Positions 1 to 64,000 of a stretch of 64,000 bases of DNA are shown here, one piece after another. Source of the DNA: Candidatus Omnitrophota bacterium. GTDB taxonomy: Bacteria; Omnitrophota; Gorgyraeia; 2-01-FULL-45-10. Both the position numbers and the translations under genes were made by a program. Location of the stretch: positions 487,936 through 551,935 of the forward strand of contig JBAZKH010000001.1 in NCBI GenBank assembly GCA_041650935.1, in the 5' to 3' direction. Position 1 is the first letter of the stretch. The number at the start of each line of letters is the position of its first letter. The notes below the pieces were generated by a model. It was not told the origin of the DNA. It ran no database searches and worked only from the letters and a program-made list of their open reading frames with translations.

Positions 1-364
1 CGCGGTCCCGGACGGCAAGCTGGGCGAGATGCTCCGGTTTTATGCCGGATCTTTTAAGACGACGGGCCTTGACCATATCGTCTTCGGACACATAGGCGAA
101 AATCACCTTCACGCTAATAGTATGCCTAAATCCCCGGAAGAAGCCGTCGCGGCCGAAAGATTGTCCATTGAATTTGCAAAAAAAGGCGTATCCCTGGGAG
201 GGACCGTTTCTGCGGAGCACGGTATAGGGAAGTTAAAGCATAAATATCTCGAAGTCATGTATGGCAGAAAAGGGATGGCCGATATGGCAAGGATAAAGAA
301 GGCCTTCGATCCCGCCTGCATTTTGGGGCTGGACAATATATTCCCCCGGGAGCTTTTAACTTGA
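1..364 (+). CDS. FAD-linked oxidase (glycolate oxidase/D-lactate dehydrogenase-like), C-terminal fragment. The 5' part lies before the window
   Basis: Translation contains the FAD-oxidase C-terminal signature region (..HIGENHLHAN.., ..SAEHGIGKLK..). The ORF is open to position 1. Confidence 0.7.
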   Translation, partial: AVPDGKLGEMLRFYAGSFKTTGLDHIVFGHIGENHLHANSMPKSPEEAVAAERLSIEFAKKGVSLGGTVSAEHGIGKLKHKYLEVMYGRKGMADMARIKKAFDPACILGLDNIFPRELLT

Positions 365-388
365 ATTTTTCCGTTTTAGCGGTATAAT
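361..388 (+). promoter_or_regulatory. sigma70-like promoter TTGAAT-N16-TATAAT upstream of the glycine-zipper gene
   Basis: Near-consensus -35/-10 hexamers with a 16-nt spacer about 40 nt upstream of the ATG at 429. A Shine-Dalgarno-like CAGGAGGAG precedes the start. Confidence 0.5.
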
Positions 389-428
389 CTAGTATCGATT
401 ATGATCCCAAATTTCAGGAGGAGCTAAC

Positions 429-1118
429 ATGAATATACGCGGATTGACGGCGTGGGCCGTGGCAATTTTATTAATGGTAACGGTTGCGGCCGGCGGCGCA
501 TACTGTCAGGATGATGATGCGACGCGCAACTTATTGAAGCAAGGCCTGCTTGGAGCCGGCACAGGAGCGATCGCGGCAGGCGCTTCAGGCGGCGATGCCG
601 GCAAAGGCGCTCTGATCGGCGCCGGGACAGGCGCGATAGGCGGCATCCTGCTGGATGCTATAACTACTCCTCAGCGTTCCTCTTCCAGACGCGCGGCGCC
701 GGCGCAGGATGATTATTATTACGAGGATCAGGCCGAAGAGGAATACTACGAAGAGCCTGCCCAGGAATCCTCTACGCAGAAAGTATTGAAGCAGGGCCTG
801 CTTGGCGCGGGCACCGGAGCGATCGCGGCCGGCGCATCGGGCGGTAACGCAGGGCAGGGCGCTCTGATCGGGGCCGGGACGGGCGTGATCGGCGGAGCGC
901 TTCTCGATGCTATAACTACGCCATCACAACCGAAAAGGGTATATCGCCGCAAGGCATCACAGCCGGCCAGGCAGACTCAGGCGCAGTACCAGCCGCCGGC
1001 GCAGCAGCAGAATATACAGGTCCAGGAAGAGCAGGTGCCGGAAGGCGGCAAGAAGAAGATAGTTAAACATTACGACGCGACAGGTAAGCTGGTCTCCGAA
1101 GAAGAGATATATTATTAG
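429..1118 (+). CDS. secreted/membrane glycine-zipper protein with an internal ~140-bp duplication and an acidic Tyr-rich linker
   Basis: N-terminal hydrophobic signal. Two near-identical GAGTGAIAAGASGG..GALIGAGTG..IGG..LDAITTP segments (nt ~532-670 and ~786-925). Gly-zipper GxxxG periodicity. Confidence 0.6.
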   Translation: MNIRGLTAWAVAILLMVTVAAGGAYCQDDDATRNLLKQGLLGAGTGAIAAGASGGDAGKGALIGAGTGAIGGILLDAITTPQRSSSRRAAPAQDDYYYEDQAEEEYYEEPAQESSTQKVLKQGLLGAGTGAIAAGASGGNAGQGALIGAGTGVIGGALLDAITTPSQPKRVYRRKASQPARQTQAQYQPPAQQQNIQVQEEQVPEGGKKKIVKHYDATGKLVSEEEIYY

Positions 1119-1139
1119 CCAAAGCAGTGTAGATTCAAA

Positions 1140-1187
1140 AGAAGCCTCCCTCTATCCGACATGATCCAGATGGAGGCTTTTTTTTGG
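1140..1187 (+). terminator. rho-independent terminator (GAAGCCTCC...GGAGGCTTTTTTTT)
   Basis: GC hairpin followed by a T8 run immediately after the stop of 429..1118. Confidence 0.6.
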
Positions 1188-1200
1188 AGCGGATAAGGGT

Positions 1201-1758
1201 ATGCGCAAAGAACTTAAACTGATACAGATATCCGTTTTGGCCCTCGCGCTTCTGGTATACGCAGGCTCACGGTTCCTGATGACTTCGCACAGGCCTGCGG
1301 CAGAGCCTGCTAAGGAAGAAACGGTCTTTGTCGCAAAGGCGGTAGACGGCGATACTCTGAAGCTATCCGACGGCAGGCGGGTTCGGTTGCTGGGCGTAGA
1401 TACGCCGGAATTGCACTATAGTGAAAAACTGCTGCGGGATGCCAGGAGGAGCCGCAAGGATATCAAAGCTATCCAAGGTATGGGCGAGCGCGCAGCGGAT
1501 TTTACGCGCCGGCTATGCGAAGGGAAGCGTATACGTATCGAAACGGATATCCGGCGGCTCGACAAATACGGCAGGCTTCTCGCATATGCTTATCTAGACG
1601 ACGGGACATTCGTAAATGCTAAAATACTGGAAGAGGGTTATGGCCAGGTGATGACCATACCGCCGAATGTAAAACATGCCGATTATTTTATGAAGTTACA
1701 GCAGGAAGCCAGGGAGCGCGGCAAAGGCCTCTGGGGCGGATCGGATTCCTTATTCTAA
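1201..1758 (+). CDS. thermonuclease / staphylococcal-nuclease (SNase)-like secreted nuclease
   Basis: N-terminal TM/signal. SNase fold signature in the translation (..VDGDTLKL..RVRLLGVDTPE.., ..YGRLLAYAYL.DG..VN..ILEEGYG..). Confidence 0.8.
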   Translation: MRKELKLIQISVLALALLVYAGSRFLMTSHRPAAEPAKEETVFVAKAVDGDTLKLSDGRRVRLLGVDTPELHYSEKLLRDARRSRKDIKAIQGMGERAADFTRRLCEGKRIRIETDIRRLDKYGRLLAYAYLDDGTFVNAKILEEGYGQVMTIPPNVKHADYFMKLQQEARERGKGLWGGSDSLF

Positions 1759-1820
1759 GATCCCGTATTTTGTGTGCATATTATTGAAGTTCGCCGGGAA
1801 GTGGTATATACTATGACGAT

Positions 1821-2747
1821 ATGGATAAAATAAAATATAATAGAGAGATAGGGCTCGTGGAGCCTGTTATGCTGGCCGGGTGGCCGGGAATGGGCAGTGT
1901 AGCGCTCGGTGTGGTCGATTATCTCCAGCGTAAGCTTAATGCCGTGAAGTTCGCCGAGATCGAGGTCGATCCTATGTCGATAATCGATTCGGTGACCGTC
2001 GACGAAGGTCTCGCGGCATTCGGGCCCATGCCCAAGAATACGTTCTATTATACGAAAAAACCAGATATGATCATATTTAAAGGCGAGGCCCAACTGCCCG
2101 GAACCGAGGGGATCGTCCTTTTGGAAGAAGTGCTGGACCTTGCTTTAAAATTTAAGGTGAAGAGGATGTATACGGGCGCGGCCTTTCCGGTGCCGCTCAG
2201 CCATAAAGAACCGCCGCAGGTCTATTCGGCGGTCAATACGCGGCAGCTGCGTGAGCCGTTAAGGCGATTTGGACTGGCTCCCATGGAAAACGGCCACATA
2301 TCCGGACTTAACGGACTTCTTCTGGGTTTCGCCGGGAAAAAACATCTCGACGCAGTCTGTCTTCTTGCAACTATGCCGCAATATGCAATAAGCCTTCCCA
2401 ACCCCAAAGCTTCGCTGGCAATCATCGAAGTCTTACAGAAGATACTCGGATTCAGGGTAGATACCGCCGAGCTGAACGAATATATAAAAGAGATGGACGA
2501 AAAGATGGCCATAATCGAAGACAGGGTAAAGGATGTCATGGCTATTGAAGTCAAAGGACCCGAGCAGCGCTCACCCGCTACTAAAAAAACGGTTCCGCCT
2601 TATATAATGGAGAAGATAGAAAAGCTCTTTACCGAGGCCGCGAGCGATAAAGCGAAGGCGATATTGCTCAAGGGCGAACTGGACAGGTGGGATCTTTACA
2701 AGGCGTATGAGGACAGGTTCCTGGACCTATTCCGGGAAAATCAGTAG
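1821..2747 (+). CDS. PAC2 (proteasome-assembly-chaperone-2-like) family protein
   Basis: N-terminal L(A)GWPGMGSVA motif typical of PAC2/DUF75 proteins. ~300 aa with no TM. Confidence 0.45.
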   Translation: MDKIKYNREIGLVEPVMLAGWPGMGSVALGVVDYLQRKLNAVKFAEIEVDPMSIIDSVTVDEGLAAFGPMPKNTFYYTKKPDMIIFKGEAQLPGTEGIVLLEEVLDLALKFKVKRMYTGAAFPVPLSHKEPPQVYSAVNTRQLREPLRRFGLAPMENGHISGLNGLLLGFAGKKHLDAVCLLATMPQYAISLPNPKASLAIIEVLQKILGFRVDTAELNEYIKEMDEKMAIIEDRVKDVMAIEVKGPEQRSPATKKTVPPYIMEKIEKLFTEAASDKAKAILLKGELDRWDLYKAYEDRFLDLFRENQ

Positions 2748-2764
2748 CGCTAACCTTACCCCTG

Positions 2765-3979
2765 ATGCTTAAAAAATCCGTAACGGTAATAATATCGGTT
2801 CTCGTTGTAGTGCTGGCGGTTATTTTCATCTACCGTTACCAGATCCTGCAATATACCTCCGAAGCTTTCATAAGGCAGAATCTCCCCGGCTATGTAAAGA
2901 TAGATAGCATGAAATTCGATTTCCGGAAAGGGGAGGCTTTTCTCGGCGGCGTCAAGATCCTGAATCCTGCCGGATTTTCTAAGGAATATCTCATAGAAAT
3001 ATCCCGCGTGACATGCCGGTATAAACTTAAGGGTAAGACCCTTTTTGACGGGCTCGAGCTGTTCGATTCCGTGATAAGCGGCGCTGTCCTGGATATCGAG
3101 CGGCTTGATGACGGAAGGTTGAATTTGTCCGAAGCGGGAGCGTTAATCGCTAAAAAAACTTCCAGGGCTTCCTCCAAAAAGAAAGCGGACTATAGCGCGC
3201 CTGCGCAAAACAGCGGCATGGTGCCTGCGCCGCCGCAGGCGCCCGAAAAAAGTAATCCCGGAGAACTTATCAAACTGCCGGAAAACTTCAGGATCAAAGA
3301 CGCGAAGATACTTTTTATAGATAGTTTCGTCCGGTCCAAACCCCGCATGATCACATTCGAGGATATCAATGGCGATGTCAACGTAATGATGGACGAGCAT
3401 TACACGAGAATACTGGCTCTTGATACTACCGGCGAAGGAAACATTAATGGCGACATGGGCCAGGTCTTAAAATGGAAAATAGCCCTGGATACCACGACAC
3501 CCAGGCTTACTATGGCCAACAGGTTCGATGTTACCGATGTCGCGATAACGCCTTTCGAACCTTATTATGATAAATATTCGCCGCTCGTCTTCAAGGCCGG
3601 CAGGGTCTCCGGGCTCTTCATATTCGATTTCAATAATGGCGCGATAGGTTCTAGCAATGAATTGCGGCTTTCCGGGATAAAGTTTCATGTCAAGCAGGGT
3701 TATGAAAATGCGGTGTTCTGGGAGACTACCGTGCCCGACATCGTCAAGTACTTTACGACATCGTATGGTGAGATAGTCTTAGATTTCAAGATAAAAGGGG
3801 ATATGTCCGATCCGAAATTTTTCCTGGGGCCCAGGTCCAAAGAGGCGCTCGTCTCTATGGCCGTAGATAAGATATCTGCGGCCATCGCGGAGAATGCGGA
3901 TGGCGGCGGCAAGGCCAAGGACGATATCGAAAAGATGAAGGGTTATATCGACCTTTTCAAACAATTAACGAAAAAGTAG
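2765..3979 (+). CDS. hypothetical N-terminally membrane-anchored periplasmic protein (AsmA/DUF748-like, tentative)
   Basis: One N-terminal TM helix followed by a long soluble domain. No catalytic motif recognised. Confidence 0.3.
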   Translation: MLKKSVTVIISVLVVVLAVIFIYRYQILQYTSEAFIRQNLPGYVKIDSMKFDFRKGEAFLGGVKILNPAGFSKEYLIEISRVTCRYKLKGKTLFDGLELFDSVISGAVLDIERLDDGRLNLSEAGALIAKKTSRASSKKKADYSAPAQNSGMVPAPPQAPEKSNPGELIKLPENFRIKDAKILFIDSFVRSKPRMITFEDINGDVNVMMDEHYTRILALDTTGEGNINGDMGQVLKWKIALDTTTPRLTMANRFDVTDVAITPFEPYYDKYSPLVFKAGRVSGLFIFDFNNGAIGSSNELRLSGIKFHVKQGYENAVFWETTVPDIVKYFTTSYGEIVLDFKIKGDMSDPKFFLGPRSKEALVSMAVDKISAAIAENADGGGKAKDDIEKMKGYIDLFKQLTKK

Positions 3980-3985
3980 GAGCGG

Positions 3986-5218
3986 TTGTTGGAAAAACTT
4001 TCGCGGAACTTCACATGGCTCGCCGCTACGAACATCGTGAGCAGTCTCTTCGGCACGGTCCTCTTTATATATCTTGCCAGGGTATTGGGGCCGGACTCTT
4101 TCGGATATCTATCTTATGCCCTTACCATAATGTTCTTCCTGGCCAATTTCGTGGACATGGGGCTGTCTACTTACGGCATACGGGAGATAGCAAAGAACCG
4201 GGAGCGTCTTTTCGATTATACCGCGGAGATAGTCTCCTTTCGACTTTTAGCGGCGAGCCTTTTTTTCTTCCTGCTGGTGGCTGCGACGCTGCTCTCCCCG
4301 TATTCGGCTATTCTTAAAAGCGTTATCATCCTGACATCCCTTATGTTATTCACGTTTGCCCTGGGCACAGAATGGGCCTTCCAGGGCGTGGAGAAGATGG
4401 GGATGGTCTTCCTGTCATTTGCCGTCGCTTCCGTCCTTCAACTGGGGCTCACGTATCTATTTGTCAAAAAACCAGGGGATTTGCTGCGGGCTCCCGTTAT
4501 ATATTTTGTATCCACGCTTCCGATCCTGTTTATTTACCTCAGGATCCTCAGGTTCAGGATACTGCTCAAAATCGACGATCTGAAGAAGATGTTTTCGTAC
4601 CTGTCGAGTTCGCTCGTTATATGGTCGATATCTATATTTGCGCAGGTCTATAACGGGCTCGATATATTTATCGTGGGCCTGTTCCGCCCGATACAGGAGG
4701 TCGGATATTTTACGATTGCCCGCAGGGTGGTAGGGGCATTCATACTATTTATGGTATTTTTGACGAACGCGGTTTTGCCGCGCCTCTCGCATACCTTTAA
4801 CGGCGATCCGGCGCTTTTCCGGGAAACGACGCGCAGGTTTTTAAAGCTGGGAGCTGTCCTTACCGTCTTCGTACTTCTGCCGGGCATCTTTATATGCGAA
4901 AAGGTTGTGCTATTCGCGGTAGGGAGCGAATACGTATCCGCGGTCGTCCCGCTCAATATCATGATAGTCGGTCTCGTATTTGTGCTATTCAACCTTCCGT
5001 ACTCCACGGGCCTGATAGCATGCGGCATGGAGAAAGACGTGATGATACAGACCGCGGCAAGCGCTGTGCTCAGCTTATTATTAAACTTTATAATTATTCC
5101 AAAATATGGTATTATTGGAGCTTCGGTATCGTTTACTATTGTCGAGATATTCGCTTTCGTGTGGATATTCTGGATATATGAAACGAAGATCCAGCACGCC
5201 TGGCGGCGCGGCAGTTGA
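3986..5218 (+). CDS. Wzx-like oligosaccharide flippase / polysaccharide biosynthesis protein (MOP superfamily)
   Basis: ~12 predicted TM helices. N-terminal ..LARVLGP..FG.. motif characteristic of Wzx/PST-family transporters. TTG start as annotated in the ORF track. Confidence 0.65.
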   Translation: MLEKLSRNFTWLAATNIVSSLFGTVLFIYLARVLGPDSFGYLSYALTIMFFLANFVDMGLSTYGIREIAKNRERLFDYTAEIVSFRLLAASLFFFLLVAATLLSPYSAILKSVIILTSLMLFTFALGTEWAFQGVEKMGMVFLSFAVASVLQLGLTYLFVKKPGDLLRAPVIYFVSTLPILFIYLRILRFRILLKIDDLKKMFSYLSSSLVIWSISIFAQVYNGLDIFIVGLFRPIQEVGYFTIARRVVGAFILFMVFLTNAVLPRLSHTFNGDPALFRETTRRFLKLGAVLTVFVLLPGIFICEKVVLFAVGSEYVSAVVPLNIMIVGLVFVLFNLPYSTGLIACGMEKDVMIQTAASAVLSLLLNFIIIPKYGIIGASVSFTIVEIFAFVWIFWIYETKIQHAWRRGS

Positions 5219-5240
5219 AAAATAAACAAGGAGAGGGAAG

Positions 5241-5411
5241 ATGATCGAAAGAAGCGAGTATAAGGGTAAGCCTGTATTGATAATCAAGCGGGACGAGAAC
5301 GACAAGTATCCGTTTGCTTTCGGGATCAGTAAGGCGAAGATGATCCTGGAAAATCTGGAAGAGATAAAAAGGTTTGTCGAAGATAACGACAAGGCCGCCG
5401 ATCAGCAATAA
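5241..5411 (+). CDS. small hypothetical protein (56 aa), not in the ORF track
   Basis: Strong SD AAGGAGAGGGAAG 5 nt upstream of ATG. Uninterrupted 56-codon ORF MIERSEYKGKPVLIIKRDEND.. Confidence 0.4.
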   Translation: MIERSEYKGKPVLIIKRDENDKYPFAFGISKAKMILENLEEIKRFVEDNDKAADQQ

Positions 5412-5437
5412 TCTTAAAGAACGGTTGTCCCGATAAT

Positions 5438-5620
5438 ATGTGGGTAATATACGCTTTACTATCCGCTTTTTTTGTTGCGACAACCGATCCGGTTGCCAAG
5501 AAGGCTTTGAAAAACGGCGTTGATGAGTATATCATAGGTTGGGCTATGGTCTTCTTTTCAACGCCGTTTTTGGCTTTCTACTGCTTTAGCCATACCGTTA
5601 AGGCGTCGCGCTTGTAACTT
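5438..5620 (+). pseudogene. possible remnant of an EamA/DMT-family transporter (N-terminal 60 aa only)
   Basis: The translation resembles the first two TM helices of EamA-domain transporters (MWVIYALLSAFFVATTDPVAKKALK..). It then stops after 60 codons. The next ORF is in the +1 frame. Confidence 0.25.
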
Positions 5621-5627
5621 TGGGTTA

Positions 5628-5969
5628 GTGGTCATGAAAAGCTTTATTAAAAGGCTCATATTCTTTGCCGGATGGCTCCTCTCGCCGTTCACTTTCTGGA
5701 ACGACATATTTATCAATATACCGATCTCGTATCTATGCGCGAGCCTTTTTGTCCGGGTCTTTAAGGCAGACTTTCTCTTTATGACGCTTGTATTTTACTG
5801 GCTGAGCAATCTTCTCGGCGTGTTGATGATGTACACGGCCGGAAAGGATGTCCTGAAGGCAAAGAAGGTTGCCCGGGAACTTATTATCTTTTTAGCGGCC
5901 GTAGTTCTCTACAGCCTTATATTGATCATTCTGGGCAGGATCGGTATCCTCAAACCCGTTTTGAAATAG
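5628..5969 (+). CDS. hypothetical small polytopic membrane protein
   Basis: 113 aa with 3-4 hydrophobic helices. Confidence 0.35.
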   Translation: MVMKSFIKRLIFFAGWLLSPFTFWNDIFINIPISYLCASLFVRVFKADFLFMTLVFYWLSNLLGVLMMYTAGKDVLKAKKVARELIIFLAAVVLYSLILIILGRIGILKPVLK

Positions 5970-5994
5970 CCGGTATCGGTGATATAAAAAATTT

Positions 5995-7911
5995 ATGAGC
6001 TCAAACGCCGTTAAAAAGATATTAAGGATTGCCGTCCTGTGCATAATAGCAGTGTCGGCGCTTGCCGTATCGTATTTTCGTCTGCTCGATGATTTCGAAT
6101 CCGGAATCCTCGATCTCAGATTTCTCCTGCGCCCGGCCAAAGCCGCCCCGGCAGACAAAGTCGCGGTCATAGAGATAGGGGACGATAGCATAGCAAAACT
6201 CGGCCGCTTTCCGTTCGATCGGAATTACCACGCGATAGTCGCAACTGCCCTTTCGGAATTCGGCGCTAAGGCGATAGTTTTTGACGTGCTCTTCGGGAGT
6301 CCCCAGGAACACGACGCGGAGCTGGCAGAGGCCCTTAGGCAATCGGGCCGGGTATACCTTCCAACAGCTTTCGATATCGACAACGCGAATAAGTCGAATG
6401 TCATTACTGCCAAAGGTTACGCGAGCGAGTGTCTTCCCGATCTTGCCGCCAAGGCTAAGGGCACGGGTCATATAAACGTAGTGCCGGACCCCGACGGTAA
6501 ATTCAGGCGGGTCCCGTCGTATATAAAATATGATGGTAAGCTATACCCCAACCTCTCTTTCCTGGCCGCCTGCGATTATCTCGGCATTGACAGGAACGAC
6601 GTAAAGCTTTACCCCGGTAAATATATACGGTGCGCCGGCGGGCCGGTCATCCCGCTCGGCGAGAGATCCGAAATGATAATCAATTATTCCGGCAGGTGGG
6701 GTAAAGTATTCAGGCATTACTCATATGTAGATGTTATACAGTCGTATCTGGCGCCGGCAATAGGGCAGAAACCGATATTACAGCCCGATTATTTCAAAGG
6801 CAAAATCTGCATAATAGGCTTGAATACCACCGGAATGGACATCCATCCCAGTCCGTTCGAGCCGGTGTACCCCGGCGTAGGCATACACGCCGAAATACTT
6901 ACCTCGATAATAGACGGGGACTTCATAACGAGGATGTCGAGATGGTTTAACCTGATAGTCCTCATCTTATGTTGTGCCATTGTCTTATTTGTTACCTTTG
7001 CGACAAGGCCGGTCGCCGGGTTTCTGGCGCTTGCCGCATTGATATCAGTATTCACCGGGCTGTGCCTGGGCCTGTTCGATATCTACGGCATATGGCTCGA
7101 CGTAGTGTGCCCGATCCTGATAATGATATTGCTATACCTGTCGCTCACGCTCTGTAAGTATATATCCGAGTGGAAGAACAGGTTGAAGTCTGAATATGAG
7201 CTGGGTATGGCCAGGACGATACAGGAGAGCTTCCTGCCGAAGAATGTCCCGGAGGTCCGGGGGGCGGATATAAGAGCTGTAATGTTAACGGCGCGCCAGG
7301 TCGGCGGAGACCTGTATGAGTTCATTGAAATAGACAATGACAGGTTCGGCGTTATGATCGGCGACGTGTCCGGCAAAGGTGTTCCCGCGAGCCTGTTCAT
7401 GGCCATGGTAGTCGGCCAATTCAGATGTCTAAATGCCGTTAACCCCGATCCGCGCGAAACTATTTCGCGGCTGAACTCCAGGCTCGTCCGGGAATCCGCG
7501 TCGAACCTGTTCGTTACCATGCTCTACGCGATATTCGACTTTAAGAACAAGTCCGTCAGATTCGCTAACGGCGGACATCTCCCCATCCTATATATAGGTA
7601 AGGGCCAAAGCGCGGAATTTCTCGATGTGGACGAAGGGATGCCGCTCGGCCTTATGGATGGCGGATATTCGGAAAAGGCGGCGAGCTTTGGGGGTGGAGA
7701 TATCTTTATCTTTTATACGGACGGCGTTACTGAAGCGATGAATTCCCGCCGCGAGATGTATGGTAAGGAGCGGCTTGCCGCGATTGCCGGAAAGTATAAA
7801 GACCTTTCGGCGGAGGAGATCCTGGCAAATATCGAAAAGGATGTGCGGCGCTTCGAGCCGAGATCGAACCAGCACGATGATATAACCGCGATAGTAATCA
7901 AAATTGGCTAA
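5995..7911 (+). CDS. CHASE2 sensor domain-containing PP2C/SpoIIE-type serine phosphatase
   Basis: N-terminal TM, ~300-aa extracytoplasmic CHASE2-like region, TM cluster, then PP2C/SpoIIE motifs (..GGDLYEF..IGDVSGKGVPASL.., ..FYTDGVTEA..). Confidence 0.75.
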   Translation: MSSNAVKKILRIAVLCIIAVSALAVSYFRLLDDFESGILDLRFLLRPAKAAPADKVAVIEIGDDSIAKLGRFPFDRNYHAIVATALSEFGAKAIVFDVLFGSPQEHDAELAEALRQSGRVYLPTAFDIDNANKSNVITAKGYASECLPDLAAKAKGTGHINVVPDPDGKFRRVPSYIKYDGKLYPNLSFLAACDYLGIDRNDVKLYPGKYIRCAGGPVIPLGERSEMIINYSGRWGKVFRHYSYVDVIQSYLAPAIGQKPILQPDYFKGKICIIGLNTTGMDIHPSPFEPVYPGVGIHAEILTSIIDGDFITRMSRWFNLIVLILCCAIVLFVTFATRPVAGFLALAALISVFTGLCLGLFDIYGIWLDVVCPILIMILLYLSLTLCKYISEWKNRLKSEYELGMARTIQESFLPKNVPEVRGADIRAVMLTARQVGGDLYEFIEIDNDRFGVMIGDVSGKGVPASLFMAMVVGQFRCLNAVNPDPRETISRLNSRLVRESASNLFVTMLYAIFDFKNKSVRFANGGHLPILYIGKGQSAEFLDVDEGMPLGLMDGGYSEKAASFGGGDIFIFYTDGVTEAMNSRREMYGKERLAAIAGKYKDLSAEEILANIEKDVRRFEPRSNQHDDITAIVIKIG

Positions 7912-7932
7912 CCGGATTTTTATTTGATACTT

Positions 7933-7966
7933 GCAATTACTTAGAACCTTGTGTATAATCGTTGTA
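7933..7966 (+). promoter_or_regulatory. sigma70 promoter TTGCAA-N17-TGTGTATAAT (extended -10) for the HTH-MNT/HEPN operon
   Basis: Hexamers and a TGn extended -10 read directly from the sequence. Confidence 0.5.
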
Positions 7967-7999
7967 TAAACATACAACAATTGTTGTGTGTTTATACAA
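7962..7999 (+). promoter_or_regulatory. 19-bp-arm inverted repeat (TTGTATAAACATACAACAA / TTGTTGTGTGTTTATACAA). Candidate operator
   Basis: Near-perfect palindrome with one mismatch, overlapping the -10 and the start region of 8015..8602. This is typical of TA autoregulation. Confidence 0.5.
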
Positions 8000-8014
8000 T
8001 AAGGAATATATAAA

Positions 8015-8602
8015 ATGTCAGACTTTTTAAAGCTTACCAAATCGGATTTACGGCGGCGAGTGCTTTTATATTTCTTTACTAACCCCGATGAGGATTTGTA
8101 TCTGCGGGAAATAGCGGATATTTTGAAGATAGACCCTGGCAATCTTTCCCGGGAGTTAGAACGATTGAGAAAAGAAGGAATTTTTAATTCTAGGGAAAGG
8201 GGCAATCAAAAATATTTCGCACTCAATAAGAGACATCCTTTGTACGGAGAGCTCAGATCCGTTGTTTTTAAAACAATAGGCATAGAAGGTTGGCTTAAGA
8301 AAATCATTGGTGGCATAAAAAAGATAGAGATTGCCGCGATATACGGGTCTTTTGCTTCGGGGCATGAAAATTCGAAAAGCGATATAGATATTTTAATTAT
8401 AGGGGATCCTGATCAAGACGACCTGATGGAAAAGATTGAAAAGGTAGAAAAAGATGTGGCGAGAGAAATAAATTATAATATTTATTCACTAGATGATTTT
8501 TCCGAAAGAGTTAAGAAAAAAGACTCTTTTATCCGGAATATCCTTAAAGGACCGAAAATAATTTTGAAAGGGAGGTTAAATGAAATTCAAAGACTTAATT
8601 AG
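8015..8602 (+). CDS. wHTH-fused minimal nucleotidyltransferase (MNT) antitoxin-like protein
   Basis: N-terminal ArsR-like wHTH. Nucleotidyltransferase GS-x10-DxD motif (..YGSFASGHENSKSDIDILI..). Overlaps the downstream HEPN ORF by 23 nt. Confidence 0.7.
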   Translation: MSDFLKLTKSDLRRRVLLYFFTNPDEDLYLREIADILKIDPGNLSRELERLRKEGIFNSRERGNQKYFALNKRHPLYGELRSVVFKTIGIEGWLKKIIGGIKKIEIAAIYGSFASGHENSKSDIDILIIGDPDQDDLMEKIEKVEKDVAREINYNIYSLDDFSERVKKKDSFIRNILKGPKIILKGRLNEIQRLN

Positions 8603-9029
8603 TTCGGGTCAGCTCAAAGAGGAAAGCACTTCCAAACACAAACTGGTCGAATTTCTTACATTTGCCGAAAATGAAATTTCCGCGGCAAAATTTAATCTCG
8701 ACAAATTTTAACTTACGGCTTATAAGTCAGCATATGATGCTTTAATACATGCGGGTAACGCTCTTATAAGATACTACGGGTATCGCCCGACAACGAAATA
8801 TACGCACTCTACGATAACCGAATTTGTTGATAGGATATTCGGTAAGGAGTACGGAGATTTAGTGCGTAGTTTTAAGCGGATGCGACGTAAGAGGCATCCT
8901 TTGCAATATGACGCCATTTTCTCAGAATCCAAAGAAGATGTAAAGGCCGCTATTCTGAAATCAGAGAAATTAGTTAAAGAGATAGAGGGGCATATAAAAA
9001 TATCGCCTGATATGAAGCGTTTATTCTAG
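8580..9029 (+). pseudogene. HEPN-domain toxin-like gene interrupted by an in-frame TAA at 8709-8711
   Basis: Same reading frame before and after the TAA. The downstream part has HEPN-like helices and an R-x4-6-H motif (..RMRRKRHPLQYD..). Confidence 0.5.
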
Positions 9030-9102
9030 AGCTATAATAATCTAGAGAGAAGACGTGGCTAAGAAAAAAAGATATTTTTTCTCTGTAATCGAAGAAGGAA
9101 TA

Positions 9103-9318
9103 ATGAATCCCAAGTATAAAGATTATAGAGGCGGAAGAATAGAGGTTTATGACAGAAAGGATAAAACCGGTTATGCCATTTATGAAGCAAGATTTTTTAT
9201 CCCATCTGAATTTATAAATTCTTTCCGGGAAACGTGGGATTTTAAAGAATCCGACGGAATGCCTTTTATCCACTGGGATTACTCCGAGGTAAAAGATAGA
9301 AAGCGGAGAGCTAAATGA
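9103..9318 (+). CDS. hypothetical small protein (alternative GTG start at 9055)
   Basis: ORF with GAAGGA SD before the ATG at 9103. No recognisable domain. Confidence 0.3.
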   Translation: MNPKYKDYRGGRIEVYDRKDKTGYAIYEARFFIPSEFINSFRETWDFKESDGMPFIHWDYSEVKDRKRRAK

Positions 9319-9412
9319 TGCTGCTAGGTACCGTTTAGTATGTAAGCATGGCTACCAACGCAATTTTCAAGTCGTAATAGATTAGCATAGAGAAGTTCCC
9401 ACGACGATATTG

Positions 9413-9452
9413 TAGCCGACATTTAAATGTCGGCTACGACGGAGAGCTTTTT
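9413..9452 (+). terminator. hairpin GTAGCCGACATTTAAATGTCGGCTAC followed by a T-tract. Terminator-like
   Basis: Perfect 10-bp stem with a TTTAAA loop, then ..GAGCTTTTTTGG. Confidence 0.5.
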
Positions 9453-9553
9453 TGGCTAAACTCTTACTTCAAGTCGTTAAGATTAAATAGGAAAAAGTCA
9501 GCTATTTAGCTTGACTCTTATCCCTGGTATGGTTTACAGTAGTTAACATATAT

Positions 9554-10180
9554 ATGAAGAAGCGACTCATTCCGATATGCCTTGTCTTAATTATCGCTTT
9601 GTGCTGTATATCGATATACGCCTTACATAAATTCTACATCTCCGCAATATCGAAACATTCCAGGGCTATTTCCTCGAAGGCCGCGGCGCTTGAAGAGTTC
9701 GATCTAAGCGAATATTCCGCAGGGGGCGCCTATAAAAAGCTCACGATCCAGGGCAAAAAACTGGGTATTGCGGCTAAAAAACTGGGCATCTTTCGTTTGG
9801 CGCCCGCGAAGGTAACGGAAATACAGGATGTGTCGATCACGTTCTACGAGAAGGGCGCCGTCATTTCCCAGATTACGGCAAAGAAAGCTTTCCTGAATGC
9901 TTCCGTTGAGGATGAGAACCCGATGGCGTCTATTGTGAAAGAGATGGACTTCTCCGGGAAGGTGGATGTGGTTACCGGAGACAGGAGGACGCTTGTCTGC
10001 AGCAGGTTAAAATGGGATAATGGACTGAACCGCATCTTCGCGAGCGGTAATTGTGTTTTGAGATTTGACAATAATGTGATCAGGGCGGATCAAATAGATT
10101 CGGATCTTAAATTACGGGATTTTAATTCTAAAAATGACAGGCTGAAGAGACTGCGGGCATTAAGCCGCGCGGTCATGTAA
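9554..10180 (+). CDS. LptC-like (OstA/LptC-fold) membrane-anchored periplasmic protein
   Basis: N-terminal TM. C-terminal beta-jellyroll-like segment resembling LptC (..DFSGKVDVVTGDRRTLVCSRLKWDNGLNRIFASGNCVL..). Confidence 0.4.
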   Translation: MKKRLIPICLVLIIALCCISIYALHKFYISAISKHSRAISSKAAALEEFDLSEYSAGGAYKKLTIQGKKLGIAAKKLGIFRLAPAKVTEIQDVSITFYEKGAVISQITAKKAFLNASVEDENPMASIVKEMDFSGKVDVVTGDRRTLVCSRLKWDNGLNRIFASGNCVLRFDNNVIRADQIDSDLKLRDFNSKNDRLKRLRALSRAVM

Positions 10181-10200
10181 GGCCTAAAACGGAGGCGCGT

Positions 10201-13200
10201 ATGTTCAGGTCATCGTATTTTGTTAAGGCTGCGGCAATTGTTCTGCTTATATTGGGATCCCTGTCTTTCCCGGATTCGGTTTTTGCGGGTATTGCCGAAG
10301 GTAAGAATCTTCTTGCGGATGATATGGACATCGTCGGCGCGCACGCACAATTCCACGCGGCGCTTGAGGCTAACCCCGGCGGGCAATGCGAAAATTTCTG
10401 GCACGCGGTTACGGCGATCTTCTCAAACGGCGCGCTAAAGACAAAACTGCGAGACCTCAAGATATTCGATGGCAGCGACAGATTGGCGATATTTGACAGC
10501 GAAGGAGATTTGAATTACGTTGCCGACGCGGATGTCGACAATATTATAATCGACGATACCGGCCTTACCTATACCAGCCCTGCCAACTGGATAACGGTGC
10601 CAAGGACGGAAACGAACCATCCGTATAATGATAGCTTTATAGTAAATAGCGTTGGTTCCGGGACCGCTACATGGACTCCGAATGTTTTGACGCCGGGATA
10701 TTATAAGGTCCTGGCATGGATACCTTCAGACTCCGCGAATACCGGGGATGCGAAATATTCGGTGGGAGGTAATCCTGTCGTTTCAGTAAATCAAAAAGGA
10801 GGCGGGGGTGGATGGTGGGTCTCGCTGGGAGAATATGATCTTGCGGCCGGGTCCGTCAATATAACGCTGTCGGCTGATGGCTGCGCGGGACGCGTGATAG
10901 CCGATGCCGTAAAACTGGAATATATGGGCGCCATCAGGAACGACACAGAAGCCGGTTTTAGCGGTGCATGGATAGCGGAGACGGACAGTAATAAGGCGTT
11001 TAGACGTGATTATAAATGGCATGCGGCGGGTTCGGGCTCAACCGCTACATGGACATTTAATGGTGTCGATACGGCAAAGAAGTACCTGGTCTATGCAAGG
11101 TGGCCCCGCATAAGTGAAGGCGCGGCCCCTAAAGTCCAGTATGTCATGAGCACTGACGGCAGTCCGACTACCGTAACGGCAAGCCAGAGCGAAAATGCCA
11201 ATGGATGGTGCTGTCTCGGCATGTTCCAGTTTTCAGGCGCTATAGCCACAGTAACCCTTAACTCCAGCGCCGACGGAATAGTAGCCGCGGATGCCGTAAA
11301 GATCGCGCCCGCCAGGCCGTACCCGGATTTAACCCAGGCCCAGGACATGCTCAATAACAGCGCGACCGGCATAATGACCCAGATAGACGAAGCGCTCGCT
11401 AACCTTTCCAAGATAAATGATACAACAAAAGATTTTTCCGACTCCATAGTTTTGGGGGGACAAACGATTACGCTCGATTACGGTGACGCTATGGCTATTG
11501 AAGCGGCCCTCTATTTTTTAAAGGCCATGGCAAAGATAAATGCCGCATATGATATGAACAATATGAATATGCAGTCTCTGGTATTTAATCAAGGCTGTGT
11601 GCTTGACACGCCCCTATCTTTCCTTAATAGTTATATACAGCTCTTCACGCTCCGCGCCGGCGCGGGCGGTTTTCTTTCCGATGCGAAGACCGCGCTCTTG
11701 AACGCGATCGATTCTTACATGCTCGCATCCCCCTTTATACTGAACAGGGGTGAGGATGGCTTAAACCATATGGTTAGTTTTTACGAATCGTATCCCGACA
11801 GGGATGATTACCTTACAGAGGAAGCGTGGAACGGGGCCGTGGCGAAATGGCAGGAAGATAAAGATACGGCATTGGAATGCGAGCAGTATGTGCGTGAAAA
11901 GATGACAGACGTAAAGAATAACCTTACCGCCGCCAACCATCCTTATATCACGATCCCTGCCGAGATACCGGGCGCGGAGGGTGGCCCCGGCATAGAGATC
12001 AAGGTCGACCTGTATGAATTCTTCACGAATCCCAAGAATGTCCGGGACAATATAAATGAGCTTTTGGATAACGGCGTTGCGCCTAACATAGTCTTGGATG
12101 ACCTGCCCGACCCTACAGTGGGTGAGGTATTACCGACACTTGGACCGCGTGACTGGAACTTCCTCTTTGGTTACGGGCCGGTCTTTAAAGACGATCCTCA
12201 GGTTATCTGGGATGCGGACGCGCCTTCGGTTAAGCTTGAATGGGACGCTTCCAGCGACGAACACAAAGACCATATAGTGAAATACGAAATATACCGGTCG
12301 ACTTCAGCCAACATGGCGGGCGCATCTCCGGTAACTACGATCACGGACCCGTTGCTCACAAGCTATGTCGATACTTCTATTAGCGATTCCGAAGATAAAT
12401 ATTACTACCGTGTCCATACTTTTTACAATTTCGGCGGCAGCCACACGGCCGAGACCTATACCGAGGCAGGCAAGGCTATCCTCAGGATATATGTCGATGC
12501 GAATAGCGCGGTTACCGAAGAGGAAGGCACAAGGACCAAGCCTTATAAAGACCTGGGCTATGCGACTTCGGAAGGCGCCGGGAACGGCACAAAGGTCCGC
12601 GTTGCGGCAGGGACGTATCAGGAGAATGCCAGCTCGCTTAAGTTGTGGCGCGCGTCCAGCATTGTCCTCGAGGGCGGATATGAGGGGGTCAATTGGACGA
12701 GAGATATTGCCTCGAACGAGACGATCATCGATTCCCATGGATTGAATCCATCTAATAATCCTCTCGAGCTTTGGAATAAGGGTAATGTAACGATCGATGG
12801 CTTAACGGTAATTGGGCAGGTTACGGCTAATTCCTGGAGCTCGTCTATTTATGTTGGAAATTCTTCTTCTGTTATTATCAGGAATTGCAAAATACGCGGC
12901 GCAAATACCGGCATACAGGTGTATTGTTCGACCGGAGTGCTTATCGAAAACTGCTTTATAGAAGGAAGCGGGTCGATCACGAACGGCGGCCCGGGTATAG
13001 ACGTTTTTGGCTGGGATCAGGTCTCTTCTGTAATCGTCAAGGGATGCCATGTCACTAATTGGTCAAATGGAGGCATCGCGTTTAATTCCGGTAACAATTG
13101 GCAGGGTGCTCTCACGGTTTTTAATAGTGTTATTGACAAAAATAACAAAACAGGTATCAACTGCTGGGGTAATAGTAGTACGGGTGATGTCAGTATACAG

Positions 13201-14313
13201 AACAACACTATTGTAGGGAATAGAGAAACCGGAGGCATATGTTTCAACTCTCTCAGGAGTATAGTTATTAAAAACAACGTAATTGCCCACAATAACGGTG
13301 GTATAAATTTGACAAGTATTGGTATTTATGGGTGTAACACAACCGGCACATTACAGGTTGTTGCCAATAATGATTCTTATGGTCACTTTAATGGAGATTT
13401 CATTGGCTGTGCAGCTTCTGGGTATAACGGCAACATAAATGCCGACCCGCTCTTTATCGACGAGGCGAATGGGAATTACCGCCTCGGACAGATAGCTTCC
13501 GGACAGGCAGGTAATTCGCCGTGTGTCGACACGGGCAGTGATACGTCTGCAAGCCTCGGCCTGTCAGGCATGACCACGCGCAGCGACGGTGTGGTCGATA
13601 GCGGTATTGTGGATATGGGCTATCATTACGCTTCGACCATGGCGCCAATATATAAGGAAGAGTTCATAGTTGACTTCGGTGATGTATACGGCATCTGGGT
13701 ACGGTACAACGACTCAACCTGGACCAAGCTCCATGACTTAAGTCCGAAATCAATGGTAACCGGCGACATCGACGGTAACGGTAAAGACGATATCATTATC
13801 GACTTCGGAACCGAATACGGCATCTGGATAAAGTACAATGATTCTGGCTGGCAGCAGCTTCACAGCTTGAGCTCGGAGTCAATGGTAACCGGCGACATCG
13901 ACGGTAACGGTAAAGACGATATCATTATCGACTTCGGAACCGAATACGGCATCTGGGTACGGTACAACGACTCAACCTGGACCAAGCTCCATGACTTAAG
14001 TCCGAAATCAATGGTAACCGGCGACATCGACGGTAACGGTAAAGACGATATCATTATCGACTTCGGAACCGAATACGGCATCTGGATAAAGTACAATGAT
14101 TCTGGCTGGCAGCAGCTTCACAGCTTGAGCTCGGAGTCAATGGTAACCGGCGACATCGACGGTAACGGTAAAGACGATATCATTATCGACTTCGGAACCG
14201 AATACGGCATCTGGGTACGGTACAACGACTCAACCTGGACCAAGCTCCATGACTTAAGTCCGAAATCAATGGTAACCGGCGAGCTGGATAACGATAGCGG
14301 CGGAATTGTATAA
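10201..14313 (+). CDS. giant secreted multidomain protein. Order: signal peptide, two golvesin-C-like carbohydrate-binding-type domains, helical region, FN3-like domain, right-handed parallel beta-helix, then six FG-GAP/VCBS-like repeats
   Basis: Signal peptide. Two ..GxYxV..W.P.....A.Y.V........Q..GGG.WV.LG...L..G....L.....G.V.ADAVK.. domains. FN3-like ..VKLEWDASSD..YEIYRS... PbH1-type NxxIxG repeats (..NCKIRGANTGIQV..NCFIEGSG..). C-terminal DxDGNGKDDIIIDFG..YGIW..YN repeats. Confidence 0.7.
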   Translation: MFRSSYFVKAAAIVLLILGSLSFPDSVFAGIAEGKNLLADDMDIVGAHAQFHAALEANPGGQCENFWHAVTAIFSNGALKTKLRDLKIFDGSDRLAIFDSEGDLNYVADADVDNIIIDDTGLTYTSPANWITVPRTETNHPYNDSFIVNSVGSGTATWTPNVLTPGYYKVLAWIPSDSANTGDAKYSVGGNPVVSVNQKGGGGGWWVSLGEYDLAAGSVNITLSADGCAGRVIADAVKLEYMGAIRNDTEAGFSGAWIAETDSNKAFRRDYKWHAAGSGSTATWTFNGVDTAKKYLVYARWPRISEGAAPKVQYVMSTDGSPTTVTASQSENANGWCCLGMFQFSGAIATVTLNSSADGIVAADAVKIAPARPYPDLTQAQDMLNNSATGIMTQIDEALANLSKINDTTKDFSDSIVLGGQTITLDYGDAMAIEAALYFLKAMAKINAAYDMNNMNMQSLVFNQGCVLDTPLSFLNSYIQLFTLRAGAGGFLSDAKTALLNAIDSYMLASPFILNRGEDGLNHMVSFYESYPDRDDYLTEEAWNGAVAKWQEDKDTALECEQYVREKMTDVKNNLTAANHPYITIPAEIPGAEGGPGIEIKVDLYEFFTNPKNVRDNINELLDNGVAPNIVLDDLPDPTVGEVLPTLGPRDWNFLFGYGPVFKDDPQVIWDADAPSVKLEWDASSDEHKDHIVKYEIYRSTSANMAGASPVTTITDPLLTSYVDTSISDSEDKYYYRVHTFYNFGGSHTAETYTEAGKAILRIYVDANSAVTEEEGTRTKPYKDLGYATSEGAGNGTKVRVAAGTYQENASSLKLWRASSIVLEGGYEGVNWTRDIASNETIIDSHGLNPSNNPLELWNKGNVTIDGLTVIGQVTANSWSSSIYVGNSSSVIIRNCKIRGANTGIQVYCSTGVLIENCFIEGSGSITNGGPGIDVFGWDQVSSVIVKGCHVTNWSNGGIAFNSGNNWQGALTVFNSVIDKNNKTGINCWGNSSTGDVSIQNNTIVGNRETGGICFNSLRSIVIKNNVIAHNNGGINLTSIGIYGCNTTGTLQVVANNDSYGHFNGDFIGCAASGYNGNINADPLFIDEANGNYRLGQIASGQAGNSPCVDTGSDTSASLGLSGMTTRSDGVVDSGIVDMGYHYASTMAPIYKEEFIVDFGDVYGIWVRYNDSTWTKLHDLSPKSMVTGDIDGNGKDDIIIDFGTEYGIWIKYNDSGWQQLHSLSSESMVTGDIDGNGKDDIIIDFGTEYGIWVRYNDSTWTKLHDLSPKSMVTGDIDGNGKDDIIIDFGTEYGIWIKYNDSGWQQLHSLSSESMVTGDIDGNGKDDIIIDFGTEYGIWVRYNDSTWTKLHDLSPKSMVTGELDNDSGGIV
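13691..14280 (+). repeat. perfect tandem repeat, 258-bp period (two 43-aa propeller blades per unit), ~2.3 copies, inside CDS 10201..14313
   Basis: Copies beginning at 13691, 13949 and 14207 read identically base for base. Confidence 0.85.
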
Positions 14314-14333
14314 ACGCAATTTAATGCAGTGGG

Positions 14334-14359
14334 GCAGGTTTAAACCTGCCCCACTTCTG
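14334..14359 (+). repeat. palindromic element GTGGGGCAGG-TTTAAA-CCTGCCCCAC. Member of the dispersed TTTAAA-loop hairpin family. Terminator-like
   Basis: Perfect 10-bp stem. Lies 21 nt after the stop of 10201..14313. Confidence 0.6.
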
Positions 14360-14409
14360 TCATTGCGAGGGCACGAAGTGTCCGAAGCGATCTAAAATCG
14401 GGAGGGCGC

Positions 14410-17100
14410 ATGGAAAGACGCATACAAGTAATATGCGCATTAATTTTCAGCACTCTTATATTCATGGGGTTATGCGGTATTGCATTCGCGAATGGTACTA
14501 TAAGCGGTTCGGTCACGAGAAGCTCTGACGGCCAAGTAATTTTTGGCATCCATGTTTACGCCGACCCCATTACCGGTGGTAACAGTATCGTGACACAGAC
14601 CAACGATGCCGGAGGTTTTAACCTATCGCTTCCTGCCGGTTCTTACAGGATAAGATCCGGCGGCGAGATCATTGCAGAGATATCATATGTACAGGAATAT
14701 TATGATGAGCAGACTGGTTGGGGTACGGCAAATATGGTGACCGTATCGGATGGCCAGACTCTCTACGACGTAAACTTTACGCTCGATATCGGCGGTGTGA
14801 TATCGGGAGTCGTTTACAAAGAAGATGGCGTGACACCGCTTGCAGATGAGTACATAGGCGCGCGTTCCACCGACGGTGCCAAATTTGCGGGCACCCGGAC
14901 AGGTTCGAGCGGCGCGTATATCATGGCCGCGCCGGCAGGCGAGTTTAAAGTTCGGGCAGGCGGCAATACCGAATATGCGCCGAAATGGTACGCCCAGAAA
15001 AATTCCTTCTATGATGCTGATACGGTGACAGTATTGCAAGGCGAGACCGCCGCGAATATTGATTTTACTTTAGATGTGGGCGCGACTGTTGCCGGAGTGG
15101 TGTATGATAATCTGGGCGCGCCGAAAGGGAGCGTGACCGTAATTTATAACGATTATGCGTTATCCCGCATATATCCGTATTCGAGATCCGCTGTTACCGA
15201 TCCTAATGGAACGTTTATTCTGCAGGGACTCGCGGGAGGCATCTGCAAAATATCCGCTGAGCCCATAGTAAACTCCGGGCTAGCTTTCAGCGGGAAGTAC
15301 ATTTATTTGAATCCCGGGGAGAACAAGGTAGGCATGGATTTTTCGCTTTCGCAGGGATACCGTATCTGGGGATATGTAAAGAATGCCAAAGGCGCGGGTC
15401 TTTACAATGTCAGAGTAAAAGCCGGCACTGCCGATGAGCCGACTGTTGCCGAGGCAGTGACCGACCTTAACGGCCAATACGAGATGGCGCTTGCGCCGTC
15501 CATATACAGTCTCAGAATTAGCGATGACTGCGGTAGCGTAGCTCTCCCAAAAATAAAGACAGTGTCCGGCCAAGCTAAAGTGCAGGATTTTATCGCCTAT
15601 GATAACAGTAATGCGGAAACTTTGGAAGGGGTTGTTACAAACAGCGGTAGTGGCGTGACTTCGTCGTTCATGCTTTCCGCCTACAAAGCCGGTGTTGCGG
15701 CAAACATCAGTCCGTTCAATTACGGTCTTTATGCAAACGGCTGCTTCAGTGAGAACCTGATAGCCGAGGGAGGGGAGTTCAATATTTTTGTTGCGCCTCG
15801 CTCCAGCTACGATCTTTGTTTTCTTGCGATAAATATTGCCTCGCGCGGCATGGTCTCCTGTACGGTTAGAGATATCCGTTATAAGTGCGCGTCGAATTCA
15901 GAAGGCAACGGTTTTAATTATGATTTTACCGGAGGCGAAGTGGCGGGAAAGGTTACTTATGACCACAAGCCTCTTCTCATGGCCAAAGTATTCCTTTTGG
16001 ATTCATCCGAGCTGATAGCTGGTGTTGCCGAAACGGACGAGAACGGCACTTATAATATTTATAATGTCGCTCCGGGTGATTATATCCTGGAGGCAAAGAC
16101 TCTTGACGGCGAAGTAAGCCAAATGATATCAGCCGCTGTTGTGGATGAAGAGAGCACGGCAGCCAACCTTAAGTTCGAATCGGCATCGCAGATAATTACC
16201 GCGGACCTCGATGGTAACGGTAAGGATGAGATCATTATAAATTTCGGCACTCAATATGGCATCTGGATATACTACAATAATTCAACATGGGCAAAGCTCC
16301 ACGACTTAAGCCCCGAGTCAGTAACAGCGGGCGACCTCGACGCAAGCGGTAAAGACGACATTATTATCGACTTCGGGCCGCAGTATGGTATATGGATATA
16401 TTATAATAACGAAACTTGGCGGCAGCTTCACACGATAAGCCCGAAATCCATGATTACGAGCGACCTTGATGGTAACGGAAAGGCGGAAATAATCGTCGAC
16501 TTTGGTTCGCAATACGGCATATGGATATATTACAATAACGAGACATGGCAAAAACTGCATGATTTGAACGCCAAGTTCATGACCGTCGGCGATACTGATG
16601 GTGACGGTGTTAAAGATGATATAATAGTCGACTTCGGCAATCCATACGGCATCTGGATATATTACAGTAATGATGAAATATGGGAGCATCTGCATTCTGT
16701 AAGTTCGGATTCCATCGTGGTCAAAGATATAAACTATGACGGTGTGGACGATATAATTGTCGACTTTGGCCGCCCTTACGGTATATGGATATATTATGAC
16801 TGTTATTTCTGGGACCATCTTCATGATCTTAGCCCCGAGACCATGGCCGTGAATAGTTTCGGCGATGTTATGATCGATTTCGGCCCTCAATACGGCATGT
16901 GGGCATATTACGCTCACGGCGACTATGCGAACAACTGGTTTCATCTGGCAGGAGCTACTCCCCAGTCCATATCGGTCGGTAATATCGACGGGGATGAAGA
17001 CGGCTGGGATGATATCATTATCGATTTCGGCAGCGGGTATGGCGTATGGGTTTATTATAACGACTCTATTTGGGTGCAATTGCATTATTTAAGTCCGTAG
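14410..17100 (+). CDS. secreted protein with multiple carboxypeptidase-regulatory-like (CarbopepD_reg/Cna-B-like) beta-sandwich repeats and ~9 divergent FG-GAP/VCBS-like propeller repeats
   Basis: Signal peptide. Repeated G.ISG.V......G......V.....G.......TD..G.F.L..L..G.Y.I modules. C-terminal D.DG.GKD.II.DFG..YGIWIYYN..W..LH..S repeats related to the preceding gene. Confidence 0.65.
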   Translation: MERRIQVICALIFSTLIFMGLCGIAFANGTISGSVTRSSDGQVIFGIHVYADPITGGNSIVTQTNDAGGFNLSLPAGSYRIRSGGEIIAEISYVQEYYDEQTGWGTANMVTVSDGQTLYDVNFTLDIGGVISGVVYKEDGVTPLADEYIGARSTDGAKFAGTRTGSSGAYIMAAPAGEFKVRAGGNTEYAPKWYAQKNSFYDADTVTVLQGETAANIDFTLDVGATVAGVVYDNLGAPKGSVTVIYNDYALSRIYPYSRSAVTDPNGTFILQGLAGGICKISAEPIVNSGLAFSGKYIYLNPGENKVGMDFSLSQGYRIWGYVKNAKGAGLYNVRVKAGTADEPTVAEAVTDLNGQYEMALAPSIYSLRISDDCGSVALPKIKTVSGQAKVQDFIAYDNSNAETLEGVVTNSGSGVTSSFMLSAYKAGVAANISPFNYGLYANGCFSENLIAEGGEFNIFVAPRSSYDLCFLAINIASRGMVSCTVRDIRYKCASNSEGNGFNYDFTGGEVAGKVTYDHKPLLMAKVFLLDSSELIAGVAETDENGTYNIYNVAPGDYILEAKTLDGEVSQMISAAVVDEESTAANLKFESASQIITADLDGNGKDEIIINFGTQYGIWIYYNNSTWAKLHDLSPESVTAGDLDASGKDDIIIDFGPQYGIWIYYNNETWRQLHTISPKSMITSDLDGNGKAEIIVDFGSQYGIWIYYNNETWQKLHDLNAKFMTVGDTDGDGVKDDIIVDFGNPYGIWIYYSNDEIWEHLHSVSSDSIVVKDINYDGVDDIIVDFGRPYGIWIYYDCYFWDHLHDLSPETMAVNSFGDVMIDFGPQYGMWAYYAHGDYANNWFHLAGATPQSISVGNIDGDEDGWDDIIIDFGSGYGVWVYYNDSIWVQLHYLSP

Positions 17101-17113
17101 GTAAAAAGGAAAT

Positions 17114-17689
17114 ATGAGAAAAAATATATTTTTGTTAAGTGTGATTTTGGTAATAGTCGTAATTTCTGTTGCGCTTGCCGTTATGGTTATATTTTCCGCG
17201 ACAAAACCGGAGAAACATCCCGCGCCGGTAAAAGCTGTGGTACCGATTTCTGTAAAACCGGAATTACCAGGCCGGCCGGTTGAAAATGGAGCGGTGACAA
17301 ACGCGTCAGTAGTGTCAGCCACGAAATCCGAAGAGAAGGTCCCGGAATTGCCAATGCCGGTAACGGAAAAACCACTGCAGGAAGAGGGGGCTAAAGTTAC
17401 TTCCGGCGCACCGCCTGATCAGGCCACTGTCATAGGCCTGCAGGTACTGCCTGTAGATTCTGCCGGAAAGTCAACAGCAGAGCTTCCGGCATTTATTCCG
17501 ACCACAAACACGACCGGCCCTGTACCCATAGTGCCAACGACGTCAAAGACACAGGATATTACCTCATTCGTCCCTAAACCCAGCGTGACCGGCCCCGTAG
17601 CGAAGGAAGGTGGGGCGGAACACAAGGATTTACCGCCATTTACTCCCGTCACAAGCCCCACCGGCCCTGTCAGGAAAGAAAACCAATAG
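17114..17689 (+). CDS. N-terminally anchored Pro/Thr-rich low-complexity protein
   Basis: One N-terminal TM helix, then repetitive PTTxTTGPV / PxTxPTGPV segments. Confidence 0.45.
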   Translation: MRKNIFLLSVILVIVVISVALAVMVIFSATKPEKHPAPVKAVVPISVKPELPGRPVENGAVTNASVVSATKSEEKVPELPMPVTEKPLQEEGAKVTSGAPPDQATVIGLQVLPVDSAGKSTAELPAFIPTTNTTGPVPIVPTTSKTQDITSFVPKPSVTGPVAKEGGAEHKDLPPFTPVTSPTGPVRKENQ

Positions 17690-17938
17690 GTTTTTGGCTA
17701 ATCCTGAATTTAATGCTATAATCATAACAATGCAGAAAATGACTAAAAAGAACAAACTTTTTATTGCAGTAATATTAATGATATTAAGCGCTATATTATT
17801 ATATTGTGTGAAAGACAGGATGGGTATCAACATCCTGCCTCATCGGCACATGCTGTTTTTTAAGGAGTAAGATAGTGAACTAGGATAAAAACTAAAGAAA
17901 ATAATATATATTTATTTATATATATAAATAAATTTTCA

Positions 17939-19237
17939 ATGAATCATAAACGTAGAGACAAATATGAGCGATTCGGCGCCGAAAAGAAACGGCTAGTAGA
18001 GAATTTCTTCAGTCTTTCTTCCGTTGATTTTGCAAATTATATTCTACCACTTATTGCGTTCCCTTATTTGGTAAGGATATTAGGACCGGAGAAGTACGGT
18101 CTTATTGCATTTGCACAGGCATTTATTCAATATTTTGTTATTCTTACCGATTACGGATTCAATTTTTCGGCTACTAGAAGCATTTCCATGCATAGAGCGG
18201 ACCATCGGAAGATTTCAATGATATTTAATTCCGTGATATGGGCGAAGGGCATATTTACCGCAGCAAGTTTTATCATGTTGATAGTAATAATATTTTTGTC
18301 ATCTAAATTTAGAGCCGACGCATTGTTGTATTTTTTTACTTTCGGTATCGTGATTGGAAATACGCTTTTTCCCATATGGTTCTTTCAGGGTATGGAACGA
18401 ATGAAGTTTATCGCGGCAGTAAATTTACTGGCAAAACTGATATTTGTGGTCGCAATTTTTATTTTTATAAAACGGCAGGAGGATTATATCTACGTTCCCC
18501 TGATAAGTTCGTGCGGATTTATAACCGCAGGTATTATTAGTTTGTGGCAGGTGCATAGAAGATTCGGGATACGTTTCGGATATCCTGATTTTGCAGAAGT
18601 TAAAAATGAAATGAGAGACGGTTGGTACCTATTCGTGGCTACTATTACAGCAAGTATTTATACTACAGGTGTACCGCTTCTGTTGGGTCTCATGACTAAT
18701 TATAAGATCGTAGGTTTTTACAGTGCTGGCGAAAAGATTGTGAGGGCTTTGGAAAACCTGCAGCTACGCCTGACTCAGACATTGTATCCTTATATTGGTA
18801 AACTTGTTGCTCAATCAGTTTCTTCTGCGGTTATTTTTATAAGGAAGCTTGCAACTATAGTGGGCTTAGGCACTCTTCTTTTTTCCGTATGTATAATCGT
18901 GTTTTCTCGACAAATAGTACATCTAATTCTTGGCGATTCCTTTCTTGCGACTACGTCTGTGTTATCCATTCTTGCACCATTATTATTTGCGAAAGGCCTC
19001 GGGCATATTTTCCTGATTCAAACGATGATGAATTTCGGAGATGACCGTGCCGTGTTTTGGATAGTTTTGTGTGCTGCGGTTATAAGCGTGGTAGCGGCGT
19101 TTATACTTATACCGATCTTACTTGAGGGGGGAGCGGCAATTGCCGCTCTTTTACCAGAGGTGATAGTGCTGGTGCTTTCTGGCATATATGTAACAAAAAA
19201 ATATCATGTATTTAGTATATATGGTTTAAGCCGATGA
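17939..19237 (+). CDS. Wzx-like O-unit flippase / polysaccharide biosynthesis protein (MOP superfamily)
   Basis: Polytopic. N-terminal ..ILPLIAFPYLVRILGPEKYG.. motif typical of Wzx. Confidence 0.7.
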   Translation: MNHKRRDKYERFGAEKKRLVENFFSLSSVDFANYILPLIAFPYLVRILGPEKYGLIAFAQAFIQYFVILTDYGFNFSATRSISMHRADHRKISMIFNSVIWAKGIFTAASFIMLIVIIFLSSKFRADALLYFFTFGIVIGNTLFPIWFFQGMERMKFIAAVNLLAKLIFVVAIFIFIKRQEDYIYVPLISSCGFITAGIISLWQVHRRFGIRFGYPDFAEVKNEMRDGWYLFVATITASIYTTGVPLLLGLMTNYKIVGFYSAGEKIVRALENLQLRLTQTLYPYIGKLVAQSVSSAVIFIRKLATIVGLGTLLFSVCIIVFSRQIVHLILGDSFLATTSVLSILAPLLFAKGLGHIFLIQTMMNFGDDRAVFWIVLCAAVISVVAAFILIPILLEGGAAIAALLPEVIVLVLSGIYVTKKYHVFSIYGLSR

Positions 19238-20007
19238 AGATAATGGTTAAAATATTCAGCAAGATCTGTACAATAGCCGATAAGATCAAAAATACGTTCA
19301 CTGGGATTCTCGAGTTTTCTACGGCGCAACGGCTAATTGGCGGCACTAATTTTATGACGTTAAAATGTCTTGCTATCTTGTTCCTGAGCATGCCTTTTTA
19401 TTTTTATATGATGCGGATGAAGAAAAAGGCTCGCAATGCTTGCAGGCAGAAGAACTTGGGCGGATGGGTTGAGTTTATTCATGGTTTTGCGATATACGTT
19501 ATTGTGCGACAGATAAAACCGCAGATAATAGTGGAGACTGGTGTGGGACCTGGCTCAACTAGCGCATTTATTTTAAAAGCCCTCAAGGATAATGATAGGG
19601 GTATGCTCTATAGTATAGACTTGCCTGGTAATGACGCAGTAGTATATCCGATGCTCGGGAAGAGCTTTAATGTGCATATTCCTAATGGCTTCGAAGTCGG
19701 ATGGCTTATACCTCCAGCTTTTAAGAATAGATGGAAACTCATTCTTGGTGATTCGAAGGAGGAATTGCCGAAGCTTCTTAAAGAGCTGGGGACCATAGAT
19801 ATCTTCTTGCATGATAGCTTGCATACGGATGAACATATACTTATGGAATTTAAAATAGTCATGTCATACATCCGGCAGGGAGGCATCCTTTTGTGTGACG
19901 ACGTAAATTCATTTTGGAGCACTACATTTATTACATTCTGCAAAGAGTATAATATTCCATATTTTGTTTTTAACGATCGCTTGGGAATAGGTAAGGTTAT
20001 TTCGTAG
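19234..20007 (+). CDS. class I SAM-dependent O-methyltransferase (CmcI/TylF, Methyltransf_24-like)
   Basis: ..IVETGVGPGSTSAFI.. glycine-rich SAM loop and a ..HDSLHT..C.D.. tail typical of CmcI-family sugar O-methyltransferases. Confidence 0.6.
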   Translation: MKIMVKIFSKICTIADKIKNTFTGILEFSTAQRLIGGTNFMTLKCLAILFLSMPFYFYMMRMKKKARNACRQKNLGGWVEFIHGFAIYVIVRQIKPQIIVETGVGPGSTSAFILKALKDNDRGMLYSIDLPGNDAVVYPMLGKSFNVHIPNGFEVGWLIPPAFKNRWKLILGDSKEELPKLLKELGTIDIFLHDSLHTDEHILMEFKIVMSYIRQGGILLCDDVNSFWSTTFITFCKEYNIPYFVFNDRLGIGKVIS

Positions 20008-20030
20008 GATGTGGGGTTAAGAGGGTAGTT

Positions 20031-21326
20031 GTGAAAAAAGATATCATAATATTAGGTGCCGGTATCACAGGTTTGAGCGCAGGCCTTTCAACCGGTGCAC
20101 AAATTTACGAAGCTGGTTCTATGCCCGGCGGTATCTGTGCGTCATACTATATTGGCCGCGACGGTAAGAAGTCATCCGCCAGGATAGATGACGAAACATA
20201 TCGGTTCGAGGTCGGGGGAGGGCATTGGATGTTCGGCGCCGACAAAAATATTTTGGATTTTTTGGAAGGTTTTTGCGATCTCAATCGATACGACAGGATA
20301 TCCTCAGTCTATTTGCCCGACAGAGTTCTCTATGTGCCGTATCCCATCCAAAACCATCTCTCATATCTTTCGCCGGATATTCGGGATAAAGTTCTAGCGG
20401 AAATAATCGATAGTGATAATACGATAGTTAAGACGCTCCGTGACTGGCTCGAGATGAATTTCGGAAGGACGTTATCTGAATTGTTTTTCTTCCCGTTCCA
20501 CAAATTGTATACGGCCGATATGTATGCCCGGATAGCACCGCAAGATAGCTTTAAGACGCCCGTGGATAGAGAGCTTCTCATGAAAGGTGCACGTGAAAGA
20601 ACCCCTGCGGTCGGCTATAATGCGTCTTTTTTCTATCCTCAAAACGGATTAGATGGCCTTATTAATAATATGGCGGCAAAGTGCAGAATAAATTACAATA
20701 AGCGGGCGCTGAAGATATTCTTGGATAAGAAAGAGATTCTTTTTGAAGACGGGGAACGCCTGGAATATGAAACCATTATCTCTACCTTGCCGCTAAACCA
20801 GCTCCTCGAAATGACCGGGCTTTTAGCGGGTTCGCCGGATCCTTTTACTTCAGTGCTTGTGGTGAATATCGGTGCGAAGAAAGGCGAGCGATGCCCGAGG
20901 GACCACTGGCTCTATATCCCCGAAAGTAAGGCAGGATTTCACAGGGTAGGTTTTTACAGTAACGTCGATCCGTCTTTTTTGCCTGCATCGTCGAGAAAAG
21001 ATAATAGTAGGGTCAGCATCTATGTGGAAAAGGCTTATCTGCCCGGCTTGCGTCCCGCCGAAGATCAGGTGAGGGTACTATGCCGCGATATAGTAGATGA
21101 GCTTACCGACTGGAAATTTATTGCGGAAGCGGAAGTTGTTGATCCTACATGGATAGAGACCGGGTATACGTGGCAATATCCCGGATCGGAGTGGAAGCAG
21201 AAAGCGTTAACGATGCTTGAAAAATATGGCATCCGGTCAACGGGGCGTTACGGGAAATGGAAATTCCAGGGCATAGCCGAATCCCTGAAAGACGGGATTG
21301 ATATCAAAACGGTGCTAAATGGATAA
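20031..21326 (+). CDS. FAD/NAD(P)-binding oxidoreductase, possibly UDP-galactopyranose-mutase-like
   Basis: N-terminal dinucleotide-binding ..IIILGAGITGLSAG... ~430 aa. Sits in a sugar-modification context. Confidence 0.5.
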   Translation: MKKDIIILGAGITGLSAGLSTGAQIYEAGSMPGGICASYYIGRDGKKSSARIDDETYRFEVGGGHWMFGADKNILDFLEGFCDLNRYDRISSVYLPDRVLYVPYPIQNHLSYLSPDIRDKVLAEIIDSDNTIVKTLRDWLEMNFGRTLSELFFFPFHKLYTADMYARIAPQDSFKTPVDRELLMKGARERTPAVGYNASFFYPQNGLDGLINNMAAKCRINYNKRALKIFLDKKEILFEDGERLEYETIISTLPLNQLLEMTGLLAGSPDPFTSVLVVNIGAKKGERCPRDHWLYIPESKAGFHRVGFYSNVDPSFLPASSRKDNSRVSIYVEKAYLPGLRPAEDQVRVLCRDIVDELTDWKFIAEAEVVDPTWIETGYTWQYPGSEWKQKALTMLEKYGIRSTGRYGKWKFQGIAESLKDGIDIKTVLNG

Positions 21327-22185
21327 AAACCAGATGGTTTGCGCGGTTGTTGTTACATATAATCGAAAGAAGTTACTTTTAGAATGCCTGGAAGCCCTGC
21401 TGGCGCAAACCCGTCCTTTAGATGCCATATACATTATAGATAATGCCTCAACAGATGGCACGTCGTGTCTTCTCAAAGAAAAGGGGTATGCCGATACAGT
21501 TTTGAAAAAAACGCACCTATTTTATGTTCAAATGCCAGAGAATACGGGTGGGGCAGGCGGATTCCATGAGGGCATCAAGCGCGCCTACGAAAGAGGATAC
21601 GATTGGATATGGGTGATGGATGATGATGCAGTGCCGGAGCCGGAGTCTCTTTTGCGGTTGTTAGAAACAGTCCATAGCAGGAATGATAAATGCTTCTGTT
21701 CGAACTGCGATGCTGATGTAGAGTTTACAAAGCCTATCAAAGAGGTTGGCAACTGGTTATTTGTAGGAGCCTTTATTCATAGAAGTATAGTCGAAAGCGT
21801 TGGTCTGCCGCGCAAAGATTTTTTTATATATCATGATGACGGCGAATATGCGTATAGAATAATAAAATATGGTCATAAGATAATAAAAGCGCGGGACTCC
21901 GTAATAAAACACGGTGATTTTTCAGGAAGAGAATGGCATAAGAAAATTATTCTGGGGCGAACAATAGGCATACCAAAATTGCCCGATTGGAAATTTTATT
22001 ATTATATACGGAACGAGCTTCTCAAGTATAGATATGACGATATCAATAAGTATAAAGCCTTGTATCATACAGCGCAATCGGGCTTAAAGATCTTGTTAGT
22101 AAATAAAGTCCAGTTCCCAATATTTTTTAGGGCATTTTTTCATGGGGTGATCGGCCGAGCTGGTAAAATCGTCGGTCCAACCTGA
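21319..22185 (+). CDS. family 2 glycosyltransferase (GT-A)
   Basis: ..VVVTYNRKKLL.. / ..IDNASTDGT.. / DDD motif. Confidence 0.8.
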   Translation: MDKNQMVCAVVVTYNRKKLLLECLEALLAQTRPLDAIYIIDNASTDGTSCLLKEKGYADTVLKKTHLFYVQMPENTGGAGGFHEGIKRAYERGYDWIWVMDDDAVPEPESLLRLLETVHSRNDKCFCSNCDADVEFTKPIKEVGNWLFVGAFIHRSIVESVGLPRKDFFIYHDDGEYAYRIIKYGHKIIKARDSVIKHGDFSGREWHKKIILGRTIGIPKLPDWKFYYYIRNELLKYRYDDINKYKALYHTAQSGLKILLVNKVQFPIFFRAFFHGVIGRAGKIVGPT

Positions 22186-22213
22186 TAAACGGTGACAAAA
22201 CGGAGGATGGAAC

Positions 22214-22852
22214 ATGTGTGTTTTAAAATTTATCGAAGACAGAGTAAAATTGCTCTATTTTAAGATGAAATGGCGCAGGTTAAACAAACATAATTTTACG
22301 TCTGTAAAAAATATATTTCCCATAGACAAGGGAAATATAAAAATTGGAAAATTTTCATATGGGCCGCTTGAGGTCATGACGTGGGGAGCAGATAATGAAG
22401 GGCTGGAAATAGGGAATTTTGTATCCATAGCTTCGGGAGTTAAGTTCGTTTTGGGTGGCAATCACCGCTTTGATACCATTTCAACATATCCTTTTAAGGT
22501 AAAGATTTTGGGTGAGAAAACAGAAGCTGGATCAAAGGGCAAAATTACTATTGGAGATGATGCGTGGATCGGCGTTGATGCGATAATTTTGTCAGGTGTT
22601 ACAATCGGAAAAGGTGCTGTGATTGCCGCAGGGAGCGTTGTGACCAAAGATGTTCCGCCATATGCGATTGCGGGTGGGAACCCCGCCGCAGTTATTAAGT
22701 TTCGATTCTCTGAAGAATTAATATCTGAGATTATGGATCTCGATTTTACAAATATTGACCATGGTTTTATTGCGGAGAATAGAGATTTGATATACACAAA
22801 AGCAGATTATGCGGTTATAAAAAAAATAAAAGAGTGTCTGAAAACGAAATGA
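22214..22852 (+). CDS. hexapeptide-repeat (left-handed beta-helix) sugar O-acetyltransferase
   Basis: Imperfect [LIV]G..x..[LIV] hexapeptide repeats (..[31 protein letters not shown]..). Confidence 0.75.
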
Positions 22853-22942
22853 AATAAAACTCCACCCTCTTCATAGTAATTGGCCGGACAGGTAAAACAG
22901 TCAAGCCGCCCTGCTAGACGATGATAAGAAGGAAGCTGTCAA

Positions 22943-24097
22943 ATGAAGATTGGTTATTGCACATATACGGATCCTTTAGATAAAATATCCTGGTCCGGCA
23001 TTCACTATTTCATGATGAAATCTCTTGCCAAGCACTGCGGCAATACCATACCGATTGGGCCGCTGGGCAATAAATTTGTTTTATCCGGCAGGCTTTTCAA
23101 TAAGCTTACCACTATCCTGCTGCGCCGAAAGTTTGATTATTTGCGCTCTCCATTGATAGCTATGGAATTCGCGCGTGTTATAAAATCTAAGATAAAAAAA
23201 ATTAATTGCGACGTATTATTTATTCCGGAAGGAAGTCAATTATTGGCTTATTTAGATACGGATTTGCCGGTTATATATCTTTCCGATGTTACCTTCGATC
23301 TCATGGTAGATTATTACCCGTTTTTTACAAACCTGTTTCCCGTGTCTAAAAAATGGGGCGAGCAGACCGAGGCGAGGTCAATAAAGAGAGCCGATACGAT
23401 CGTCTATCCTTCCGAATGGGCTGCCAGGAACGCTATCGAACACTACAAGTGTTCTCCCGAAAAGATAAATATTATTCGTTTCGGGGCAAATCTTGATTTT
23501 GTACCATCTCGGGAAGATGTTATGGCACGGCGTAAAAATCCCGGCGATAAATTGAAAATGCTTCTCGTGGGGGTTGACTGGATCCGCAAAGGGGGAGAGA
23601 TAGCCTTTCGCGCCATGGTGGAATTGAATAAGCGCGGGGTGGATGCGGAGCTTGTTATATGTGGCTGTATGCCTCCTGCCGGCTTCACGCATGAAAAAAT
23701 AAAGGTTGTGGGCTTCCTGGATAAGAATGATCCAAGACAGGCAGAGGATCTGAACCGCCTGTATATGGAATCTTCGATATTTGTATTGCCGACGAGAAGC
23801 GAATGCCTGGGGATAGTCTACTGTGAAGCCTGCGCGTATGGGCTGCCGATAGTATCAACTGATACAGGCGGCGTATCATCTTATGTGAAGGATGGTCTCA
23901 ATGGCTTTTTACTTCCTGCTGAGGCCGGGTTTGAGGCTTACGCCGATAAGATACAGGAGATATGGGGTGACAGAAATAAGTACGTTGGTCTTTGCGAAAA
24001 CGCAAGGCGGAGATTTGAAGACGAACTAAATTGGGATTCGTGGGCATTAAAGGTGAAAGGGGTAATCGCCGGGCTTACAATACCCCATGGGAAGTAA
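22943..24097 (+). CDS. family 4 glycosyltransferase (GT-B, group 1)
   Basis: C-terminal E..G....EA.A.G.P.V.TD.GG motif (..ECLGIVYCEACAYGLPIVSTDTGG..). Confidence 0.8.
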   Translation: MKIGYCTYTDPLDKISWSGIHYFMMKSLAKHCGNTIPIGPLGNKFVLSGRLFNKLTTILLRRKFDYLRSPLIAMEFARVIKSKIKKINCDVLFIPEGSQLLAYLDTDLPVIYLSDVTFDLMVDYYPFFTNLFPVSKKWGEQTEARSIKRADTIVYPSEWAARNAIEHYKCSPEKINIIRFGANLDFVPSREDVMARRKNPGDKLKMLLVGVDWIRKGGEIAFRAMVELNKRGVDAELVICGCMPPAGFTHEKIKVVGFLDKNDPRQAEDLNRLYMESSIFVLPTRSECLGIVYCEACAYGLPIVSTDTGGVSSYVKDGLNGFLLPAEAGFEAYADKIQEIWGDRNKYVGLCENARRRFEDELNWDSWALKVKGVIAGLTIPHGK

Positions 24098-25070
24098 CTT
24101 TATGGCAGAGCTATCTATCATAATAGTTAATTGGAATTCCGCCGACGTCTTGCGAAAATGCTTCGCGTCGGCATACGATACGATAAACATTCCTTTTGAA
24201 ATAATAGTCATTGATAACAATTCCTCGGATAATAGCGTAGCAATGATAAGGAAGGAATTCGCGCAGGCTATTTTAATCGCGCGGAGTTCAAATGCCGGTT
24301 TCTCCAAAGCAAATAATGATGGCTTTAAGGCATCGCATGGAGCGTACATATTAGTATTAAATCCGGATACGGTACTGCTCAAAGGTGCGGTGAACAGGAT
24401 GGTCGATTTTTTGAAGGCGCGAGCCGATATAGGCATACTGGGGCCGAGGATCCTGAAAAAAGATGGAATACCGGATCTGACCTGCAAAAGAAAACTACCA
24501 AGAATATCGCGAGAATTTTTTACAATATTTCTTTTGGAGAAAATGTTAAATAAGTTAAAGACAGCAATCCCGTATACCCGTAAAGCATTTTATCGATATT
24601 ATGAAAAGAGCGAAGAATGCGAATCTCTCTCGGGAAGCTGTATGCTTTTTAAAAGAGAAACATTCGGCCGGTTGGGAGGTTTTGACGAAAGTGTGCCTAT
24701 GTACCTGGACGACATAGATATCTGTCATAGATCAAGAAAGATGGGTTTGATAAATTTTTATCTGGCCGATGCTGAAATAATGCATATAGGTAAATATTCG
24801 ACTAATACGGCCGGCAATAACAAGATATATGACGTTCTCGCCCGCCAGGCGCACCTCTTCTATTATCGAAAACACAGTGGAAAAGTAGTCGAATTCGTAT
24901 ACAGGATAATTATAGCGCTCAGCGTTCCTTATCTTCTGACCTTGGACACGGTATGCGCGCCATATTTCATTTTTAAAGGCAGGGCCGGAGAGCTTGCGTG
25001 GATAGTTCGAAAACATCTTAAGTATTTAAAAGTGGCGTTCTCGAAAGAGGTGCTGGATGTCATTAAGTGA
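24087..25070 (+). CDS. family 2 glycosyltransferase (GT-A)
   Basis: ..LSIIIVNWNS.. / ..IIVIDNNSSDNS.. / DxD. Confidence 0.8.
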   Translation: MGSNFMAELSIIIVNWNSADVLRKCFASAYDTINIPFEIIVIDNNSSDNSVAMIRKEFAQAILIARSSNAGFSKANNDGFKASHGAYILVLNPDTVLLKGAVNRMVDFLKARADIGILGPRILKKDGIPDLTCKRKLPRISREFFTIFLLEKMLNKLKTAIPYTRKAFYRYYEKSEECESLSGSCMLFKRETFGRLGGFDESVPMYLDDIDICHRSRKMGLINFYLADAEIMHIGKYSTNTAGNNKIYDVLARQAHLFYYRKHSGKVVEFVYRIIIALSVPYLLTLDTVCAPYFIFKGRAGELAWIVRKHLKYLKVAFSKEVLDVIK

Positions 25071-26499
25071 AAAGATTACCGTTTCGACCGCGCTTGTAAT
25101 ATCTTTATTTACGCTATATTGTTCTTACACAAGCCTTTGGTTTTTGCCTATAGGGGCACTCTTTTTTATAGGCTGCGGAGTTGCATTGATTGCGCTATTG
25201 CCTTTAATTACGCAAAAGGTGTGCCGGCTGTTTGCGCAGATCAATTTGTTGCATGCTATATGGATACTGCTTCTGGTCGGGTCTCTTACATTTCGTATCA
25301 GGACCGGATATCAGCTTATGCAGAACCCGGTGGATGAGGCAGCGTTTTTCCGCATAGCTATAGTGATCCTGGCCGGCATTATTATATTACCGCGATTTAT
25401 TATAAAGCTCGGCGATAACGCAAGAGAATTATTCAGCGGGACGCTCTTATTTTTCACGCTGTATGTTCTGGCGGCGGTGTTTTCTTTTATATATTCAAGC
25501 TATCATATGCTTACGCTATGGAAAGGTTTCGAGCTTTTTCTCGATCTGTGCGTTATAGCCATGTTATTTTCCGATAGCCGGTATTTCAAGAACATAATTC
25601 TGCTTATGAACTTGAGCTGGTTTTTGCTAGCCTGTCTTATGTCGGTTATGTGGTTAGGCTGGATTCTCTTTCCGGGTTGGGCGAGCACTCCGTCCGATGG
25701 TATTATACGGACACAGCTTGGCGGCGTCCTGGTGTCAGCTAACGGTGTCGGTATTATAGGTGCCATGATCGCTACAGTAGGTTTTTCACGGATGATGTTG
25801 GCCCTGGATCGTAAAAATCGCATGTTATATTTTATTATATTTTTTATCTCGGTAGTTACTATCATCGTTTCCCAGAGCAGAACCGCGCTCTTAGCTGTCT
25901 TTGTATCATTGGCCGTTGTAGCGTTCCTTCAACGCCGGCCGAAAGTTATTGTAACTGTCCTATGCAGTGCATTTGTTTTTTTGATAATTTATTATTTTTG
26001 CCAGAATTCTTTATCTCGCTTCGCGATGGAATTCTTTCGTAGAGGCCAGAACATAGGACAACTACAATCTCTTACCGGGCGTACATTTATGTGGAAGAAG
26101 GCCTGGGAGCTTATCCGCCAGAACGTTTTTTTGGGTTACGGATTTGGCGCGGGTTCTAGGATAACTTTCATGATGTCTTATTCAAAGGATTTTACCTGGA
26201 TCCATAACGCATGGATTGAAGTTATGCTTAATCTTGGGCTCCTGGGCCTTATCCCGTTTTTTGCGGCATTCTTATCCGCCTGGAGGGAATTAGTCATTTC
26301 ATTTTTTTCGAAAAAGGTGTCGTTAAGTGAAGGCGGCCTCTCAGGGGTTATCGTGGAAAATATAGGCGTGATGTCAATTATCACGCTCGGAAGCATAACC
26401 GGCTCCGCCATAGGCGCGTGGCAGACATATGATATCCTCATTTATATATCCATACTTGCCTTTGCAAATCTTTTGCATAAGATCCGGCTTTCAACCTGA
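25057..26499 (+). CDS. Wzy-like polymerase / O-antigen ligase family membrane protein
   Basis: ~10-12 TM helices with a ..TQSRTALLAV.. periplasmic loop motif of the Wzy_C family. Confidence 0.55.
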   Translation: MSLSEKITVSTALVISLFTLYCSYTSLWFLPIGALFFIGCGVALIALLPLITQKVCRLFAQINLLHAIWILLLVGSLTFRIRTGYQLMQNPVDEAAFFRIAIVILAGIIILPRFIIKLGDNARELFSGTLLFFTLYVLAAVFSFIYSSYHMLTLWKGFELFLDLCVIAMLFSDSRYFKNIILLMNLSWFLLACLMSVMWLGWILFPGWASTPSDGIIRTQLGGVLVSANGVGIIGAMIATVGFSRMMLALDRKNRMLYFIIFFISVVTIIVSQSRTALLAVFVSLAVVAFLQRRPKVIVTVLCSAFVFLIIYYFCQNSLSRFAMEFFRRGQNIGQLQSLTGRTFMWKKAWELIRQNVFLGYGFGAGSRITFMMSYSKDFTWIHNAWIEVMLNLGLLGLIPFFAAFLSAWRELVISFFSKKVSLSEGGLSGVIVENIGVMSIITLGSITGSAIGAWQTYDILIYISILAFANLLHKIRLST

Positions 26500-26506
26500 A
26501 AAACAG

Positions 26507-27697
26507 ATGAAGATACTCCAAATCCATAATTTCTACCAAACATCCGGCGGCGAGGACAGCGTAGTGCGCGCCGAGAAGGAACTTCTTGCATCCCGCGGTC
26601 ATGCCATCATCACGTATTACCGGCATAATGATGAGATAAGAAGGTACGGCCTATTTAAAAAGATAGGTTTTATTAAAACGGTTTTCTATTCCGGCCGGAC
26701 CGTAAAAGAGTTGACCGCTATCATAGAAAAAGAAAGGCCCGACGTAGCGCACGTACATAATCTCTTTCCGCTTATATCGCCTTCGGCATATTACTGCCTT
26801 AAGGCGCACGGGATACCCGTTGTGCAAACTGTGCACAATTACCGTTTCTTATGCCCGAACGGCCTGTTTTACAGAAAAGGCGTTATATGCGAGAAGTGTA
26901 AAAGCGGCAATACAGCACATTGTTTTTTTTATACATGTTATCGGAATAGCGTATTTTTATCCGGGCTATACGCGCTGACGTTCTGGTTTCACAGGAAACT
27001 CGGAACCTTTCTCCGGTTTATAGATATCTTCATCGCCCTGAGTAATTTTGCTAAGGATAAACTTATCGAGGGAGGCCTCCCTGGGAGCAAAATCGAGGTT
27101 GAAGGTAACTTTGTAGCCGTCGATAAACACGCGCCGGTGTATGACAAAGATTCTTACGCGCTTTTTTTAGGGCGTATTTCCCCGGAGAAAGGCATAAGAA
27201 CGCTTTTGGATGCCTATAAGATATTGGACACGCTCTTCCTGAAGATTGCCGGGGAGGGGCCTTTGCTGGAGCGTGTAAAAGAATATATTAAGAGCAATAA
27301 TATCGCTAATGTAGACGCGTTAGGTTTTGTTTCCGGATCGGAAAAAGCCGCGTTGCTAGGCAAGGCGGCAGTTAGCATAATTCCCTCAGAGTGGTACGAG
27401 AATTTCCCAATGGCTGTTCTCGAGAGCCTTGCCGCAGGAACGCCGGTAATAGCTTCAAGGATCGGCGGCCTGCCGGAATTGATCGAAGAAGGCAAAAACG
27501 GCCTTCTCTTTGAGCCCGGCAATACCGGTGACCTTGCCGCGAAGATCAGATATTTTTACTCGAACCGCGAAATAGCGCTTAATATGAGCCGTTATGCTCT
27601 CGAAAGTTTTGAAAAGAGATATTCCGCCGGGAAGCATTACGAGGGGCTTATACAGATATATGATAAGGCAATTAAGTTAGGCAGGGGGCGGGTGTGA
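26507..27697 (+). CDS. family 4 glycosyltransferase with a Cys-rich insertion
   Basis: GT4 E..ENFP..VLESLAAGTPVIASRIGG motif. The ORF-track start at 26429 is probably a 5' over-extension, since MKILQIHNFY at 26507 is typical. Insert ..CPNGLFYRKGVICEKCKSGNTAHC.. Confidence 0.8.
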   Translation: MKILQIHNFYQTSGGEDSVVRAEKELLASRGHAIITYYRHNDEIRRYGLFKKIGFIKTVFYSGRTVKELTAIIEKERPDVAHVHNLFPLISPSAYYCLKAHGIPVVQTVHNYRFLCPNGLFYRKGVICEKCKSGNTAHCFFYTCYRNSVFLSGLYALTFWFHRKLGTFLRFIDIFIALSNFAKDKLIEGGLPGSKIEVEGNFVAVDKHAPVYDKDSYALFLGRISPEKGIRTLLDAYKILDTLFLKIAGEGPLLERVKEYIKSNNIANVDALGFVSGSEKAALLGKAAVSIIPSEWYENFPMAVLESLAAGTPVIASRIGGLPELIEEGKNGLLFEPGNTGDLAAKIRYFYSNREIALNMSRYALESFEKRYSAGKHYEGLIQIYDKAIKLGRGRV

Positions 27698-28455
27698 ACG
27701 GGAAACTGAGTATATTAGGCATCGGTGTGAGTCTAACCGATTATGCGCGCACGATCGATGCTGTTATATCGGCAGCTAAGGAGCGCAGACCCCTGCGCGT
27801 TACGGCATTAGCGGTGCACGGCCTCATGGAGGGATTTTACGATAAAGATCTGGCCCATAATCTAAACAGCTTCGACATTGTTACTCCCGACGGCCAGCCC
27901 GTCAAATGGGCGCTGAATCTTTTAGGGGCAAAGGAGATAAAAGATAGGGTGTGCGGGCCGGTTCTTATGTTTAAGATTTGTGAGAGGGCCGCCCCGGAGA
28001 AGATTCCGGTGTTTTTTTATGGCAGCAAAAAAGAAATTTTAGAAAGATTAGAAGCGAATCTATTAAAACTATGTCCCGGTCTTATTGTGGCTGGGGTTAA
28101 AGCGGATAGGTTCAGGGATACGACACCGGATGAAGACAGGGAAGATATTGATACGATTAATGGGAGCGGTGCGCTAATAGTATTCGTGGGAAAAGGATGT
28201 CCGCGGCAGGAGAAGTGGATTGCCGCTCACGGTTTGCGGATACGCGGCGCGACAATAGCGGTTGGCGCGGCTTTTGATTTCCACGCAGGTATGCTCAAAA
28301 GGCCTTCGAAATTTTTCCAGGACCTCGGACTTGAGTGGGCATTTCGGTTAGCACAGGAACCCAGGCGGTTATGGAAGAGATATATCCTGCTAAATCCCGC
28401 GTTTGTTTTTAACCTCTGTTTACAGCTTTTGAAAGTCAAAAAATATAATACCTGA
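27694..28455 (+). CDS. WecB/TagA/CpsF-family glycosyltransferase (GT26)
   Basis: ~250 aa with the family-typical N-terminal ..ILGIGVS..TDY.. and central ..GPDLM.. regions. Confidence 0.7.
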   Translation: MNGKLSILGIGVSLTDYARTIDAVISAAKERRPLRVTALAVHGLMEGFYDKDLAHNLNSFDIVTPDGQPVKWALNLLGAKEIKDRVCGPVLMFKICERAAPEKIPVFFYGSKKEILERLEANLLKLCPGLIVAGVKADRFRDTTPDEDREDIDTINGSGALIVFVGKGCPRQEKWIAAHGLRIRGATIAVGAAFDFHAGMLKRPSKFFQDLGLEWAFRLAQEPRRLWKRYILLNPAFVFNLCLQLLKVKKYNT

Positions 28456-28574
28456 AGCAAGAAGCGTGCCCAAATAAAATTAATCGCTGAAAAATACAAC
28501 TGGGATGATATTGTCAAGCGTACTTATTTTTATATGCCAGTAACAGTTTAGCGTAAAGAAGTATCTCAACGAGA

Positions 28575-28602
28575 ACGTAGGGGAGGTTTAAACCTCCCCT
28601 AC
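28575..28602 (+). repeat. palindromic element ACGTAGGGGAGG-TTTAAA-CCTCCCCTAC. Identical 28-mer to 30721..30748
   Basis: Read directly. Lies 120 nt after the stop of 27694..28455. Confidence 0.85.
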
Positions 28603-28712
28603 GTCGGGAGAATTTCTCCGCGCTAATCTATTGCATATGCCATCCCTTAACGAAATAGGTGAAATATGATATATTTCTTATTGATGTTAAATATAGCACT
28701 TTGGAGAAATAT

Positions 28713-29090
28713 ATGAAATATATAGAATTCAGAAAGATTATGGGAGGGTTCCCGGTATTCTCGCTTTCCGACATACGGCAGGCGGATCCCACGTTTCAAC
28801 GCAGGCGGCTTAATGAATGGCGGGAGAAGGGGTATCTTAAGAAAGTAATTAAGGGGCATTACATTTTTTCCGATCTGTCGCTTGATGAGAATCGCTTGTT
28901 TGAGATCGCAAACCGGATTTACGCGCCCTCATATGTTTACTTTGAAATGGCGCTTGCTTATTACGGATTGATCCCGGAAAGTGTTTATGGAATTACCTCG
29001 GCATCAACGCGTAAGTTCAAGGCGATGCCGGTAAAATTATGCTTTTCCCGGAATTCGTGCGCGGTATGTAGCACAAAAATTTGCTTTTGA
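28713..29090 (+). CDS. AbiEi-like antitoxin domain protein (type IV TA transcriptional-regulator family), possibly truncated
   Basis: wHTH-like ..FSLSDIRQ......RRRLNEWREKGYLKKVIKGHYIF.. then ..SYVYFEMALAYYGLIPE.. resembling AbiEi N- and C-terminal regions. GGAGA SD before the ATG at 28713. Confidence 0.45.
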   Translation: MKYIEFRKIMGGFPVFSLSDIRQADPTFQRRRLNEWREKGYLKKVIKGHYIFSDLSLDENRLFEIANRIYAPSYVYFEMALAYYGLIPESVYGITSASTRKFKAMPVKLCFSRNSCAVCSTKICF

Positions 29091-29106
29091 GGTAATTGTA
29101 TGATAT

Positions 29107-29131
29107 AATCGCTTCATATATTGAAGCGATT
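29107..29131 (+). promoter_or_regulatory. perfect inverted repeat AATCGCTTCA-TATAT-TGAAGCGATT between two TGnTATAAT boxes. Promoter/operator of the Fic gene
   Basis: 10-bp arms read directly. Flanked by TGATATAAT and TGTATAAT. Confidence 0.5.
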
Positions 29132-29163
29132 AATTTGTATAATCGCTTCAGGAGGATCAGGCT

Positions 29164-30294
29164 AATGAGATATATCTGGGAGCGCAAAAACTGGTTTGAC
29201 TTTAAATACGATGAAGCTCTTTTGCTCAAACCCTTAAGCAGGCTGCGGATCCTGCAAGGTAAGCTGTTAGGGCGCGTCGCGTCCCTTAATATCAAGCTTG
29301 AAACCGAGGCGCAGGGAGCTATCCTGGTCGAGGAAGCCGTTCGGACCGCGGAGATCGAAGGACAAAGGCTTAACCGGGATGCGGTTCGTTCATCGGTGGC
29401 TGGCAGGCTCGGCATGCCGCGCGGCATCGGGGCGCATATAGGAACATTGACGGCCTTGTGGATATATTGCTGGATGCGGTGCGTTTTCATGATAAACCTT
29501 TGACATTGGAACGGCTTAACGGCTGGCATGCGGCGCTGTTTCCTTCAGGCTATTCCGGGTTAAGAAAGATCAGGACCGGGAAAATGCGCGGCGATGAGCC
29601 CATGCAGATAGTGTCCGGGCCTATCGTAAAAGAAAAGGTGCATTTTGAAGCGTTGCCGAAAGACCGCCTCTATGAAGAGATGCGGTCTTTTTTGAAATGG
29701 TGGAATTCATCACCCGGCCGCATGGATGGGATCTTACGCGCGGCGACAGCCCATTTGCGTTTTGTGACAATGCACCCCTACGAGGATGGTAACGGCCGGT
29801 TGGCCCGCGCAATAACCGATATGGCCTTGGCCCAGGATGAGAAATTAAAAGTCAGGTTCTACAGCATCTCTTCCGAGATAATGCGTTCCAGGAACGAGTA
29901 TTACAAAATTCTGGAAGACGTACAAAGGCACAGAGTCGACGTGACCGGGTGGTATCTGTGGTTTATTAAATGCGTTACCGCGTCTATTGAACATTCCAGG
30001 GATATTATTGCCGATGTATTGATGCGTATCGACTTCTGGAATCAGCATGCCGAGACCCAGTTAAATGAGCGCCAGAAGAAAGTCTTGAACCGCATACTGG
30101 AGGCGGGGGCAGGGAATTTTACGGGTGGTTTAACGACGCGTAAATATGTGAGTATCGCAAAGGTAAGCCGCGCCACCGCGTTCCGTGAAATAGCGGATAT
30201 GCTTGATAAGAAGGTATTGCGGCAACTCTCCGGCAAGGGCCGCAGTGTCCATTATGATCTGGTAAAGCCGCGTTCAGGCGATGGAGGTGTATGA
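29164..30294 (+). pseudogene. Fic/Doc-family protein (HPFxDGNGR motif) with C-terminal wHTH. The ORF is split by a +1 frameshift near 29425-29440
   Basis: Fic N-terminal ..EAVRTAEIEGQRL.. lies in one frame (29164..29503). ..HPYEDGNGRLARA.. and the C-terminal wHTH lie in the next frame (29458..30294). AGGAGG SD before the ATG at 29164. Confidence 0.6.
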
Positions 30295-31459
30295 AAAAGC
30301 TTCACAGAACATTATCGGACGACTTTTGGACGAGAAGAAGATGAGCGCCCTCAGGCGGGTCTTTATTAATGTGATATTGAGCGTAGCCTTTGCCGCAGTA
30401 TCTTTTATTATACTCACGCCGCTGCTGGCGGAGGTCCAATTCTATTCCGCAGAGAAACTAATAACCAAATACCTATGGAAGGATGCCGAAGATAGGCTCA
30501 TCCTGGCCATAAAGACAGACCCTCTCAACTCTAAATATCCCGCGAGACTCGGAGAATTCTTATTTACTCAAAGCGCTTATAAAGATAATCCTCTTCCGTT
30601 GCTCAAAAAAGCCCAGGGGTATTATGAGCGCGCGGCCCGGCTGAATCCCAGGTGTGCCGAATATTTTACGAGGTTGGGACGGATATGTGTCAGCTTGTTT
30701 ATTGGTACTCAGGATTCCGGACGTAGGGGAGGTTTAAACCTCCCCTACAGTGATGCGGAGAGCGGGAGGGGGTATATCGACAACGCGTTTGAGAATTTCA
30801 AAAAAGCGCTGGCGGACGATCCGAATGGATTCAATGCTGCCTATGGGACGGGATACTCAGGTTTAGCCGCCTGGAAATATCTTAATGAAGACGAGCGGGC
30901 ATTCGTGATAGACAGATTAAAATATAGCCTGGAACAGAAGCCGTGGTACTCCGTATATATATATCCGCAGGTTTTGCGTATGACTGAGAGCCCGGAATTA
31001 TTAGGGATGATAATTCCGGAGATCGAAACGAAACGATGGGTTGACTCCAAAATTATCGATAAGCTTAAAAATGGTATGCGGGAAACGCCCGCCGCCATAA
31101 TTCCAAGATCGGGCTGGCAGGGTACGGTGCCGGGAGGCGGCAGCGTTTATGAGAACGGTAATATGTGTTGGTCCGGTACAATATACGGCGCTATGTTATT
31201 TCCGGCGGGCGACGCGTTGATCAAGGTGGAGGCGCGGGGAAGCCCGTCCGACGGCGTCTATCCCTATATACTCGTATTTCTGGACGGTAAAATAATAGGC
31301 AGCGTCTACGTCGATAGCGGTGACGTTAAAATATATTCTTTCGCCGCCAAGACGGATGGAGGCGTAAAAGTTTTGAGCATTACTTTTACCAATGACGGCG
31401 GTAATAAAAAAGAAGACAGGAACCTGTATATCGGTAACGCGCGGGTTGAACAAAAATGA
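30281..31459 (+). CDS. membrane-anchored TPR-like protein with a C-terminal beta-sandwich (CBM-like) domain. An in-frame palindromic element lies inside
   Basis: N-terminal TM. TPR-like helical pairs. C-terminal ..YILVFLDGKIIGSVYVD...VKVLSITFTNDGG... The true start is possibly 30341. Confidence 0.45.
   Translation: MEVYEKASQNIIGRLLDEKKMSALRRVFINVILSVAFAAVSFIILTPLLAEVQFYSAEKLITKYLWKDAEDRLILAIKTDPLNSKYPARLGEFLFTQSAYKDNPLPLLKKAQGYYERAARLNPRCAEYFTRLGRICVSLFIGTQDSGRRGGLNLPYSDAESGRGYIDNAFENFKKALADDPNGFNAAYGTGYSGLAAWKYLNEDERAFVIDRLKYSLEQKPWYSVYIYPQVLRMTESPELLGMIIPEIETKRWVDSKIIDKLKNGMRETPAAIIPRSGWQGTVPGGGSVYENGNMCWSGTIYGAMLFPAGDALIKVEARGSPSDGVYPYILVFLDGKIIGSVYVDSGDVKIYSFAAKTDGGVKVLSITFTNDGGNKKEDRNLYIGNARVEQK
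30721..30748 (+). repeat. palindromic element ACGTAGGGGAGG-TTTAAA-CCTCCCCTAC inside CDS 30281..31459, in frame (encodes ..RRGGLNLPY..)
   Basis: Identical to 28575..28602. The ORF stays open through it. Confidence 0.85.
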
Positions 31460-32655
31460 CAGAAAAAATATATAAACGGATACTCTGGCTCGGTATGGCT
31501 TTTCTCATAGTATTTTCTCCCCTGTGGAAAGGCGGGGCGAGGACGTGGCCGCTTACTATTATTATGCTTGTCGCTTATGCTCTCATTTTTACATGGCTCT
31601 GGAGGGCAAACAACGCCGAGCATTATAAATTCAAGAGTACGTTTATCGGCATACCCATTTTTCTATTTGCGGCGCTTGCTATAATATCATGCTTCTTTTC
31701 GATCTATAAGTACGACAGTCTATATGGAATGATCAAGCTATTCTGCTATATAGGTATATATTATCTCGTCGTCAACGAATTTGACAGGGAAACGATAAAA
31801 CGTATCCTTTATATTGTTATTGGTATGGGCGCCCTGTTGTCGATATACGGCCTTATGCAGTATCTTAATTTGCTTAATCATTCCTGGTGGGATCCCAAAG
31901 ATCTTATAGCGGCAACATTCGTTAACCACAACCATTTCTCCGGATACCTGGAGCTTGTGATACCGGTAACCGTAATTTTAGTTATGAAGAAACCCCCTTC
32001 GACGGCACGCCAATTATTTGCTTTTTCAGCCTTGGTAGTAATGATAATGGTTTTTATCCTGGCGCAGTCGCGCGGCGCGTGGGTAAGCCTGACCATATCC
32101 TTTTTGGCGCTGGCCTGCATACTTGCAAAGAAGAAGGAGGGGGGTGTAAAGAAGATAGTTATCCTTGCGTTGGTGGTGATAGCAATAGTCTCGCTGGTCT
32201 ATTTTGGCAGAGATGTGATATCTGAGCGCATAGCCGGGTCTGTCTCGGCTGAACCGGCAGGCGGTTCCTTCGCGACGCGGTTAAAGATATGGCAGGGCGC
32301 TCTTGACATGATAAGGCATAGCCCTATTGCAGGCACAGGCATCGGGACCTTCGCCTGGGGATTTCCACGATATAGGCCCGAAGGTTTGAATGGCCTGGCA
32401 AATTTCGCTCATAATGATTATCTAGAAACAGCTTGTGACATGGGGATGCCCGCTCTCCTGGTCATGCTATGGCTGATAACAGCCGTTATAAAGACCGGAA
32501 TAAGAGAAGAAAATTTTAATTCCTACCGTCTCGGATGCGCTATCGGAGTATTGAGCTTATCGATACACGCTCTATCTGATTTTAATTTCCATATCCCGGC
32601 TAATATGTTATTATTTACGGTATATCTGGCGATAATAATGAAAGCGAGGGAGTGA
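31456..32655 (+). CDS. O-antigen ligase (WaaL/Wzy_C) family membrane protein
   Basis: Polytopic. ..LAQSRGAWVSL.. and ..FAHNDYLETACDMG.. motifs typical of the O-antigen ligase family. Confidence 0.65.
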   Translation: MTEKIYKRILWLGMAFLIVFSPLWKGGARTWPLTIIMLVAYALIFTWLWRANNAEHYKFKSTFIGIPIFLFAALAIISCFFSIYKYDSLYGMIKLFCYIGIYYLVVNEFDRETIKRILYIVIGMGALLSIYGLMQYLNLLNHSWWDPKDLIAATFVNHNHFSGYLELVIPVTVILVMKKPPSTARQLFAFSALVVMIMVFILAQSRGAWVSLTISFLALACILAKKKEGGVKKIVILALVVIAIVSLVYFGRDVISERIAGSVSAEPAGGSFATRLKIWQGALDMIRHSPIAGTGIGTFAWGFPRYRPEGLNGLANFAHNDYLETACDMGMPALLVMLWLITAVIKTGIREENFNSYRLGCAIGVLSLSIHALSDFNFHIPANMLLFTVYLAIIMKARE

Positions 32656-34106
32656 TGCTGCGCGAAAAAGAGGCGGTTGTCCGGCGGGCAGTTATACTGC
32701 TGGATATAATCGTAGTATCCTTCTCTTTTTTCCTTACGTTCTTCCTCAGGCGCCATCTGCACGCGTTCTACAGCCTGGACCTGATACCTTCCGTGCGGGT
32801 TTTGGCGGAGATGGCGGCTCCCATACGCGACTACTTTATAGTCCTCGTCCTCATAGTCCCGGCCTGGGCCTTCAGCCTCTACTTTAACGGAATGTATAAC
32901 TCCCTCCGGACCAAAGGCTTGTTGGAAGTCGTCTGGATAATAATCAAATCAGCTTTTTTTACGACGCTTGCCTTCGGCACGTGCGTTTTCTTCTTCAAAC
33001 TGGAATATGTAAGCAGGGTCTTCTTCATAATGCTCATTACCGTCGGCATGTCTTTTATCTTCGTCGAGAAGGCCGCGATCTTCTCGGTCATGCATTTCAT
33101 GCGGAAGAGGGGCTATAATTTCCGTAAGATCCTTATAGTCGGGACAGGCAGGCGCGCTGTGCGTTTTATACGGAAACTGGAAGAGCATCCGGAATGGGGT
33201 CTCCGGATAGTGGGTATAGTGGATTATGAGCAGGTCAATGTCGGGAAGATAATAAGCGGCGTGGAAGTCCTGGCGAGCTTGGACAAGATACCGCAGATAA
33301 TAGAGCGCAGGGCCATAGACGAAATCATATTTTTAATACCCCGGACCCAGTTGGGCAAGATAGAAGAATACCTTTATGTTTGTGAGACGCATGGCATTGA
33401 CGCGACAATAGCCGTCGACCTGTTCGATGTAAAGATCTCCAGACTGCGGCAAACAGATATAGGCGGTATCCCACTTATAACGTTCGCGACAACACCCGCC
33501 AGCGAACAACAATTGTTCCTTAAAAGAGCGCTCGATGTTATCGTGTCTGGCCTAGCCATAGCGCTATTAAGCCCGTTGATGCTGGGCATAGCCATATTGA
33601 TAAGGGCTACTTCGAAGGGGCCGGTATTGTATATCCAGAAGAGGTCGGGGTTGAATGGCAGGAAATTCGTGCTTTACAAATTCAGGTCCATGTATAAAGG
33701 CGCTCATGGAAAATTGTCCGAGCTGACCGGCAAGAATGAGATGAGCGGCCCTGTCTTTAAGATCAGGAACGATCCGCGCGTCACACCTGCCGGACGGTTT
33801 TTACGGAAATTCAGCCTGGATGAGCTCCCGCAGTTATTCAACGTATTTATGGGCGCTATGAGCCTCGTCGGGCCGCGGCCGCCGCTGCCGAAAGAGGTCA
33901 AGCAATATGAGCCGTGGCAAAGGCGCAGGCTTTCCATGAGGCCGGGTATTACCTGTTTCTGGCAGATCGGCGGGAGAAATAAGATCGATTTCGACGAGTG
34001 GATGAAGCTCGACCTGGAGTATATAGATAACTGGTCGCTATGGCTCGATATCAAAATATTATTCAAGACCATACCGGCGGTCTTGACCGGTAAAGGCGCA
34101 TACTAA
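32652..34106 (+). CDS. polyprenyl-phosphate hexose-1-phosphate transferase (bacterial sugar transferase; WbaP/EpsB-like priming enzyme)
   Basis: N-terminal TM block. C-terminal ..KRALDVIVSGLAIALLSPLML...KGPVLYIQKRSG..G..F..YKFRSM......DPRVT..GRFLRK.SLDELPQL.NV..G.MSLVGPRP. Confidence 0.9.
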   Translation: MMLREKEAVVRRAVILLDIIVVSFSFFLTFFLRRHLHAFYSLDLIPSVRVLAEMAAPIRDYFIVLVLIVPAWAFSLYFNGMYNSLRTKGLLEVVWIIIKSAFFTTLAFGTCVFFFKLEYVSRVFFIMLITVGMSFIFVEKAAIFSVMHFMRKRGYNFRKILIVGTGRRAVRFIRKLEEHPEWGLRIVGIVDYEQVNVGKIISGVEVLASLDKIPQIIERRAIDEIIFLIPRTQLGKIEEYLYVCETHGIDATIAVDLFDVKISRLRQTDIGGIPLITFATTPASEQQLFLKRALDVIVSGLAIALLSPLMLGIAILIRATSKGPVLYIQKRSGLNGRKFVLYKFRSMYKGAHGKLSELTGKNEMSGPVFKIRNDPRVTPAGRFLRKFSLDELPQLFNVFMGAMSLVGPRPPLPKEVKQYEPWQRRRLSMRPGITCFWQIGGRNKIDFDEWMKLDLEYIDNWSLWLDIKILFKTIPAVLTGKGAY

Positions 34107-34113
34107 GGAGCTG

Positions 34114-34139
34114 TAGGGCGCACTTAAGTGTACCCTACC
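34114..34139 (+). repeat. degenerate member of the palindrome family (GTAGGGCGCA-CTTAAG-TGTACCCTAC) after the sugar-transferase stop
   Basis: Shares the GTAGGG...CCCTAC ends and an AT palindromic loop. Confidence 0.4.
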
Positions 34140-34156
34140 AAAGAAGGAGAAGTTAT

Positions 34157-34618
34157 ATGAAGCGAATGAAGATCCTTATGGCATTGGTCGTGATTATTTG
34201 TTTAGGAGTATTTACCTACGGATGCGGCGCGCCGAGGGAGCCGTCAGGCGATAATAAGGTTGTGGCCAAAATAAATAATTACAGTATGACGACAGAGGAT
34301 TTTCGCGATGCCGCCAGGGCGGTCAGGGGGACTAAGGCGCAGGTGTTGGATGAGCTTATTACGAAGAATGTCCTTGTGCAGGAGGCTCAGAAGGAGAACT
34401 TCGATAAAGATGAAGCTTTTATGAAAGAGATCCAGGGATACTGGGAGCAAGCGCTTTTGAAACTTCTCATAAAGAAGAAGACCGCGGAATTTTCGGCCGC
34501 GTTTAAGGCAGACAAAGAGAAGACGGAGGAAGCGCTGAAGAGATGGGTTAACGATTTGAGGTCCAGGGCGAAGATAAAAATTTATGATAAGAACCTGGAG
34601 GAGATCAAGATTCCTTAG
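34157..34618 (+). CDS. small secreted/lipoprotein-like protein (SurA-N-terminal-like chaperone region, tentative)
   Basis: Signal peptide with Cys at ~23. Helical Lys/Glu-rich body. Confidence 0.3.
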   Translation: MKRMKILMALVVIICLGVFTYGCGAPREPSGDNKVVAKINNYSMTTEDFRDAARAVRGTKAQVLDELITKNVLVQEAQKENFDKDEAFMKEIQGYWEQALLKLLIKKKTAEFSAAFKADKEKTEEALKRWVNDLRSRAKIKIYDKNLEEIKIP

Positions 34619-34635
34619 GACCAAGGAGGGTCGGT

Positions 34636-35181
34636 ATGGAAAATATCAGGGACAGAAGAAGGAACTATTATATCACTAAACAGTTCCAACGTGGTTTCAT
34701 AATAAAATTTTGCGCGCTCGTTATATTAGGCTCGGCGATCTCAAGCGCCATCATATATCTCGCGTCGAGGTCGACGGTTTGCACCACATTTGAAAACTCG
34801 AAGCTTGTCATGAAAAGCACCGCCGATTTTATACTGCCTGCGGTTATATTGAGCAGTCTCGTCTCTGTCATGTTGATAGGTATGGCGACCATAATAATTA
34901 CGCTTTTCACGTCTCACAAGATAGCCGGCCCTTTATACAGGCTGGATAAAGATGTGCAGGAGATAACGGCCGGGAATCTGAAGATAATTTTCCGGCTGAG
35001 GGTGGGGGATGAGATAAAGCCGCTTGCCGTGAGCCTGAATGATATGGTCACCGCCATTCGCGGCCATATTGCCGCGGCAAAAAAAGGCCTCAGTAGTCTC
35101 GAATCATCCGCCGGTCTTACGGCGGAAGGAAAAGAGAAAGTAAGGTCGATAAGAGACACGTTGGATAAATTTAAAATATAG
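34636..35181 (+). CDS. 2-TM HAMP-domain protein without a recognisable output domain
   Basis: Two TM helices, then a HAMP-like amphipathic pair (..IAGPLYRLDKDVQEITAGNL...VGDEIKPLAVSLNDMV..). Confidence 0.5.
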   Translation: MENIRDRRRNYYITKQFQRGFIIKFCALVILGSAISSAIIYLASRSTVCTTFENSKLVMKSTADFILPAVILSSLVSVMLIGMATIIITLFTSHKIAGPLYRLDKDVQEITAGNLKIIFRLRVGDEIKPLAVSLNDMVTAIRGHIAAAKKGLSSLESSAGLTAEGKEKVRSIRDTLDKFKI

Positions 35182-35191
35182 GTGTCCTACA

Positions 35192-35749
35192 GTGAATTTA
35201 AAAACGGCGGCCATATCGTTATGTGTAATTGCCTGTGCGGTCTCGCCGGCTTTTTGCGGTGACGACAACGATTGGCTTAAGATCGAGACAAATTACTTTA
35301 CGATCGAGTATCAGCGTTCGGTCAATCTTCAACTTATCGCGGACAGACTGAACAGCCGGGGCTATTTTTCGTTAGGTCTTTTCGGCTCCGCCGAATCTTC
35401 TGAGGCAGCTCCGGAAGAACGAGTGGCCCGTAGAATCGATAGCCTGCTGAAAAGAGCCGAAGAACTGCTTGATATGTACCCGCCGGATTTGCGGCTAATT
35501 ATAAAGATTTTTAAAGAGGAGTCTTCGGTAGGGGAGGCGTATTTTAAGATATTCGGAACACGTCCCGGCTATGAAGCGTTCTATATTTATCAGTATAAGA
35601 CGATCTACACTTCCGAATTCGGCATATCGGATTCGGTTATTATCCATGAAATGGCGCATGCGGTCATAGATAGTTATTTTTCGGTAAATCCTCCGCCCAA
35701 AGCAAGCGAGGTCCTTGCCACATATGTAGATATGCACCTCGAAGAATAA
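35192..35749 (+). CDS. secreted protein with an HExxH motif (putative zinc-dependent peptidase-like)
   Basis: Signal peptide. ..VIIHEMAHAVID.. followed by a downstream Glu. Confidence 0.3.
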   Translation: MNLKTAAISLCVIACAVSPAFCGDDNDWLKIETNYFTIEYQRSVNLQLIADRLNSRGYFSLGLFGSAESSEAAPEERVARRIDSLLKRAEELLDMYPPDLRLIIKIFKEESSVGEAYFKIFGTRPGYEAFYIYQYKTIYTSEFGISDSVIIHEMAHAVIDSYFSVNPPPKASEVLATYVDMHLEE

Positions 35750-35868
35750 GGCTGTATTAAAAATTAAAAAGCAAGTTTTTTGCATTGACACACTAAATAT
35801 AATTATGGTATAAACTAAAATAGTATATCAGTATATAAAGTATATAACATAGCTAAGCGGAGGGTTTT

Positions 35869-36651
35869 ATGGTTAAGATTGGTGTTGCGTTAACTACAGT
35901 ATGCCTTTTGTTCGCATTCTCTCCAGTGACTTCATTTGCTGAAGAGGCGGCTCAAGAGACAACCCTGCGAGTTACCGCTGTCAATGGCAAAGTGCTTGTG
36001 AAGGTGTATCCGGCCGCAACCTGGACCGATCTTGTCCCAGGGCAGATGGTCCATTCGAAAGATACTATAAATACTGTATTATGCGACGCTCATTCCAATG
36101 GCGAAAAGTCTCTGGATGAGAAAGGCGGCTTATGCTCCAAGTGCGGCTCGGTAACATTGGAACTTCCCGATAGAAGCAGTGTATCATTGAAACCCGGCAG
36201 TGAGGCTACAATAGACGAGATCGCGATAGATAATGCTTCCAGAAAACTTAAAGTTAACCTGCCGAAAGGCGAGTTGCGCATGATAATTACCAAGGTCAAT
36301 ACGCCCTCCGACTTCAGCGTGAAGACGCCCAATGCGGTCTATGGCGCAACCGGCACAACCTTTTATGTTAACGCTACCGCAACCGGCACCAGCGTGTATG
36401 TGGCGGAAGGTTCTATCAATGTGATTAATCCGATAACGGGAGCCGTCTATTCTGTCGTAGCCGGAACTATGCTCACATTCAATCCGGATGGCACCGTTGT
36501 CGGTCCGACTCCCGCGACGGACGTAGATATTTCTAACTGGACCGCTCATTATACCGGACCAATCGCTGAGCCATACACGCCCCCGCTTGTAAACCAGGCC
36601 AATCTTAACCCTCCGGAGAATACACCCGAAAACGGCGTAAGCGGCGGATAG
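35869..36651 (+). CDS. FecR-domain secreted protein
   Basis: Signal peptide. FecR-like beta-strand region (..VKTPNAVYGATGTTFYVNA.....VYVAEGSINV..). Confidence 0.5.
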   Translation: MVKIGVALTTVCLLFAFSPVTSFAEEAAQETTLRVTAVNGKVLVKVYPAATWTDLVPGQMVHSKDTINTVLCDAHSNGEKSLDEKGGLCSKCGSVTLELPDRSSVSLKPGSEATIDEIAIDNASRKLKVNLPKGELRMIITKVNTPSDFSVKTPNAVYGATGTTFYVNATATGTSVYVAEGSINVINPITGAVYSVVAGTMLTFNPDGTVVGPTPATDVDISNWTAHYTGPIAEPYTPPLVNQANLNPPENTPENGVSGG

Positions 36652-36670
36652 AAAAGAAGGGGAATGAAGG

Positions 36671-37909
36671 ATGAAGAAGATAGGTACCGGCAGGAGAGTA
36701 CTTGTTTGCGTTATGCTGTTATTATTTTTATTTTCGAACATGTCCTACGCCCAGCTCATAAACATCGATCTCCCCGATAGAACAGGTATCAAGGTAACGA
36801 AGAATGCCGTATTGCACGGGGCTTTTAAAACGTCGGAAACTATAGACACTAATATCTATTTACAAAATACGGACAGAAAAGTGGACTCGGTAACCGTCCT
36901 AAGCCCGTCATGCGGGATAGAGATACCTTCCCATAGCAGTATTGTCAGCGCCGACTATCAAACCGATATATTCCTCTATGGTGTAAACCGCACCGAAGAC
37001 CATGTGGACCAGACCCTGAGAGGGCTCGCGGAAATGGGTTTTGCCGATTTTTATAAATTCACAGTGAAGGATATCTTCAGGATATTCACCTCCCGCGCCG
37101 CGAATGAAAATTCGCTCCGCTTGAAACAGGAAATAAATGACATAAGAGGCGGCATCCTGGCGGAATTTAACCGTCTTGCTTTAGATGCGGGATATACAAA
37201 CAGGCTGGAGATGTACGACTCCACGGACCCATTTCTGCGGCCATTGACATATGAAGACAAAAACCGCGATGTTAATGTAATAGATACAACGGTAAGCTAC
37301 AGGTTTTGGCCGAAGACGTCGGCCTTCCTGGAGAATGACATAGGGTTTATTAATTATTACAATACTTCACAGGTTCCCGGCTCTTATTATGATGAGGTGT
37401 TTTTTGGGTTTAAAGGGGAATGGTTCGCAAAAGCGAATGTCAACTTTAAGGCCGGTTTCAAGTACCAGGAGTATGATAAATCGAACATAATAGCCGACAA
37501 GGCTTACATAGGCCCCGTAATGAAAGGCGGCTTCAATTACAGTCCAACGCCCGACGATCTTGTCTTATTCGAATTTGACAGGGAGATATACGAGTCCACG
37601 TATTCGAATATGAACTACTATACGGCAAACCTTTTCGGCTTTACATGGCAGCACAACTTTACAAGAAAATTGTATTCAAATGTATTTGCTTCCTACCAGC
37701 TTCATAACTATCCGTCCGAGTCGAGAGAGAACGGCGAAACCGCCAAGCGGTATGACAATTATTACCAGGCCGGAGCGAACCTCAAATACGATATCCGTAA
37801 ATGGGTTTCCGTGGAGGCCAAATACGCATACGTAAACAGGGATTCCAGGTTCGATATCTATAGCTACGCCGATCACCAGATGACTGTATGCGGCACAATA
37901 GGTTTTTAG
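36671..37909 (+). CDS. outer-membrane beta-barrel protein (partner of the short OPX exporter)
   Basis: Signal peptide. Alternating amphipathic beta-strands rich in Y/F/N/D. C-terminal aromatic residue (..GTIGF). Confidence 0.5.
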   Translation: MKKIGTGRRVLVCVMLLLFLFSNMSYAQLINIDLPDRTGIKVTKNAVLHGAFKTSETIDTNIYLQNTDRKVDSVTVLSPSCGIEIPSHSSIVSADYQTDIFLYGVNRTEDHVDQTLRGLAEMGFADFYKFTVKDIFRIFTSRAANENSLRLKQEINDIRGGILAEFNRLALDAGYTNRLEMYDSTDPFLRPLTYEDKNRDVNVIDTTVSYRFWPKTSAFLENDIGFINYYNTSQVPGSYYDEVFFGFKGEWFAKANVNFKAGFKYQEYDKSNIIADKAYIGPVMKGGFNYSPTPDDLVLFEFDREIYESTYSNMNYYTANLFGFTWQHNFTRKLYSNVFASYQLHNYPSESRENGETAKRYDNYYQAGANLKYDIRKWVSVEAKYAYVNRDSRFDIYSYADHQMTVCGTIGF

Positions 37910-37910
37910 T

Positions 37911-38486
37911 ATGAGAGTATTTTTAATAACCATATTGTCCGCTCTTATCGTCATGCAGGGTATGGATTGTCTTGCCGGAAGAACCGAATACAAGTTGCAG
38001 CCTACCGATGTCATTACCATAACGGTCCATGGTCAGCCGGATCTCGCTACTAAAACGCGCATTACCGCGGACGGTTATATTTCGTTCCCGCTTCTCGGCA
38101 AAGTGTCGATCGCAGGCCTTACCGTCCCGGAAGTGGAGCAAAAACTTAAAGAATCGCTGGAGAAGGACTACCTGGTAAACGCCCAGGTCCTTGTCTTTAT
38201 CGAAGAATATAACGCGCGGCAGGTTTCGGTCATAGGAGAGGTCAAAAATCCCGGTAAGTACGAACTGCCGGGCGAGAAGGATATGACGCTGATGCAGGCC
38301 ATAGCAATGGCCGGCGGATTTACAAAGTTTGCCGATATAACTAAGACGAAAGTGATGCGGATAGAAGATGGCAAAAAGAAGACCATAGTCATAAACGTGA
38401 AGAACATAACCGAAAAGGGCGACAAAGATAAAGATATAACGCTGCAGGCCGAAGATATAGTAGTCGTGCCCGAGAGCTTCTTTTAA
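37911..38486 (+). CDS. Wza-like polysaccharide export (OPX) protein, short form lacking the C-terminal OM helix
   Basis: Poly_export PES motif and SLBB region (..LQPTDVITITVHGQPDL......DGYISFPLLGKV...GLT..E.......L.. / ..VSVIGEVKNPGKYEL..). Confidence 0.85.
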   Translation: MRVFLITILSALIVMQGMDCLAGRTEYKLQPTDVITITVHGQPDLATKTRITADGYISFPLLGKVSIAGLTVPEVEQKLKESLEKDYLVNAQVLVFIEEYNARQVSVIGEVKNPGKYELPGEKDMTLMQAIAMAGGFTKFADITKTKVMRIEDGKKKTIVINVKNITEKGDKDKDITLQAEDIVVVPESFF

Positions 38487-38500
38487 AAATAGGGGACCGG

Positions 38501-40162
38501 ATGGATTTAGTTTCGCTTCAGGAAGACCTTCATCTCAAAGAATATATAGATGTTATAAAGCGCAGGCGCGATACAGCTATCCTGTTCTTCGCAACTGTTG
38601 TTTTGGTAGTTACTATCGGCAGTTTTCTTATGCGTCCTGTCTACCGCGCCACAGCCACGCTCCTTATAGATCCCGAAAGTCCTAATGTCCTTACTACGAC
38701 CGGTATGGTCGAGATGCAGTCTCAGGATTACCTTGCGTATAAAGAATATTTTCAAAGCCAGGTCCACATAATAACATCATATGGCTTGGCTAAGAAAGCG
38801 TTTGATGACCTGGAACTGGGGAAGATGAGAAAATATGCCAGGGCAAGAGAGCCTATTAAGAAATTTTTGAAGACTATCGATGTTGAACCTGTCCGCGATA
38901 CGCGCCTCCTGAATCTAAGTGTCAGGGACAGGGACCCTGAGCTTGCCGCTAAAATAGCAAACCGAATGGCAGAGTTGTATGTAATGCGCAACCTCTACTA
39001 TATAAGCAAGAGCGAGATACTTAATCTTTTGAAGAACGAATATTTAAAACTTGAATCGCGGGAGACAGAGCTCGCGAAAGTTTACAAAGACGCGCATCCG
39101 GAGATGGTTAAAGTAAAGAATGAGATGTCGGATATCCTGGGCCGGATAGACCGCGAAAAAAAATCCATATATGATTATGACGATATCGAGCAATATCTTA
39201 AACGAGGCTCTCAGCATGAATTGTCGGGCTTTAAAGCTAACAATATAAGTATTCAGGATCCGGCCCAGAAACCGGTTTTTCCTATAAAGCCTAAAAAAAT
39301 ACTTAATATTTTCCTCTCCATCATAGTAGGGTTTTTTGGGGGGATTGGGCTTGTTTTCTTCCTGGAGTATATCGATGACAGCGCGAAGACGGTGGAAGAC
39401 GTCGCGGGCGTTATGAAATGGCCGTTCCTGATCAGCGTGCCGGATATGGGGGATGAGGGAGAGGCCAAGGCTATCGAAAAAGACCTATTAGTCAATTCCA
39501 AGCCCAAAGATCCGATATCGGAAGTGTACCGGTCATTGCGTACACGGATATTCTTTTCTTCTACAGAGGAACACCCTTTGCGCGGCATTATGATAACCAG
39601 CCCCGGGCCGCAGGAAGGGAAGACCATAACATTGTGCAACCTGGGCATCGCTATTTCCCAGATTGGGAAAAAGACGCTTTTGGTTGATGCGGATATGCGA
39701 AAACCGCGCCTGCATAACGTTTTTAAAAGAGAGAATAATGTCGGCCTGAGCAATTATCTTTCCGGGCAATGTTCGTTTGACGAAGCAGTGCAGAAGACGG
39801 GCATCGAAAATTTATCCATAGTCAGCGGCGGGATCCTTCCGCCGAACCCGTCCGAACTCCTGTCCAGCCATAAGATGATGGAGTTTATCGCGAAAGCCAA
39901 AGAAGGCTTTGATAGTATCCTGTTAGATACCCCGCCTATAGGCATAGTTACCGATGCCGCGATACTTTCAAAGGCCGTAGACGGCACTATTATGATAGTG
40001 CAGAGCGGCAAGACTTCCAAGAAGGTTCTAGCTCACATATATCATCTGCTTGTAGATGCTCAGGCGAGAATTATCGGAATAGCGCTGAATAGGGTATCGT
40101 TAACGAGCAAGGATTACTATTATTACGCATACTACCAGACGGCTGAACCAAAAACCAGATAA
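38501..40162 (+). CDS. Wzc-like polysaccharide co-polymerase / BY-tyrosine autokinase (PCP-2a)
   Basis: Wzz-like N-terminus with two TMs. Walker A ..SPGPQEGKTITLCNLG.. and Walker B ..LLVDADMRKP... C-terminal Tyr cluster ..KDYYYYAYYQ.. Confidence 0.9.
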   Translation: MDLVSLQEDLHLKEYIDVIKRRRDTAILFFATVVLVVTIGSFLMRPVYRATATLLIDPESPNVLTTTGMVEMQSQDYLAYKEYFQSQVHIITSYGLAKKAFDDLELGKMRKYARAREPIKKFLKTIDVEPVRDTRLLNLSVRDRDPELAAKIANRMAELYVMRNLYYISKSEILNLLKNEYLKLESRETELAKVYKDAHPEMVKVKNEMSDILGRIDREKKSIYDYDDIEQYLKRGSQHELSGFKANNISIQDPAQKPVFPIKPKKILNIFLSIIVGFFGGIGLVFFLEYIDDSAKTVEDVAGVMKWPFLISVPDMGDEGEAKAIEKDLLVNSKPKDPISEVYRSLRTRIFFSSTEEHPLRGIMITSPGPQEGKTITLCNLGIAISQIGKKTLLVDADMRKPRLHNVFKRENNVGLSNYLSGQCSFDEAVQKTGIENLSIVSGGILPPNPSELLSSHKMMEFIAKAKEGFDSILLDTPPIGIVTDAAILSKAVDGTIMIVQSGKTSKKVLAHIYHLLVDAQARIIGIALNRVSLTSKDYYYYAYYQTAEPKTR

Positions 40163-40241
40163 GAGTCGCCAATAAAGCCGCCGAACCAGCCTGTTTTAAG
40201 AATCCAAAAATCAATTGTGCGCGGGCGGGGAGACTTTAAGA

Positions 40242-40379
40242 TTGAAAAGTAACCTAAAGTTTTTTCTTTTACTTGCAGTTTTAATTCTTATATCGATATC
40301 CATGATAGGCTGTGTATCGATCCCGATCCCAAGCTCGATCCCGATCCCGAATTTCCCGCTAATAGGAGCGTTCCTGTAA
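40242..40379 (+). CDS. possible small lipoprotein (45 aa, TTG start) with an IPIPSSIPIPNFP tail
   Basis: Hydrophobic leader ending ..SMIGC. Weak SD. Overlaps an antisense ORF in the track. Confidence 0.2.
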   Translation: MKSNLKFFLLLAVLILISISMIGCVSIPIPSSIPIPNFPLIGAFL

Positions 40380-40564
40380 ACTCCATATAGACCAATCCCT
40401 ATAAACTTATCCATAATTCGCCTCATGGTTAACGTCCTATAATATATCTTATGTCACCTACAGGTATGGGAGAATATAGATATATATAATTGAATGCCAA
40501 TGAGTTATGGAAAATGTGGAAAAGCCTGTTGATAACTACGATTCCGCGGGTCCGCGGGCTTCCC

Positions 40565-40586
40565 TAGCCGACATTTAAACGTCGCC
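40565..40586 (+). repeat. degenerate copy of the 9413..9438 hairpin (TAGCCGACATTTAAACGTCGCC)
   Basis: 18 of 22 positions shared with 9413..9438. The stem is imperfect. Confidence 0.35.
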
Positions 40587-40649
40587 TCAGAGTATATACC
40601 AGGTGTTTTAGGGGCTTGTAGGGCTCTTTCCGGCGGTTTTTTTGGGGTA

Positions 40650-41657
40650 CTATTTGAGCTCGGATAGATACGGCAGAAGATTGTATTTCTTTAGCTTGTT
40701 ATAGAGGGTAGTTCTATTAACGCCTAATCTGGTAGCGGCCTTCTTCTTGTTTCCCCCTACTTCTTTCAGGACGTTCAGGATATAGACTTTTTCAGGTTCC
40801 TGCATGACATCTTTGAGGGATTTTAGTATATTGGCGGGTGCTGTGCTATCATGTAGTTTGCAGCGGGTCATTTTGACCGCCTCCAGGAGCATCTCTGGAA
40901 GATCGTCTTTATCTATTACGTCATCGGTATCGAGGATTACCGCGCGTTCGATTATATTTTCCAGCTCCCGTATGTTGCCCGGCCAGTTGTAGTCTATGAG
41001 TATTTGCCGCGTCTCCTCCGTAATTCCCCTTATTTTTTTCGAATTCTCTTTCGAATAAAGGTTCACGAAATGGTCCAGGAGGTGCGCTAAATCTTCTTTA
41101 TGTTCCCTGAGAGACGGCAGTTTGATAGATATTACATTGAGCCTGTAATAAAGGTCTTCCCTGAACCTTTTTTCGGCAACAGCCTTTTCGAGGTCCTGGT
41201 TGGTAGAAGCTACTATGCGGACGTCTACCTTAATGGTCTTGTGGTCGCCGACACGCTCGAACTCTTTCTCCTGCAGGACCCTTAAAAGCTTTACCTGCAT
41301 GTCCATCGAAAATGAATCTATATCATCGAGCAGGATCGTTCCGTTATCGCCCAGTTCGAAACGGCCCTTACGATCGCCTATGGCTCCGGTAAATGATCCT
41401 TTTGTGTGGCCGAATAGTTCGCTTTCGATTATCTCTTTTGGGAGCGCGCCGCAGGATATCTCTATGAAGGGTTTGTTTTTTCTTTTTTTATCGGCGTGAT
41501 GTATGGCGCGCGCGACCATTCTCTTGCCGGTCCCGCTTTCGCCTCTTAATAGGATCGTGGCTTTCGAATCGGATATGCGCTCGATCATGGAATACATGTT
41601 CTTCATGATAGAACTGCGGCCTACCAAGCCGTGATATGTTTGGGTAGAATTTGTCAT
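40650..41657 (-). CDS. sigma54-dependent transcriptional activator. AAA+ sigma54-interaction domain plus C-terminal Fis-type HTH only, with no receiver or sensor domain
   Basis: Walker A ..GESGTGKRMVARAIH... GAFTGA-type loop ..ESELFGHTKGSFTGA... Walker B ..GTILLDDID... C-terminal HTH ..AATRLGVNRTTLYNKL.. Confidence 0.9.
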   Translation of the reverse strand: MTNSTQTYHGLVGRSSIMKNMYSMIERISDSKATILLRGESGTGKRMVARAIHHADKKRKNKPFIEISCGALPKEIIESELFGHTKGSFTGAIGDRKGRFELGDNGTILLDDIDSFSMDMQVKLLRVLQEKEFERVGDHKTIKVDVRIVASTNQDLEKAVAEKRFREDLYYRLNVISIKLPSLREHKEDLAHLLDHFVNLYSKENSKKIRGITEETRQILIDYNWPGNIRELENIIERAVILDTDDVIDKDDLPEMLLEAVKMTRCKLHDSTAPANILKSLKDVMQEPEKVYILNVLKEVGGNKKKAATRLGVNRTTLYNKLKKYNLLPYLSELK

Positions 41658-41685
41658 ATATGTATGTATTTAGTCCAGGGTTTAA

Positions 41686-41713
41686 TTATAGATTATTAAT
41701 AGGAAAAGTCAAT
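41686..41713 (-). promoter_or_regulatory. near-consensus sigma70 promoter TTGACT-N16-TATAAT reading towards 41657
   Basis: Reverse complement of 41686..41713 is TTGACTTTTCCTATTAATAATCTATAAT. Confidence 0.5.
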
Positions 41714-41760
41714 ATAAAAAACTGGCTTTTTGCAACCTTACAACTAACGAAACGAAAACG

Positions 41761-41786
41761 TATGGAGGGTCTAAACCTTCCATATT
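41761..41786. repeat. palindrome-family copy TATGGAGGGT-CTAAA-CCTTCCATA in the gap between the PocR-GAF and AAA+ ORFs
   Basis: Imperfect stem with a T-rich run on the minus strand. Terminator-like for 41799..42845. Confidence 0.5.
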
Positions 41787-41798
41787 GTTTGCGGAAAT

Positions 41799-42845
41799 CT
41801 ATTTATTGGAGTGGTGACTCAGGGGGAGTAACGCGATCCCTGTCAGTCTTACGAGCTCTTTTACGATATCGATATCTTTTTCGGTGAAATCTGTCTTATT
41901 GCGGACCACGTTGAGGTTGATAACGCCATAAACCTCGTGAGTGTTTGCTTTCGAAAAGGGTATGACCATGGAAGACCGTATATAATTCCTGTTTAATTTG
42001 CCGGAAAGTTCGGCTGAGTCCTTATCCTTGGGCAGGATGATAGGGGTGGCGGTCTTGGCGGCCACACCGGCTACCCCCTCCCCCATCTTTACACCGCTCG
42101 AGCGGTCTATTATGCTCTTATCGAGTTCGGCGGCGACTTTTATCTTCAATATCCGGGTATTTTTGTCCATTATCATTACAGAGCCGGAGTCTGCATTGAG
42201 CGCGAGCACACACGAATGGAGGAGCGATTTCAGTATCTTCTCTTCGTAATAAGAGGAGAAGAGCGGATCCACCTTCACGACCTCAGGCGCTATCTCGCCC
42301 AGACGTTTCTTGTGGTAACCGGCTTGTGCCATATGCGTGAATGTGTCGTTTATAAGAGCGATTACCGAGCGGGCTTTGCCATATGAGAATACATTTATAT
42401 CCATAATGGCATTTGCAAGTTCTTCGGGTTTGATGCCGGGATCATTAAGCTCTACGGCGCACTGGAGCGCTTTTCCCCTGGATTTAAGCATGACGGGCCC
42501 GGCTATTATGTAGGCTACTATCCTGTGGCTGACGGCCCTGATGGGAATAGCGAATGAGCTGAGCCCAAGAGAACATTTTAGAGCCTGTTCTATGTCTATC
42601 GATTGATTGAGGTTGGCTATACCGGATGCCGTTGTTATGCAGTTGCGGCAGGCGGTTTTAGACTTCTGCGTTCTGGGCAGTATCTCCGCACAGAGCCGCG
42701 TAGAGCGGCTGGGCGCAGTCAATAGCTCGCCATGAGCGCTTATGGTCTTGAGAGTGATTTCGAGGACATTTGCGAATGAATCCTGGATACCCTGCCACTC
42801 TCCGAGATTTACTATCTCCCCGAGTTGAAATTCTTTTTTAAACAT
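41799..42845 (-). CDS. PocR sensory domain plus GAF domain protein (sensor half of a split sigma54 activator)
   Basis: PocR-like Cys pattern (..RLCAEIL......CRNC.. / ..LKCSLGLSSFAIPI..). GAF-like ..MIMDKNTRILKIKVAAEL... Same reading frame as 40650..41657. Confidence 0.65.
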   Translation of the reverse strand: MFKKEFQLGEIVNLGEWQGIQDSFANVLEITLKTISAHGELLTAPSRSTRLCAEILPRTQKSKTACRNCITTASGIANLNQSIDIEQALKCSLGLSSFAIPIRAVSHRIVAYIIAGPVMLKSRGKALQCAVELNDPGIKPEELANAIMDINVFSYGKARSVIALINDTFTHMAQAGYHKKRLGEIAPEVVKVDPLFSSYYEEKILKSLLHSCVLALNADSGSVMIMDKNTRILKIKVAAELDKSIIDRSSGVKMGEGVAGVAAKTATPIILPKDKDSAELSGKLNRNYIRSSMVIPFSKANTHEVYGVINLNVVRNKTDFTEKDIDIVKELVRLTGIALLPLSHHSNK

Positions 42846-42862
42846 ATATTATATATGTAGTA

Positions 42863-43732
42863 TTATTTCTTTCCCGATAACTTATCTATGTGCCGCTGTA
42901 AAAGTTTTTTCAGTTTCGGGTCACGAACTTTTTCCATCACATTTTTATATATAGCTATAACTCTTTCAGGGCTCTTCAACTTTTCGATGAAAATCGGTTC
43001 AAGATACGGCAGGAGCCTTCTAAACGTCATAGAGCCGGGGTATCTGTTTAATGTATGCTCGATCGCGCGGCCGGCCGCCTCATAATGTTTCGAATTCATA
43101 TTAGTTTGGATGAGCAGCAGCGCCGCGGCGTAGCCTAACCGCTTACCCGAATGCTCCTTTTCCATCTTTTCATAAAATGCCGCCGCATCCGCGTAAGCTT
43201 TATCTACCGCGGCAGTCTCCCCTTTCGTCTCATAGTGCTTTACGATATATAGAGGGGCCTCCATGCCGAGCTGGGTATAGGGGTACCGGTCTCTCAGCGC
43301 TATAAATTCCGCGAAAGCCTTATCCCATTTCCCCATCCTCTCATAGGTAAGGGCTTTTAAAAACTGGGCCGTGCTCATGACGGCCGCGTTCTCCTTGTAT
43401 TCCGTCATTATGGACTTTATGAGGGACTGCGCCTCGCCGTATTTTTTGTTGGAGATATAGAATTCCGCCAGTGTGATAGCGGCCGTCTTCGTTACGGCCG
43501 CATCCGGATATTTCTTTATAAGCGTCAGCAGGTCCTTTTCGACAGCGGCAAGCAGGCGCGGAGGCGTTACATCAGGGTTCCTCGCTATGACGGAGTTTAA
43601 TTTCATGGCGCGGTAGATGAGCTTTTCCGCGGCGTAATCTTTACCGGGAGAGAATGAAGATACTAAAGAAAACGCCGCCCAGACGACGATCAGTATCAGT
43701 ACCATGTATAGGATTATCTTTTTCATCTTCAT
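42863..43732 (-). CDS. N-terminally anchored TPR-repeat protein (PrsT/YbgF-like)
   Basis: One TM. Multiple 34-aa helical repeats with the W/LG/Y/A/F/A/P pattern. Confidence 0.55.
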   Translation of the reverse strand: MKMKKIILYMVLILIVVWAAFSLVSSFSPGKDYAAEKLIYRAMKLNSVIARNPDVTPPRLLAAVEKDLLTLIKKYPDAAVTKTAAITLAEFYISNKKYGEAQSLIKSIMTEYKENAAVMSTAQFLKALTYERMGKWDKAFAEFIALRDRYPYTQLGMEAPLYIVKHYETKGETAAVDKAYADAAAFYEKMEKEHSGKRLGYAAALLLIQTNMNSKHYEAAGRAIEHTLNRYPGSMTFRRLLPYLEPIFIEKLKSPERVIAIYKNVMEKVRDPKLKKLLQRHIDKLSGKK

Positions 43733-43757
43733 TTCCGGTGCCTCGGCAGGCTCGGCA

Positions 43758-44636
43758 TTAACCCTGAGCTTTTGTCGAAGGTTGATGGTCCAGGAGCCAT
43801 TTAGATACGCATATAATTACGAAACAATCCAGGAATACGGTGACTATTACGCCAAGGAGTGTTGTGCACAGGGTAATCTCCGGGAAGGTTTTGCCGGCGA
43901 GTTCCGCCGAGAAACTCTTCAATAGTATGATCGGCAGGTAAGCGGCGAGCGGTAAAAAGATCAGGTTGAAGATGACGGCAAAATTACGGAATCCCAAACG
44001 CACGCTTTTAAAAATAGCTTTTACCAGGCGCGTTTTTTCTATGACTATGACGGGCACGGTCAGTATCAGCAGTGCCTGTATGATGACGGTCGTTAATAAG
44101 ATAAAGATGGTGAGTGATATGCTATAGACCTGCTGTGGTATCTGAGGGAGTATCTTTGTCGTGATATGAAGCGCCTTTGCAAAGATGAACATATCTATCT
44201 TCTGCAGGAGCGTTGTGACAATGACCATTACCAGCGCGTATGCAGCCAGGGACGGATAGGTCTTAACGGTGTTTTTCAATATCGCGTCTCTTTTGACCGG
44301 AAGATGCGCCTTTATATTCTTGAATATATTGACAGATGTGGCTGTTAACGCTATCCCGATAAGTATATAAATCGCCGTCTGCGCGAAATAAAATAATCCG
44401 GGCAAAGTTATCAGGTTGGCCGGATAATGAAGGAACGCCTCTCCGAAGAATTTTTTGATAATGGGCCCGGCTATTATCGAAAATGGCCATCTGGCCGAGA
44501 AGAAGATGATCTCCAGCGATAACGTCTCAAGGAATGCTATGACGATGAACGGCAGTAAGACCACCGGGTTCCTGGCGATGGTGTTAAATGAATCGGCCCA
44601 ATTTTTTCGTATATTATATTTTTTCATAATTAGCAA
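43758..44636 (-). CDS. hypothetical polytopic membrane protein
   Basis: ~8 hydrophobic helices. No motif recognised. Confidence 0.4.
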   Translation of the reverse strand: MLIMKKYNIRKNWADSFNTIARNPVVLLPFIVIAFLETLSLEIIFFSARWPFSIIAGPIIKKFFGEAFLHYPANLITLPGLFYFAQTAIYILIGIALTATSVNIFKNIKAHLPVKRDAILKNTVKTYPSLAAYALVMVIVTTLLQKIDMFIFAKALHITTKILPQIPQQVYSISLTIFILLTTVIIQALLILTVPVIVIEKTRLVKAIFKSVRLGFRNFAVIFNLIFLPLAAYLPIILLKSFSAELAGKTFPEITLCTTLLGVIVTVFLDCFVIICVSKWLLDHQPSTKAQG

Positions 44637-44848
44637 ATCATTTTATCAGCAATATGAAAAATGTAAAGAAAAAAGGGGTAAAACAATTTGCTTTACCCCT
44701 TTTTATAAAATATCATTATATTTGCCAAGCCTTTTATAATATGAGTCCGGTGGGAGAACATAAAACTTTTAAGGCTCTATGCTCTCACCACATAAGCATG
44801 CTTACTGGTTCAAGCAAAGCCCATGCCGTTTTTGTAAAACGACAAAGG

Positions 44849-45493
44849 CTATGCTTTGAACTTTTTGATGATTGTCCTGCCTGCCATTCCAACCAGACCA
44901 AGACCTAATAGAGCCATACTTGCCGGCTCTGGCGCTGGTCCAGGAAGGGACTCGTTCTGACTGGTGCCGCCTGCTGTTATGTTGCCACTTACCCATGTTG
45001 GCGACTCAAGAGCGGTAAACCATAGAACATAGCTTGTGCTGCCTCCTGGGATAGCGTTGGCTCCGCTAAAATCCCAATAGGCGCAATTTAAGCCCGTACC
45101 GTAATACCCGTTAATCGGGGCGACTGTGCCAGACAAGTCGTAGGTTGTAGTAAACAAGTCGTCGAGGTTGAATGAGTTAGTGAAGGCTCCGTCTGTAATA
45201 TGGCCGCCGTTCTCATTCAAAACCCCAAACATAGTAAGCGCCTGGTCATTGGATAAACCGTCGACGTTCTTTATCTGATAAAGATACGTATAGTCGGTCT
45301 TTGTCCCGAGCGGATTGGTGGCATTACCTGGTTCATAGACAGCCCACCAGACATCCGCGTTAAAATACCGCGTTGTCCCTATGTATTTCTGGAAGTTTGT
45401 GCAACCATCGATTAACGGTGTTGCTTCAGCGTTTAACGTCGTAACGACGCATGCCGCGAAGAGCACCATTACAATTAATGCAATTTTCTTCAT
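44849..45493 (-). CDS. PEP-CTERM sorting-domain secreted protein
   Basis: Signal peptide. C-terminal ..PAPEPASMALLGLGLVGMAGRTIIKKFKA (PEP motif, TM, basic tail). Confidence 0.8.
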   Translation of the reverse strand: MKKIALIVMVLFAACVVTTLNAEATPLIDGCTNFQKYIGTTRYFNADVWWAVYEPGNATNPLGTKTDYTYLYQIKNVDGLSNDQALTMFGVLNENGGHITDGAFTNSFNLDDLFTTTYDLSGTVAPINGYYGTGLNCAYWDFSGANAIPGGSTSYVLWFTALESPTWVSGNITAGGTSQNESLPGPAPEPASMALLGLGLVGMAGRTIIKKFKA

Positions 45494-45513
45494 TTATTCA
45501 CCCCCTTCCTTTG

Positions 45514-45570
45514 TAGACTGTAGACCATAGACCTTTAATGCTTTGGTCTTCGGTCTCTGGTCTTCGGTCT
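45514..45570. repeat. GGTCT/TAGAC-word low-complexity repeat block (TAGACTGTAGACCATAGACC ... GGTCTTCGGTCTCTGGTCTTCGGTCT) between the two PEP-CTERM genes
   Basis: Read directly. A related motif recurs at 60565..60600 inside a CDS. Confidence 0.6.
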
Positions 45571-46162
45571 ATTTTATACCTTTCTTTCTTCTGAAACCTG
45601 CTAAGCCTGTGATTCCCAATCCCAAAAGCGAAAGAGTCGCGGGTTCCGGAGTAGCGTATTCGACTATGTATCCCTGGTAGTATTTACTGCCGGCCGGAGA
45701 ACCTGTGCCGTAAATGGAATTGCTCGAATTGCCGCTTAAGTCATTCCACTTTCCATTGGTCCAGAACTGGATGTTATCATCGATGTATCCGAAGGAGGAA
45801 TTATCGTTGGGCTCTCCGCCGTTCCAATTGTCCCAAGACCATGTTTCTCCGGTAACCCAACCCCAGCCGCCTGACGGTTCGGCTCCATTTGGATCCTGTA
45901 TGGCACCCAGCCAATAGTATGATGGGTTGCCGAGGTTTGACCAAACCCAGTCATTCTCTGCCTGGCTTGTAAGGACCGCCAAATATCCGTTTGCGCCGCC
46001 ATACGAAAGAGCTTCAGCGTTGGCCTTCGCGACATTCCAGTCGTATGTACCGCTGATAGCTTCGTAATAGTGCCCTGTCAAAGGACAATATATAGGCGAA
46101 GCGAAAACAGCACCGCAAGAGGATAAAAGTAATATTATTGCAATAAGGCCTGCCTTCCGCAT
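45569..46162 (-). CDS. C-type-lectin-fold domain protein with a PEP-CTERM anchor
   Basis: Signal peptide. CTLD-like ..YLAVLTSQAENDWV......YYWLGA.D......W.WV.GE.WS.DNW..GEPND... C-terminal ..TPEPATLSLLGLGITGLAGFRRKKG. Confidence 0.65.
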   Translation of the reverse strand: MRKAGLIAIILLLSSCGAVFASPIYCPLTGHYYEAISGTYDWNVAKANAEALSYGGANGYLAVLTSQAENDWVWSNLGNPSYYWLGAIQDPNGAEPSGGWGWVTGETWSWDNWNGGEPNDNSSFGYIDDNIQFWTNGKWNDLSGNSSNSIYGTGSPAGSKYYQGYIVEYATPEPATLSLLGLGITGLAGFRRKKGIK

Positions 46163-46189
46163 TTTTATAGCCTCCTTTTCATATTTTTC

Positions 46190-47068
46190 CTACCTGGCGC
46201 CTCTTCCCTGAAATGAGACGACTATGGTACGTAATAGTATCCTTACATCCACCATGAGACACATCTCCCTTATATATAGGAGGTCGTACTTGACCTTCTT
46301 CTTAACATCCTGGATAGTTTCATCGTATTTATGCCATACCTGAGCGAGGCCTGTTATACCGGGCTTTACTTCCAGCCGCCTGCGATAATCCGGTATCTTT
46401 TCGCTCAACTGTTCAACGAATACCGGCCTTTCAGGCCGCGGTCCGACTATACTCATCTCGCCTTTCAAAACATTAAATAACTGAGGCAGTTCGTCCAAAT
46501 GAAGCTTCCTGATCACAGACCCATGCTTTATGAGACGCGAATCATTCTCTTTTGCCCATACGGGGCCGGTAAGTTTTTCAGCGTCCAGCCTCATAGTCCG
46601 CATCTTATAGATATTGAACATATTCCCCTTCCACCCTACCCTCTCCTGGCTGAATATTACGGGCCCGGGTGAAACGATTTTAATATAGATAGCGGTCAAG
46701 GCCATTACGGGAGAAGCTATGACAATTCCGATCGATGCTACGAGGATATCGAATATCCGTTTAAATTCGGTAAAGCGCTTACGCGCGAATCTGACGATAC
46801 AGCCGAATATTCCGGTCGATACTAGCGCCACAGTGCCCGGCTCCGGGGCCGACACAGGGATTACCTTGCCTGTCTGGGCATAGCCGAAACCGATGAAGAC
46901 AAGCGAAAGGAACGCTACGAAAGCAAGGATCGTCGAATAATTCAAAAGCTTTTTAGCTTCGTCTTTTTTGGGAACAGCGCGCGCATATCGCTGGATGGCA
47001 AGATATATATCGAGATCCTTTTTTATCTCGCCTAGCGTCATCACGAATGTCCGGATGAATTTTTTCAT
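46190..47068 (-). CDS. bacterial sugar transferase (polyprenyl-phosphate glycosyl-1-phosphate transferase). Exosortase-system-associated type
   Basis: ..FKRIFDILVASIGIVIASPVMAL....SPGPVIFSQERVGWKG..F..YKMRTM......DSR....G..IRK.HLDELPQLFNVLKGEMSIVGPRP. Confidence 0.9.
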   Translation of the reverse strand: MKKFIRTFVMTLGEIKKDLDIYLAIQRYARAVPKKDEAKKLLNYSTILAFVAFLSLVFIGFGYAQTGKVIPVSAPEPGTVALVSTGIFGCIVRFARKRFTEFKRIFDILVASIGIVIASPVMALTAIYIKIVSPGPVIFSQERVGWKGNMFNIYKMRTMRLDAEKLTGPVWAKENDSRLIKHGSVIRKLHLDELPQLFNVLKGEMSIVGPRPERPVFVEQLSEKIPDYRRRLEVKPGITGLAQVWHKYDETIQDVKKKVKYDLLYIREMCLMVDVRILLRTIVVSFQGRGAR

Positions 47069-47188
47069 ATACTTCTATATAAGCATCATTCGTGCCAAGT
47101 CATGAGCGCGAGCAAAAATATTTTATTTTTTGATGATTATAAATATTTGTGAATCAATGGGTTACGGCTGGATATTTTTGCTAATTAG

Positions 47189-47217
47189 TGACAATTCATG
47201 ACAAACTATGACAGTCA
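47189..47217. promoter_or_regulatory. three TGACA direct repeats with exact 10-bp phasing (TGACAattcaTGACAaactaTGACAgtca) upstream of the sugar-transferase/PEP-CTERM operon
   Basis: Read directly. Lies ~120-150 bp upstream of the start at 47068. Confidence 0.4.
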
Positions 47218-47308
47218 TTGATAGGTGTTTCGGAAAAAATGGACATTAATAAGCGGTGTGTTGAGATGGGTGAACATGAGACATTGGGCAGGTTTTGCTG
47301 AAGCATGG

Positions 47309-47332
47309 TAGGGCAGGTTTCAACCTGCCCTA
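47309..47332. repeat. palindrome-family copy TAGGGCAGGTT-TC-AACCTGCCCTA overlapping the EpsI stop codon
   Basis: Perfect 11-bp stem. A partial GGGCAGGTTTT copy sits at 47286. Confidence 0.6.
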
Positions 47333-47965
47333 TATTGTCATGGAGTCGACTATCTTTACAGTTTCGCTGAGAAAAGATTTCAGCATCGCAAGCGCCTGCT
47401 TCTCGTCGCTTCTTATCGGTATCGCGACGCGGATCGTAGCGCCCGGAACGCGCTTGCCGAATATCTGATGGATGGCGAGATATGCCTGTTGCAGATAAAA
47501 ATTGCTGGTATACAATTTTCCGGCCTTGTATGCATAGAGCACTAGCTCCTTAAAATCGCCCTTTTCAGCCAGCATCTTGTTTGCCGAAAATTTATACTTT
47601 CCGGATTCGATATTCTCATTCTGTTTGTCCACTATAGCAAAGCCGCCTCCTGCTATACAGACTTCGGGCGGATGGAATACAGATCTATTAGTCTCGGAAT
47701 ATATAATAAATAAACTTAATTTATCGTTTGACTGGTTGACGTATTCGCGAGCGATCAAGTTCCTTGTCTCAAGGATTTGATATTCTTTTTCCGTTATCTC
47801 TAAGTCCGTTCCTTTCCACTTCCCTATCGTGTGCGGAAAACTATGTATGTCGGTCGTGTCGCGCATAGTCTTCTCCTGCGAAAATAACCGAAGGGAAAAG
47901 AAACTCGCCGCTAATAAAAGGACGACCAGCAACATGTAGCCTAAAATGTTTTTATCTGACTTCAT
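47330..47965 (-). CDS. EpsI-family exosortase-associated periplasmic protein
   Basis: N-terminal TM. ..IGKWKG.D.......L...N...R.Y.......L.IIYS.......HPPEVCIAGGGF.. matching the EpsI signature. The start is chosen at MKSDKN, so the ORF-track start at 48082 is likely an over-extension. Confidence 0.7.
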   Translation of the reverse strand: MKSDKNILGYMLLVVLLLAASFFSLRLFSQEKTMRDTTDIHSFPHTIGKWKGTDLEITEKEYQILETRNLIAREYVNQSNDKLSLFIIYSETNRSVFHPPEVCIAGGGFAIVDKQNENIESGKYKFSANKMLAEKGDFKELVLYAYKAGKLYTSNFYLQQAYLAIHQIFGKRVPGATIRVAIPIRSDEKQALAMLKSFLSETVKIVDSMTI

Positions 47966-48791
47966 TTTTTGTTTCCAATACTCTTGATACGGCGAATAGC
48001 CCCACAAAAGCGAATGCAAAGACCAGGAAACCGGTAAAGTCGTGGAATAACCCCATCGCGACTTTTCCCCCATATAGGTCATTTACCACAGCGACCATGA
48101 CGATCCTCGTGACATTTGCCGCGAGCGCTATGGGAACGGATGATAGGAATAGTATCGATTTCCTAACGTAGGAAATTTTCATCGAATACGCGAAGAGCAG
48201 GCCGAGGGTCAAGAGCGATATGAGCGAACGCAGTCCACTGCACGGGGCGGCGACCTCGATATGCGAATTCGGCATCCTTATGATACTGCCGTCTTGTATC
48301 GACGGAAATCCGATCCTGTTTAATATAAAAGTAGAAGCCTGCGCCGCTATCAATTTTAATTTTACCGTCAGGTTCCCTATCAATACGAGCGGTAATGGCA
48401 CCATGGCAAGAAGAAAAAATACCGGAAATGTCAGGCTGCGTACCATCTCTTTCCCGAAGAAAAAGAGAATAAGCCCGTATAAAACCAGTATGAACGAGAA
48501 ACCGGATACGAAATAGACTTTAAGCGCGGCGGATACGATATGGATCAGGAGCCCGAGAGCCACGATCCACAGCCCTGCGAGTGTCCCGGATATCGTTATC
48601 TTTTTCAGCGCCTCCCTTCTCTGCCAGACAATGAATAAGGAGATGATGGGGATAAGGAACCCATGTCCATAGTATGATTCGGCCGCCATCCACCTGTCGA
48701 CCATCCATCGCAGGGTCGGAAGGTACGCGATAAATAAAAGTGCGGCGCATGACGCGAATTTCAAAATGGCGTTTCGTTTAGAATTCATCAT
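47952..48791 (-). CDS. exosortase (EpsH/Xrt family)
   Basis: 8 TM helices. Motifs ..YGHGFLIP.., ..VAAPCSGLRSL.. and ..ANVTRIV.. (catalytic Cys/Arg/Asn triad regions). Confidence 0.9.
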   Translation of the reverse strand: MMNSKRNAILKFASCAALLFIAYLPTLRWMVDRWMAAESYYGHGFLIPIISLFIVWQRREALKKITISGTLAGLWIVALGLLIHIVSAALKVYFVSGFSFILVLYGLILFFFGKEMVRSLTFPVFFLLAMVPLPLVLIGNLTVKLKLIAAQASTFILNRIGFPSIQDGSIIRMPNSHIEVAAPCSGLRSLISLLTLGLLFAYSMKISYVRKSILFLSSVPIALAANVTRIVMVAVVNDLYGGKVAMGLFHDFTGFLVFAFAFVGLFAVSRVLETKNEVR

Positions 48792-48797
48792 AGCCCT

Positions 48798-49619
48798 TCA
48801 TTTGATGAGGCTGTTTCCAAAAACATCTCTGATACTTTTTAAGATAATCGGTTTTTCCAGCAATTTTAGTTCACTTTTATCCTGGAGGAATCTTTCAACG
48901 TCTTTCTTTGCGGCGCTAAAATCGACGCTCTCTACTCTTTCGGTCAAAAAATCCATGATATTGTTTTCATCGATTTTGTAATCGCGGCCCTGCGTTTGCG
49001 TGATAGCGTTGTTCAGTAATTGATAATTAGGTTTGACTTTCTTACCAAGATACCAAAGCAGATCATAAAAATCTCTTCCCTTGACGTATTTTCTGAAAAA
49101 ACACGCATGTAATTTAGCGGCGTATAAAGACGCCAGATCGAAATGGGAAATATTCAGGGCGTATAGTTTATTCACCAGGGTTTTTTCAAGATGCCAGCCG
49201 CACGGAGAATTGGAATCAGCCTTGATTTTAATCGAAAGCGTCTGGCTCGCTAAAGGCGAGAGCCCTGTTGATTTTAACAGTCCCGGAAATTTCAGCATGC
49301 TGCTTCGAACTGTCTTCTTCACAGCTGGTTTAGTTTCTATTTTTAATCCATTCAAGTCGAACTCACGCTCGAGGACCCGGACGATGTCCGTGAAATCGTA
49401 TCCCTTGGCGTCAAAAACAGAAAAATCCAAATCCTCGGAAAATCTTCTCATATCATAAAGAAACCTTAACGCCGTCCCGCCGACAAAAGCCAGATTATTA
49501 AAATAACCTTTATCCTGTATAAATTTTAATGTTAATAGTTGAAGAGTCTCCCGCAATTTATTGGTCTTGGCTAGGTTATCTCTTTCATCGGCAATCTGCT
49601 GCCGCAGTAATTCGATCAT
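48798..49619 (-). CDS. AbiEii/AbiGii-family nucleotidyltransferase toxin (type IV TA)
   Basis: ..NLAFVGGTALRFLYDMRRFSEDLDFSV.. motif. ~270 aa. Confidence 0.75.
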   Translation of the reverse strand: MIELLRQQIADERDNLAKTNKLRETLQLLTLKFIQDKGYFNNLAFVGGTALRFLYDMRRFSEDLDFSVFDAKGYDFTDIVRVLEREFDLNGLKIETKPAVKKTVRSSMLKFPGLLKSTGLSPLASQTLSIKIKADSNSPCGWHLEKTLVNKLYALNISHFDLASLYAAKLHACFFRKYVKGRDFYDLLWYLGKKVKPNYQLLNNAITQTQGRDYKIDENNIMDFLTERVESVDFSAAKKDVERFLQDKSELKLLEKPIILKSIRDVFGNSLIK

Positions 49620-49900
49620 GCGCTACGCTCCTCCTTAATAAACTCACAAAAGGACTTACAGATGCTCGTCAATTTTCTATTATTGAATACTTTGGCAAAT
49701 TCCGACACTTTCTTTGTTTTTAGCAATTTCGTATTTTGAAAGCGATATGACCCCTCGAAAATTTCCCGATCCTCCTTTTTGAACTTTTCCAGATTTAAAT
49801 AAATAAAATCTACTATGGCCTTTTCGGGCTGGGCCATTAAAAAAAGAAGCCCCGCCTCGTCTTTACAAGCCTCAAATCCTCTAAATGCCTCCGGTATCAT
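49616..49900 (-). CDS. short AbiEi-like antitoxin partner (C-terminal-domain-only form)
   Basis: 94 aa. 4-nt ATGA overlap with the toxin gene. ..EKAIVDFIYL.. resembles the AbiEi C-terminal region. Confidence 0.45.
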   Translation of the reverse strand: MIPEAFRGFEACKDEAGLLFLMAQPEKAIVDFIYLNLEKFKKEDREIFEGSYRFQNTKLLKTKKVSEFAKVFNNRKLTSICKSFCEFIKEERSA

Positions 49901-49928
49901 ATTTGATAACTTATTGCAATAGAAAGCG

Positions 49929-50669
49929 TCATTTTCTTATAGTCCAGAAGTCGTCGGCGAGCGTCTCGAGATATTCGAACGGCATGGTAAAATAGCCTTT
50001 CATCCCCCATGTCTCGCCCCAGGAATTCCTCACCGCGAATCGACTCTTTTTTAAATCGTACCCTATTGCCATAACGGCATGCCCGCCCAAAGCTGTCTCG
50101 CCTTTTTTTGGCATGTTGACAACGCCCGTTTTTACTACTGCGTCAGATTCGAAACTTTCATAAACGGTAAAACCAAAAACAAAAGGATATCCTTCCGCAA
50201 GGCAGGTAAGCATCTCGCGTAATGTTTCTATGCGGTGGTACGATTCTATAGTCCTCTTCTTTGCTTCCGCGTAACAACGTATCGTCGGCCGGACGGCAAA
50301 CTTATTTATAAGATACGGCCATATCGATTCACGGCACGAGCCGGAATTCTTCAGCGTCTTTATGCCGTCCCGGAGCATGGCGCCGGAATCGTATTCGATA
50401 GTATCGATAAGCGCGCGTTCGTTGTAATATATAAAAAGCCGGCTCACATCTTCATAAAGGGAATCTATCTTGTTGTCCAAAAACTCCAGGTTGCCCGCGA
50501 GAGCCTGGGCCGTACAGCTTCCCAGGTTCCCCTGATCCTCTATCTTCGAGCAGTGCGCGCGCAGGTCCACCGCCTGCGGCAGTTTCACGACCGGCCGTAT
50601 GGCCTTGTAAAGATAGTCTCTCTGGTCCGGTATGTCCGGCACCCAGCCGTATACGCGTTTCAATTTCAT
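49929..50669 (-). CDS. papain-like (C1 family) cysteine peptidase with no signal peptide
   Basis: ..QGNLGSCTAQALAG.. (Gln/Cys), ..GGHAVMAIGYD.. (His), ..NSWGETWGMKGYF.. (Asn-Ser-Trp). Confidence 0.85.
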   Translation of the reverse strand: MKLKRVYGWVPDIPDQRDYLYKAIRPVVKLPQAVDLRAHCSKIEDQGNLGSCTAQALAGNLEFLDNKIDSLYEDVSRLFIYYNERALIDTIEYDSGAMLRDGIKTLKNSGSCRESIWPYLINKFAVRPTIRCYAEAKKRTIESYHRIETLREMLTCLAEGYPFVFGFTVYESFESDAVVKTGVVNMPKKGETALGGHAVMAIGYDLKKSRFAVRNSWGETWGMKGYFTMPFEYLETLADDFWTIRK

Positions 50670-50688
50670 CCCACCCTCCCCTGCAATT

Positions 50689-52686
50689 TTATCTTTCTTT
50701 GCTGATGTATGCTAAAAAGTGCCCGCTGGAACGATAGTTCTGATTGAAATGCTTTCGGTCGCTCAATCTGGCGTCATTCATCCCGCGCTCGAACAGCTTC
50801 TTACCCATCTCCAGATAATCTTTTCTCTGGTAGCCGCTTATCTTGTACCCGTATCCGAAGGCATGGACCGTAAGCATATTGAGGTCCGGATGGCCTTCAT
50901 TTCTTGAAGCATCGCATGTAAGGTATATGAACGAGTCTCCATCAGGCGCGAGGCAGTCTTTCATAAGCCAATTGAGCGCCATAAAGATCGATTCTTTCGC
51001 AATATTGCTATTGGTGAGCTGATGATATTTTACTATGGCTTCGAGAAGTAAGCCGGTCATGAAAGGCGAGCCGCCATACTCATCTTTCCTTGCCCCCTCT
51101 TCCGGATCATGCGAATACAAGTTATGGATGAATCCACCCTTCTCCGGCCATTCCTTCTGGGTTCTGTAGAGATTTTTCATCATTTCACTGGCAAAGTTAA
51201 GATATTCCTTATCGCCGGTGAGCTCGTAGTATTCCAGTGCACCTAGAAATGGGAATGCCATTTCTCTCTCTGTCCAGAAACGCGAATCGCCCCGCTTCAA
51301 ATAAGCCTTTTTAGGATTGACATTTTTCTTAAGGTATTCCGCCATATAACCGGCAACGAGCAAAGACTTTTCATCGCCCGTCAATAGATAGTCGTCTATC
51401 AATGCGCTCACATATATGTATCTAGTTTGTTTCTGGACTACGGCACGTCCTCTTTCCGGACCATCCTGGACTATCTGGTCATCCCTATAATGTACCAGTT
51501 CCTTGCGCGCGGATTGAAAATATTCGTCGTTACCGCCGCGAACATAAATCTGATAGAATACATGCGGAGTGCTGTAGTAGCCATCTTTGCTAACATCGTT
51601 TGTCCACTCGATTTTTTCCAGCTTAGGAAAATTATCCTCTATGTTCTGATCATACTTTTGGTACTCGCTACTGTCTATAGGAACTTGCTCACCTGTTATT
51701 TGTGAATCACACGACCACATTGGCGGCATTAGTAAGAAGCCTTCCGGTAATACCCAGTCGACTTTCACTAGACGCAACACTTCGGTTGTTCTGGGGTTGC
51801 CCCACTTTACAAGCACCCGTTTATAACTGTGTTCCACTTTCATCGGGAACTGAACCAACACGGATCTTATAGAGCCATCTTGAGGCCATCGTGCGAGCAC
51901 TTTGGATGCAATGGAGATTTCTTTCCCTTCTGCGTCAAATATAGCGACATTCTTCTCGTCGAAAATATTCCCCGGCGCAAATGGTATTCCAGTCGAAACC
52001 AGGATTTCTATTTTTTTAGGAGCGGTGAGATTGGCGACGTTGGCCTTAACGATTCCGTTGGCCGGAAGTGTGTCTTTAGTCATTTTCGGTTCAAATACCT
52101 CTTTAATCTCGATAGGGGTGGATACACTAGCGCTATGTACCTGTGTGCTTACGCGAGGTTGCTGATTCTCAAGTCTCATATTGTCAAAGTAGAGTATAGT
52201 CTTCTCTTTCGGATCGTCCAGATACAGAACAACCCTGTAAATGTTTGCCGCGTCTATCGATTTTGCTATCCTCTGCCTTGGTATATTTATGTTATTCATT
52301 CCTGGCTTGAGTGGTACCGGTATGTTTACCCTTTGCTTCTTTTCATCGTCCAGCCTTACCGTGAAGCTTATCGTCTTGTTCTGTGGATTAAAAATATCGA
52401 GTCGCAGGTTGTCATACTGTCCCCAATCGTGCGCTAATTTTTTTGTATTAATGCTGGGATATTCATCTACAGGATATGCCACTTTCAACGAATGTTTACC
52501 CTCCGTAACGTGCTCGGTAGACAGATTTAGTGAAAAACCAGTCTCGGGTGAGATATCCCATTTCTTGATGTTCTCAAAAGCGCACATAATTCCGGAGTTG
52601 ATGTCTTCATTCGATACTATGCTGCAACCGTACAAACAGGTAGCAAATGTAAATGTTATCAAAAAAGTGCAAAATTTATAGCTCAT
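50689..52686 (-). CDS. lipoprotein with an N-terminal beta-sandwich and a C-terminal alpha/alpha-toroid-like region (polysaccharide lyase/heparinase-II/III-like, tentative)
   Basis: Lipobox ..LYGCS. Large soluble body. The helical repeat region ..YLLTGDEKSL...EYYELTGDKEYL.. is suggestive of an (alpha/alpha)6 fold. Confidence 0.35.
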   Translation of the reverse strand: MSYKFCTFLITFTFATCLYGCSIVSNEDINSGIMCAFENIKKWDISPETGFSLNLSTEHVTEGKHSLKVAYPVDEYPSINTKKLAHDWGQYDNLRLDIFNPQNKTISFTVRLDDEKKQRVNIPVPLKPGMNNINIPRQRIAKSIDAANIYRVVLYLDDPKEKTILYFDNMRLENQQPRVSTQVHSASVSTPIEIKEVFEPKMTKDTLPANGIVKANVANLTAPKKIEILVSTGIPFAPGNIFDEKNVAIFDAEGKEISIASKVLARWPQDGSIRSVLVQFPMKVEHSYKRVLVKWGNPRTTEVLRLVKVDWVLPEGFLLMPPMWSCDSQITGEQVPIDSSEYQKYDQNIEDNFPKLEKIEWTNDVSKDGYYSTPHVFYQIYVRGGNDEYFQSARKELVHYRDDQIVQDGPERGRAVVQKQTRYIYVSALIDDYLLTGDEKSLLVAGYMAEYLKKNVNPKKAYLKRGDSRFWTEREMAFPFLGALEYYELTGDKEYLNFASEMMKNLYRTQKEWPEKGGFIHNLYSHDPEEGARKDEYGGSPFMTGLLLEAIVKYHQLTNSNIAKESIFMALNWLMKDCLAPDGDSFIYLTCDASRNEGHPDLNMLTVHAFGYGYKISGYQRKDYLEMGKKLFERGMNDARLSDRKHFNQNYRSSGHFLAYISKER

Positions 52687-53974
52687 ATTTCATGTCTGTC
52701 CTTAGGTAGTTATTAAGATGGTTGTCAATGATGGTGTCTTCCGGATGTAAGAACCGCATCCTCCCATCTTCTTTTACTTTAATACGTATATCCTCGGTCC
52801 ATTCTTCGCCATTTCGTAATGCTGTATCTTTTATTATAGTATTCAATTTCTGCGTGGTTTTCTGGCACGAAATATTGTCCATAACCCACTGCCTGGGGTT
52901 GAATTTTGCATATTCACGCGAAAACATGACCAATGTTTTTGGTAAGTCTCTTTCATCTATCAATTTTCCGGTCTCATCATTGATATATTGCTTATTCACT
53001 CCTACGTTGTTTTTTAGCAGTATTGCCGGTATGTTTGCATGCATGCCTTCAAACAGCGCCTTGTTGGCGCCTTCTTTATAGGAGAGTAGTAGGTTGACCT
53101 TAGATTCATTGTATATGATATTAAGTTTTTCAGACGGCAGGCTCTGTAAAAAAGTTATATTGTCCTGCACGCCAAAATAGTGTGCTATATTTTTTAAAGT
53201 GCTTACGTTTCCCGTAGCGTTACTTACCAAGGCTATTTTCAAATTATATTCTTTAATCTTTGACAACGCCCTGAGTAGTGCATAATGTCTTTTATAGTTA
53301 AACCAGTCACACACCATGATGCAATCATACTTTTTACCTATGCCAGGAATTGGATGAAAAATATTAAAATCTACCCAATTGCTTGAGCCAAATTCCACAG
53401 GTATGAAATTTGATTCGAGCTGTTTTATAAACGCAAAGTCCAGCCGTTCTGGAGATTCTAGGATCACAGGATGTGAGCCTAGTTCCGCATATGCTAATAT
53501 TTCTGGTTTGCAATACCCTGCCCAGTCTGGTTCCAAAACTAGATAATAATCGCATAAAAGTCGTTCTACATCATAATGCTTAAAAAAAGCGTTAAAACCA
53601 ACGCCGTACATTAGGAAAAGCACACCTTTTTCATGTGGGCTTTTATATGGCTTTACTAGAAACAAATATTTGCACTGTATCAATTCCCTGCTTACTTTTA
53701 CCGAAGGTAGTAGGGATTGGACGTAGCCTTTCTTTTTTATCAGTTTTTTTATTTTCGGATTAAGGAATGCCTGAAAAGCGGAAGAGTCGGAATAGTGGTG
53801 TGACTTCATTAATAATATATCGGCGCGTCGTTGGTTAAAAATCCGAACAAGAATACTTGAGATATACAGTACATGGGATAAGGATAATCTGAATTTTGCA
53901 CTGTACAGAATGTCGATTTTTATTATATACAATAACGCTTTAATATTTTTCATGCCAATTTTCCTTTTTGCCAT
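52676..53974 (-). CDS. GT-B-fold glycosyltransferase-like protein
   Basis: C-terminal E-x7-E-like ..SYKEGANKALFEGMHANIPAILL.. pattern of retaining GT-B enzymes. Confidence 0.4.
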   Translation of the reverse strand: MAKRKIGMKNIKALLYIIKIDILYSAKFRLSLSHVLYISSILVRIFNQRRADILLMKSHHYSDSSAFQAFLNPKIKKLIKKKGYVQSLLPSVKVSRELIQCKYLFLVKPYKSPHEKGVLFLMYGVGFNAFFKHYDVERLLCDYYLVLEPDWAGYCKPEILAYAELGSHPVILESPERLDFAFIKQLESNFIPVEFGSSNWVDFNIFHPIPGIGKKYDCIMVCDWFNYKRHYALLRALSKIKEYNLKIALVSNATGNVSTLKNIAHYFGVQDNITFLQSLPSEKLNIIYNESKVNLLLSYKEGANKALFEGMHANIPAILLKNNVGVNKQYINDETGKLIDERDLPKTLVMFSREYAKFNPRQWVMDNISCQKTTQKLNTIIKDTALRNGEEWTEDIRIKVKEDGRMRFLHPEDTIIDNHLNNYLRTDMKYEL

Positions 53975-55026
53975 GCGGGTATCTTTGACAATAGGTAGTT
54001 TCTGTATTTTTCAGGCTCCTTACCCTTGAGGGCCTCCGCCGCTTTTACGATATTATACATCTCTCTTGTAGTTACATAGTGAAGCTTGTAACGCTCACCA
54101 TCGTTATATCTTTCTTCGAGGTAGTCAAACATCTTATCGAGATTATTAAAATAAGCTTCTTTTAGGTTATTATCCTGAGCTCCGTGTGTATATACCTTAA
54201 CGAATATCCAGTCCGGTCTTCCCTTGACGCTTACCCTTTGCTTTATCCACAAGTCTACCCTGTCTTGGGTAGGTGGATTAGCCAGTGATATGCTGCCATT
54301 TTCTATCTTCATCCTATGCCAGTTCAATGCTAGCGGCCCCTGGATAATCATAAGTCCATTATCCGGTGTTTTTCTAGCCTCAACGTCTATACCGGTATTG
54401 TGCGGTTTAGGCGCGTTAGTATCTTTTGCGTAGTATATGCTATTTATTTTCCTAGTTTGTGTTGCGGATGGCGCAGACGGCAGGGTGAAATCTGCGTAGC
54501 AACCAGTCTCTTTTAATATCGCAAGCTCGTTATTGACTCCGCACCACTTTCCGTCTTTTCTGGAATTACCCAGCGACCAGTTACCATGCACAAATCCGTA
54601 CTGACTTTTGCCGAAAACATCCTTAGCGTGCTCAAGCTTTTTACGAAGAGAGTATTCCGTGTCATTATCGTGATGTAGTTGCACCTCTATCTCACCGAAA
54701 CCTTTTTCACAGAACCGAGCCATTTTTTCAAATACTAAAGGAGTATATTCGTCTATCGGGTAAAAGAATGTATACTGCGGGATATTACCATCGCCATCTT
54801 TATGGCGTCTCGCTACCGGCTCATATTTCGATATCCATTTGTCCACACGCTCGATTTCTTTGTCTATTCCTACGTTTCCCCACCTTGGCTCAAAATGGTC
54901 GACAATCGAGAATATTACATGGACCGGTCGTGAATTAGACGGCTTGGCCATTAGGCTTTGCCGTATATGCTCAAATATCCAGATGTGTATGTTTTTTAGC
55001 ATTTTTACCGTTCCGTCCGTTTCCAT
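53950..55026 (-). CDS. hypothetical polysaccharide-processing protein (carbohydrate esterase/hydrolase-like, tentative)
   Basis: No TM. Conserved-looking His/Asp clusters (..HVIFSIVDHFEP.., ..VHGNW..). Sits in a polysaccharide cluster context. Confidence 0.25.
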   Translation of the reverse strand: METDGTVKMLKNIHIWIFEHIRQSLMAKPSNSRPVHVIFSIVDHFEPRWGNVGIDKEIERVDKWISKYEPVARRHKDGDGNIPQYTFFYPIDEYTPLVFEKMARFCEKGFGEIEVQLHHDNDTEYSLRKKLEHAKDVFGKSQYGFVHGNWSLGNSRKDGKWCGVNNELAILKETGCYADFTLPSAPSATQTRKINSIYYAKDTNAPKPHNTGIDVEARKTPDNGLMIIQGPLALNWHRMKIENGSISLANPPTQDRVDLWIKQRVSVKGRPDWIFVKVYTHGAQDNNLKEAYFNNLDKMFDYLEERYNDGERYKLHYVTTREMYNIVKAAEALKGKEPEKYRNYLLSKIPAWQKGKLA

Positions 55027-56162
55027 GCCACGCTTTGTGAATTATTGCAAAATCTTATAAACCCTAAAAATAATGCTATGTTCATTGAAATAAAGTAGTA
55101 CGGTAATCCAAAAAGTTTAAATCGGATACCGAATTGCGAAAATATACGCCCGCTCAACGCCGCAAGATAAAACAGGCACTGCAATAACAATATAAAATGA
55201 TAATACTCGTTGCCGGCCAATATTAAATTGGCGACAAATGCAGCTATCAGCAGGAAGGGCGCAAACCATCTGATGACTTTATGAGAAAGATACGCGAATG
55301 CCTTGAATCCATGGGCTGGGTTCAGTATCCTCCATGTCAATAATAGCGCCTGGAAATCTCCCGCGCCTATCCTTACCCTGCGCTCCATCTCCTGGATCAT
55401 CTTTTTGGAAGTCTCTTCGTAAGCTATCGCCCCAGGTTCGTATATAACCGCATATCCTTTTTCCAGCATCTTCATCGGCAATACGAAATCCTCTACTATA
55501 GTATTCGATGGCAGTGGCTTGAAAAGGCTTTTTCGGATGGCATATATACCGCCATTGGCGCCTAGAAGCGACCCGTTGGAACCCTCCACCCTCTTAAGGA
55601 ACTGTTCGTAGCGCCAATAAAATCCTTCTAATTTTCCAATCTCGCTATCCTTAGGACTTTGAAACACCAGCTCTCCACACACGCACCCGACTTTAGGATC
55701 GTAAAAGTTACGAACGAGCTTTCTTATGGCATTGCTTTTATAAAATGTATTGGCGTCAGATAAGGCTACTATGTCACCCTTAAGCTCAGGGATAACCTTA
55801 TTTAGTACATTGACCTTGCCGGAGCGCTCCGTAAAAGCTATCAGCTTTACACCATCTTTACTATATTCGGATACTATTTTATTCGTATTGTCGTTAGAGC
55901 CATCCGAAGCTATAACGACTTCAAGCTTATCCTTTGGATAATCTATACTCAGTATATTCCTGATCTTTTCCGGCAAGACCTTCTCTTCGTTATATACGCT
56001 GACTATCAGCGAAACATGCGGCAGTTCATAAATCTGGTTTTGCAGACTATCCCCTCGCTTGAAAAAACATAGGATAGCTGGATATATAAAATAGGCGTAA
56101 AATACTAAGCCGGCAGATGTCCAGAATAATATCTTTATAATTACTAGTGAGATCACGAACAC
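55005..56162 (-). CDS. membrane-embedded family 2 glycosyltransferase (processive synthase-like: PgaC/cellulose-synthase-like)
   Basis: N-terminal TMs. ..VSLIVSVYNEE.. / ..VIASDGSNDNT.. / ..LSDAN.. / ..YWRYEQ.. motifs. C-terminal TM bundle. Confidence 0.75.
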   Translation of the reverse strand: MFVISLVIIKILFWTSAGLVFYAYFIYPAILCFFKRGDSLQNQIYELPHVSLIVSVYNEEKVLPEKIRNILSIDYPKDKLEVVIASDGSNDNTNKIVSEYSKDGVKLIAFTERSGKVNVLNKVIPELKGDIVALSDANTFYKSNAIRKLVRNFYDPKVGCVCGELVFQSPKDSEIGKLEGFYWRYEQFLKRVEGSNGSLLGANGGIYAIRKSLFKPLPSNTIVEDFVLPMKMLEKGYAVIYEPGAIAYEETSKKMIQEMERRVRIGAGDFQALLLTWRILNPAHGFKAFAYLSHKVIRWFAPFLLIAAFVANLILAGNEYYHFILLLQCLFYLAALSGRIFSQFGIRFKLFGLPYYFISMNIALFLGFIRFCNNSQSVAWKRTER

Positions 56163-56692
56163 TATCCTTTCTTTACCACCTTAGCAGGTATGCCGACCGC
56201 CGTTGCGCCATCCGGCACATCCGATAAAACAACGGCATTAGCGCCTATTTTAACGTTACTTCCTATCTTGATATCGCCTAATATCTTAGCTCCTGTGCCA
56301 ATATATATGTTATCACCCAACGCAGGCGCCTTAACGGGCAAGCCATTTCTTGCCACCCCCAGGACTACACCGCTTTCTATGACTATATTTTCGCCGCCCT
56401 TTACTTCGCCGTTTATTACTACTCCTACCGGGTGCATAATAACAAAGCCTTTACCAAATTGCGCCCCTTTCCCTATCACGCAACTATTCAAAAGTCTGTT
56501 TATTGCCAGGAATAGGCATCCGATAAAACCAAGATGAACTCTTGTGAAAAATCGGTGTATTCTATATAAAATAACCGTAGAAGTCCCTTCCCATAAAATA
56601 ATGTTCAGTATTTTCTCCGGCCTATAAACACCGTAAATGCAAATATTTTTGTATTTTAGATCATGAAATAGCATTGATCGCCTCTTTTTCAT
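56162..56692 (-). CDS. serine-O-acetyltransferase-like hexapeptide acetyltransferase. Start approximate
   Basis: ..ILYRIHRFF.. N-terminal helix plus beta-helix repeats ..IGKGAQFGKGFVIMHPVGVVINGEV..IGTGAKILGDIKIGSNVKIGANAVV.. Confidence 0.7.
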   Translation of the reverse strand: MKKRRSMLFHDLKYKNICIYGVYRPEKILNIILWEGTSTVILYRIHRFFTRVHLGFIGCLFLAINRLLNSCVIGKGAQFGKGFVIMHPVGVVINGEVKGGENIVIESGVVLGVARNGLPVKAPALGDNIYIGTGAKILGDIKIGSNVKIGANAVVLSDVPDGATAVGIPAKVVKKG

Positions 56693-58757
56693 TGCGCAGA
56701 GTCCTTTTAATGCCTTCTTCGAATTGTACATTTTGTTTCCAATCAAGGTCCTGTTCCGCCCGCGCCGTAGAATGCTTCGGGCTTTTGCTGACGCATTTAA
56801 GCTTGTATACAAGTGAAACCTTTTTATTCATGAACAGTGACACGGATTTTTCTATAAACCAGAAACCGGCCAGAAAAACCCAAAACGGTACATATATCAT
56901 GTTGATTTTTTCGTTTCCGTATTTGTTATAGAGTTTTATGTATTTTCTTTGTGTGGGATAATCGCTGTCAACAATGTTAAAAATTCCATCCTTTTTATTT
57001 TTTACGGCTAGTTCAAGCGCGTCAACAAGATTGTCTATATATATAAGAGGCAGTTTCCTGAACCCGAGTCCCATGACTATGCCGAACCGCTTTCCCAGTC
57101 TTATTGCCACGTCTTTAGGTAAAGAATTCTTTTGCGAGCCGTAAACAAGGCCCGGCCTCAATAAAGTCACAGTCAGCTTGTTCTTATTTTTTTCGATCAG
57201 GTTGAGCAGGAGTCTCTCCGCTTTAAGTTTCGCATGGGAATATGCCCCTCGTTTTTCAGGCATATGTTCATATGAAAAAGTTTCGTCGATTATTTTGCCG
57301 TTCGGATAACTTTTCGCGTCCAATACATTAAGCGTGCTTGTGTAAACCAGGTGGCGCACGCCGGTTTTTAAACATGCTTCAAATATATTGCGTGTCCCGG
57401 AAACAGTCGTATCCAGATGGTAGTTCCAGTCCCCTTTCATTGCGGCCGCCAGATGACACACGGTCTTGACACCCATGGAAGCATTTTCAACGTCTTTGTA
57501 TCTATATACATCGCCTTTGACGATTGAAATATTTGGGTTGTTTTTAATAATAGCGCTCTCCAGAGCGGATGAATGCGTTAGTACTCTTATCGAAAATCCT
57601 TTATCGGCCAAACGCTTGACCAGGCCGCTGCCGATAAGTCCGGATCCGCCGGTTACCAGGATATCGGCGGGCTTTAGAGTGTTGTTTTCCGCGCCGGCAT
57701 CCGTCTTTAAATTGGTAATCCGAGAAAATACTTTATCTAAAACAACGGCAAGGATCCTCCCGTTTTCATAGCCGACCGGAATATCTGTATTGGATAGCAG
57801 GGCGTTATAAAACGAGTAGATAATATGATCCAAGCCGTTGTAAGGATCGAGTTTCCCGAGGAAAAAGTTAAAAACATTCCGAATGCTTGCCATGATATAT
57901 TGCCACCCCACACTGATAGGGCCGATTATTCTTACGATCGGCCCGGGCAATTTTCCTTCCGGATTTAGAATAGTGATAAAATTGCGGAAATCTATTTTTA
58001 TGACCCCTTTTGTGCAAAATAGCTCTATGAAATTTTGAAGGGGTTTTGTTTTTAGGGATATATGCATTGATGCCGTAGTGTTTTTGCCCTGAAATATAGA
58101 TGCTATGCCGGTCACCATTCCATCGCTATTTTTCTCTATGGATGTAGCTATCTCTTCCATGCCTGGTATGAAGTCTTGTATAAGATAGACTACGTGTGGC
58201 GCTATATCGAAAAGCATGCCTCCTGGCAGGCCCTGAGCCCATCTATTGCCTACAAATTTAGTATTTGTCAGGACATCGTGGGAATAAGAAGCGTTAATAT
58301 GCGAAATCTCTCCGTAAGAGCCGCTATCAAGGATGTCCCTGACCTTCCTTGTCTGCTCATCGAAGGAACGCATGTGATCAATGCAAACTTTTCCGCCTGT
58401 TCTTTTACAGGCCTGTGTTATTTCATCCGCCTCCCCAGCAGAAATACACATAGGCTTTTCTATCAGAACATTCATGCCTTTATCGAGGCATTTGATCGCG
58501 ATGTCCTTATGTGTCGAAGGTGGTGTCAAGATATGCGCGATATCCGGATCGAAATCTTTATGTACATCGGAAATATCGGTATACGTTTTTGCAATACCGT
58601 ACCGTTTTGCGAAATCCTCAAGCCTTACGGGATCCATATCGCATAGCGCGATGTCCGATATATTGATATATTTCCGGATGGATGCCATGTGTTTTTCCGC
58701 TATGTTTCCACACCCAACTATCACGACCCGGAAAGAAAATTTATTTTTACCGTTCAT
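56661..58757 (-). CDS. fusion protein: Gfo/Idh/MocA-family NAD(P) oxidoreductase at the N-terminus plus NAD-dependent epimerase/dehydratase (extended SDR) at the C-terminus
   Basis: ..FRVVIVGCGNIAEKH.. Rossmann region and MocA-like body (~1-330). Then ..ILVTGGSGLIGSGLVKRL.. and YxxxK (..YSHAKLKAE..). Confidence 0.7.
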   Translation of the reverse strand: MNGKNKFSFRVVIVGCGNIAEKHMASIRKYINISDIALCDMDPVRLEDFAKRYGIAKTYTDISDVHKDFDPDIAHILTPPSTHKDIAIKCLDKGMNVLIEKPMCISAGEADEITQACKRTGGKVCIDHMRSFDEQTRKVRDILDSGSYGEISHINASYSHDVLTNTKFVGNRWAQGLPGGMLFDIAPHVVYLIQDFIPGMEEIATSIEKNSDGMVTGIASIFQGKNTTASMHISLKTKPLQNFIELFCTKGVIKIDFRNFITILNPEGKLPGPIVRIIGPISVGWQYIMASIRNVFNFFLGKLDPYNGLDHIIYSFYNALLSNTDIPVGYENGRILAVVLDKVFSRITNLKTDAGAENNTLKPADILVTGGSGLIGSGLVKRLADKGFSIRVLTHSSALESAIIKNNPNISIVKGDVYRYKDVENASMGVKTVCHLAAAMKGDWNYHLDTTVSGTRNIFEACLKTGVRHLVYTSTLNVLDAKSYPNGKIIDETFSYEHMPEKRGAYSHAKLKAERLLLNLIEKNKNKLTVTLLRPGLVYGSQKNSLPKDVAIRLGKRFGIVMGLGFRKLPLIYIDNLVDALELAVKNKKDGIFNIVDSDYPTQRKYIKLYNKYGNEKINMIYVPFWVFLAGFWFIEKSVSLFMNKKVSLVYKLKCVSKSPKHSTARAEQDLDWKQNVQFEEGIKRTLRNEKEAINAIS

Positions 58758-59926
58758 TTCGCTCTTTCACCTTTCAGGATATCGCAGGCAATCGTAGATA
58801 TTTCCGCGCATCTGTTTTCCCATGATAGTTTCGCGACTTTTGCTATCCGTTCCTTTATTTTTGCTTCATTGTCACATACCAGGCATTTTTCTATCTTTTT
58901 TATAAAATCAGCATAACCGTCAGCTATTTCCACAACATCTGAAAATTTTTCAACTTCAGGAGTCCTGACGCTGACCACCGGCTTACCCATGCATAAATAC
59001 TCACGAAGCTTTATAGGGTTTGCGTTATAAACCTGATCGTTTAAAACGTAAGGCATTATTGCAACATCAAACGACTTGCCATAATCAGGTATTACGCTAT
59101 AAGGCTTAGCGCCAAGGAATATTATGTTTTTTAAGCCGGCTAAACCTGATATATCTTGCGCTACCCTGCCTATCATAAGGATTGACCAATCGGGCTTTTT
59201 CGTCGCCACCTCTTTTATTAATTCCAGGTCAACCCACTTTTCTATAAGCCCAAAAAAGCCAATTACAGGATGTTTAAGGTCCTTGATATCGTCGGGCGCT
59301 TGAGTTTTATTGTTTACTTCGGTAGAGAAGTGACGGATATCAACGCCATGCGGACTTAAGAAAGTATTTTTATTTGCTTTTAATTTTTTTTCATACAATG
59401 GTATAGATGGCGTAAATACAGCATTGGCGCTTGCGGTCAAAAAGGCATCGTAGTCTGAAACTAGATCATGCTTTACGCCAGGCATCGAGGAGAAGTCGTC
59501 GACGCAATAATAGATCATGCGATTATTGTTGAGCGCATCTACCGCCATAGCCATGTGGGGCGCTATTATCCATAATATGGAATTTTTAAATCCGAGTTTT
59601 TTTGCAACTCTCTTTATGAGAAACCCAAGAAGACGCTTGTTTATTATTTTTAGTAACGCATTGCCATGAAAAGGCAAAATCAACGGTGAGTATACGTATA
59701 TAGAATCCGATACTTTTTTTGGTTCGGAAAATACCTTTAACATTTTTTTGTATACTCGAGTTATGTCATGACCAGACATTTTTGGAGGCCTCAGCCCACT
59801 AGCCTCAATATAAAGCACCCTATTATCCCTGGATAGTTGTAACGCTATGTGGTGGCTGCTGGTCCGGTTATCGGCGTTCCAGTCATTGCCGAAATAAATG
59901 ATATTTTCGTTTTTAAGCATCTTCAT
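58754..59926 (-). CDS. GT-B glycosyltransferase (group-1-like)
   Basis: ..IGFFGLI...VDL.L...A......I.IG..... and a C-terminal ..N..K..EYL..GKPVVS.. pattern. Confidence 0.55.
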   Translation of the reverse strand: MKMLKNENIIYFGNDWNADNRTSSHHIALQLSRDNRVLYIEASGLRPPKMSGHDITRVYKKMLKVFSEPKKVSDSIYVYSPLILPFHGNALLKIINKRLLGFLIKRVAKKLGFKNSILWIIAPHMAMAVDALNNNRMIYYCVDDFSSMPGVKHDLVSDYDAFLTASANAVFTPSIPLYEKKLKANKNTFLSPHGVDIRHFSTEVNNKTQAPDDIKDLKHPVIGFFGLIEKWVDLELIKEVATKKPDWSILMIGRVAQDISGLAGLKNIIFLGAKPYSVIPDYGKSFDVAIMPYVLNDQVYNANPIKLREYLCMGKPVVSVRTPEVEKFSDVVEIADGYADFIKKIEKCLVCDNEAKIKERIAKVAKLSWENRCAEISTIACDILKGERAK

Positions 59927-61716
59927 TTCAATATCTCCTCAACGGTTGCAAACTCAAATCCCCCACCGTGAAGCTTCGTGATTATTTGTGGCAATGCCGA
60001 TGCAGTGAACTCGTTGTCGTCGTGGAACAGTATGATTTCGCCATTTTTAACGTGTCCTCCCGAGGTTTTATCTACAAGAAGCTGGGCGTCTTTGATCCGA
60101 AAATCATTGCTATCGAGTGACCACATAACAGTTGTAATATTATTTTTTTTGCAATACAGCAACTGGCTTAACGATAGTGCTCCTTGCGGCGGCCTGAACA
60201 TATTGCTCTTAATGCCGAGCTCTTTTTCTATTATATCTCTTGTCATGGCGATTTCTTGCCGTTTATCCATGCTCCCCATACATCTATATCCGCGATGGGT
60301 ATATGAATGGAGCCCTATAGAATGACCTTGTGATAGTATGTCTGCGGCAATTCCTTTATGTTTACTGACCTCTTGGCCTATCAGGAAGAAGGTAGCTTTT
60401 ACGCCGTTCTCTTTAAGAATTTCTAGTATTTTTGGTGTAAATTTCGGGTTGGGGCCATCGTCAAACGTAAGCGCTACGAGTTTTTTATTTCTATTACCCC
60501 TCCATGCAACTATGTTTTTTGGGGTAATCGCATAGATGAAATTTTTAACCCACTCTTTAGCTTTCGGTCTATGGTCTATGGTCTGCGGTCTACAGTCTAT
60601 ACTCTTCAATACCTCGTCGAGCATCTCCGCGCTCTGCTTCCACGTATATGTTCTTCCCACTGGCGTTCTTGACATGTGGGATACTCCGAATCCCTTGTCG
60701 ATTGCTTTTGCCAATTCTTCTGAATTGCCAGGTTCGACCATTATTCCGGTCTTGTCAGATTCTATTATCTCGGGTATCCCCCCTACTTTTGCCGCGACAA
60801 CGTACTTACCGCAAGAGGTGGCTTCCAGCAATACATTCGGGCATCCCTCATTGCGGCTGGGCAAACAAAATATGTCGCATGCATTCATATAGTAGCGTAT
60901 TTCGTCATGTGCTTTGCGTCCTGCAAAGATAACCCTCTCTTTTATCTTCAACTTCTTAGCTTTCGTGCGAAGCGTATCTTCAAACGGACCGTCTCCCACC
61001 AGCGCAAGTAATATATCGGGGCTAATGCGCGCAAACGCATCGAGTAACACGTCAATGCCTTTGGCTTTAATCATGTTTCCGGCATATAAAACTATCTTTT
61101 TATCGGCAGGCAAATCGAGCTTTTTGCGACATTCCGCTTGATCCATGGGCTTGAATAAATCGTTATTCACCCCATTGGGTATAACTACTATCTTTTCAGA
61201 TGGTATTCCCATCCTGACTATTCGTTCCTTCAATGCTTTGCTTACAGCTATTACTTTGTTGCTGTTTAAAAGGGCCCAGGCAATCATTTTGCGCCGCAAA
61301 AAATAGCGCGTATGTGCATTAATATCAGTGCCGTGGACTTTAACGACTACCGGTTTTTTTAAAGCCTTTGCTATGAGGTAACTCCCAAAGGCATCCGGAT
61401 AAGCCCAAGTGGCTAGGATTGTATCAAATTTGAACTCTTTATATATTTTTTTTATCTTTGGTAGCAGCGAAATGTAAAAGAAGATTCCATATAGCGAACG
61501 CCCTATTTTTGGTATCATGAAATATCGGGTATGGTATACTTTGATGCCGGCAATAGCTTCTTGCCGGGGAATGCGCTTTTTACAATACCATGGCAATGGA
61601 GCCACCACTTGAAGGTTGCAAAGTTTGGACAGCTCAACAAATTGCTGTTTGTTGAATATGCCTCTGCCTAATTCTGCCGAGCTTGGGAATAGATTTGTTA
61701 TAATCAATATATTCAT
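59923..61716 (-). CDS. fusion protein: GT4 glycosyltransferase plus NodB-type polysaccharide deacetylase (CE4)
   Basis: GT4 ..NEGCPNVLLEATSCGKYVVAAKVGGIPEI... Linker ..SIDCRPQTIDHRPKAKEW... CE4 ..LTFDDGPNP....IL.....GVKATFF..G... and ..HSYTH.. Confidence 0.85.
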   Translation of the reverse strand: MNILIITNLFPSSAELGRGIFNKQQFVELSKLCNLQVVAPLPWYCKKRIPRQEAIAGIKVYHTRYFMIPKIGRSLYGIFFYISLLPKIKKIYKEFKFDTILATWAYPDAFGSYLIAKALKKPVVVKVHGTDINAHTRYFLRRKMIAWALLNSNKVIAVSKALKERIVRMGIPSEKIVVIPNGVNNDLFKPMDQAECRKKLDLPADKKIVLYAGNMIKAKGIDVLLDAFARISPDILLALVGDGPFEDTLRTKAKKLKIKERVIFAGRKAHDEIRYYMNACDIFCLPSRNEGCPNVLLEATSCGKYVVAAKVGGIPEIIESDKTGIMVEPGNSEELAKAIDKGFGVSHMSRTPVGRTYTWKQSAEMLDEVLKSIDCRPQTIDHRPKAKEWVKNFIYAITPKNIVAWRGNRNKKLVALTFDDGPNPKFTPKILEILKENGVKATFFLIGQEVSKHKGIAADILSQGHSIGLHSYTHRGYRCMGSMDKRQEIAMTRDIIEKELGIKSNMFRPPQGALSLSQLLYCKKNNITTVMWSLDSNDFRIKDAQLLVDKTSGGHVKNGEIILFHDDNEFTASALPQIITKLHGGGFEFATVEEILK

Positions 61717-61727
61717 AATGGTAGCAA

Positions 61728-62828
61728 CTATTTTTTAGCGAGGCATTCCTCGTAAATCAATTCGTATTCATTGACCATACGATTCAAACTAAATTTTTCT
61801 TCCATTCTTTTTCTGCCAGCTTGACCCATTTTTTTTGCCAAATCCGAATTTTGTATGAGCTTAATAATAGCTTCCGCCATCTTTTGAGGATCTTTTGGCG
61901 GAACTAAAATTCCAGTATCTCCATCAACTACAACTTCTGGATTCCCGCCCACATTGGTAGCGACTACCGGTTTACGGGCAGCCATTGCTTCAAGTAGACT
62001 TAATGAGATGCCTTCCGTAAGTGATGGGAGAGCAAAAATATCGAACGCTTCAACGATCTCCCTAGCGTCTGCTCTAAAGCCCAAAAAGATAATCTTATCA
62101 GCGATACCTAATTTTTCGCTATAATTATGCAAGGCTTGCTTTAACGGGCCATCTCCAACGAATACCAGTATTACATTCTTTACGGCTTGCGAAACCTTTT
62201 GGAACGCGTCTAGTAATGCAACTTGATATTTCTCCTCCGATAGACGCGAGACAGTTCCGATAATTTTATATCTTGCATCTACTTTAAATATTTTCTCTTT
62301 TATTGATCGAGTATCGAGTTTTTCTGACGAGGCGGCATCTATTCCATTATAAATTACCCGTAACTTATCATATTTGATACGGTTGAATGTTAGAAATCTG
62401 CGCTTGGCATCCTCGGATATCGCTATAACGGCGTTGTTCATGCTCCAGAAGAGCCAATTAGCCCGTTTATCTTCCCTGCCGTGCCGGGTGTTTATCACAA
62501 CAGGTATGCCTGCAAATCTTGCCGCAAGAGTTCCATAGATCATGGCTTCGAGATTATGCGTATGAGCAATGTCTACTTTTTTGTTTTTGAGTATCTTCGA
62601 TAGAGTAATCGGTAGAGACATGTCTATGCCCGGTTTTCTGCTCATGACCACAACATCTATGCCTTTGGCTTCAGCCTGGTTTGTCAGATCTCCCGCTCGG
62701 TCAAGACAGCATATGGACGACAAATAGCCTGCAATCTTCAGTCTTTCAGCCAGGTCGATAGCAAGCTTTTCCATGCCTCCGCACTCCAAACTTGGTACTA
62801 TTTGCATTATATGTTTATATTTGGCCAT
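61728..62828 (-). CDS. family 4 glycosyltransferase
   Basis: ..EGISLSLLEAMAARKPVVATNVGGNPEVV.DG.TG.. Confidence 0.85.
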   Translation of the reverse strand: MAKYKHIMQIVPSLECGGMEKLAIDLAERLKIAGYLSSICCLDRAGDLTNQAEAKGIDVVVMSRKPGIDMSLPITLSKILKNKKVDIAHTHNLEAMIYGTLAARFAGIPVVINTRHGREDKRANWLFWSMNNAVIAISEDAKRRFLTFNRIKYDKLRVIYNGIDAASSEKLDTRSIKEKIFKVDARYKIIGTVSRLSEEKYQVALLDAFQKVSQAVKNVILVFVGDGPLKQALHNYSEKLGIADKIIFLGFRADAREIVEAFDIFALPSLTEGISLSLLEAMAARKPVVATNVGGNPEVVVDGDTGILVPPKDPQKMAEAIIKLIQNSDLAKKMGQAGRKRMEEKFSLNRMVNEYELIYEECLAKK

Positions 62829-62830
62829 AA

Positions 62831-64000
62831 TCAGTTATTCCCAAATTCTATGGGTACTTTTGAGATAACAACCCTATACTTACCGGAATCGCTGAGTGGT
62901 ATCTCGTTGGTTAATTTTATATCGAGATCTACGTCGTCTTTGACGACTTCGCGAACACGCCTTAAAAACAAATTCCTTTCGATATCCGAAAAATCCCGGT
63001 TTCTTATTATATTAAATAGAAGACTACCTTTTCTTTCTTGAACGATTTGATATTGTTTAATCCAATCGAATTCCCTAAAAAGAAAGCAGAATGCTTGCGG
63101 CTGAATAAATTTGCCATTCTTGCCAAGCAGTATATCCATAGTTCGACCTTCCACTCTTTCCGTTAAAGGTAAGCCTCTACCACAGGCACATGTTTTCCCA
63201 GACGGTACTCCGATATCCCCTATCTTGTATCGAATAAAAGGCATGCCATAATTATTCATATCGGTCAATACTATTTCACCGAGTTCGCCTTCTTTTACGG
63301 GAATATTATCCTTTAAAAACTCAATATAGATATTGTCGAGATTGAGATGTAGTCCTGTATGCTCACCGCATTCCGCTGCTACGAGCATCATTTCGCTGCA
63401 ACCGTAGCGGTTAAAAACTTTACATTCAAATACGGACTCTATAAGTTCGCGCTGATAATCGTGCAGAGTTTCGGCAGACGCGATAATTGCTTTTGGTTTA
63501 ATAACCATCATGTTGGTCATCTTGGCAAATTTTGCAATAGTATATATTAGAGATACGTATGCTTCGATAATTAACGGTCTGTATCTGTTAATCTTCTGAA
63601 GGTAGCCTTTTAAACTGGCTTCTGACAGATCGAACGCATTGATAAACTGCCTTCTCATAAAACCGTTATGCAAAGTTAACTTAGCCTGCTTTATTTTCGA
63701 TATAGGGCTTACCGGCCTGCCCCATAGTACGGTTGTCTTCATGCCGAAATCCCAGCCTGCCCATCTGTTAGATCTGGCTGCCGCAGCTATGCGCCATTCA
63801 TAGCTCTCGCGTGGATATACAAAGTTTATAGGCTCACCCGTAGATCCACCCGTCTCATTTTTGCATAAATTTCTATCTATGTAGTTTTCTGCGATTAAAG
63901 CAGCCCCGTTACTTTGGATATCGCTTTTTGTCAAAAAAGGTATCTTTCTAAAATCTTCCGGAGTTAGAATTTTCGAGGGGTTAACGTTATGCTGCATAAA
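62831..64000 (-). CDS. CapK / phenylacetate-CoA-ligase-like adenylate-forming enzyme (F390-synthetase family). The 5' end probably lies beyond the window
   Basis: ..TGGSTGEP.. adenylation motif near the N-terminus. Family-typical length suggests the real start is upstream of position 64000. Confidence 0.65.
   Translation of the reverse strand, partial: FMQHNVNPSKILTPEDFRKIPFLTKSDIQSNGAALIAENYIDRNLCKNETGGSTGEPINFVYPRESYEWRIAAAARSNRWAGWDFGMKTTVLWGRPVSPISKIKQAKLTLHNGFMRRQFINAFDLSEASLKGYLQKINRYRPLIIEAYVSLIYTIAKFAKMTNMMVIKPKAIIASAETLHDYQRELIESVFECKVFNRYGCSEMMLVAAECGEHTGLHLNLDNIYIEFLKDNIPVKEGELGEIVLTDMNNYGMPFIRYKIGDIGVPSGKTCACGRGLPLTERVEGRTMDILLGKNGKFIQPQAFCFLFREFDWIKQYQIVQERKGSLLFNIIRNRDFSDIERNLFLRRVREVVKDDVDLDIKLTNEIPLSDSGKYRVVISKVPIEFGNN

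Follow-up and report, generated by a model that had tools for sequence, protein, structure and literature searches.

Two large, putatively secreted proteins with a shared FG-GAP-type propeller are encoded in an exopolysaccharide locus of an Omnitrophota bacterium

In Vibrio cholerae the proteins Bap1 and RbmC contain FG-GAP repeats, and VPS is bound through their propeller (PMC3161981; bioRxiv 10.64898/2026.08.03.742583). RbmB, a polysaccharide lyase, and WceF are beta-helix glycanases encoded in exopolysaccharide (EPS) loci (PMC11637428, PMC12993940; PMC7949094), and WceF has been proposed to trim the polymer of its own cell (PMC7949094). VCBS/FG-GAP propellers are typically carbohydrate-recognition modules (PMC9218822), and the glycan-binding Bacteroides lectins Cbeg4 and Cbeg5 belong to the Golvesin_C domain class (PMC9166713). 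Here we describe two neighbouring genes of a Candidatus Omnitrophota MAG, G1 and G2, whose products bring together domains of these types within an EPS locus. The Omnitrophota are an abundant group of uncultured, often very small bacteria whose surface biology is essentially uncharted, and the locus offers a concrete candidate for the means by which a cell of this kind arranges and remodels its EPS. With moderate confidence we read G1 and G2 as EPS-associated matrix proteins that would be exported by the Sec route and act on the EPS of the surrounding 60-kb locus. The parts are all known domain types, and Vibrio and Pantoea provide well-studied precedents for the likely function of binding and trimming EPS; the system would therefore be a fairly ordinary one.

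The window, i.e. the whole 64,000-nucleotide stretch of DNA analysed, comprises one large Wzx/Wzy/Wza/Wzc EPS locus of about 60 kb with an exosortase system. Its EPS genes encode two Wzx and two Wzy proteins, a methyltransferase, GT2 and GT4 enzymes, an acetyltransferase, WecG and priming transferases, and those for export and the outer membrane encode Wza, Wzc and an EpsL-like outer-membrane barrel; many glycosyltransferases surround G1 and G2. The exosortase EpsH, an EpsI-like protein and PEP-CTERM proteins are encoded in the same window. Scans of the window with Rfam and for tRNAs, promoters and terminators added nothing. Both ORFs are found at the coordinates of the first-pass annotation and lie on the + strand, G1 at 10201..14313 (1370 aa in this assembly) and G2 at 14410..17100 (896 aa, identical in sequence to NCBI WC522_02240 of Candidatus Omnitrophota), and both have Pfam-recognised domains. 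Upstream lies G0 (9554..10180, +), an ORF for a weakly LptC-like protein of 208 aa with an N-terminal membrane anchor. The Pro/Thr-rich anchored protein that had been noticed downstream corresponds to G3 (17114..17689, +), an ORF of 191 aa with an N-terminal anchor and a sequence rich in Pro, Thr and Val. Only 20 bp separate the end of G0 from the start of G1, and 13 bp the end of G2 from the start of G3.

Hydrophobicity analysis finds one N-terminal hydrophobic segment in each of the four proteins. Together with inspection of the sequence, in which the segment ends in VFA before a G in G1 and in AFA before an N in G2, this agrees with the signal peptides proposed earlier for both large proteins; that of G1 is predicted to cover 10201..10287 (+; aa 1-29, ending in SVFA) and would direct the protein to the Sec pathway. 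No further sorting signal had been obvious by eye at the C-termini, and the Pfam search agrees: G1 and G2 match neither PEP-CTERM (PF07589) nor the T9SS Por_Secre_tail (PF18962). A C-terminal hydrophobic segment is also absent from both, and inspection reveals no lipobox in either. Two PEP-CTERM matches (PF07589) elsewhere in the window, at 44849-45493 and 45569-46162 on the - strand, act as positive controls.

The architecture that had been read from the G1 sequence, with two Golvesin_C modules, an FN3-like domain, a beta-helix and a C-terminal propeller, is reproduced by Pfam, AlphaFold and Foldseek, Pfam matching Golvesin_C, Beta_helix and FG-GAP alike. Behind the signal peptide come N-terminal helices (10288..10530, +; aa 30-110), the first part of a TPR-like scaffold that is interrupted by a CBM insertion; the TPR-like helical domain at 11311..12174 (+; aa 371-658) belongs to no Pfam family. 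The insertion consists of two tandem Golvesin_C (CBM6/35/36-like) modules at 10531..11316 (+; approximately aa 111-243 and 244-372), found by the profile Golvesin_C / CBM6-CBM35-CBM36_like_2 in 2 stretches (PF25275, E 2.4e-38, 131.6 bits against a cutoff of 31.6). The copies share 35% identity (E 9e-9), i.e. they form an internal duplication, and by analogy with the lectins Cbeg4 and Cbeg5 they may bind carbohydrate. The FN3-like beta-sandwich (12175..12474, +; aa 659-758) was found without a Pfam match, from the AlphaFold model, which is all-beta with pLDDT >90 over aa 659-768, and from Foldseek, which retrieves FN3 domains (1wk0, 5l2h) and the FN3+beta-helix pectate lyases PelI and Pel3. Sequence searches of G1 and G2 against the PDB (phmmer, G1 at E<=1) gave nothing useful.

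The right-handed parallel beta-helix of G1 occupies 12475..13638 (+; aa 759-1146). It qualifies for the pectin-lyase-like superfamily by a Beta_helix/PbH1-type HMM and a predicted three-sheet right-handed helix; Pfam Beta_helix matches aa 840-1004 (E 1e-13), and NosD and DUF5123 match weakly. Thus the term pectate-lyase-like, used in the first-pass annotation, is justified at the level of fold and superfamily but goes no further. The surface polysaccharide-binding and processing system envisaged there fits the Wzx/Wzy EPS context, but the lyase activity of the beta-helix is only putative, for three reasons. First, none of the PL, GH or epimerase family HMMs of Pfam matches it, the hits being limited, for its homologs as well, to the generic Beta_helix, NosD and DUF5123; Pec_lyase, Pectate_lyase, Glyco_hydro_28 and Chondroitinase_B are absent from G1 at E<=0.1, and NCBIfam yields NosD only, far sub-threshold. 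Second, identity to the solved enzymes among the fold matches is 9-19%. Third, when nine beta-helix orthologs are aligned, the central rungs contain no Asp, Glu, Lys, Arg or His common to all. Where charged or aromatic positions are invariant, they belong to the opening part of the region (Y764-D866) or to its C-terminal end (D1138); the Lys of the NCKI rung (K897) is kept in 8 of the nine sequences, and the number of rungs varies among the orthologs. Some more distant homologs of the beta-helix carry a Por_Secre_tail (PF18962).

In fold matching, carbohydrate-active enzymes are the top-scoring and most numerous hits, and non-catalytic beta-helices (the adhesin PfbA, NosD, Vag8) score nearly as high. 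One might therefore take G1 for a non-enzymatic adhesin or structural protein, in which the beta-helix would provide stiff spacing or a surface for binding, as it does in PfbA of S. pneumoniae and in autotransporter passengers, so that G1 and G2 would together build a protein coat or adhesive layer. Central rungs with no conserved catalytic-type residues and in variable number are what such a protein would have, and its several binding-type domains (TPR-like, CBM-like, FN3 and propeller) point the same way. We nevertheless find this unlikely given the lead of the enzymes among the fold matches and an FN3+beta-helix arrangement as in the lyases PelI and Pel3. CBM-like modules, moreover, usually go with enzymes, and poor conservation can also be explained by fast-evolving specificity, compare tailspike depolymerases. 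We thus keep the beta-helix as a candidate glycan-cleaving or glycan-modifying domain, whose catalysis we only infer.

G2 is built differently, from an Ig-like stalk and a propeller, and its composition includes no enzyme-like domain. The stalk (14491..16179, +; approximately aa 28-590) contains five CarboxypepD_reg beta-sandwiches detected by Pfam (PF13620, E 2.2e-32, 5 stretches; PF13715, E 7.7e-14), at the lower end of the five to six anticipated. A fusion of G1 and G2 was considered on the basis of the protein P0002 and rejected, as the comparison of its C-terminal tail with the G2 stalk is not significant by BLASTP; a precomputed CarboxypepD_reg match on P0002 is the sole support for homology between the two.

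What the two proteins share is the C-terminal repeat region. In G1 it spans 13639..14310 (+), with five 43-aa repeats and a closing ELDNDS loop, and in G2 16180..17097 (+; aa 591-896), with seven repeats in which DFG..G.W recurs at 43-aa spacing. The two regions share 60% identity over 213 aa (E 7e-94), which bears out the earlier observation of a divergent copy of the same propeller repeat in both, and within the window the DFG..YGIW motif is unique to them. That the repeat belonged to no recognised named family turned out to be wrong. G1 matches Pfam FG-GAP (PF01839; E 1e-11, 44.9 bits against a cutoff of 22.1, 4 stretches) and FG-GAP_3 (PF13517; 27.7 bits against 26.9); the G2 propeller on its own stays sub-threshold (24.8 bits for FG-GAP_3, 14.7 for FG-GAP). 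The PF01839 match is restricted to the loop (profile positions 4-20 of 37), for which we see the DxDxDG-like variants DIDGNGKDD, DLDGNGKDE and DTDGDGVKDD. Four of the five repeats of G1 have this cation loop (it is missing from the first, and after the last comes the ELDNDS loop), as do six of the seven repeats of G2. Judged from these sequence matches, the repeat is FG-GAP/FG-GAP_3 and represents a large subfamily rather than a new family, characterised by a compact blade of 43 aa and by the signature IIIDFG-x3-GIW-x5-W-x2-LH. A 12-sequence propeller profile run against the PDB produced only a non-significant match, aldos-2-ulose dehydratase, with no solved relative detectable.

The number of blades deserves caution in G1. 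The gene contains a perfect tandem DNA array (13686..14282, +; TRF), whose 258-bp unit encodes two blades and is present in 2.3 copies of 100% identity, and its copy number varies by assembly: the ENA contig L002 lacks 516 bp there, and the Logan contig L003 begins at window position 14253, i.e. it breaks at the array. The five-blade propeller is not secure because the length of G1 depends on the assembly, with 1370 aa here (5 blades) and 1198 aa elsewhere (1 blade). Seven repeats occur in G2 and in the G1 ortholog P0003, three in P0005. Counted by a regex that misses some repeats, and with many metagenome proteins truncated, 27 of 152 subfamily proteins have seven and only 4 have more, four and five being slightly commoner; seven may be taken as the practical upper limit.

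An exhaustive search with the G2 propeller region returned 3061 representatives (50%-identity clusters) at E<1e-3, mostly metagenomic, and 32 of 50 sampled members match FG-GAP_3. A ligand, once defined for this subfamily, would give thousands of metagenomic proteins an annotation in a single step. The propeller is fused to Peptidase_S8, Calx-beta, PPC, PKD, cohesin and CarboxypepD_reg domains, and it also occurs on an RHS/YD-like giant from a different Omnitrophota MAG (L005). Its presence on S8 proteases and on Calx-beta, cohesin and RHS/YD-like proteins counts against the EPS-matrix reading, in that the propeller may be a general anchor or target-binding module. In its full form this alternative makes the 43-aa propeller a general surface anchoring or display module for unrelated secreted proteins (compare SLH and T9SS C-terminal domains), with G1 and G2 directed at foreign envelopes, of host or prey, or at food polysaccharides, and placed in the EPS locus only because they are anchored to the EPS. 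For some Omnitrophota a host-dependent or predatory way of life has been suggested. The size of the subfamily (578 representatives even at E<1e-30) and the diversity of the secreted domains and the RHS/YD-like giant to which it is fused would suit such a module, as would the position of the last repeat, which the regex puts no more than 60 aa from the C-terminus in about half of the proteins examined (77 of 152), and the occurrence of Golvesin_C, too, in RHS proteins and multihaem cytochromes. Several giants of the subfamily, however, carry the propeller near the N-terminus, unlike a sorting tag, and the propeller has no dedicated sorting enzyme linked to it. The close and recurrent linkage of G1 homologs with EPS genes also speaks for a function in the polymer of the cell itself. 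We consider general anchoring combined with foreign targets somewhat unlikely, and the anchoring part overlaps the EPS-matrix reading more than it excludes it.

The link to EPS genes is seen best in the conserved gene order. In another Omnitrophota MAG (L001), homologs of G0, G1 and G3 are followed by methyltransferases, Wzx, GT2, Wzy, GT4 and WecG, and the G0-G1-G3 triad recurs in L004. G0 orthologs lie directly upstream of the G1 homologs in L001 (51% identity, E 2e-74) and L004 (38%), G3 orthologs downstream of them in L001 (32% identity, E 3e-18) and L004. On the contig of P0003 a 233-aa gene, the G1 homolog and a second protein of >749 aa occur together. When metagenomes were scanned with the helical domain of G1 and with an alignment of G0, no relatives came up, and a scan of genomes with the propeller of G2 yielded just 3 loci. 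It should be noted that the syntenic locus L001 has no G2, which counts against the EPS-matrix reading, as do several features of the beta-helix: the absence of a PL, GH or epimerase family match, central rungs with no invariant charged residue, the variable rung number and the nearly equal scores of non-catalytic folds.

The G0 gene had been called LptC-like. Its similarity is nearly full-length yet weak, below the cutoffs both in Pfam (LptC, E 0.0047, 17.0 bits, cutoff 21) and in NCBIfam (LptC_YrbK, TIGR04409, E 3.5e-7, 29.9 bits, cutoff 38); the orthologs score 14.0-14.2 bits, and all three proteins stay below the curated cutoffs. Among the annotated ORFs of the window there is no lptA, lptB or other Lpt gene. 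G3 has no match in Pfam or NCBIfam. It consists of 14% Pro, 10% Thr and 15% Val and carries three LPxFxPVxSxTGPV-like motifs that are invariant across three sequences, G3 and its orthologs in L001 and L004.

The tight, conserved order G0-G1-(G2)-G3 with spacers of 13-20 bp could also mean that G0, G1 and G3 form an envelope-spanning export accessory, in which G0 and G3 in the inner membrane hold G1 in the periplasm and the beta-helix modifies the nascent polymer, comparable to AlgG/AlgX/AlgK with the C5-epimerase AlgG. AlgK-type scaffolds have a TPR-like domain, as does G1, and a recognised outer-membrane sorting signal is missing from G1. Such an accessory is very unlikely in our view: inspection of the G1 sequence does not make a DPHD-type epimerase motif evident, the LptC similarity of G0 is sub-threshold, CBM-like, FN3 and FG-GAP propeller domains are typical of extracellular proteins, and the same propeller is found on obviously extracellular enzymes. 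A broader and likewise improbable idea would combine two elements. The 43-aa propeller would be a widespread surface-attachment module by which uncultured bacteria, Omnitrophota included, hang enzymes, adhesins and RHS-type toxins on their own EPS; the G0-G1-G3 triad would form a novel accessory that spans the envelope and links the export of EPS with its trimming, the TPR-like domain or propeller of G1 docking on the motifs of G3.

Under the EPS-matrix reading, which we prefer, the propellers with their Ca2+-type loops (DxDGNGKDD) and the Golvesin_C modules of G1 would bind glycan and keep the proteins attached to the polymer or to the surface of the cell. On this view G2 might serve as adhesin or cross-linker, the part that Bap1 and RbmC play on Vibrio polysaccharide, and G1 might cleave or remodel the polymer for chain-length control, release or dispersal, as RbmB of V. 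cholerae and WceF of Pantoea. G0 and G3 would be conserved membrane-anchored partners, possibly serving to tether or export G1.

How far do these precedents reach? Among related systems, the FG-GAP (PF01839)/FG-GAP_3 (PF13517) members of the VCBS-integrin-alpha propeller superfamily have the DxDxDG-type loop in common with the blades of G1 and G2, which differ from typical FG-GAP as a distinct subfamily with a compact 43-aa blade. LptC (TIGR04409/PF06835) resembles G0 in size, N-terminal anchor and weak near-full-length similarity; G0 departs from it in its sub-cutoff scores, in having no lptA/lptB nearby and in being linked instead to a beta-helix giant. The PL3 lyases PelI and Pel3 have an FN3 + beta-helix arrangement that is mirrored in G1, but identity to them and to the PL9 enzymes Pel9A and rhamnogalacturonan lyase is 11-16%, with no PL-family Pfam match, and the genes around G1 are for EPS synthesis rather than for the use of pectin. 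Another relevant protein is WceF of Pantoea stewartii, like G1 a non-phage bacterial beta-helix protein in a Wzx/Wzy-dependent EPS cluster (PMC7949094). WceF is trimeric and tailspike-like and, unlike G1, free of CBM, FN3 or propeller, and no sequence similarity of G1 to WceF was detected.

A close counterpart is the rbm/vps module of Vibrio cholerae (RbmB, Bap1/RbmC), whose genes lie within or between EPS biosynthesis clusters, like those of G1 and G2. Bap1 and RbmC are secreted and have an FG-GAP-repeat propeller, of the type seen in G1 and G2, EPS binding being a feature of the Vibrio proteins. In blade number the two differ: the propeller of Bap1 is reportedly eight-bladed (Kaus et al. 2019), and G2 has seven predicted blades of 43-aa period. 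RbmB and G1 are only 12-15% identical, with no family-level match. Furthermore, G1 joins beta-helix and propeller in one chain and adds TPR-like, Golvesin_C and FN3 domains, and G2 has CarboxypepD_reg where Bap1 and RbmC have beta-prism lectin domains. Omnitrophota are a phylum apart from Vibrio, and activity and binding of G1 and G2 are putative. By position in an EPS locus, predicted secretion and possession of a beta-helix or propeller, G1 and G2 are nevertheless comparable to the class of RbmB, Bap1 and RbmC, with EPS binding and cleavage as its putative functions here.

G1 (beta-helix protein) and G2 (CarboxypepD_reg stalk plus propeller) are best read, on balance, as a pair of secreted, exopolysaccharide (EPS)-associated matrix proteins. 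Their reading frames in the first-pass annotation, 10201..14313 (+, 1370 aa) and 14410..17100 (+, 896 aa), are exact, and Pfam search of both proteins bears out nearly all domains assigned there by eye. G1 carries two Golvesin_C copies (E 2.4e-38; 35% identity between the two), a Beta_helix region (E 1e-13) that also resembles NosD and DUF5123 weakly, four FG-GAP stretches (E 1e-11) and an FG-GAP_3 match slightly over cutoff (27.7 bits); in G2, five stretches match CarboxypepD_reg (E 2.2e-32), and the FG-GAP_3 match stays below its threshold. The proposed FN3-like domain of G1 has no Pfam match, but AlphaFold models it confidently as an all-beta module and Foldseek matches it to FN3 structures. 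The C-terminal repeats of G1 and G2 share 60% identity across 213 residues (E 7e-94), and their motif has no further occurrence in the 64-kb window. G1, G2 and their small neighbors G0 and G3 each have a single N-terminal hydrophobic segment: short in G1 and G2, ending VFA|G and AFA|N like the cleaved signal peptides predicted earlier, and long in G0 and G3, like a membrane anchor. Neither PEP-CTERM nor T9SS signals, not obvious by eye, were found by Pfam in G1 or G2. A partial G1 homolog (P0002, 78% identical) has a CarboxypepD_reg-type domain after the beta-helix instead of propeller blades, which hints at module shuffling between G1-type and G2-type proteins; its short tail gave no significant BLASTP match to G2.

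The beta-helix of G1 belongs to the pectin-lyase-like superfamily. Foldseek ranks the pectate lyases Pel3 and PelI (FN3+beta-helix) at the top for the FN3 and beta-helix region, and structural matches of the helix include many tailspike depolymerases, while non-enzymes are nearly level (PfbA adhesin 26.8, NosD 26.0) and identity to all fold matches is only 9–19%. G1 has no Pfam match to a PL or GH family, its beta-helix homologs are labelled only Beta_helix, NosD or DUF1565, and across nine orthologs, which differ in rung number, no charged residue of the central rungs is invariant. The earlier pectate-lyase-like call thus holds for the superfamily fold but not for a PL/GH family, and enzyme family and catalysis itself we only infer. 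The alternative that G1 is a purely structural adhesin agrees with the nearly level PfbA match and the variable rungs; set against the top-ranking lyases and the depolymerases, we regard it as unlikely. Outside the G1 orthologs, the closest relative of the FN3+beta-helix region (P0064) matches it at 43% identity with full coverage and carries the label of a DPANN archaeon, Candidatus Pacearchaeota, which points either to transfer across domains or to mis-binning.

The G2 repeat region, run with HMMER exhaustively against 1.84 billion representatives, matched 3061 proteins at E<1e-3, falling to 1366 at E<1e-10 and to 578 at E<1e-30. The repeat period is 43 aa, very few members exceed seven repeats, and roughly half of the family have the array at their extreme C-terminus; those few members that bear a name come from MAGs, and no solved structure is detectable by profile. 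Among 50 sampled members, 32 match FG-GAP_3 and 23 match FG-GAP, so the repeat, at first not recognised as a named family, forms a compact subfamily within a named superfamily rather than a new family. Partner domains in this sample are those usual in secreted proteins (Peptidase_S8, Calx-beta, CarboxypepD_reg, fn3, PPC, PKD, cohesin). In another Omnitrophota MAG (JAPLMG010000021.1, L005 1585-6963) the same seven-blade propeller stands near the N-terminus of a protein of >1793 aa, with RHS/YD-like repeats and then a Gly-rich tail of beta-helix-like character behind it, so the propeller is used on toxin-like giants too. It is possible, with perhaps one chance in a few, that the propeller serves more generally as a tag for surface anchoring or target binding, with the proteins directed at foreign targets; the toxin-like giant agrees with this, and it partly overlaps the EPS-matrix reading.

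The blade number of G1 depends on the assembly: three public assemblies of the same organism conflict at a perfect tandem array within its coding sequence (13686-14282; 258-bp unit of two blades, 2.3 copies, 100% identical). The window has five blades; an independent ENA MEGAHIT contig with identical flanks lacks 516 bp at the array and encodes one blade in 1198 aa (P0001); the Logan contig breaks there, starting at window position 14253. Any annotated length for the gene is therefore provisional. The orthologs P0003, P0004 and P0005 have seven, five and three blades in arrays of 77–80% DNA identity, and G2 has seven. Near-identical proteins with varying blade number are documented for highly repetitive VCBS-type propellers (PMC9218822).

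In a related Omnitrophota locus (L001), a 206-aa G0 ortholog (51% identity) lies immediately upstream of a G1 homolog without the Golvesin insert, and a 179-aa G3 ortholog (32% identity) follows it, then methyltransferases, Wzx, GT2, Wzy, GT4 and WecG. The G0-G1-G3 triad is seen again in a third MAG (L004), and the P0003 contig holds together a small gene, a G1 homolog and a second protein of >749 aa. G2 is absent from L001 and is therefore an accessory partner. The LptC likeness of G0 (9554..10180, +) is present, but under curated thresholds in all three orthologs. G3 and its orthologs (window 17114-17689; L001 6373-6912; L004 5520-6155) are small, anchored, Pro/Thr/Val-rich proteins matching no known family; despite low overall identity, three short LPxF..V.S.TGPV-like motifs (LPxFxxVxNxTGP, PxxxxTGP, LPxFxPVxSxxGPV) are invariant across the three MAGs and could be docking peptides. 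The reading of G0, G1 and G3 as a periplasmic scaffold for polymer modification, comparable to that of AlgG, would suit the conserved triad and its anchors; with G0 under threshold and with CBM-like, FN3 and propeller modules in G1 that are usual in extracellular proteins, we consider it improbable.

An NCBI protein of a Candidatus Omnitrophota MAG has exactly the sequence of G2, and the full-length G1 relatives found are all metagenomic, those with an NCBI name being Omnitrophota/Omnitrophica MAGs. The window is essentially one exopolysaccharide super-locus. On the + strand a Wzx-like flippase, a CHASE2-SpoIIE phosphatase and G0-G3 are followed by Wzx, a methyltransferase, an amine-oxidase-like protein, GT2, an acetyltransferase, GT4, GT2, Wzy, GT4 and WecG, and further on by a TPR+CBM60 protein, a second Wzy_C protein, a priming transferase, an EpsL-like outer-membrane barrel, Wza and Wzc. 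The – strand carries a sigma-54 activator, about ten more sugar-modifying genes and a complete exosortase module (44849-48791): two small PEP-CTERM proteins (44849-45493; 45569-46162, the latter also with a C-type lectin domain), a second Bac_transf priming transferase (46190-47068), an EpsI-like DUF3485 protein (47330-48082) and the exosortase EpsH (47952-48791). The TPR protein with CBM60, a Ca-dependent carbohydrate-binding module (30281-31459), adjoins the Wzy_C/IctB-like membrane protein; a CBM60 protein holds the equivalent position in L001 (15993-16352), and by sequence it is a further conserved, predicted glycan-binding component of the locus. A 665-aa protein (50689-52686, –) with weak GH127 (beta-L-arabinofuranosidase-like) and PcRGLX N-terminal barrel matches is a candidate second glycan-cleaving enzyme; it adjoins a papain-like C1 peptidase (49929-50669, –), and in L001 the LptC-like gene is immediately preceded by a C1 peptidase. 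Interspersed in the locus are genes of defence or toxin-antitoxin type: an HTH + nucleotidyltransferase (MNT-like, 8015-8602), a Fic/DOC protein (29458-30294) and an AbiEii toxin (48798-49619). Upstream of G0, about 950 bp without long ORFs (8603-9553; GC 0.396 at 8001-10000 versus ~0.50 in G1/G2) probably hold the regulatory region of the G0-G3 unit, and consensus scans of this gap gave no convincing match. Candidate regulators of EPS production are the fusion of CHASE2 sensor and SpoIIE/PP2C phosphatase that lies just before the unit (5995-7911) and, farther downstream in the locus, the sigma-54 activator (40650-41657, –) and a PocR-GAF sensor (41799-42845, –).

As EPS-associated matrix proteins, G1 would remodel glycan through its beta-helix, with its CBM-like modules and propeller keeping it on the polymer, and G2, an Ig-stalk plus propeller, would act as adhesin or cross-linker. 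All the domains are already known, and the likely function has good precedents. New are the one-chain architecture, in which CBMs are inserted into a TPR-like scaffold and combined with FN3, beta-helix and propeller, the conserved association of this architecture with two anchored proteins, one LptC-like and the other bearing motifs, and its presence in a phylum that lacks cultured, characterised surface biology. Glycans are bound by Golvesin_C-class CBMs in Bacteroides lectins (PMC9166713), and Pantoea WceF is another beta-helix glycanase encoded in an EPS cluster (PMC7949094). For G1/G2 the closest functional precedent lies in V. cholerae, in the rbm cluster that separates vps-I from vps-II; there the beta-helix lyase RbmB acts on VPS (PMC11637428, PMC12993940), and Bap1 and RbmC contain FG-GAP repeats (PMC3161981) and bind VPS by their propeller (bioRxiv 10.64898/2026.08.03.742583).

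Follow-up and report, generated by a model that had tools for sequence, protein, structure and literature searches.

Introduction

Highly repetitive propellers, VCBS and FG-GAP types among them, are found in all major lineages, usually near a protein terminus (Pereira & Lupas 2022, PMC9218822). VCBS propellers, whose defining feature is a DxDxDG-type motif, undergo internal blade amplification up to 100% identity, and their blade numbers differ in otherwise identical proteins: paralogues with 6 and 9 blades are 100% identical elsewhere, and there are chitinases with 3, 4, 6, and 9 blades (PMC9218822).

Here we describe an array of this already known kind, a recently amplified propeller (Pereira & Lupas 2022), in a 64,000-nt stretch of a Candidatus Omnitrophota contig (assembly GCA_041650935.1, JBAZKH010000001.1, positions 487,936–551,935; hereafter, the window). 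As in the propellers of PMC9218822, the blades are up to 100% identical, lie within a few residues of the protein terminus, and are flanked by a closing strand that is distinct from the amplified part and that homologues conserve. The proteins are likewise bacterial and linked to carbohydrate recognition, with a blade number that varies in otherwise identical sequences. Unlike in those propellers, the repeated unit comprises two blades, A and B, instead of one, it is found in an Omnitrophota MAG, and the number differs between assemblies of one population rather than between paralogues or strains. The two-blade unit and this within-population (or within-assembly) difference are what is particular to the window array.

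Three other systems bear comparison. The Alp-family streptococcal proteins (PMC13106166) share with the array long in-frame units (~80 aa in Alp, 86 aa in the window) conserved at the nucleotide level and a copy number that varies (in the window, between assemblies only), for which short reads are insufficient and long reads are needed. Alp repeats, however, are autonomous beta-sandwich domains, beads on a string that fold in any number, whereas the window blades belong to one predicted toroid, and their number affects fold closure; the window protein also lacks an LPXTG anchor, and immune selection is not a feature evidenced for it. The integrin-like propeller lectins (Psathyrella velutina PVL, Agrocybe AAL2, and Photorhabdus PLL) resemble the window protein in the DxDxDG-type loop of each blade and in predicted secretion. 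Their sequence identity to it is only 15–19%, they have seven diverged blades, and sugar binding by the window protein is putative.

Simple-sequence contingency loci, like the array, place a repeat of potentially unstable copy number inside the gene of a likely surface or secreted protein. They work by slipped-strand mispairing of 1–9 nt units, whereas the window unit measures 258 nt, its changes keep the frame, and its long repeats would change in number through recombination or template switching. We set aside a classical contingency locus because the unit is too long and always in frame. An earlier sequence-only reading had proposed a contingency locus for blade number; as worded this is not supported, since with a unit that is a multiple of three the blade number alters without on/off switching.

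Results

Host gene and genomic neighbourhood

The array lies in frame at the 3' end of a gene on the forward strand, followed by a hairpin and by a second blade-encoding gene:

10201–14313, + strand: host gene, 1370 aa (from the open reading frame list, translation, and Pfam)
14320–14345, + strand: perfect hairpin with a 10-bp stem and a 6-nt loop (GTGGGGCAGG TTTAAA CCTGCCCCAC), just 3' of the host gene's stop codon and between the two genes
14410–17100, + strand: neighbouring gene, 896 aa, with a signal-like N-terminus, four CarboxypepD_reg domains, and seven diverged 43-aa blades (~16195–17097)

A cluster look-up showed the host gene product to be identical to NCBI MFA5142974.1, which comes from a Candidatus Omnitrophota MAG (710-kb contig). 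From the N- to the C-terminus, it comprises a hydrophobic signal-like segment, two Golvesin_C domains, a right-handed beta-helix, and 43-aa blades of the FG-GAP/VCBS type. We found no LPXTG or PEP-CTERM motif at the C-terminus of the translation. The host protein is predicted to be a secreted beta-helix protein with a C-terminal propeller module.

The surrounding genes encode polysaccharide flippases, glycosyltransferases, Wzy-type polymerases, an EpsH exosortase, EpsI, and PEP-CTERM proteins, and the host gene belongs to this exopolysaccharide/exosortase locus. Family knowledge and the neighbourhood together fit a matrix- or glycan-binding or -modifying role for the host protein. An AbiEii-family toxin-like gene was annotated (on contig L005) in the exosortase/EPS cluster at 48798–49619 (- strand), beside EpsH and EpsI. 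Upstream of the host gene, positions 8015–8602 (+ strand) encode a small protein with an ArsR/MarR-type HTH and a Pol-beta-type nucleotidyltransferase domain; the gene lies in a low-GC stretch (8001–10000, 0.40 vs. ~0.47–0.50 nearby), and a second low-GC stretch was seen at 18–20 kb. Farther downstream, at ~40200–44000, long open reading frames change from the + to the - strand (between 40162 and 40650) and cumulative GC skew reaches its maximum (~42–44 kb), which could be a replication landmark or just convergent gene clusters.

Scanning the array and its surroundings for promoters and terminators gave nothing meaningful; four promoter-like matches within the array are one repeated sequence. 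The hairpin at 14320–14345 is possibly a terminator, a candidate on which the consensus terminator scan made no call because its T-run is weak.

Position, period, and identity of the array

Tandem Repeats Finder (TRF) called a single large array in the window, at 13686–14282 (+ strand). It spans 597 nt, within which a 258-nt unit occurs 2.31 times with 100% identity, in the order A-B-A-B-A' (TRF: period 258, 2.3 copies, 100% matches, 0 indels, score 1194). Its parts and flanks, all on the + strand, are as follows:

13657–13685: diverged leading partial blade (EEFIVDFGDV...), which enters the array and lies outside the perfect repeat
13686–13943: full copy 1 (sub-unit A, 13686–13814; sub-unit B, 13815–13943)
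13944–14201: full copy 2 (sub-unit A, 13944–14072; sub-unit B, 14073–14201)
14202–14282: partial copy 3 (A'), the first 81 nt of A
14283–14313: diverged C-terminal tail (..ELDNDSGGIV) and stop codon

When the array was compared with itself at a lag of 258 nt, 339 positions in a row were identical; outside it, identity at this lag was 45% in the left 60 nt and 27% in the right 60 nt. Such a run cannot have arisen by chance. The identical 258-bp tandem repeats of the sequence-only reading are thereby confirmed, and the starts it gave (13691, 13949, and 14207) fit the register of the array, whose true left boundary, 13686, lies 5 nt before the first of them. Its count of three copies is right for two full ones, the third being a partial copy of 81 nt. 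The same 81-nt segment is also found at 13686 and 13944. The array ends 10 codons before the stop, and the C-terminal ends of homologues (GELDNDSRT, GELNGQ) resemble the tail of the array gene. The seven 43-aa blades of the neighbouring gene are related and diverged, as had been noted from the letters; TRF called no array in 14410–17100, where the blades are too diverged.

The 100% figure is an upper bound on the true identity of the array, because an assembler that walks a graph cycle twice yields identical full copies by construction. Perfect identity therefore does not by itself prove recency.

Sub-units A and B

Each 258-nt unit (86 codons) consists of two 129-nt sub-units, A and B, that encode one 43-aa repeat each. 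The A copies are 100% identical to one another, and A and B share 35 of 43 aa and 108 of 129 nt. All 21 nucleotide differences between A and B fall within 51 nt (13828–13878 and 14086–14136 in the B sub-units), where seven codons differ synonymously and eight non-synonymously. The remaining 78 nt, encoding SMVTGDIDGNGKDDIIIDFGTEYGIW, are the same in A and B and occur four times:

13750–13827, 13879–13956, 14008–14085, and 14137–14214, + strand: 78-nt segments identical between A and B (n = 4)

Among the seven blades of the neighbouring gene, the equivalent 78-nt segments are just 47–68% identical to one another, so purifying selection on the protein alone does not explain the A/B identity. The simplest reading of the A/B mosaic is a recent conversion or homogenisation event. 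Recent expansion or gene conversion, which had been suggested from the repeat's perfect identity, is plausible in that A copies show no differences while A and B differ in 15 codons; the identity does not prove it independently.

Predicted fold of the blades

The 43-aa repeats matched Pfam FG-GAP (44.9 bits, cut-off 22.1) and FG-GAP_3 (27.7 bits, cut-off 26.9). Translation and a motif count placed the loop DIDGNGKDD, of DxDxDG type, in each of the four full blades; by its motif it is predicted to be of the cation-binding type. We modelled the last 223 residues with AlphaFold from a 12-row alignment of exact homologue sub-sequences, which contained seven-blade relatives that could bias the curvature. 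The model (mean pLDDT 90.5, pTM 0.86) has 20 strands, that is 5 × 4, four per 43-aa unit, and the folds it matches best are those of propeller lectins and integrin alpha; the predicted blades are thus four-stranded with a propeller fold. A PDB sequence search with the repeat region returned nothing significant (best E 0.09). The earlier assignment of two 43-aa propeller blades to each 258-nt unit agrees with the Pfam scores above cut-off, the high-confidence model, and its fold matches.

To judge from the fold matches and the gene neighbourhood, the C-terminal FG-GAP/VCBS-type module is probably carbohydrate-binding and lectin-like. Weak hints from fold superposition make seven blades a possible true state. 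A single blade, as in the 0.31-unit form described below, cannot make a propeller alone; that form is therefore suspect as an assembly product, unless it is an allele that has lost its function.

Copy number across assemblies

All evidence on copy number comes from short-read assemblies, and the three compared here, which may share one read set, represent one clonal population, with 0 mismatches over the ~51 kb compared. The exact product of the neighbouring gene is also encoded on an ENA MEGAHIT contig and on one Logan contig of SRR8542065. At the array, the assemblies disagree. The MAG form has 2.31 units (1370 aa, five blades). The ENA MEGAHIT contig (ERZ27247363, k141_1712736, L001/L006; 399.5 kb) runs unbroken through the site and is 100% identical to window positions 1–27100 apart from an exact 516-nt (2 × 258) deletion; the absent nucleotides are exactly copies 1 and 2, which leaves 0.31 units (1198 aa, one blade). 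Both the 1370-aa and the 1198-aa forms are open reading frames. Blade number, one or five, thus differs between sequences that are otherwise 100% identical; assembly could have caused this difference.

The Logan k=31 contigs of SRR8542065 (L007, 4.3 kb; L002, 12.8 kb; L005, 17.9 kb) are 100% identical to the window, end at 13715, and resume at 14253, that is, at both array boundaries. In a k=31 de Bruijn graph that we built from the window sequence, the first in-branch k-mer is 13686–13716 and the last out-branch k-mer is 14252–14282, and the predicted unitig ends, 13715 and 14253, are exactly the Logan contig ends. A genome with the collapsed form alone would have no branch at the array boundaries in this graph, so the SRR8542065 reads hold B-to-A and A-to-continuation junctions and hence at least 1.31 units. 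The repeat itself is real (SRR8542065 holds 1.31 units or more), and every copy number from 1.31 upwards gives the same k=31 graph.

Longer k-mers separate the forms. Of the 141-mers in the collapsed MEGAHIT contig, 59 are missing from the 2.31-unit form (0 at k <= 82), so the contig cannot come from the expanded form alone in a k=141 graph. The window form, in turn, contains 59 141-mers and 45 127-mers that are not in a 1.31-unit form. The junction of entry, 81 nt, and exit is diagnostic of the 0.31 form, and that of the B tail, 81 nt, and the continuation 'CATCGACGG' of at least 2.31 units. Graph logic requires separate read support for each of the long-k assemblies, which favours real heterogeneity (0.31 and at least 2.31 units); MEGAHIT's local-assembly step lies outside this argument, and an assembler artefact is a live alternative source of the 0.31 and 2.31 states. 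Copy number either varies within the population or is beyond what short reads can resolve. That short reads could not resolve it had been anticipated from the sequence, and the assemblies bear this out with 2.31 units, 0.31 units, or a break at both boundaries.

Homologues and the closest orthologue

Homologues with the same type of module differ in blade number and in how far their blades have diverged (identities are to the window protein):

P0003: 44% identity, seven blades
L009: 54% identity over the matched C-terminal segment, seven blades, diverged (62% at lag 129)
P0004/L004: 40% identity, five blades, diverged (72% at lag 129)
P0006/L089: 35% identity, three blades, A-B-A', two mismatches over ~72 nt at lag 258
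P0005/L003 (GCA_028699255.1): 50% identity, three blades, a perfect 114-nt run at lag 258

The five-blade count of P0004/L004 is reliable because its blades are diverged. L003 shows at 5965–6336 the same A-B-A' layout as the window, and its three-blade count may be an assembly minimum. All blade counts are odd: 3, 5, and 7 in the homologues, 1 and 5 in the forms of the window gene, and 7 in the neighbouring gene. Odd numbers would be expected if pairs of blades were added to one split closing blade, but the cases are few and chance may account for them.

The closest orthologue, P0024 (L090, GCA_028718265.1, JAQUMG010000006.1), whose cluster representative P0002 is 78% identical, is a single 1878-aa protein at a syntenic locus. 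Past the beta-helix it continues with CarboxypepD_reg domains homologous to the neighbouring gene of the window (31% identity, E 1e-36). The two adjacent genes at window 10201–17100 correspond to the one gene at L090 5438–11074, which points to a split or fusion of genes accompanied by an exchanged C-terminal module. At its C-terminal end, P0024 carries two Golvesin_C domains from a tandem repeat (L090 10281–11056; 402 nt × 1.9, 99% identical, 370 nt perfect) that duplicates the whole domain; the duplicated module is thus not a blade array, though it sits at the same end of the gene. Taken with the homologues that repeat at lag 258, this shows that near-perfect duplications of whole modules recur at the end of the host gene in separate lineages.

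The 43-aa module is joined to many unrelated N-terminal domains in metagenomic proteins, and in a repeat-only protein search no further protein exceeded 51% identity to the array. In one protein with the module, P0028 (a JGI fragment of 221 aa), the blade-length stretch ITTGDIDGNGEDDLIAAFEGYGLFVYYNNTFWSQLHGL is perfectly doubled at the protein level; identical adjacent blades may be common in this family. An exact look-up of the 1370-aa product among encoding contigs gave no match, and exact 64-nt scans of genome contigs and metagenome contigs gave 0 matches. A profile scan of genome contigs matched one distant gammaproteobacterial relative only. The corresponding scan of metagenome contigs yielded 80 beta-helix relatives; 43-aa blades were present only in L009, and the other relatives read end in other modules. 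Literature searches on SRR8542065 and on Omnitrophota with these domains returned nothing specific.

Discussion

The array is probably a genuine, recently homogenised, in-frame amplification of two blades (86 aa), with a copy number that is polymorphic or that short reads leave unresolved, and with a change of size rather than an on/off switch as its consequence. Its perfect direct repeats of 81 to 339 nt, arranged head to tail, could serve as substrates for unequal homologous recombination or template switching; in E. coli, short direct or tandem repeats are both deleted and expanded by RecA-independent routes of this kind (PMC7145654). An exchange would add or remove whole 258-nt units and keep the frame, so that blade number would move by two (1, 3, 5, 7). 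Between the first and third 81-nt copies, it would produce exactly the 516-nt deletion of the ENA contig. The 78-nt stretch common to A and B may stem from an additional, partial gene-conversion event. The five blades of the window would then be one state, or one assembler's path. We tentatively entertain, as a minority possibility, that one- and five-blade alleles, and perhaps three- or seven-blade ones, co-exist in one clonal population, where frequent recombination would act as a heritable length switch that leaves the propeller absent, partial, or complete.

Other explanations differ in what they make of the two assembled states. Were the array fixed at 2.31 units and five blades, it would be a recent, now stable duplication, the 0.31-unit MEGAHIT form would be mis-assembled, and no variation would be ongoing. 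We think this unlikely. It agrees with the five-blade homologue P0004/L004, whose diverged blades give an unambiguous count, with the confident five-blade AlphaFold model, and with the structural implausibility of a one-blade protein. The 45 127-mers and 59 141-mers of the window form also require at least 2.31 units if the MAG was assembled at k >= 83, an argument that hangs on the MAG's assembler and k. The reading has to accommodate a MEGAHIT contig of 399.5 kb that is unbroken through the site and whose 59 junction-specific 141-mers are impossible from a 2.31-unit graph. Those same window k-mers, on the same proviso, tell against a fixed number below 2.31, such as 1.31 (three blades), and a number above it, such as 3.31 (seven blades), is conceivable too; 2.31 and 0.31 would then be arbitrary paths through a loop, with an identity that comes from reused graph edges. 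The k=31 graph, indifferent to any number from 1.31 upwards, is compatible with this; so is the general finding that short-read assemblies of identical long repeats do not give repeat numbers (PMC13106166), and seven blades are found in the neighbouring gene, P0003, and L009. Seven is not obligatory, however, given three- and five-blade homologues with non-identical blades, and the seven-blade relatives in the AlphaFold alignment could bias the curvature. A fixed number other than that of the window thus seems distinctly improbable.

A foreign loop would be a different matter: extra blades drawn from a paralogue or a co-occurring strain that shares the 81-nt segment, in a chimeric MAG contig. 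The 43-aa module is widespread and sits on many different proteins, and the k=31 branch points would look identical. Yet the insert keeps both frame and register exactly and is built of the same A and B types, the boundary 30-mer occurs within the array only across the 64-kb window, the repeat-only search found nothing above 51% identity to the array, and homologues have a matching architecture at the equivalent position; we give this explanation hardly any credence. A chimera with a paralogue was set aside, as the boundary 30-mer has no second copy in the window outside the array.

Neither the deposited length of the host protein, 1370 aa, nor that of its ENA twin, 1198 aa, is trustworthy as the true length, and wherever blades are identical, numbers counted from short-read MAGs cannot be relied on. 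The view that propellers are continually amplified from blades gains an Omnitrophota case in this locus, with a two-blade unit and a hint of expansion and contraction within a living population. If the polymorphism is real, it would offer a tractable natural case of how many blades are needed to fold and bind. If the length-switch reading is true, variation in blade number would diversify, at the level of the population, a module for attachment or matrix binding in a lineage that is uncultivated and possibly host-dependent.

Follow-up and report, generated by a model that had tools for sequence, protein, structure and literature searches.

Probable debris of at least two defence-gene acquisitions in a variable slot of an Omnitrophota polysaccharide locus, and its relation to two REP palindromes

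Introduction

A truncated AbiEi-like gene and a broken Fic gene lie between two identical palindromes in the middle of a polysaccharide locus, and the question that this arrangement raises is whether the palindromes are the ends of an element that carried both genes in. The original prediction, made from the sequence of the same region, took that view and described the 2.1 kb between the palindromes as a decaying mobile toxin-antitoxin/defence cassette that had entered via the repeat. The DNA comes from a metagenome-assembled genome (MAG) of an uncultured member of the Omnitrophota, and the source genome was read within one 64-kb stretch, called the window below. We favour, at a probability of roughly 0.8, the reading that the region is a variable slot that holds the debris of at least two independent defence acquisitions, and that the palindromes are independent copies of a REP family, neither the borders of the island nor its vehicle.

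Results and Discussion

A variable slot between wecG and a TPR-CBM60 gene

Two conserved genes frame the region.

27694..28455, + strand: wecG/tagA-family glycosyltransferase (Pfam Glyco_tran_WecG, E 6e-53; 74% amino acid identity to locus L004)
30341..31459, + strand: TPR-CBM60-like membrane-anchored protein (Pfam CBM60 and TPR; likely start ATG 30341, the ORF being open from 30281)

Profile searches of the neighbouring genes place polysaccharide functions on either side of the slot, in agreement with the original prediction. The wecG gene, whose stop codon is at 28455, is the last conserved gene ahead of the slot; in a DNA alignment the similarity to L004 ends at that stop codon, and none is found 3' of it. 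The TPR-CBM60 gene, a conserved part of the polysaccharide locus, is the first gene past the slot, and in its 59 homologues a Wzy_C gene followed by a sugar phosphotransferase gene always lies downstream. Orthologous loci, anchored on TPR-CBM60/Wzy/PGT, hold different material at this position. The slot is empty in L135, where the last glycosyltransferase gene overlaps the TPR gene; it holds ORF6N and MNT/HEPN in L134, AbiEi/AbiEii in L132 (just 37% identical to the window's AbiEi fragment), an AAA_14-DUF4143 gene for an ATPase that matches PDC-S01 (PADLOC) in L004 and L133, and Fic plus Peptidase_C1 in L002 and L003. These empty or differently filled slots bear out the predicted insertion into the locus. 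The G+C content is 0.37-0.42 over 28400-29200, 0.54-0.55 over Fic, and 0.45-0.50 in the flanks.

Judged from these sequence comparisons, the wecG-TPR-CBM60 interval appears to be a variable accessory slot in an Omnitrophota Wzx/Wzy-type polysaccharide locus that has repeatedly gained toxin-antitoxin/anti-phage genes. It is like the defence islands and hot spots of surface-polysaccharide loci in its fixed intergenic position and in cargo that differs by genome; unlike defence islands and integration hot spots, it shows no identified integrase, tRNA or att-type repeats (neighbouring genes scanned). Its contents may be exchanged by homologous recombination through the conserved flanks.

An AbiE operon reduced to a promoter and half an antitoxin gene

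28647..28712, + strand: abiEi promoter-like region and leader (TTAACG-17-TATATT with TG before it; promoter scan)
28713..29090, + strand: 125-aa ORF, remnant of a truncated abiEi (type IV antitoxin/wHTH regulator)

The predicted truncation of the AbiEi-like gene was confirmed. The ORF covers positions 1-104 of 200 of the PADLOC AbiEi model (E 7e-32), and its match to NCBIfam TAA_AbiEi is weak (22.9 bits). In alignments, clear homology to a 205-aa family covers residues 1-101 (to about 29015) and ends at about residue 101; the stretch 29016-29065, across which it fades, is weakly similar and contains a 9-nt gap. Of the two domains of AbiEi (wHTH and antitoxicity domain), the C-terminal one is absent. 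No abiEii (DUF1814 nucleotidyltransferase) ORF follows abiEi, the next gene being Fic, whereas the full-length 205-aa AbiEi relatives precede AbiEii, which is present in L123-L127 and L132. DNA alignment with L123 and L125 shows conservation from about 28655 to the abiEi ATG, so that the promoter region is shared with intact abiE operons. Compared with the AbiE system (Dy et al. 2014, PMC3985639), the window has a homologous N-terminal wHTH half and promoter region; the full-length relatives are bicistronic abiEi-abiEii operons with overlapping genes, and the window, unlike them, is without the antitoxin C-terminal domain and the entire toxin gene. The window's abiEi is a remnant rather than a system.

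A SoFic-type gene broken by one base

29069..29164, + strand: Fic promoter and leader (alignment of four Fic upstream regions; fold and terminator-like scan)
29081-86, + strand: predicted -35 element TTGCTT
29101-09, + strand: predicted extended -10 element TGATATAAT
29106-16, 29122-32 and 29140-50, + strand: leader repeats TAATCGCTTCA, TGAAGCGATTA and TAATCGCTTCA, in that order (leader alignment)
29151-55, + strand: Shine-Dalgarno (SD) sequence GGAGG
29165..29437, + strand: Fic 5' segment with DUF4172 (Pfam DUF4172, E 2e-26, match on 29165-29503) and the inhibitory-helix motif TAEIEG in the repaired translation
29437..29438, + strand: one-base deletion that breaks Fic (comparison with intact L002)
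29438..30294, + strand: Fic 3' segment with the Fic core HPYEDGNGRLAR (Pfam Fic, E 2e-12) and a C-terminal winged helix

Homology to the Fic leader of L128 begins at about 29069 in the four-region alignment, in which leader repeats 2 and 3 are invariant and the 7-nt spacer between them varies. A promoter/operator palindrome had been proposed at 29107-29131; a palindrome does exist there (29106-29132), but it is the inverted repeat 29122-29150 that stays conserved from locus to locus. The gene itself was correctly recognised as Fic with a catalytic motif, since Pfam DUF4172 and Fic both match and HPYEDGNGRLAR is present; this conforms to HxFx(D/E)GNGRxxR with Y rather than F at position 3, and TAEIEG fits the inhibitory pattern (S/T)xxxE(G/N). 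The Fic and wHTH profile matches span 29458-30294, with the DIP2311-like_C (wHTH) match under its cutoff (22.3 bits vs 27). The protein aligns to PDB 8CIL (E 3e-117, residues 2-366) and also matched SoFic structures; the S. oneidensis SoFic itself is a weak match (E 6e-8). For P0180, which is an intact relative, the PADLOC SoFic model gives a match with E 3e-43 over positions 36-347 of 361. Like SoFic (PADLOC SoFic; PMC12249575; PDB 3EQX, 8CIL), the window gene combines DUF4172, a Fic core and a wHTH, has both the catalytic motif and the inhibitory motif TxxxEG, and is of a kind that occurs singly, in contexts that are variable and rich in defence genes; unlike SoFic, it is broken and has Y for F. 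We conclude that it is a SoFic-type gene (DUF4172-Fic-wHTH) for a predicted AMPylase. A link to anti-phage defence is predicted by analogy, from the PADLOC match of the intact relative and the literature on E. coli Sofic (PMC12249575). The partner 3' of Fic in the closest relative is a papain-like peptidase, which sets it apart from E. coli Sofic, whose described partner is the small antitoxin AS1 (PMC12249575).

The reading frame is interrupted, as had been noticed, at 29437/29438; the proposed +1 shift is instead a one-base deletion that puts the 3' part in the -1 (= +2) frame. The window has GCGCAT-ATAGG where an intact relative has GCGCACGATAGG, or CAT/ATAGG where L002 has CACGATAGG, and the suspicion of a homopolymer error was not upheld, the deletion site lying outside any homopolymer. 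With a single G added, the gene reads through to a protein of 376 aa that is 95% identical to P0180, and the frame is uninterrupted in L002, L128 and more than 100 relatives. One alternative is that Fic is intact and functional and that the missing base is an assembly or consensus error of the MAG, or a minority variant: the sequence does come from a metagenome-assembled genome, the gene is otherwise well kept at that 95% amino acid identity, and the promoter and operator are intact. Nevertheless we regard it as unlikely, given a site that is not a homopolymer and two independent lesions nearby, the abiEi truncation and a peptidase deletion of about 690 nt (below), which fit a decaying region; nor does the break carry a slippery heptamer for programmed frameshifting, and the relatives are all single-frame.

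Fic and its flanks differ in their divergence from L002. Identity at four-fold sites is 140/159 (88%) in Fic as against 60-69% in TPR-CBM60 (64/107), Wzy (82/136) and PGT (120/173), and Fic relatives are found in unrelated gene contexts. The Fic block (promoter and gene) thus appears to have been shared with a related lineage more recently than the flanks, by transfer or recombination.

One further gene survives as a fragment.

30291..30344, + strand: 17-codon remnant (MKKLHRTLSDDFWTRRR and a stop) of a papain-like peptidase C1 gene (L002 gene table, translation, DNA alignment)

In L002, the closest relative, the peptidase gene is intact, encodes a protein of 247 aa and shares 4 nt with Fic in an overlap. 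About 690 nt of it are gone from the window: 30270-30307 aligns with L002 1026-1063, and 30308-30400 with L002 1754-1846. With abiEi truncated, abiEii lost, Fic frameshifted and the peptidase down to 17 codons, the predicted decay of toxin-antitoxin/defence material inserted in a polysaccharide locus is well borne out. The claim of one cassette is not, since AbiEi and Fic are unrelated modules, the homology of the former fading over about 29016-29065 and the block of the latter starting at about 29069.

The palindromes do not bound the island

28575..28604, no strand: left REP copy ACGTAGGGGAGGTTTAAACCTCCCCTACGT, a 30-nt perfect palindrome (26-nt core 28577-28602, GTAG...CTAC)
30723..30748, no strand: right REP copy, 26-nt core, within the 28-nt direct repeat 30721-30748
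30704..30751, + strand: 48-nt in-frame insertion (16 aa, GTQDSGRRGGLNLPYS) relative to 10 of 11 aligned TPR-CBM60 orthologues (protein and DNA alignments)

The 28-nt palindrome ACGTAGGGGAGGTTTAAACCTCCCCTAC does occur as two exact copies, at 28575-28602 and 30721-30748, where shuffled sequences would be expected to have none. The hairpins are 26-30 nt long and stable, with folding energies between -25 and -28 kcal/mol (z-scores from -4.9 to -6.5; for the left copy -28.1 kcal/mol, z -6.5). The left copy lies in non-conserved spacer, 120 nt past wecG and about 50 nt ahead of the abiEi promoter. The right copy occupies codons 148-156 of ORF 30281-31459, about 380 nt inside the TPR-CBM60 gene, and encodes RGGLNLPY in its sole open frame. 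In an AF2 model of the protein (mean pLDDT 83.8) the insertion falls in a predicted loop between the helices 126-145 and 160-179; residues 147-160 there have pLDDT <50 and form the sole long low-confidence segment. The N-terminal part of TPR-CBM60 aligns co-linearly with orthologues that have no island at all, and the real right edge of the island is at about 30340. The right palindrome is therefore about 380 nt past that edge, and the 2.1 kb once equated with the island also includes the first 127-147 or so codons of a resident gene.

A single 2.1-kb mobile cassette, integrated through the repeat and with the palindromes as its terminal repeats or recombination sites, would account for the exactness of the copies, for an inverted match that runs inward to 33 nt at 97%, and for the closeness of the left copy to the left island edge; REPs are moreover known insertion targets of mobile elements (PMC3733652). 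It does not account for a right copy within a conserved syntenic gene whose N-terminus is co-linear in island-free orthologues. The L001 orthologue (59% amino acid identity) carries a 26/26 identical REP at the same codon, with flanks 65-73% identical, and L002 has Fic and peptidase in the slot with no palindrome in its TPR-CBM60 gene. The two modules inside have separate histories, the palindrome is multicopy in unrelated contexts, and the empty site expected to hold one palindrome, L135, joins the glycosyltransferase gene directly to TPR-CBM60 and holds none. We therefore consider the cassette highly improbable and already largely refuted, and with it entry via the repeat.

Small defence/toxin-antitoxin genes in one orientation, separated by palindromes, also bear a superficial likeness to chromosomal integron cassettes. 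An attC site is an imperfect palindrome of 57-141 nt with R''-L''/L'-R' structure. The window's palindromes are perfect 26-30-nt hairpins that have neither this structure nor this length, abiEi and Fic have no such palindrome between them, a conserved gene contains one of the copies, and no integrase occurs among the neighbouring genes scanned; an integron-like array with attC-type sites is thus scarcely conceivable here.

A REP family spread through the Omnitrophota

9412..9437, no strand: hairpin of the same architecture with another stem, GTAG-CCGACA-TTTAAA-TGTCGG-CTAC (hairpin search, fold)
14328..14355, no strand: variant REP-like hairpin AGTGGGGCAGGTTTAAACCTGCCCCACT, 15 nt past the stop of gene 10201-14313, its stem differing from the GGGGAGG type by a compensatory change
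47309..47332, no strand: variant REP-like hairpin TAGGGCAGGTTTCAACCTGCCCTA, at the 3' end of minus-strand gene 47330-48082

The 64-kb window has two exact REP copies and these three variant hairpins, and no RAYT gene. The exact copies lie 2.1 kb apart and are 100% identical, the other 62 kb holding variants only, and such clustering is not explained by random REP scatter. Their inverted match runs on inward for 7 nt, one of them mismatched, which gives the 33 nt at 97%, and the copies could share a sub-family tail or have been locally copied.

Our census was drawn from GTDB representative genomes, and both it and the RAYT association concern Omnitrophota genomes other than the source. We counted at least 117 stretches with the 20-mer core; nearly all come from Omnitrophota MAGs, with at least 33 assemblies represented among the 80 listed, and the frame around the core is almost always GTA...TAC. 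At 127 of 135 exact 20-mer sites in the genome-scan loci the core extends to the 26-mer with GTAG. Copies can be dense: up to 5 occur within 8 kb (in L033), and the single MAG JAUYBI01 contains dozens. Hairpins on the plan GTAG-N6-TTTAAA-N6-CTAC whose complementary stems differ from this one are its siblings and are found in 32 of 160 loci as well as in the window, and in most copies the stem is lengthened on the outside by further complementary base pairs, which vary in sequence. At L082 1406-1894 and L025 6301-6789, genes that match NF047646 REP_Tyr_transpos (115 and 117 bits; NCBIfam, cutoff 80) and Pfam Y1_Tnp have family hairpins on both sides. The RGGLNLPY insert recurs at other loci in LpxB-, ProC-, RfbB-, GT2- and GT4-like ORFs and a deacetylase-like ORF, as identified by eye from translations rather than by profile library.

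GTAG REPs, including intragenic in-frame copies, were described by Di Nocera et al. 2013 (PMC3733652). The Omnitrophota family is like GTAG REP/RAYT systems with their TnpA(REP) tyrosine transposases (Nunvar 2010; Di Nocera 2013, PMC3733652) in that the window hairpin is short (26-30 nt), G+C-rich and starts with GTAG at both copies, that the family is multicopy across genomes and its copies mostly intergenic just 3' of ORFs with occasional in-frame intragenic ones, and that RAYT genes flanked by hairpins (REPtrons) occur in L082 and L025. It is unlike them in its perfect two-fold symmetry, GTAG being base-paired with CTAC instead of forming an unpaired 5' tag, in its conserved TTTAAA centre, covarying stems and, in most copies, variable outer pairs, and in the absence of a RAYT gene from this window. 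On these likenesses the window's palindromes appear to be ordinary copies of a GTAG-headed REP family that is phylum-wide in the Omnitrophota; we found no earlier description of it for this phylum in the literature.

The right copy also resembles a Rickettsia palindromic element (RPE) and other intragenic REPs, as an in-frame palindromic repeat that adds a short peptide in a predicted surface loop and leaves the ORF intact. RPEs are roughly 100-150 nt long. The difference is that the 26-nt core here gives 8 aa and the net insertion 16 aa, in unrelated sequence from another phylum; RPE-1 has been described as a longer palindromic insertion (PMC3733652).

Proposed history of the slot

In the history that we propose, an AbiE type IV toxin-antitoxin operon would have been acquired first; all that is left of it is its promoter together with the N-terminal wHTH half of abiEi. 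The second arrival would have been a SoFic-type Fic AMPylase, a single gene equipped with a promoter and operator of its own, which abuts the abiEi stump at about 29066-29069 and probably displaced the remainder of abiE. We searched for a close relative spanning the wecG side and found none, so the left island junction, like the proposed order in which Fic displaced abiE, is inferred. The Fic block would have passed between lineages by transfer or recombination after the locus had diverged. A translationally coupled papain-like peptidase gene would once have followed Fic and later been almost wholly deleted, and Fic would have been inactivated through the one-base deletion. Independently, the left REP would have inserted in the spacer 3' of wecG, a typical REP position, and the right one in frame into a predicted surface loop of the TPR-CBM60 protein; such insertions would be tolerable because the palindrome has one stop-free frame.

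Possible roles of the palindromes

The REP pair might instead have been retained for a role in the transcript or the DNA, for instance as mRNA-stabilising or terminating hairpins that shield the polysaccharide operon against the foreign promoters lying between the copies, or as a recombination pair for inversion or exchange of the slot. The great stability of the hairpins and the identity of the core with L001 between diverged flanks are in keeping with such a role, and REPs are generally thought to be RNA elements downstream of ORFs (PMC3733652). A terminator scan, however, called neither copy and no U-tract follows either; the core identity is equally explained by constraint imposed by a RAYT or by independent insertion, and L002, L003 and other orthologous loci function without either copy. 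Retention for such a role is accordingly rather unlikely.

It is likewise doubtful that the family as a whole is more than a passive REP, whether by a non-classical mode of spread or by a selected intragenic function. What suggests the idea is its two-fold symmetry (GTAG on both strands), TTTAAA apex, covarying stems and outer pairs, together with the 26/26 core shared with L001. If it were true, the palindromes might spread in a way unlike classical REP/REPIN transposition, for example by inserting at the apex of hairpins already present or by fold-back synthesis; alternatively, intragenic copies would be kept by selection as DNA or RNA sites in polysaccharide and envelope genes.

A variable interval in the polysaccharide locus

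The window belongs to a Candidatus Omnitrophota MAG. The original prediction placed a defence or toxin-antitoxin (TA) cassette among polysaccharide genes that all share one strand, and the gene assignments on both sides agree with this setting:

17.9-28.5 kb, Wzx-type flippase, methyltransferase, oxidoreductase, GT2 and GT4 glycosyltransferases, acetyltransferase, Wzy-like protein and WecG
30.3-34.1 kb, same strand, TPR-CBM60-like protein, Wzy_C protein and polyprenyl glycosylphosphotransferase (PGT)

We compared loci that encode orthologues of the TPR-CBM60 protein. The order TPR-CBM60, Wzy_C, sugar phosphotransferase is found in all fetched orthologous loci of sufficient length; the content 5' of TPR-CBM60 differs between them.

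Content of the slot 5' of the TPR-CBM60 gene in orthologous loci
L135: empty; the last glycosyltransferase overlaps the TPR-CBM60 start
L134: ORF6N gene and MNT/HEPN pair
L132: complete AbiEi/AbiEii pair, 37% identity to the window's fragment
L004 and L133: AAA_14-DUF4143 gene; that of L004 matches PADLOC candidate system PDC-S01
L002 and L003: Fic, then a 247-aa papain-like Peptidase_C1 gene, 4-nt overlap

Thus, TA or defence cargo is indeed a feature of this locus, and orthologous loci hold differing genes of this kind or nothing. The AbiE pair of L132 has so low an identity to the window's fragment that it represents a separate acquisition. L002 and L003 are the closest relatives, with flanks ~81% identical to the window in nucleotide sequence. 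Similarity between the window and L004 stops at the wecG stop codon, and G+C content is 0.37-0.42 over 28400-29200 and 0.54-0.55 over Fic, versus 0.45-0.50 in the flanks. The differing content, the end of homology at wecG and the shifts in G+C show that the interval between wecG and TPR-CBM60 is a recurrent landing site for TA/defence genes. We scanned metagenomes with WecG for a close relative whose slot is empty; the top match was 54% identical, too distant to inform on the left junction, and no close relative spanning the wecG side was found.

Three damaged genes in the slot

An ORF at 28713-29090 (125 aa) aligns to positions 1-104 of the 200 in the PADLOC AbiEi models (E 7e-32); its 205-aa family is very abundant in Omnitrophota (1161 matches). 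In protein and DNA alignments its homology is clear from the promoter (~28655) to codon ~101 (~29015), beyond which similarity to relatives is weak, with a 9-nt gap, until ~29065; the AbiEi-like gene is therefore truncated, as had been proposed. In full-length relatives the AbiEii gene lies directly next, with overlapping stop and start codons, and no trace of an AbiEii gene is left 3' of the fragment in the window. Since its C-terminal domain and the toxin gene are both missing, the fragment is not a functional AbiE system. We rejected the reading of AbiEi and Fic as one co-evolving pair, because relatives of Fic are found in the absence of this AbiEi, and the partner of the AbiEi relatives is AbiEii. 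Intact abiEi/abiEii operons with 68-89% identity to the window fragment are present in L123 and L124 (Hainich groundwater Omnitrophota) and in L125-L127; those of L123 and L124 are part of a polysaccharide locus and are flanked there by methyltransferase, radical-SAM and GT genes, and those of L125-L127 adjoin a ParE/RHH pair and an ORF6N gene.

Fic is interrupted: DUF4172 lies on 29165-29503, and the Fic and winged-helix domains lie on 29458-30294. Alignment places the lesion between 29437 and 29438, where the window reads GCGCAT-ATAGG and an intact relative GCGCACGATAGG, and restoring one G gives a 376-aa protein with 95% identity to the intact relative P0180. The lesion appears from this alignment to be a single-base deletion outside any homopolymer, with the 3' part in the -1 frame; the disruption predicted near 29425-29440 is thus present, but its frame is not the +1 that was proposed. 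A programmed frameshift was rejected, as there is no slippery site and the relatives are all single-frame. The SoFic architecture (DUF4172, inhibitory TxxxEG motif, HPYEDGNGRLAR and wHTH) is present in a gene that is not itself intact; among solved structures 8CIL is the nearest (E 3e-117), and P0180 matches the PADLOC SoFic model with E 3e-43.

The third damaged gene is a 17-codon ORF:

30291-30344, MKKLHRTLSDDFWTRRR and stop, remnant of an L002-type peptidase gene

Its initial codons align to the start of the L002 peptidase and its final codons to the end, ~690 nt (L002 ~1064-1753) being deleted in the window. Fic followed by Peptidase_C1 with a 4-nt overlap is seen at L002 1-1790, L003 1-525 and L128 7001-8343, and the Peptidase_C1 gene of the closest relatives gives no PADLOC match. 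E. coli Sofic has been reported to work in abortive infection as an AMPylase whose small antitoxin is encoded downstream (PMC12249575), whereas the partner in the nearest relative here is a papain-like peptidase; Fic and this peptidase could possibly form a two-gene Fic-protease module. Three independent lesions in 1.9 kb favour real decay over a single assembly error; as read from the sequence, the truncated abiEi, frameshifted Fic and cut-down peptidase genes argue for decaying cargo.

The Fic leader and the history of the Fic block

The Fic gene is preceded by a leader with the following features:

29081-29086, Fic -35 box TTGCTT
29101-29109, Fic extended -10 box TGATATAAT
29106-29116, 11-mer copy 1, TAATCGCTTCA
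29122-29132, 11-mer copy 2, TGAAGCGATTA, the complement of TAATCGCTTCA
29140-29150, 11-mer copy 3, TAATCGCTTCA
directly after copy 3, Shine-Dalgarno GGAGG

The repeats overlap the extended -10 box and abut the Shine-Dalgarno sequence (window 29081-29155), and this would suit either a candidate autoregulatory operator bound by the C-terminal wHTH of Fic itself or a hairpin, and candidate switch, in the 5' UTR beside the ribosome-binding site. The promoter palindrome of the original prediction, formed by copies 1 and 2, does exist, but another pairing is better conserved: copies 2 and 3 do not vary among four loci (window, L128 6908-6990, L129 and L131), with a variable 7-nt spacer between them, and copy 1 is conserved in the window and L128 only. 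Rfam (E up to 1) gave no match over 27000-32000; the palindromes and the Fic leader thus correspond to no curated RNA family. Just 3' of wecG, 28477-28496 is a 20-nt inverted match (85%) to 29117-29136 and contains TTAATCGCTGA, which resembles the operator 11-mer; this match could be left over from a former Fic leader or be due to chance.

The window becomes homologous to L128 at ~29069, just 5' of the Fic promoter; upstream of this point L128 has unrelated sequence and a different gene. L128 is another assembly from the L002 lineage, and its Fic gene is identical to that of L002. Identity to L002 at four-fold degenerate sites is 88% (140/159) over Fic, compared with 60% for TPR-CBM60, 60% for Wzy and 69% for PGT, and the peptidase remnant shows identity like that of the flanks. 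On these values, promoter and Fic (~1.23 kb; 29069-30298) have a more recent common ancestor with the L002 lineage than their surroundings do, which implies a ~1.2-kb single-gene unit recently transferred or recombined. Fic relatives 84-87% identical occupy unrelated contexts, one between an SNF2/ResIII helicase and a trypsin-like protease and another adjoining Maf and a different AbiE pair. No repeats or recombinase were recognised at the ends of the Fic block. Fic lies directly against the abiEi stump, and the remainder of abiE may thus have been displaced when Fic arrived.

The palindromes are REPs

The 28-mer ACGTAGGGGAGGTTTAAACCTCCCCTAC occurs exactly twice, at 28575-28602 and 30721-30748, and never in shuffled sequence, so the two identical palindromes originally described exist as such; the left copy is a 30-nt perfect palindrome. 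A scan for the 20-mer core, one genome per species, found at least 117 stretches, almost all from Omnitrophota MAGs with some labelled Planctomycetia (at least 33 assemblies among the 80 listed). The core is nearly always framed GTA...TAC, giving the 26-mer GTAGGGGAGGTTTAAACCTCCCCTAC, and the same loci hold GTAG...TTTAAA...CTAC hairpins whose self-complementary stems differ (among them GGTGGG in 18 cases and GTGACG in 3). Further hairpins with this type of frame lie in the window, two of them right at gene 3' ends:

9412, hairpin
14328, hairpin
47309, hairpin

Two loci (L082 and L025) carry 163-aa genes that pass the NCBIfam REP-associated tyrosine transposase (RAYT) model with 115 and 117 bits (cutoff 80) and also match Pfam Y1_Tnp, and both are closely flanked on each side by hairpins of the family, as in a classical REPtron. 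A tblastn search with an E. coli YafM sequence, which did find these two genes, found no RAYT in the window. Di Nocera et al. 2013 (PMC3733652) described GTAG-tagged REPs that are associated with RAYTs, usually sit downstream of ORFs and occasionally occur as in-frame intragenic copies. From this description, the multicopy GTAG hairpins and the REPtron arrangement, the palindromes are REPs. Every REP/RAYT property that could be tested was found; the difference is that the Omnitrophota REPs are fully symmetric, with GTAG base-paired. A literature text search found no earlier account of such REPs in Omnitrophota. An integron attC reading was ruled out on structure and context.

Several other regularities surround the REPs. 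Complementary pairs of unrelated sequence extend beyond GTAG...CTAC by at least 1 bp at 104 of 127 sites (L006-L122) and by at least 3 bp at 66, up to 14 bp, and some REPs are centred in longer recurrent palindromes such as TGTAACAAACCTTGTTGACTTTCAACAG-REP-CTGTTGAAAGTCAACAAGGTTTGTTACA; this outer pairing suggests that REPs may be nested in, or create, larger hairpins. A DnaA-box-like motif, TTATCCACA / TGTGGATAA, lies within 40 nt of the REP at 20/127 sites and directly beside the hairpins on both sides of the RAYT genes (L082 1300-1940, L025 6240-6840); about one third of its occurrences in 816 kb adjoin a REP. The motif TGTCATTGCGA(G/A)G...CGAAGCGATC is found near REP-like hairpins in the window (14356-14395, 47333-47342) and in several loci (for example L027, L049 and L119), within 60 nt of 6/127 REP sites, and may be part of a composite repeat.

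The REPs do not bound the island

The palindromes had been taken as the borders of a mobile unit that entered through the repeat. The true right edge of the island is at ~30340, the TPR-CBM60 start, and the right palindrome lies ~380 nt further in, within a gene co-linear with orthologues from island-free loci. L002 has the Fic-peptidase cassette and no palindrome in its TPR-CBM60 gene, and the palindrome is absent from the orthologous and cassette-donor loci L002-L005 and L123-L133. Thus, the REPs do not travel with abiE or Fic, and they neither bounded nor delivered the island. A 7-nt inward inverted-repeat extension (GTCGGGA / TCCGGAC) was rejected as evidence of terminal inverted repeats, being too short, with one mismatch and a tail absent from 127 other copies; it is a weak hint of local copying. 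The identical copies are 2.1 kb apart and the remainder of the window has only variant hairpins, and local copying of a REP is a possible source of the pair. A REP may have served as the insertion target at the island's left junction.

An in-frame REP in the TPR-CBM60 gene

The right palindrome occupies codons 148-156 of the ORF at 30281-31459. Alignment with 11 orthologues shows 16 inserted residues in the window protein, GTQDSGRRGGLNLPYS (30704-30751), that 10 of the 11 lack. On either strand one frame of the palindrome is open and encodes RGGLNLPY, and the other two contain stops. An AlphaFold model built from the orthologue alignment has good confidence overall (mean pLDDT 83.8), and just one long segment scores low: residues 147-160, in the loop that connects helices 126-145 and 160-179, which would be the expected place for a tolerated insertion.

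The exception is P0004 on L001 (59% identical), with an insertion at the same place and its REP at L001 481-506. The REP core is 26/26 identical between the two, and the flanking 150 nt are 65% and 73% identical. P0002 and P0003 are nearer to the window protein than P0004, yet lack the insertion, which leaves three readings: the REP inserted twice at a favoured position, an ancient insertion stayed unchanged in these two and disappeared from lineages between them, or gene conversion took place. A target-site duplication around the REP (QDSGR / AESGR) was rejected, as just 7/15 nt match.

Translations read by eye show RGGLNLPY mid-ORF in LpxB-, ProC-, GT2-, GT4- and polysaccharide-deacetylase-like hosts, and at the same site in RfbB-like ORFs of three genomes. 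In-frame REPs within ORFs that are otherwise intact were seen at L001 481-506, L075, L064, L063, L117, L105, L048/L057/L114 and L103; for RfbB and TPR-CBM60 the codon position of the insertion is the same across genomes, with identical 26-nt cores and diverged flanks.

All of these elements are of known kinds, with the REP family of Omnitrophota and its copies inserted in frame as new members. The range of GTAG-REP/RAYT systems, with proteins that carry an in-frame REP as the peptide RGGLNLPY, thereby extends to Omnitrophota. Identical REP copies should not be read as mobile-element ends, whether by annotation pipelines or by readers. The overall importance is modest: a fixed position in Omnitrophota surface-polysaccharide loci acts as a defence/TA hot spot whose cargo turns over and decays, which is useful for annotating uncultured Omnitrophota genomes.
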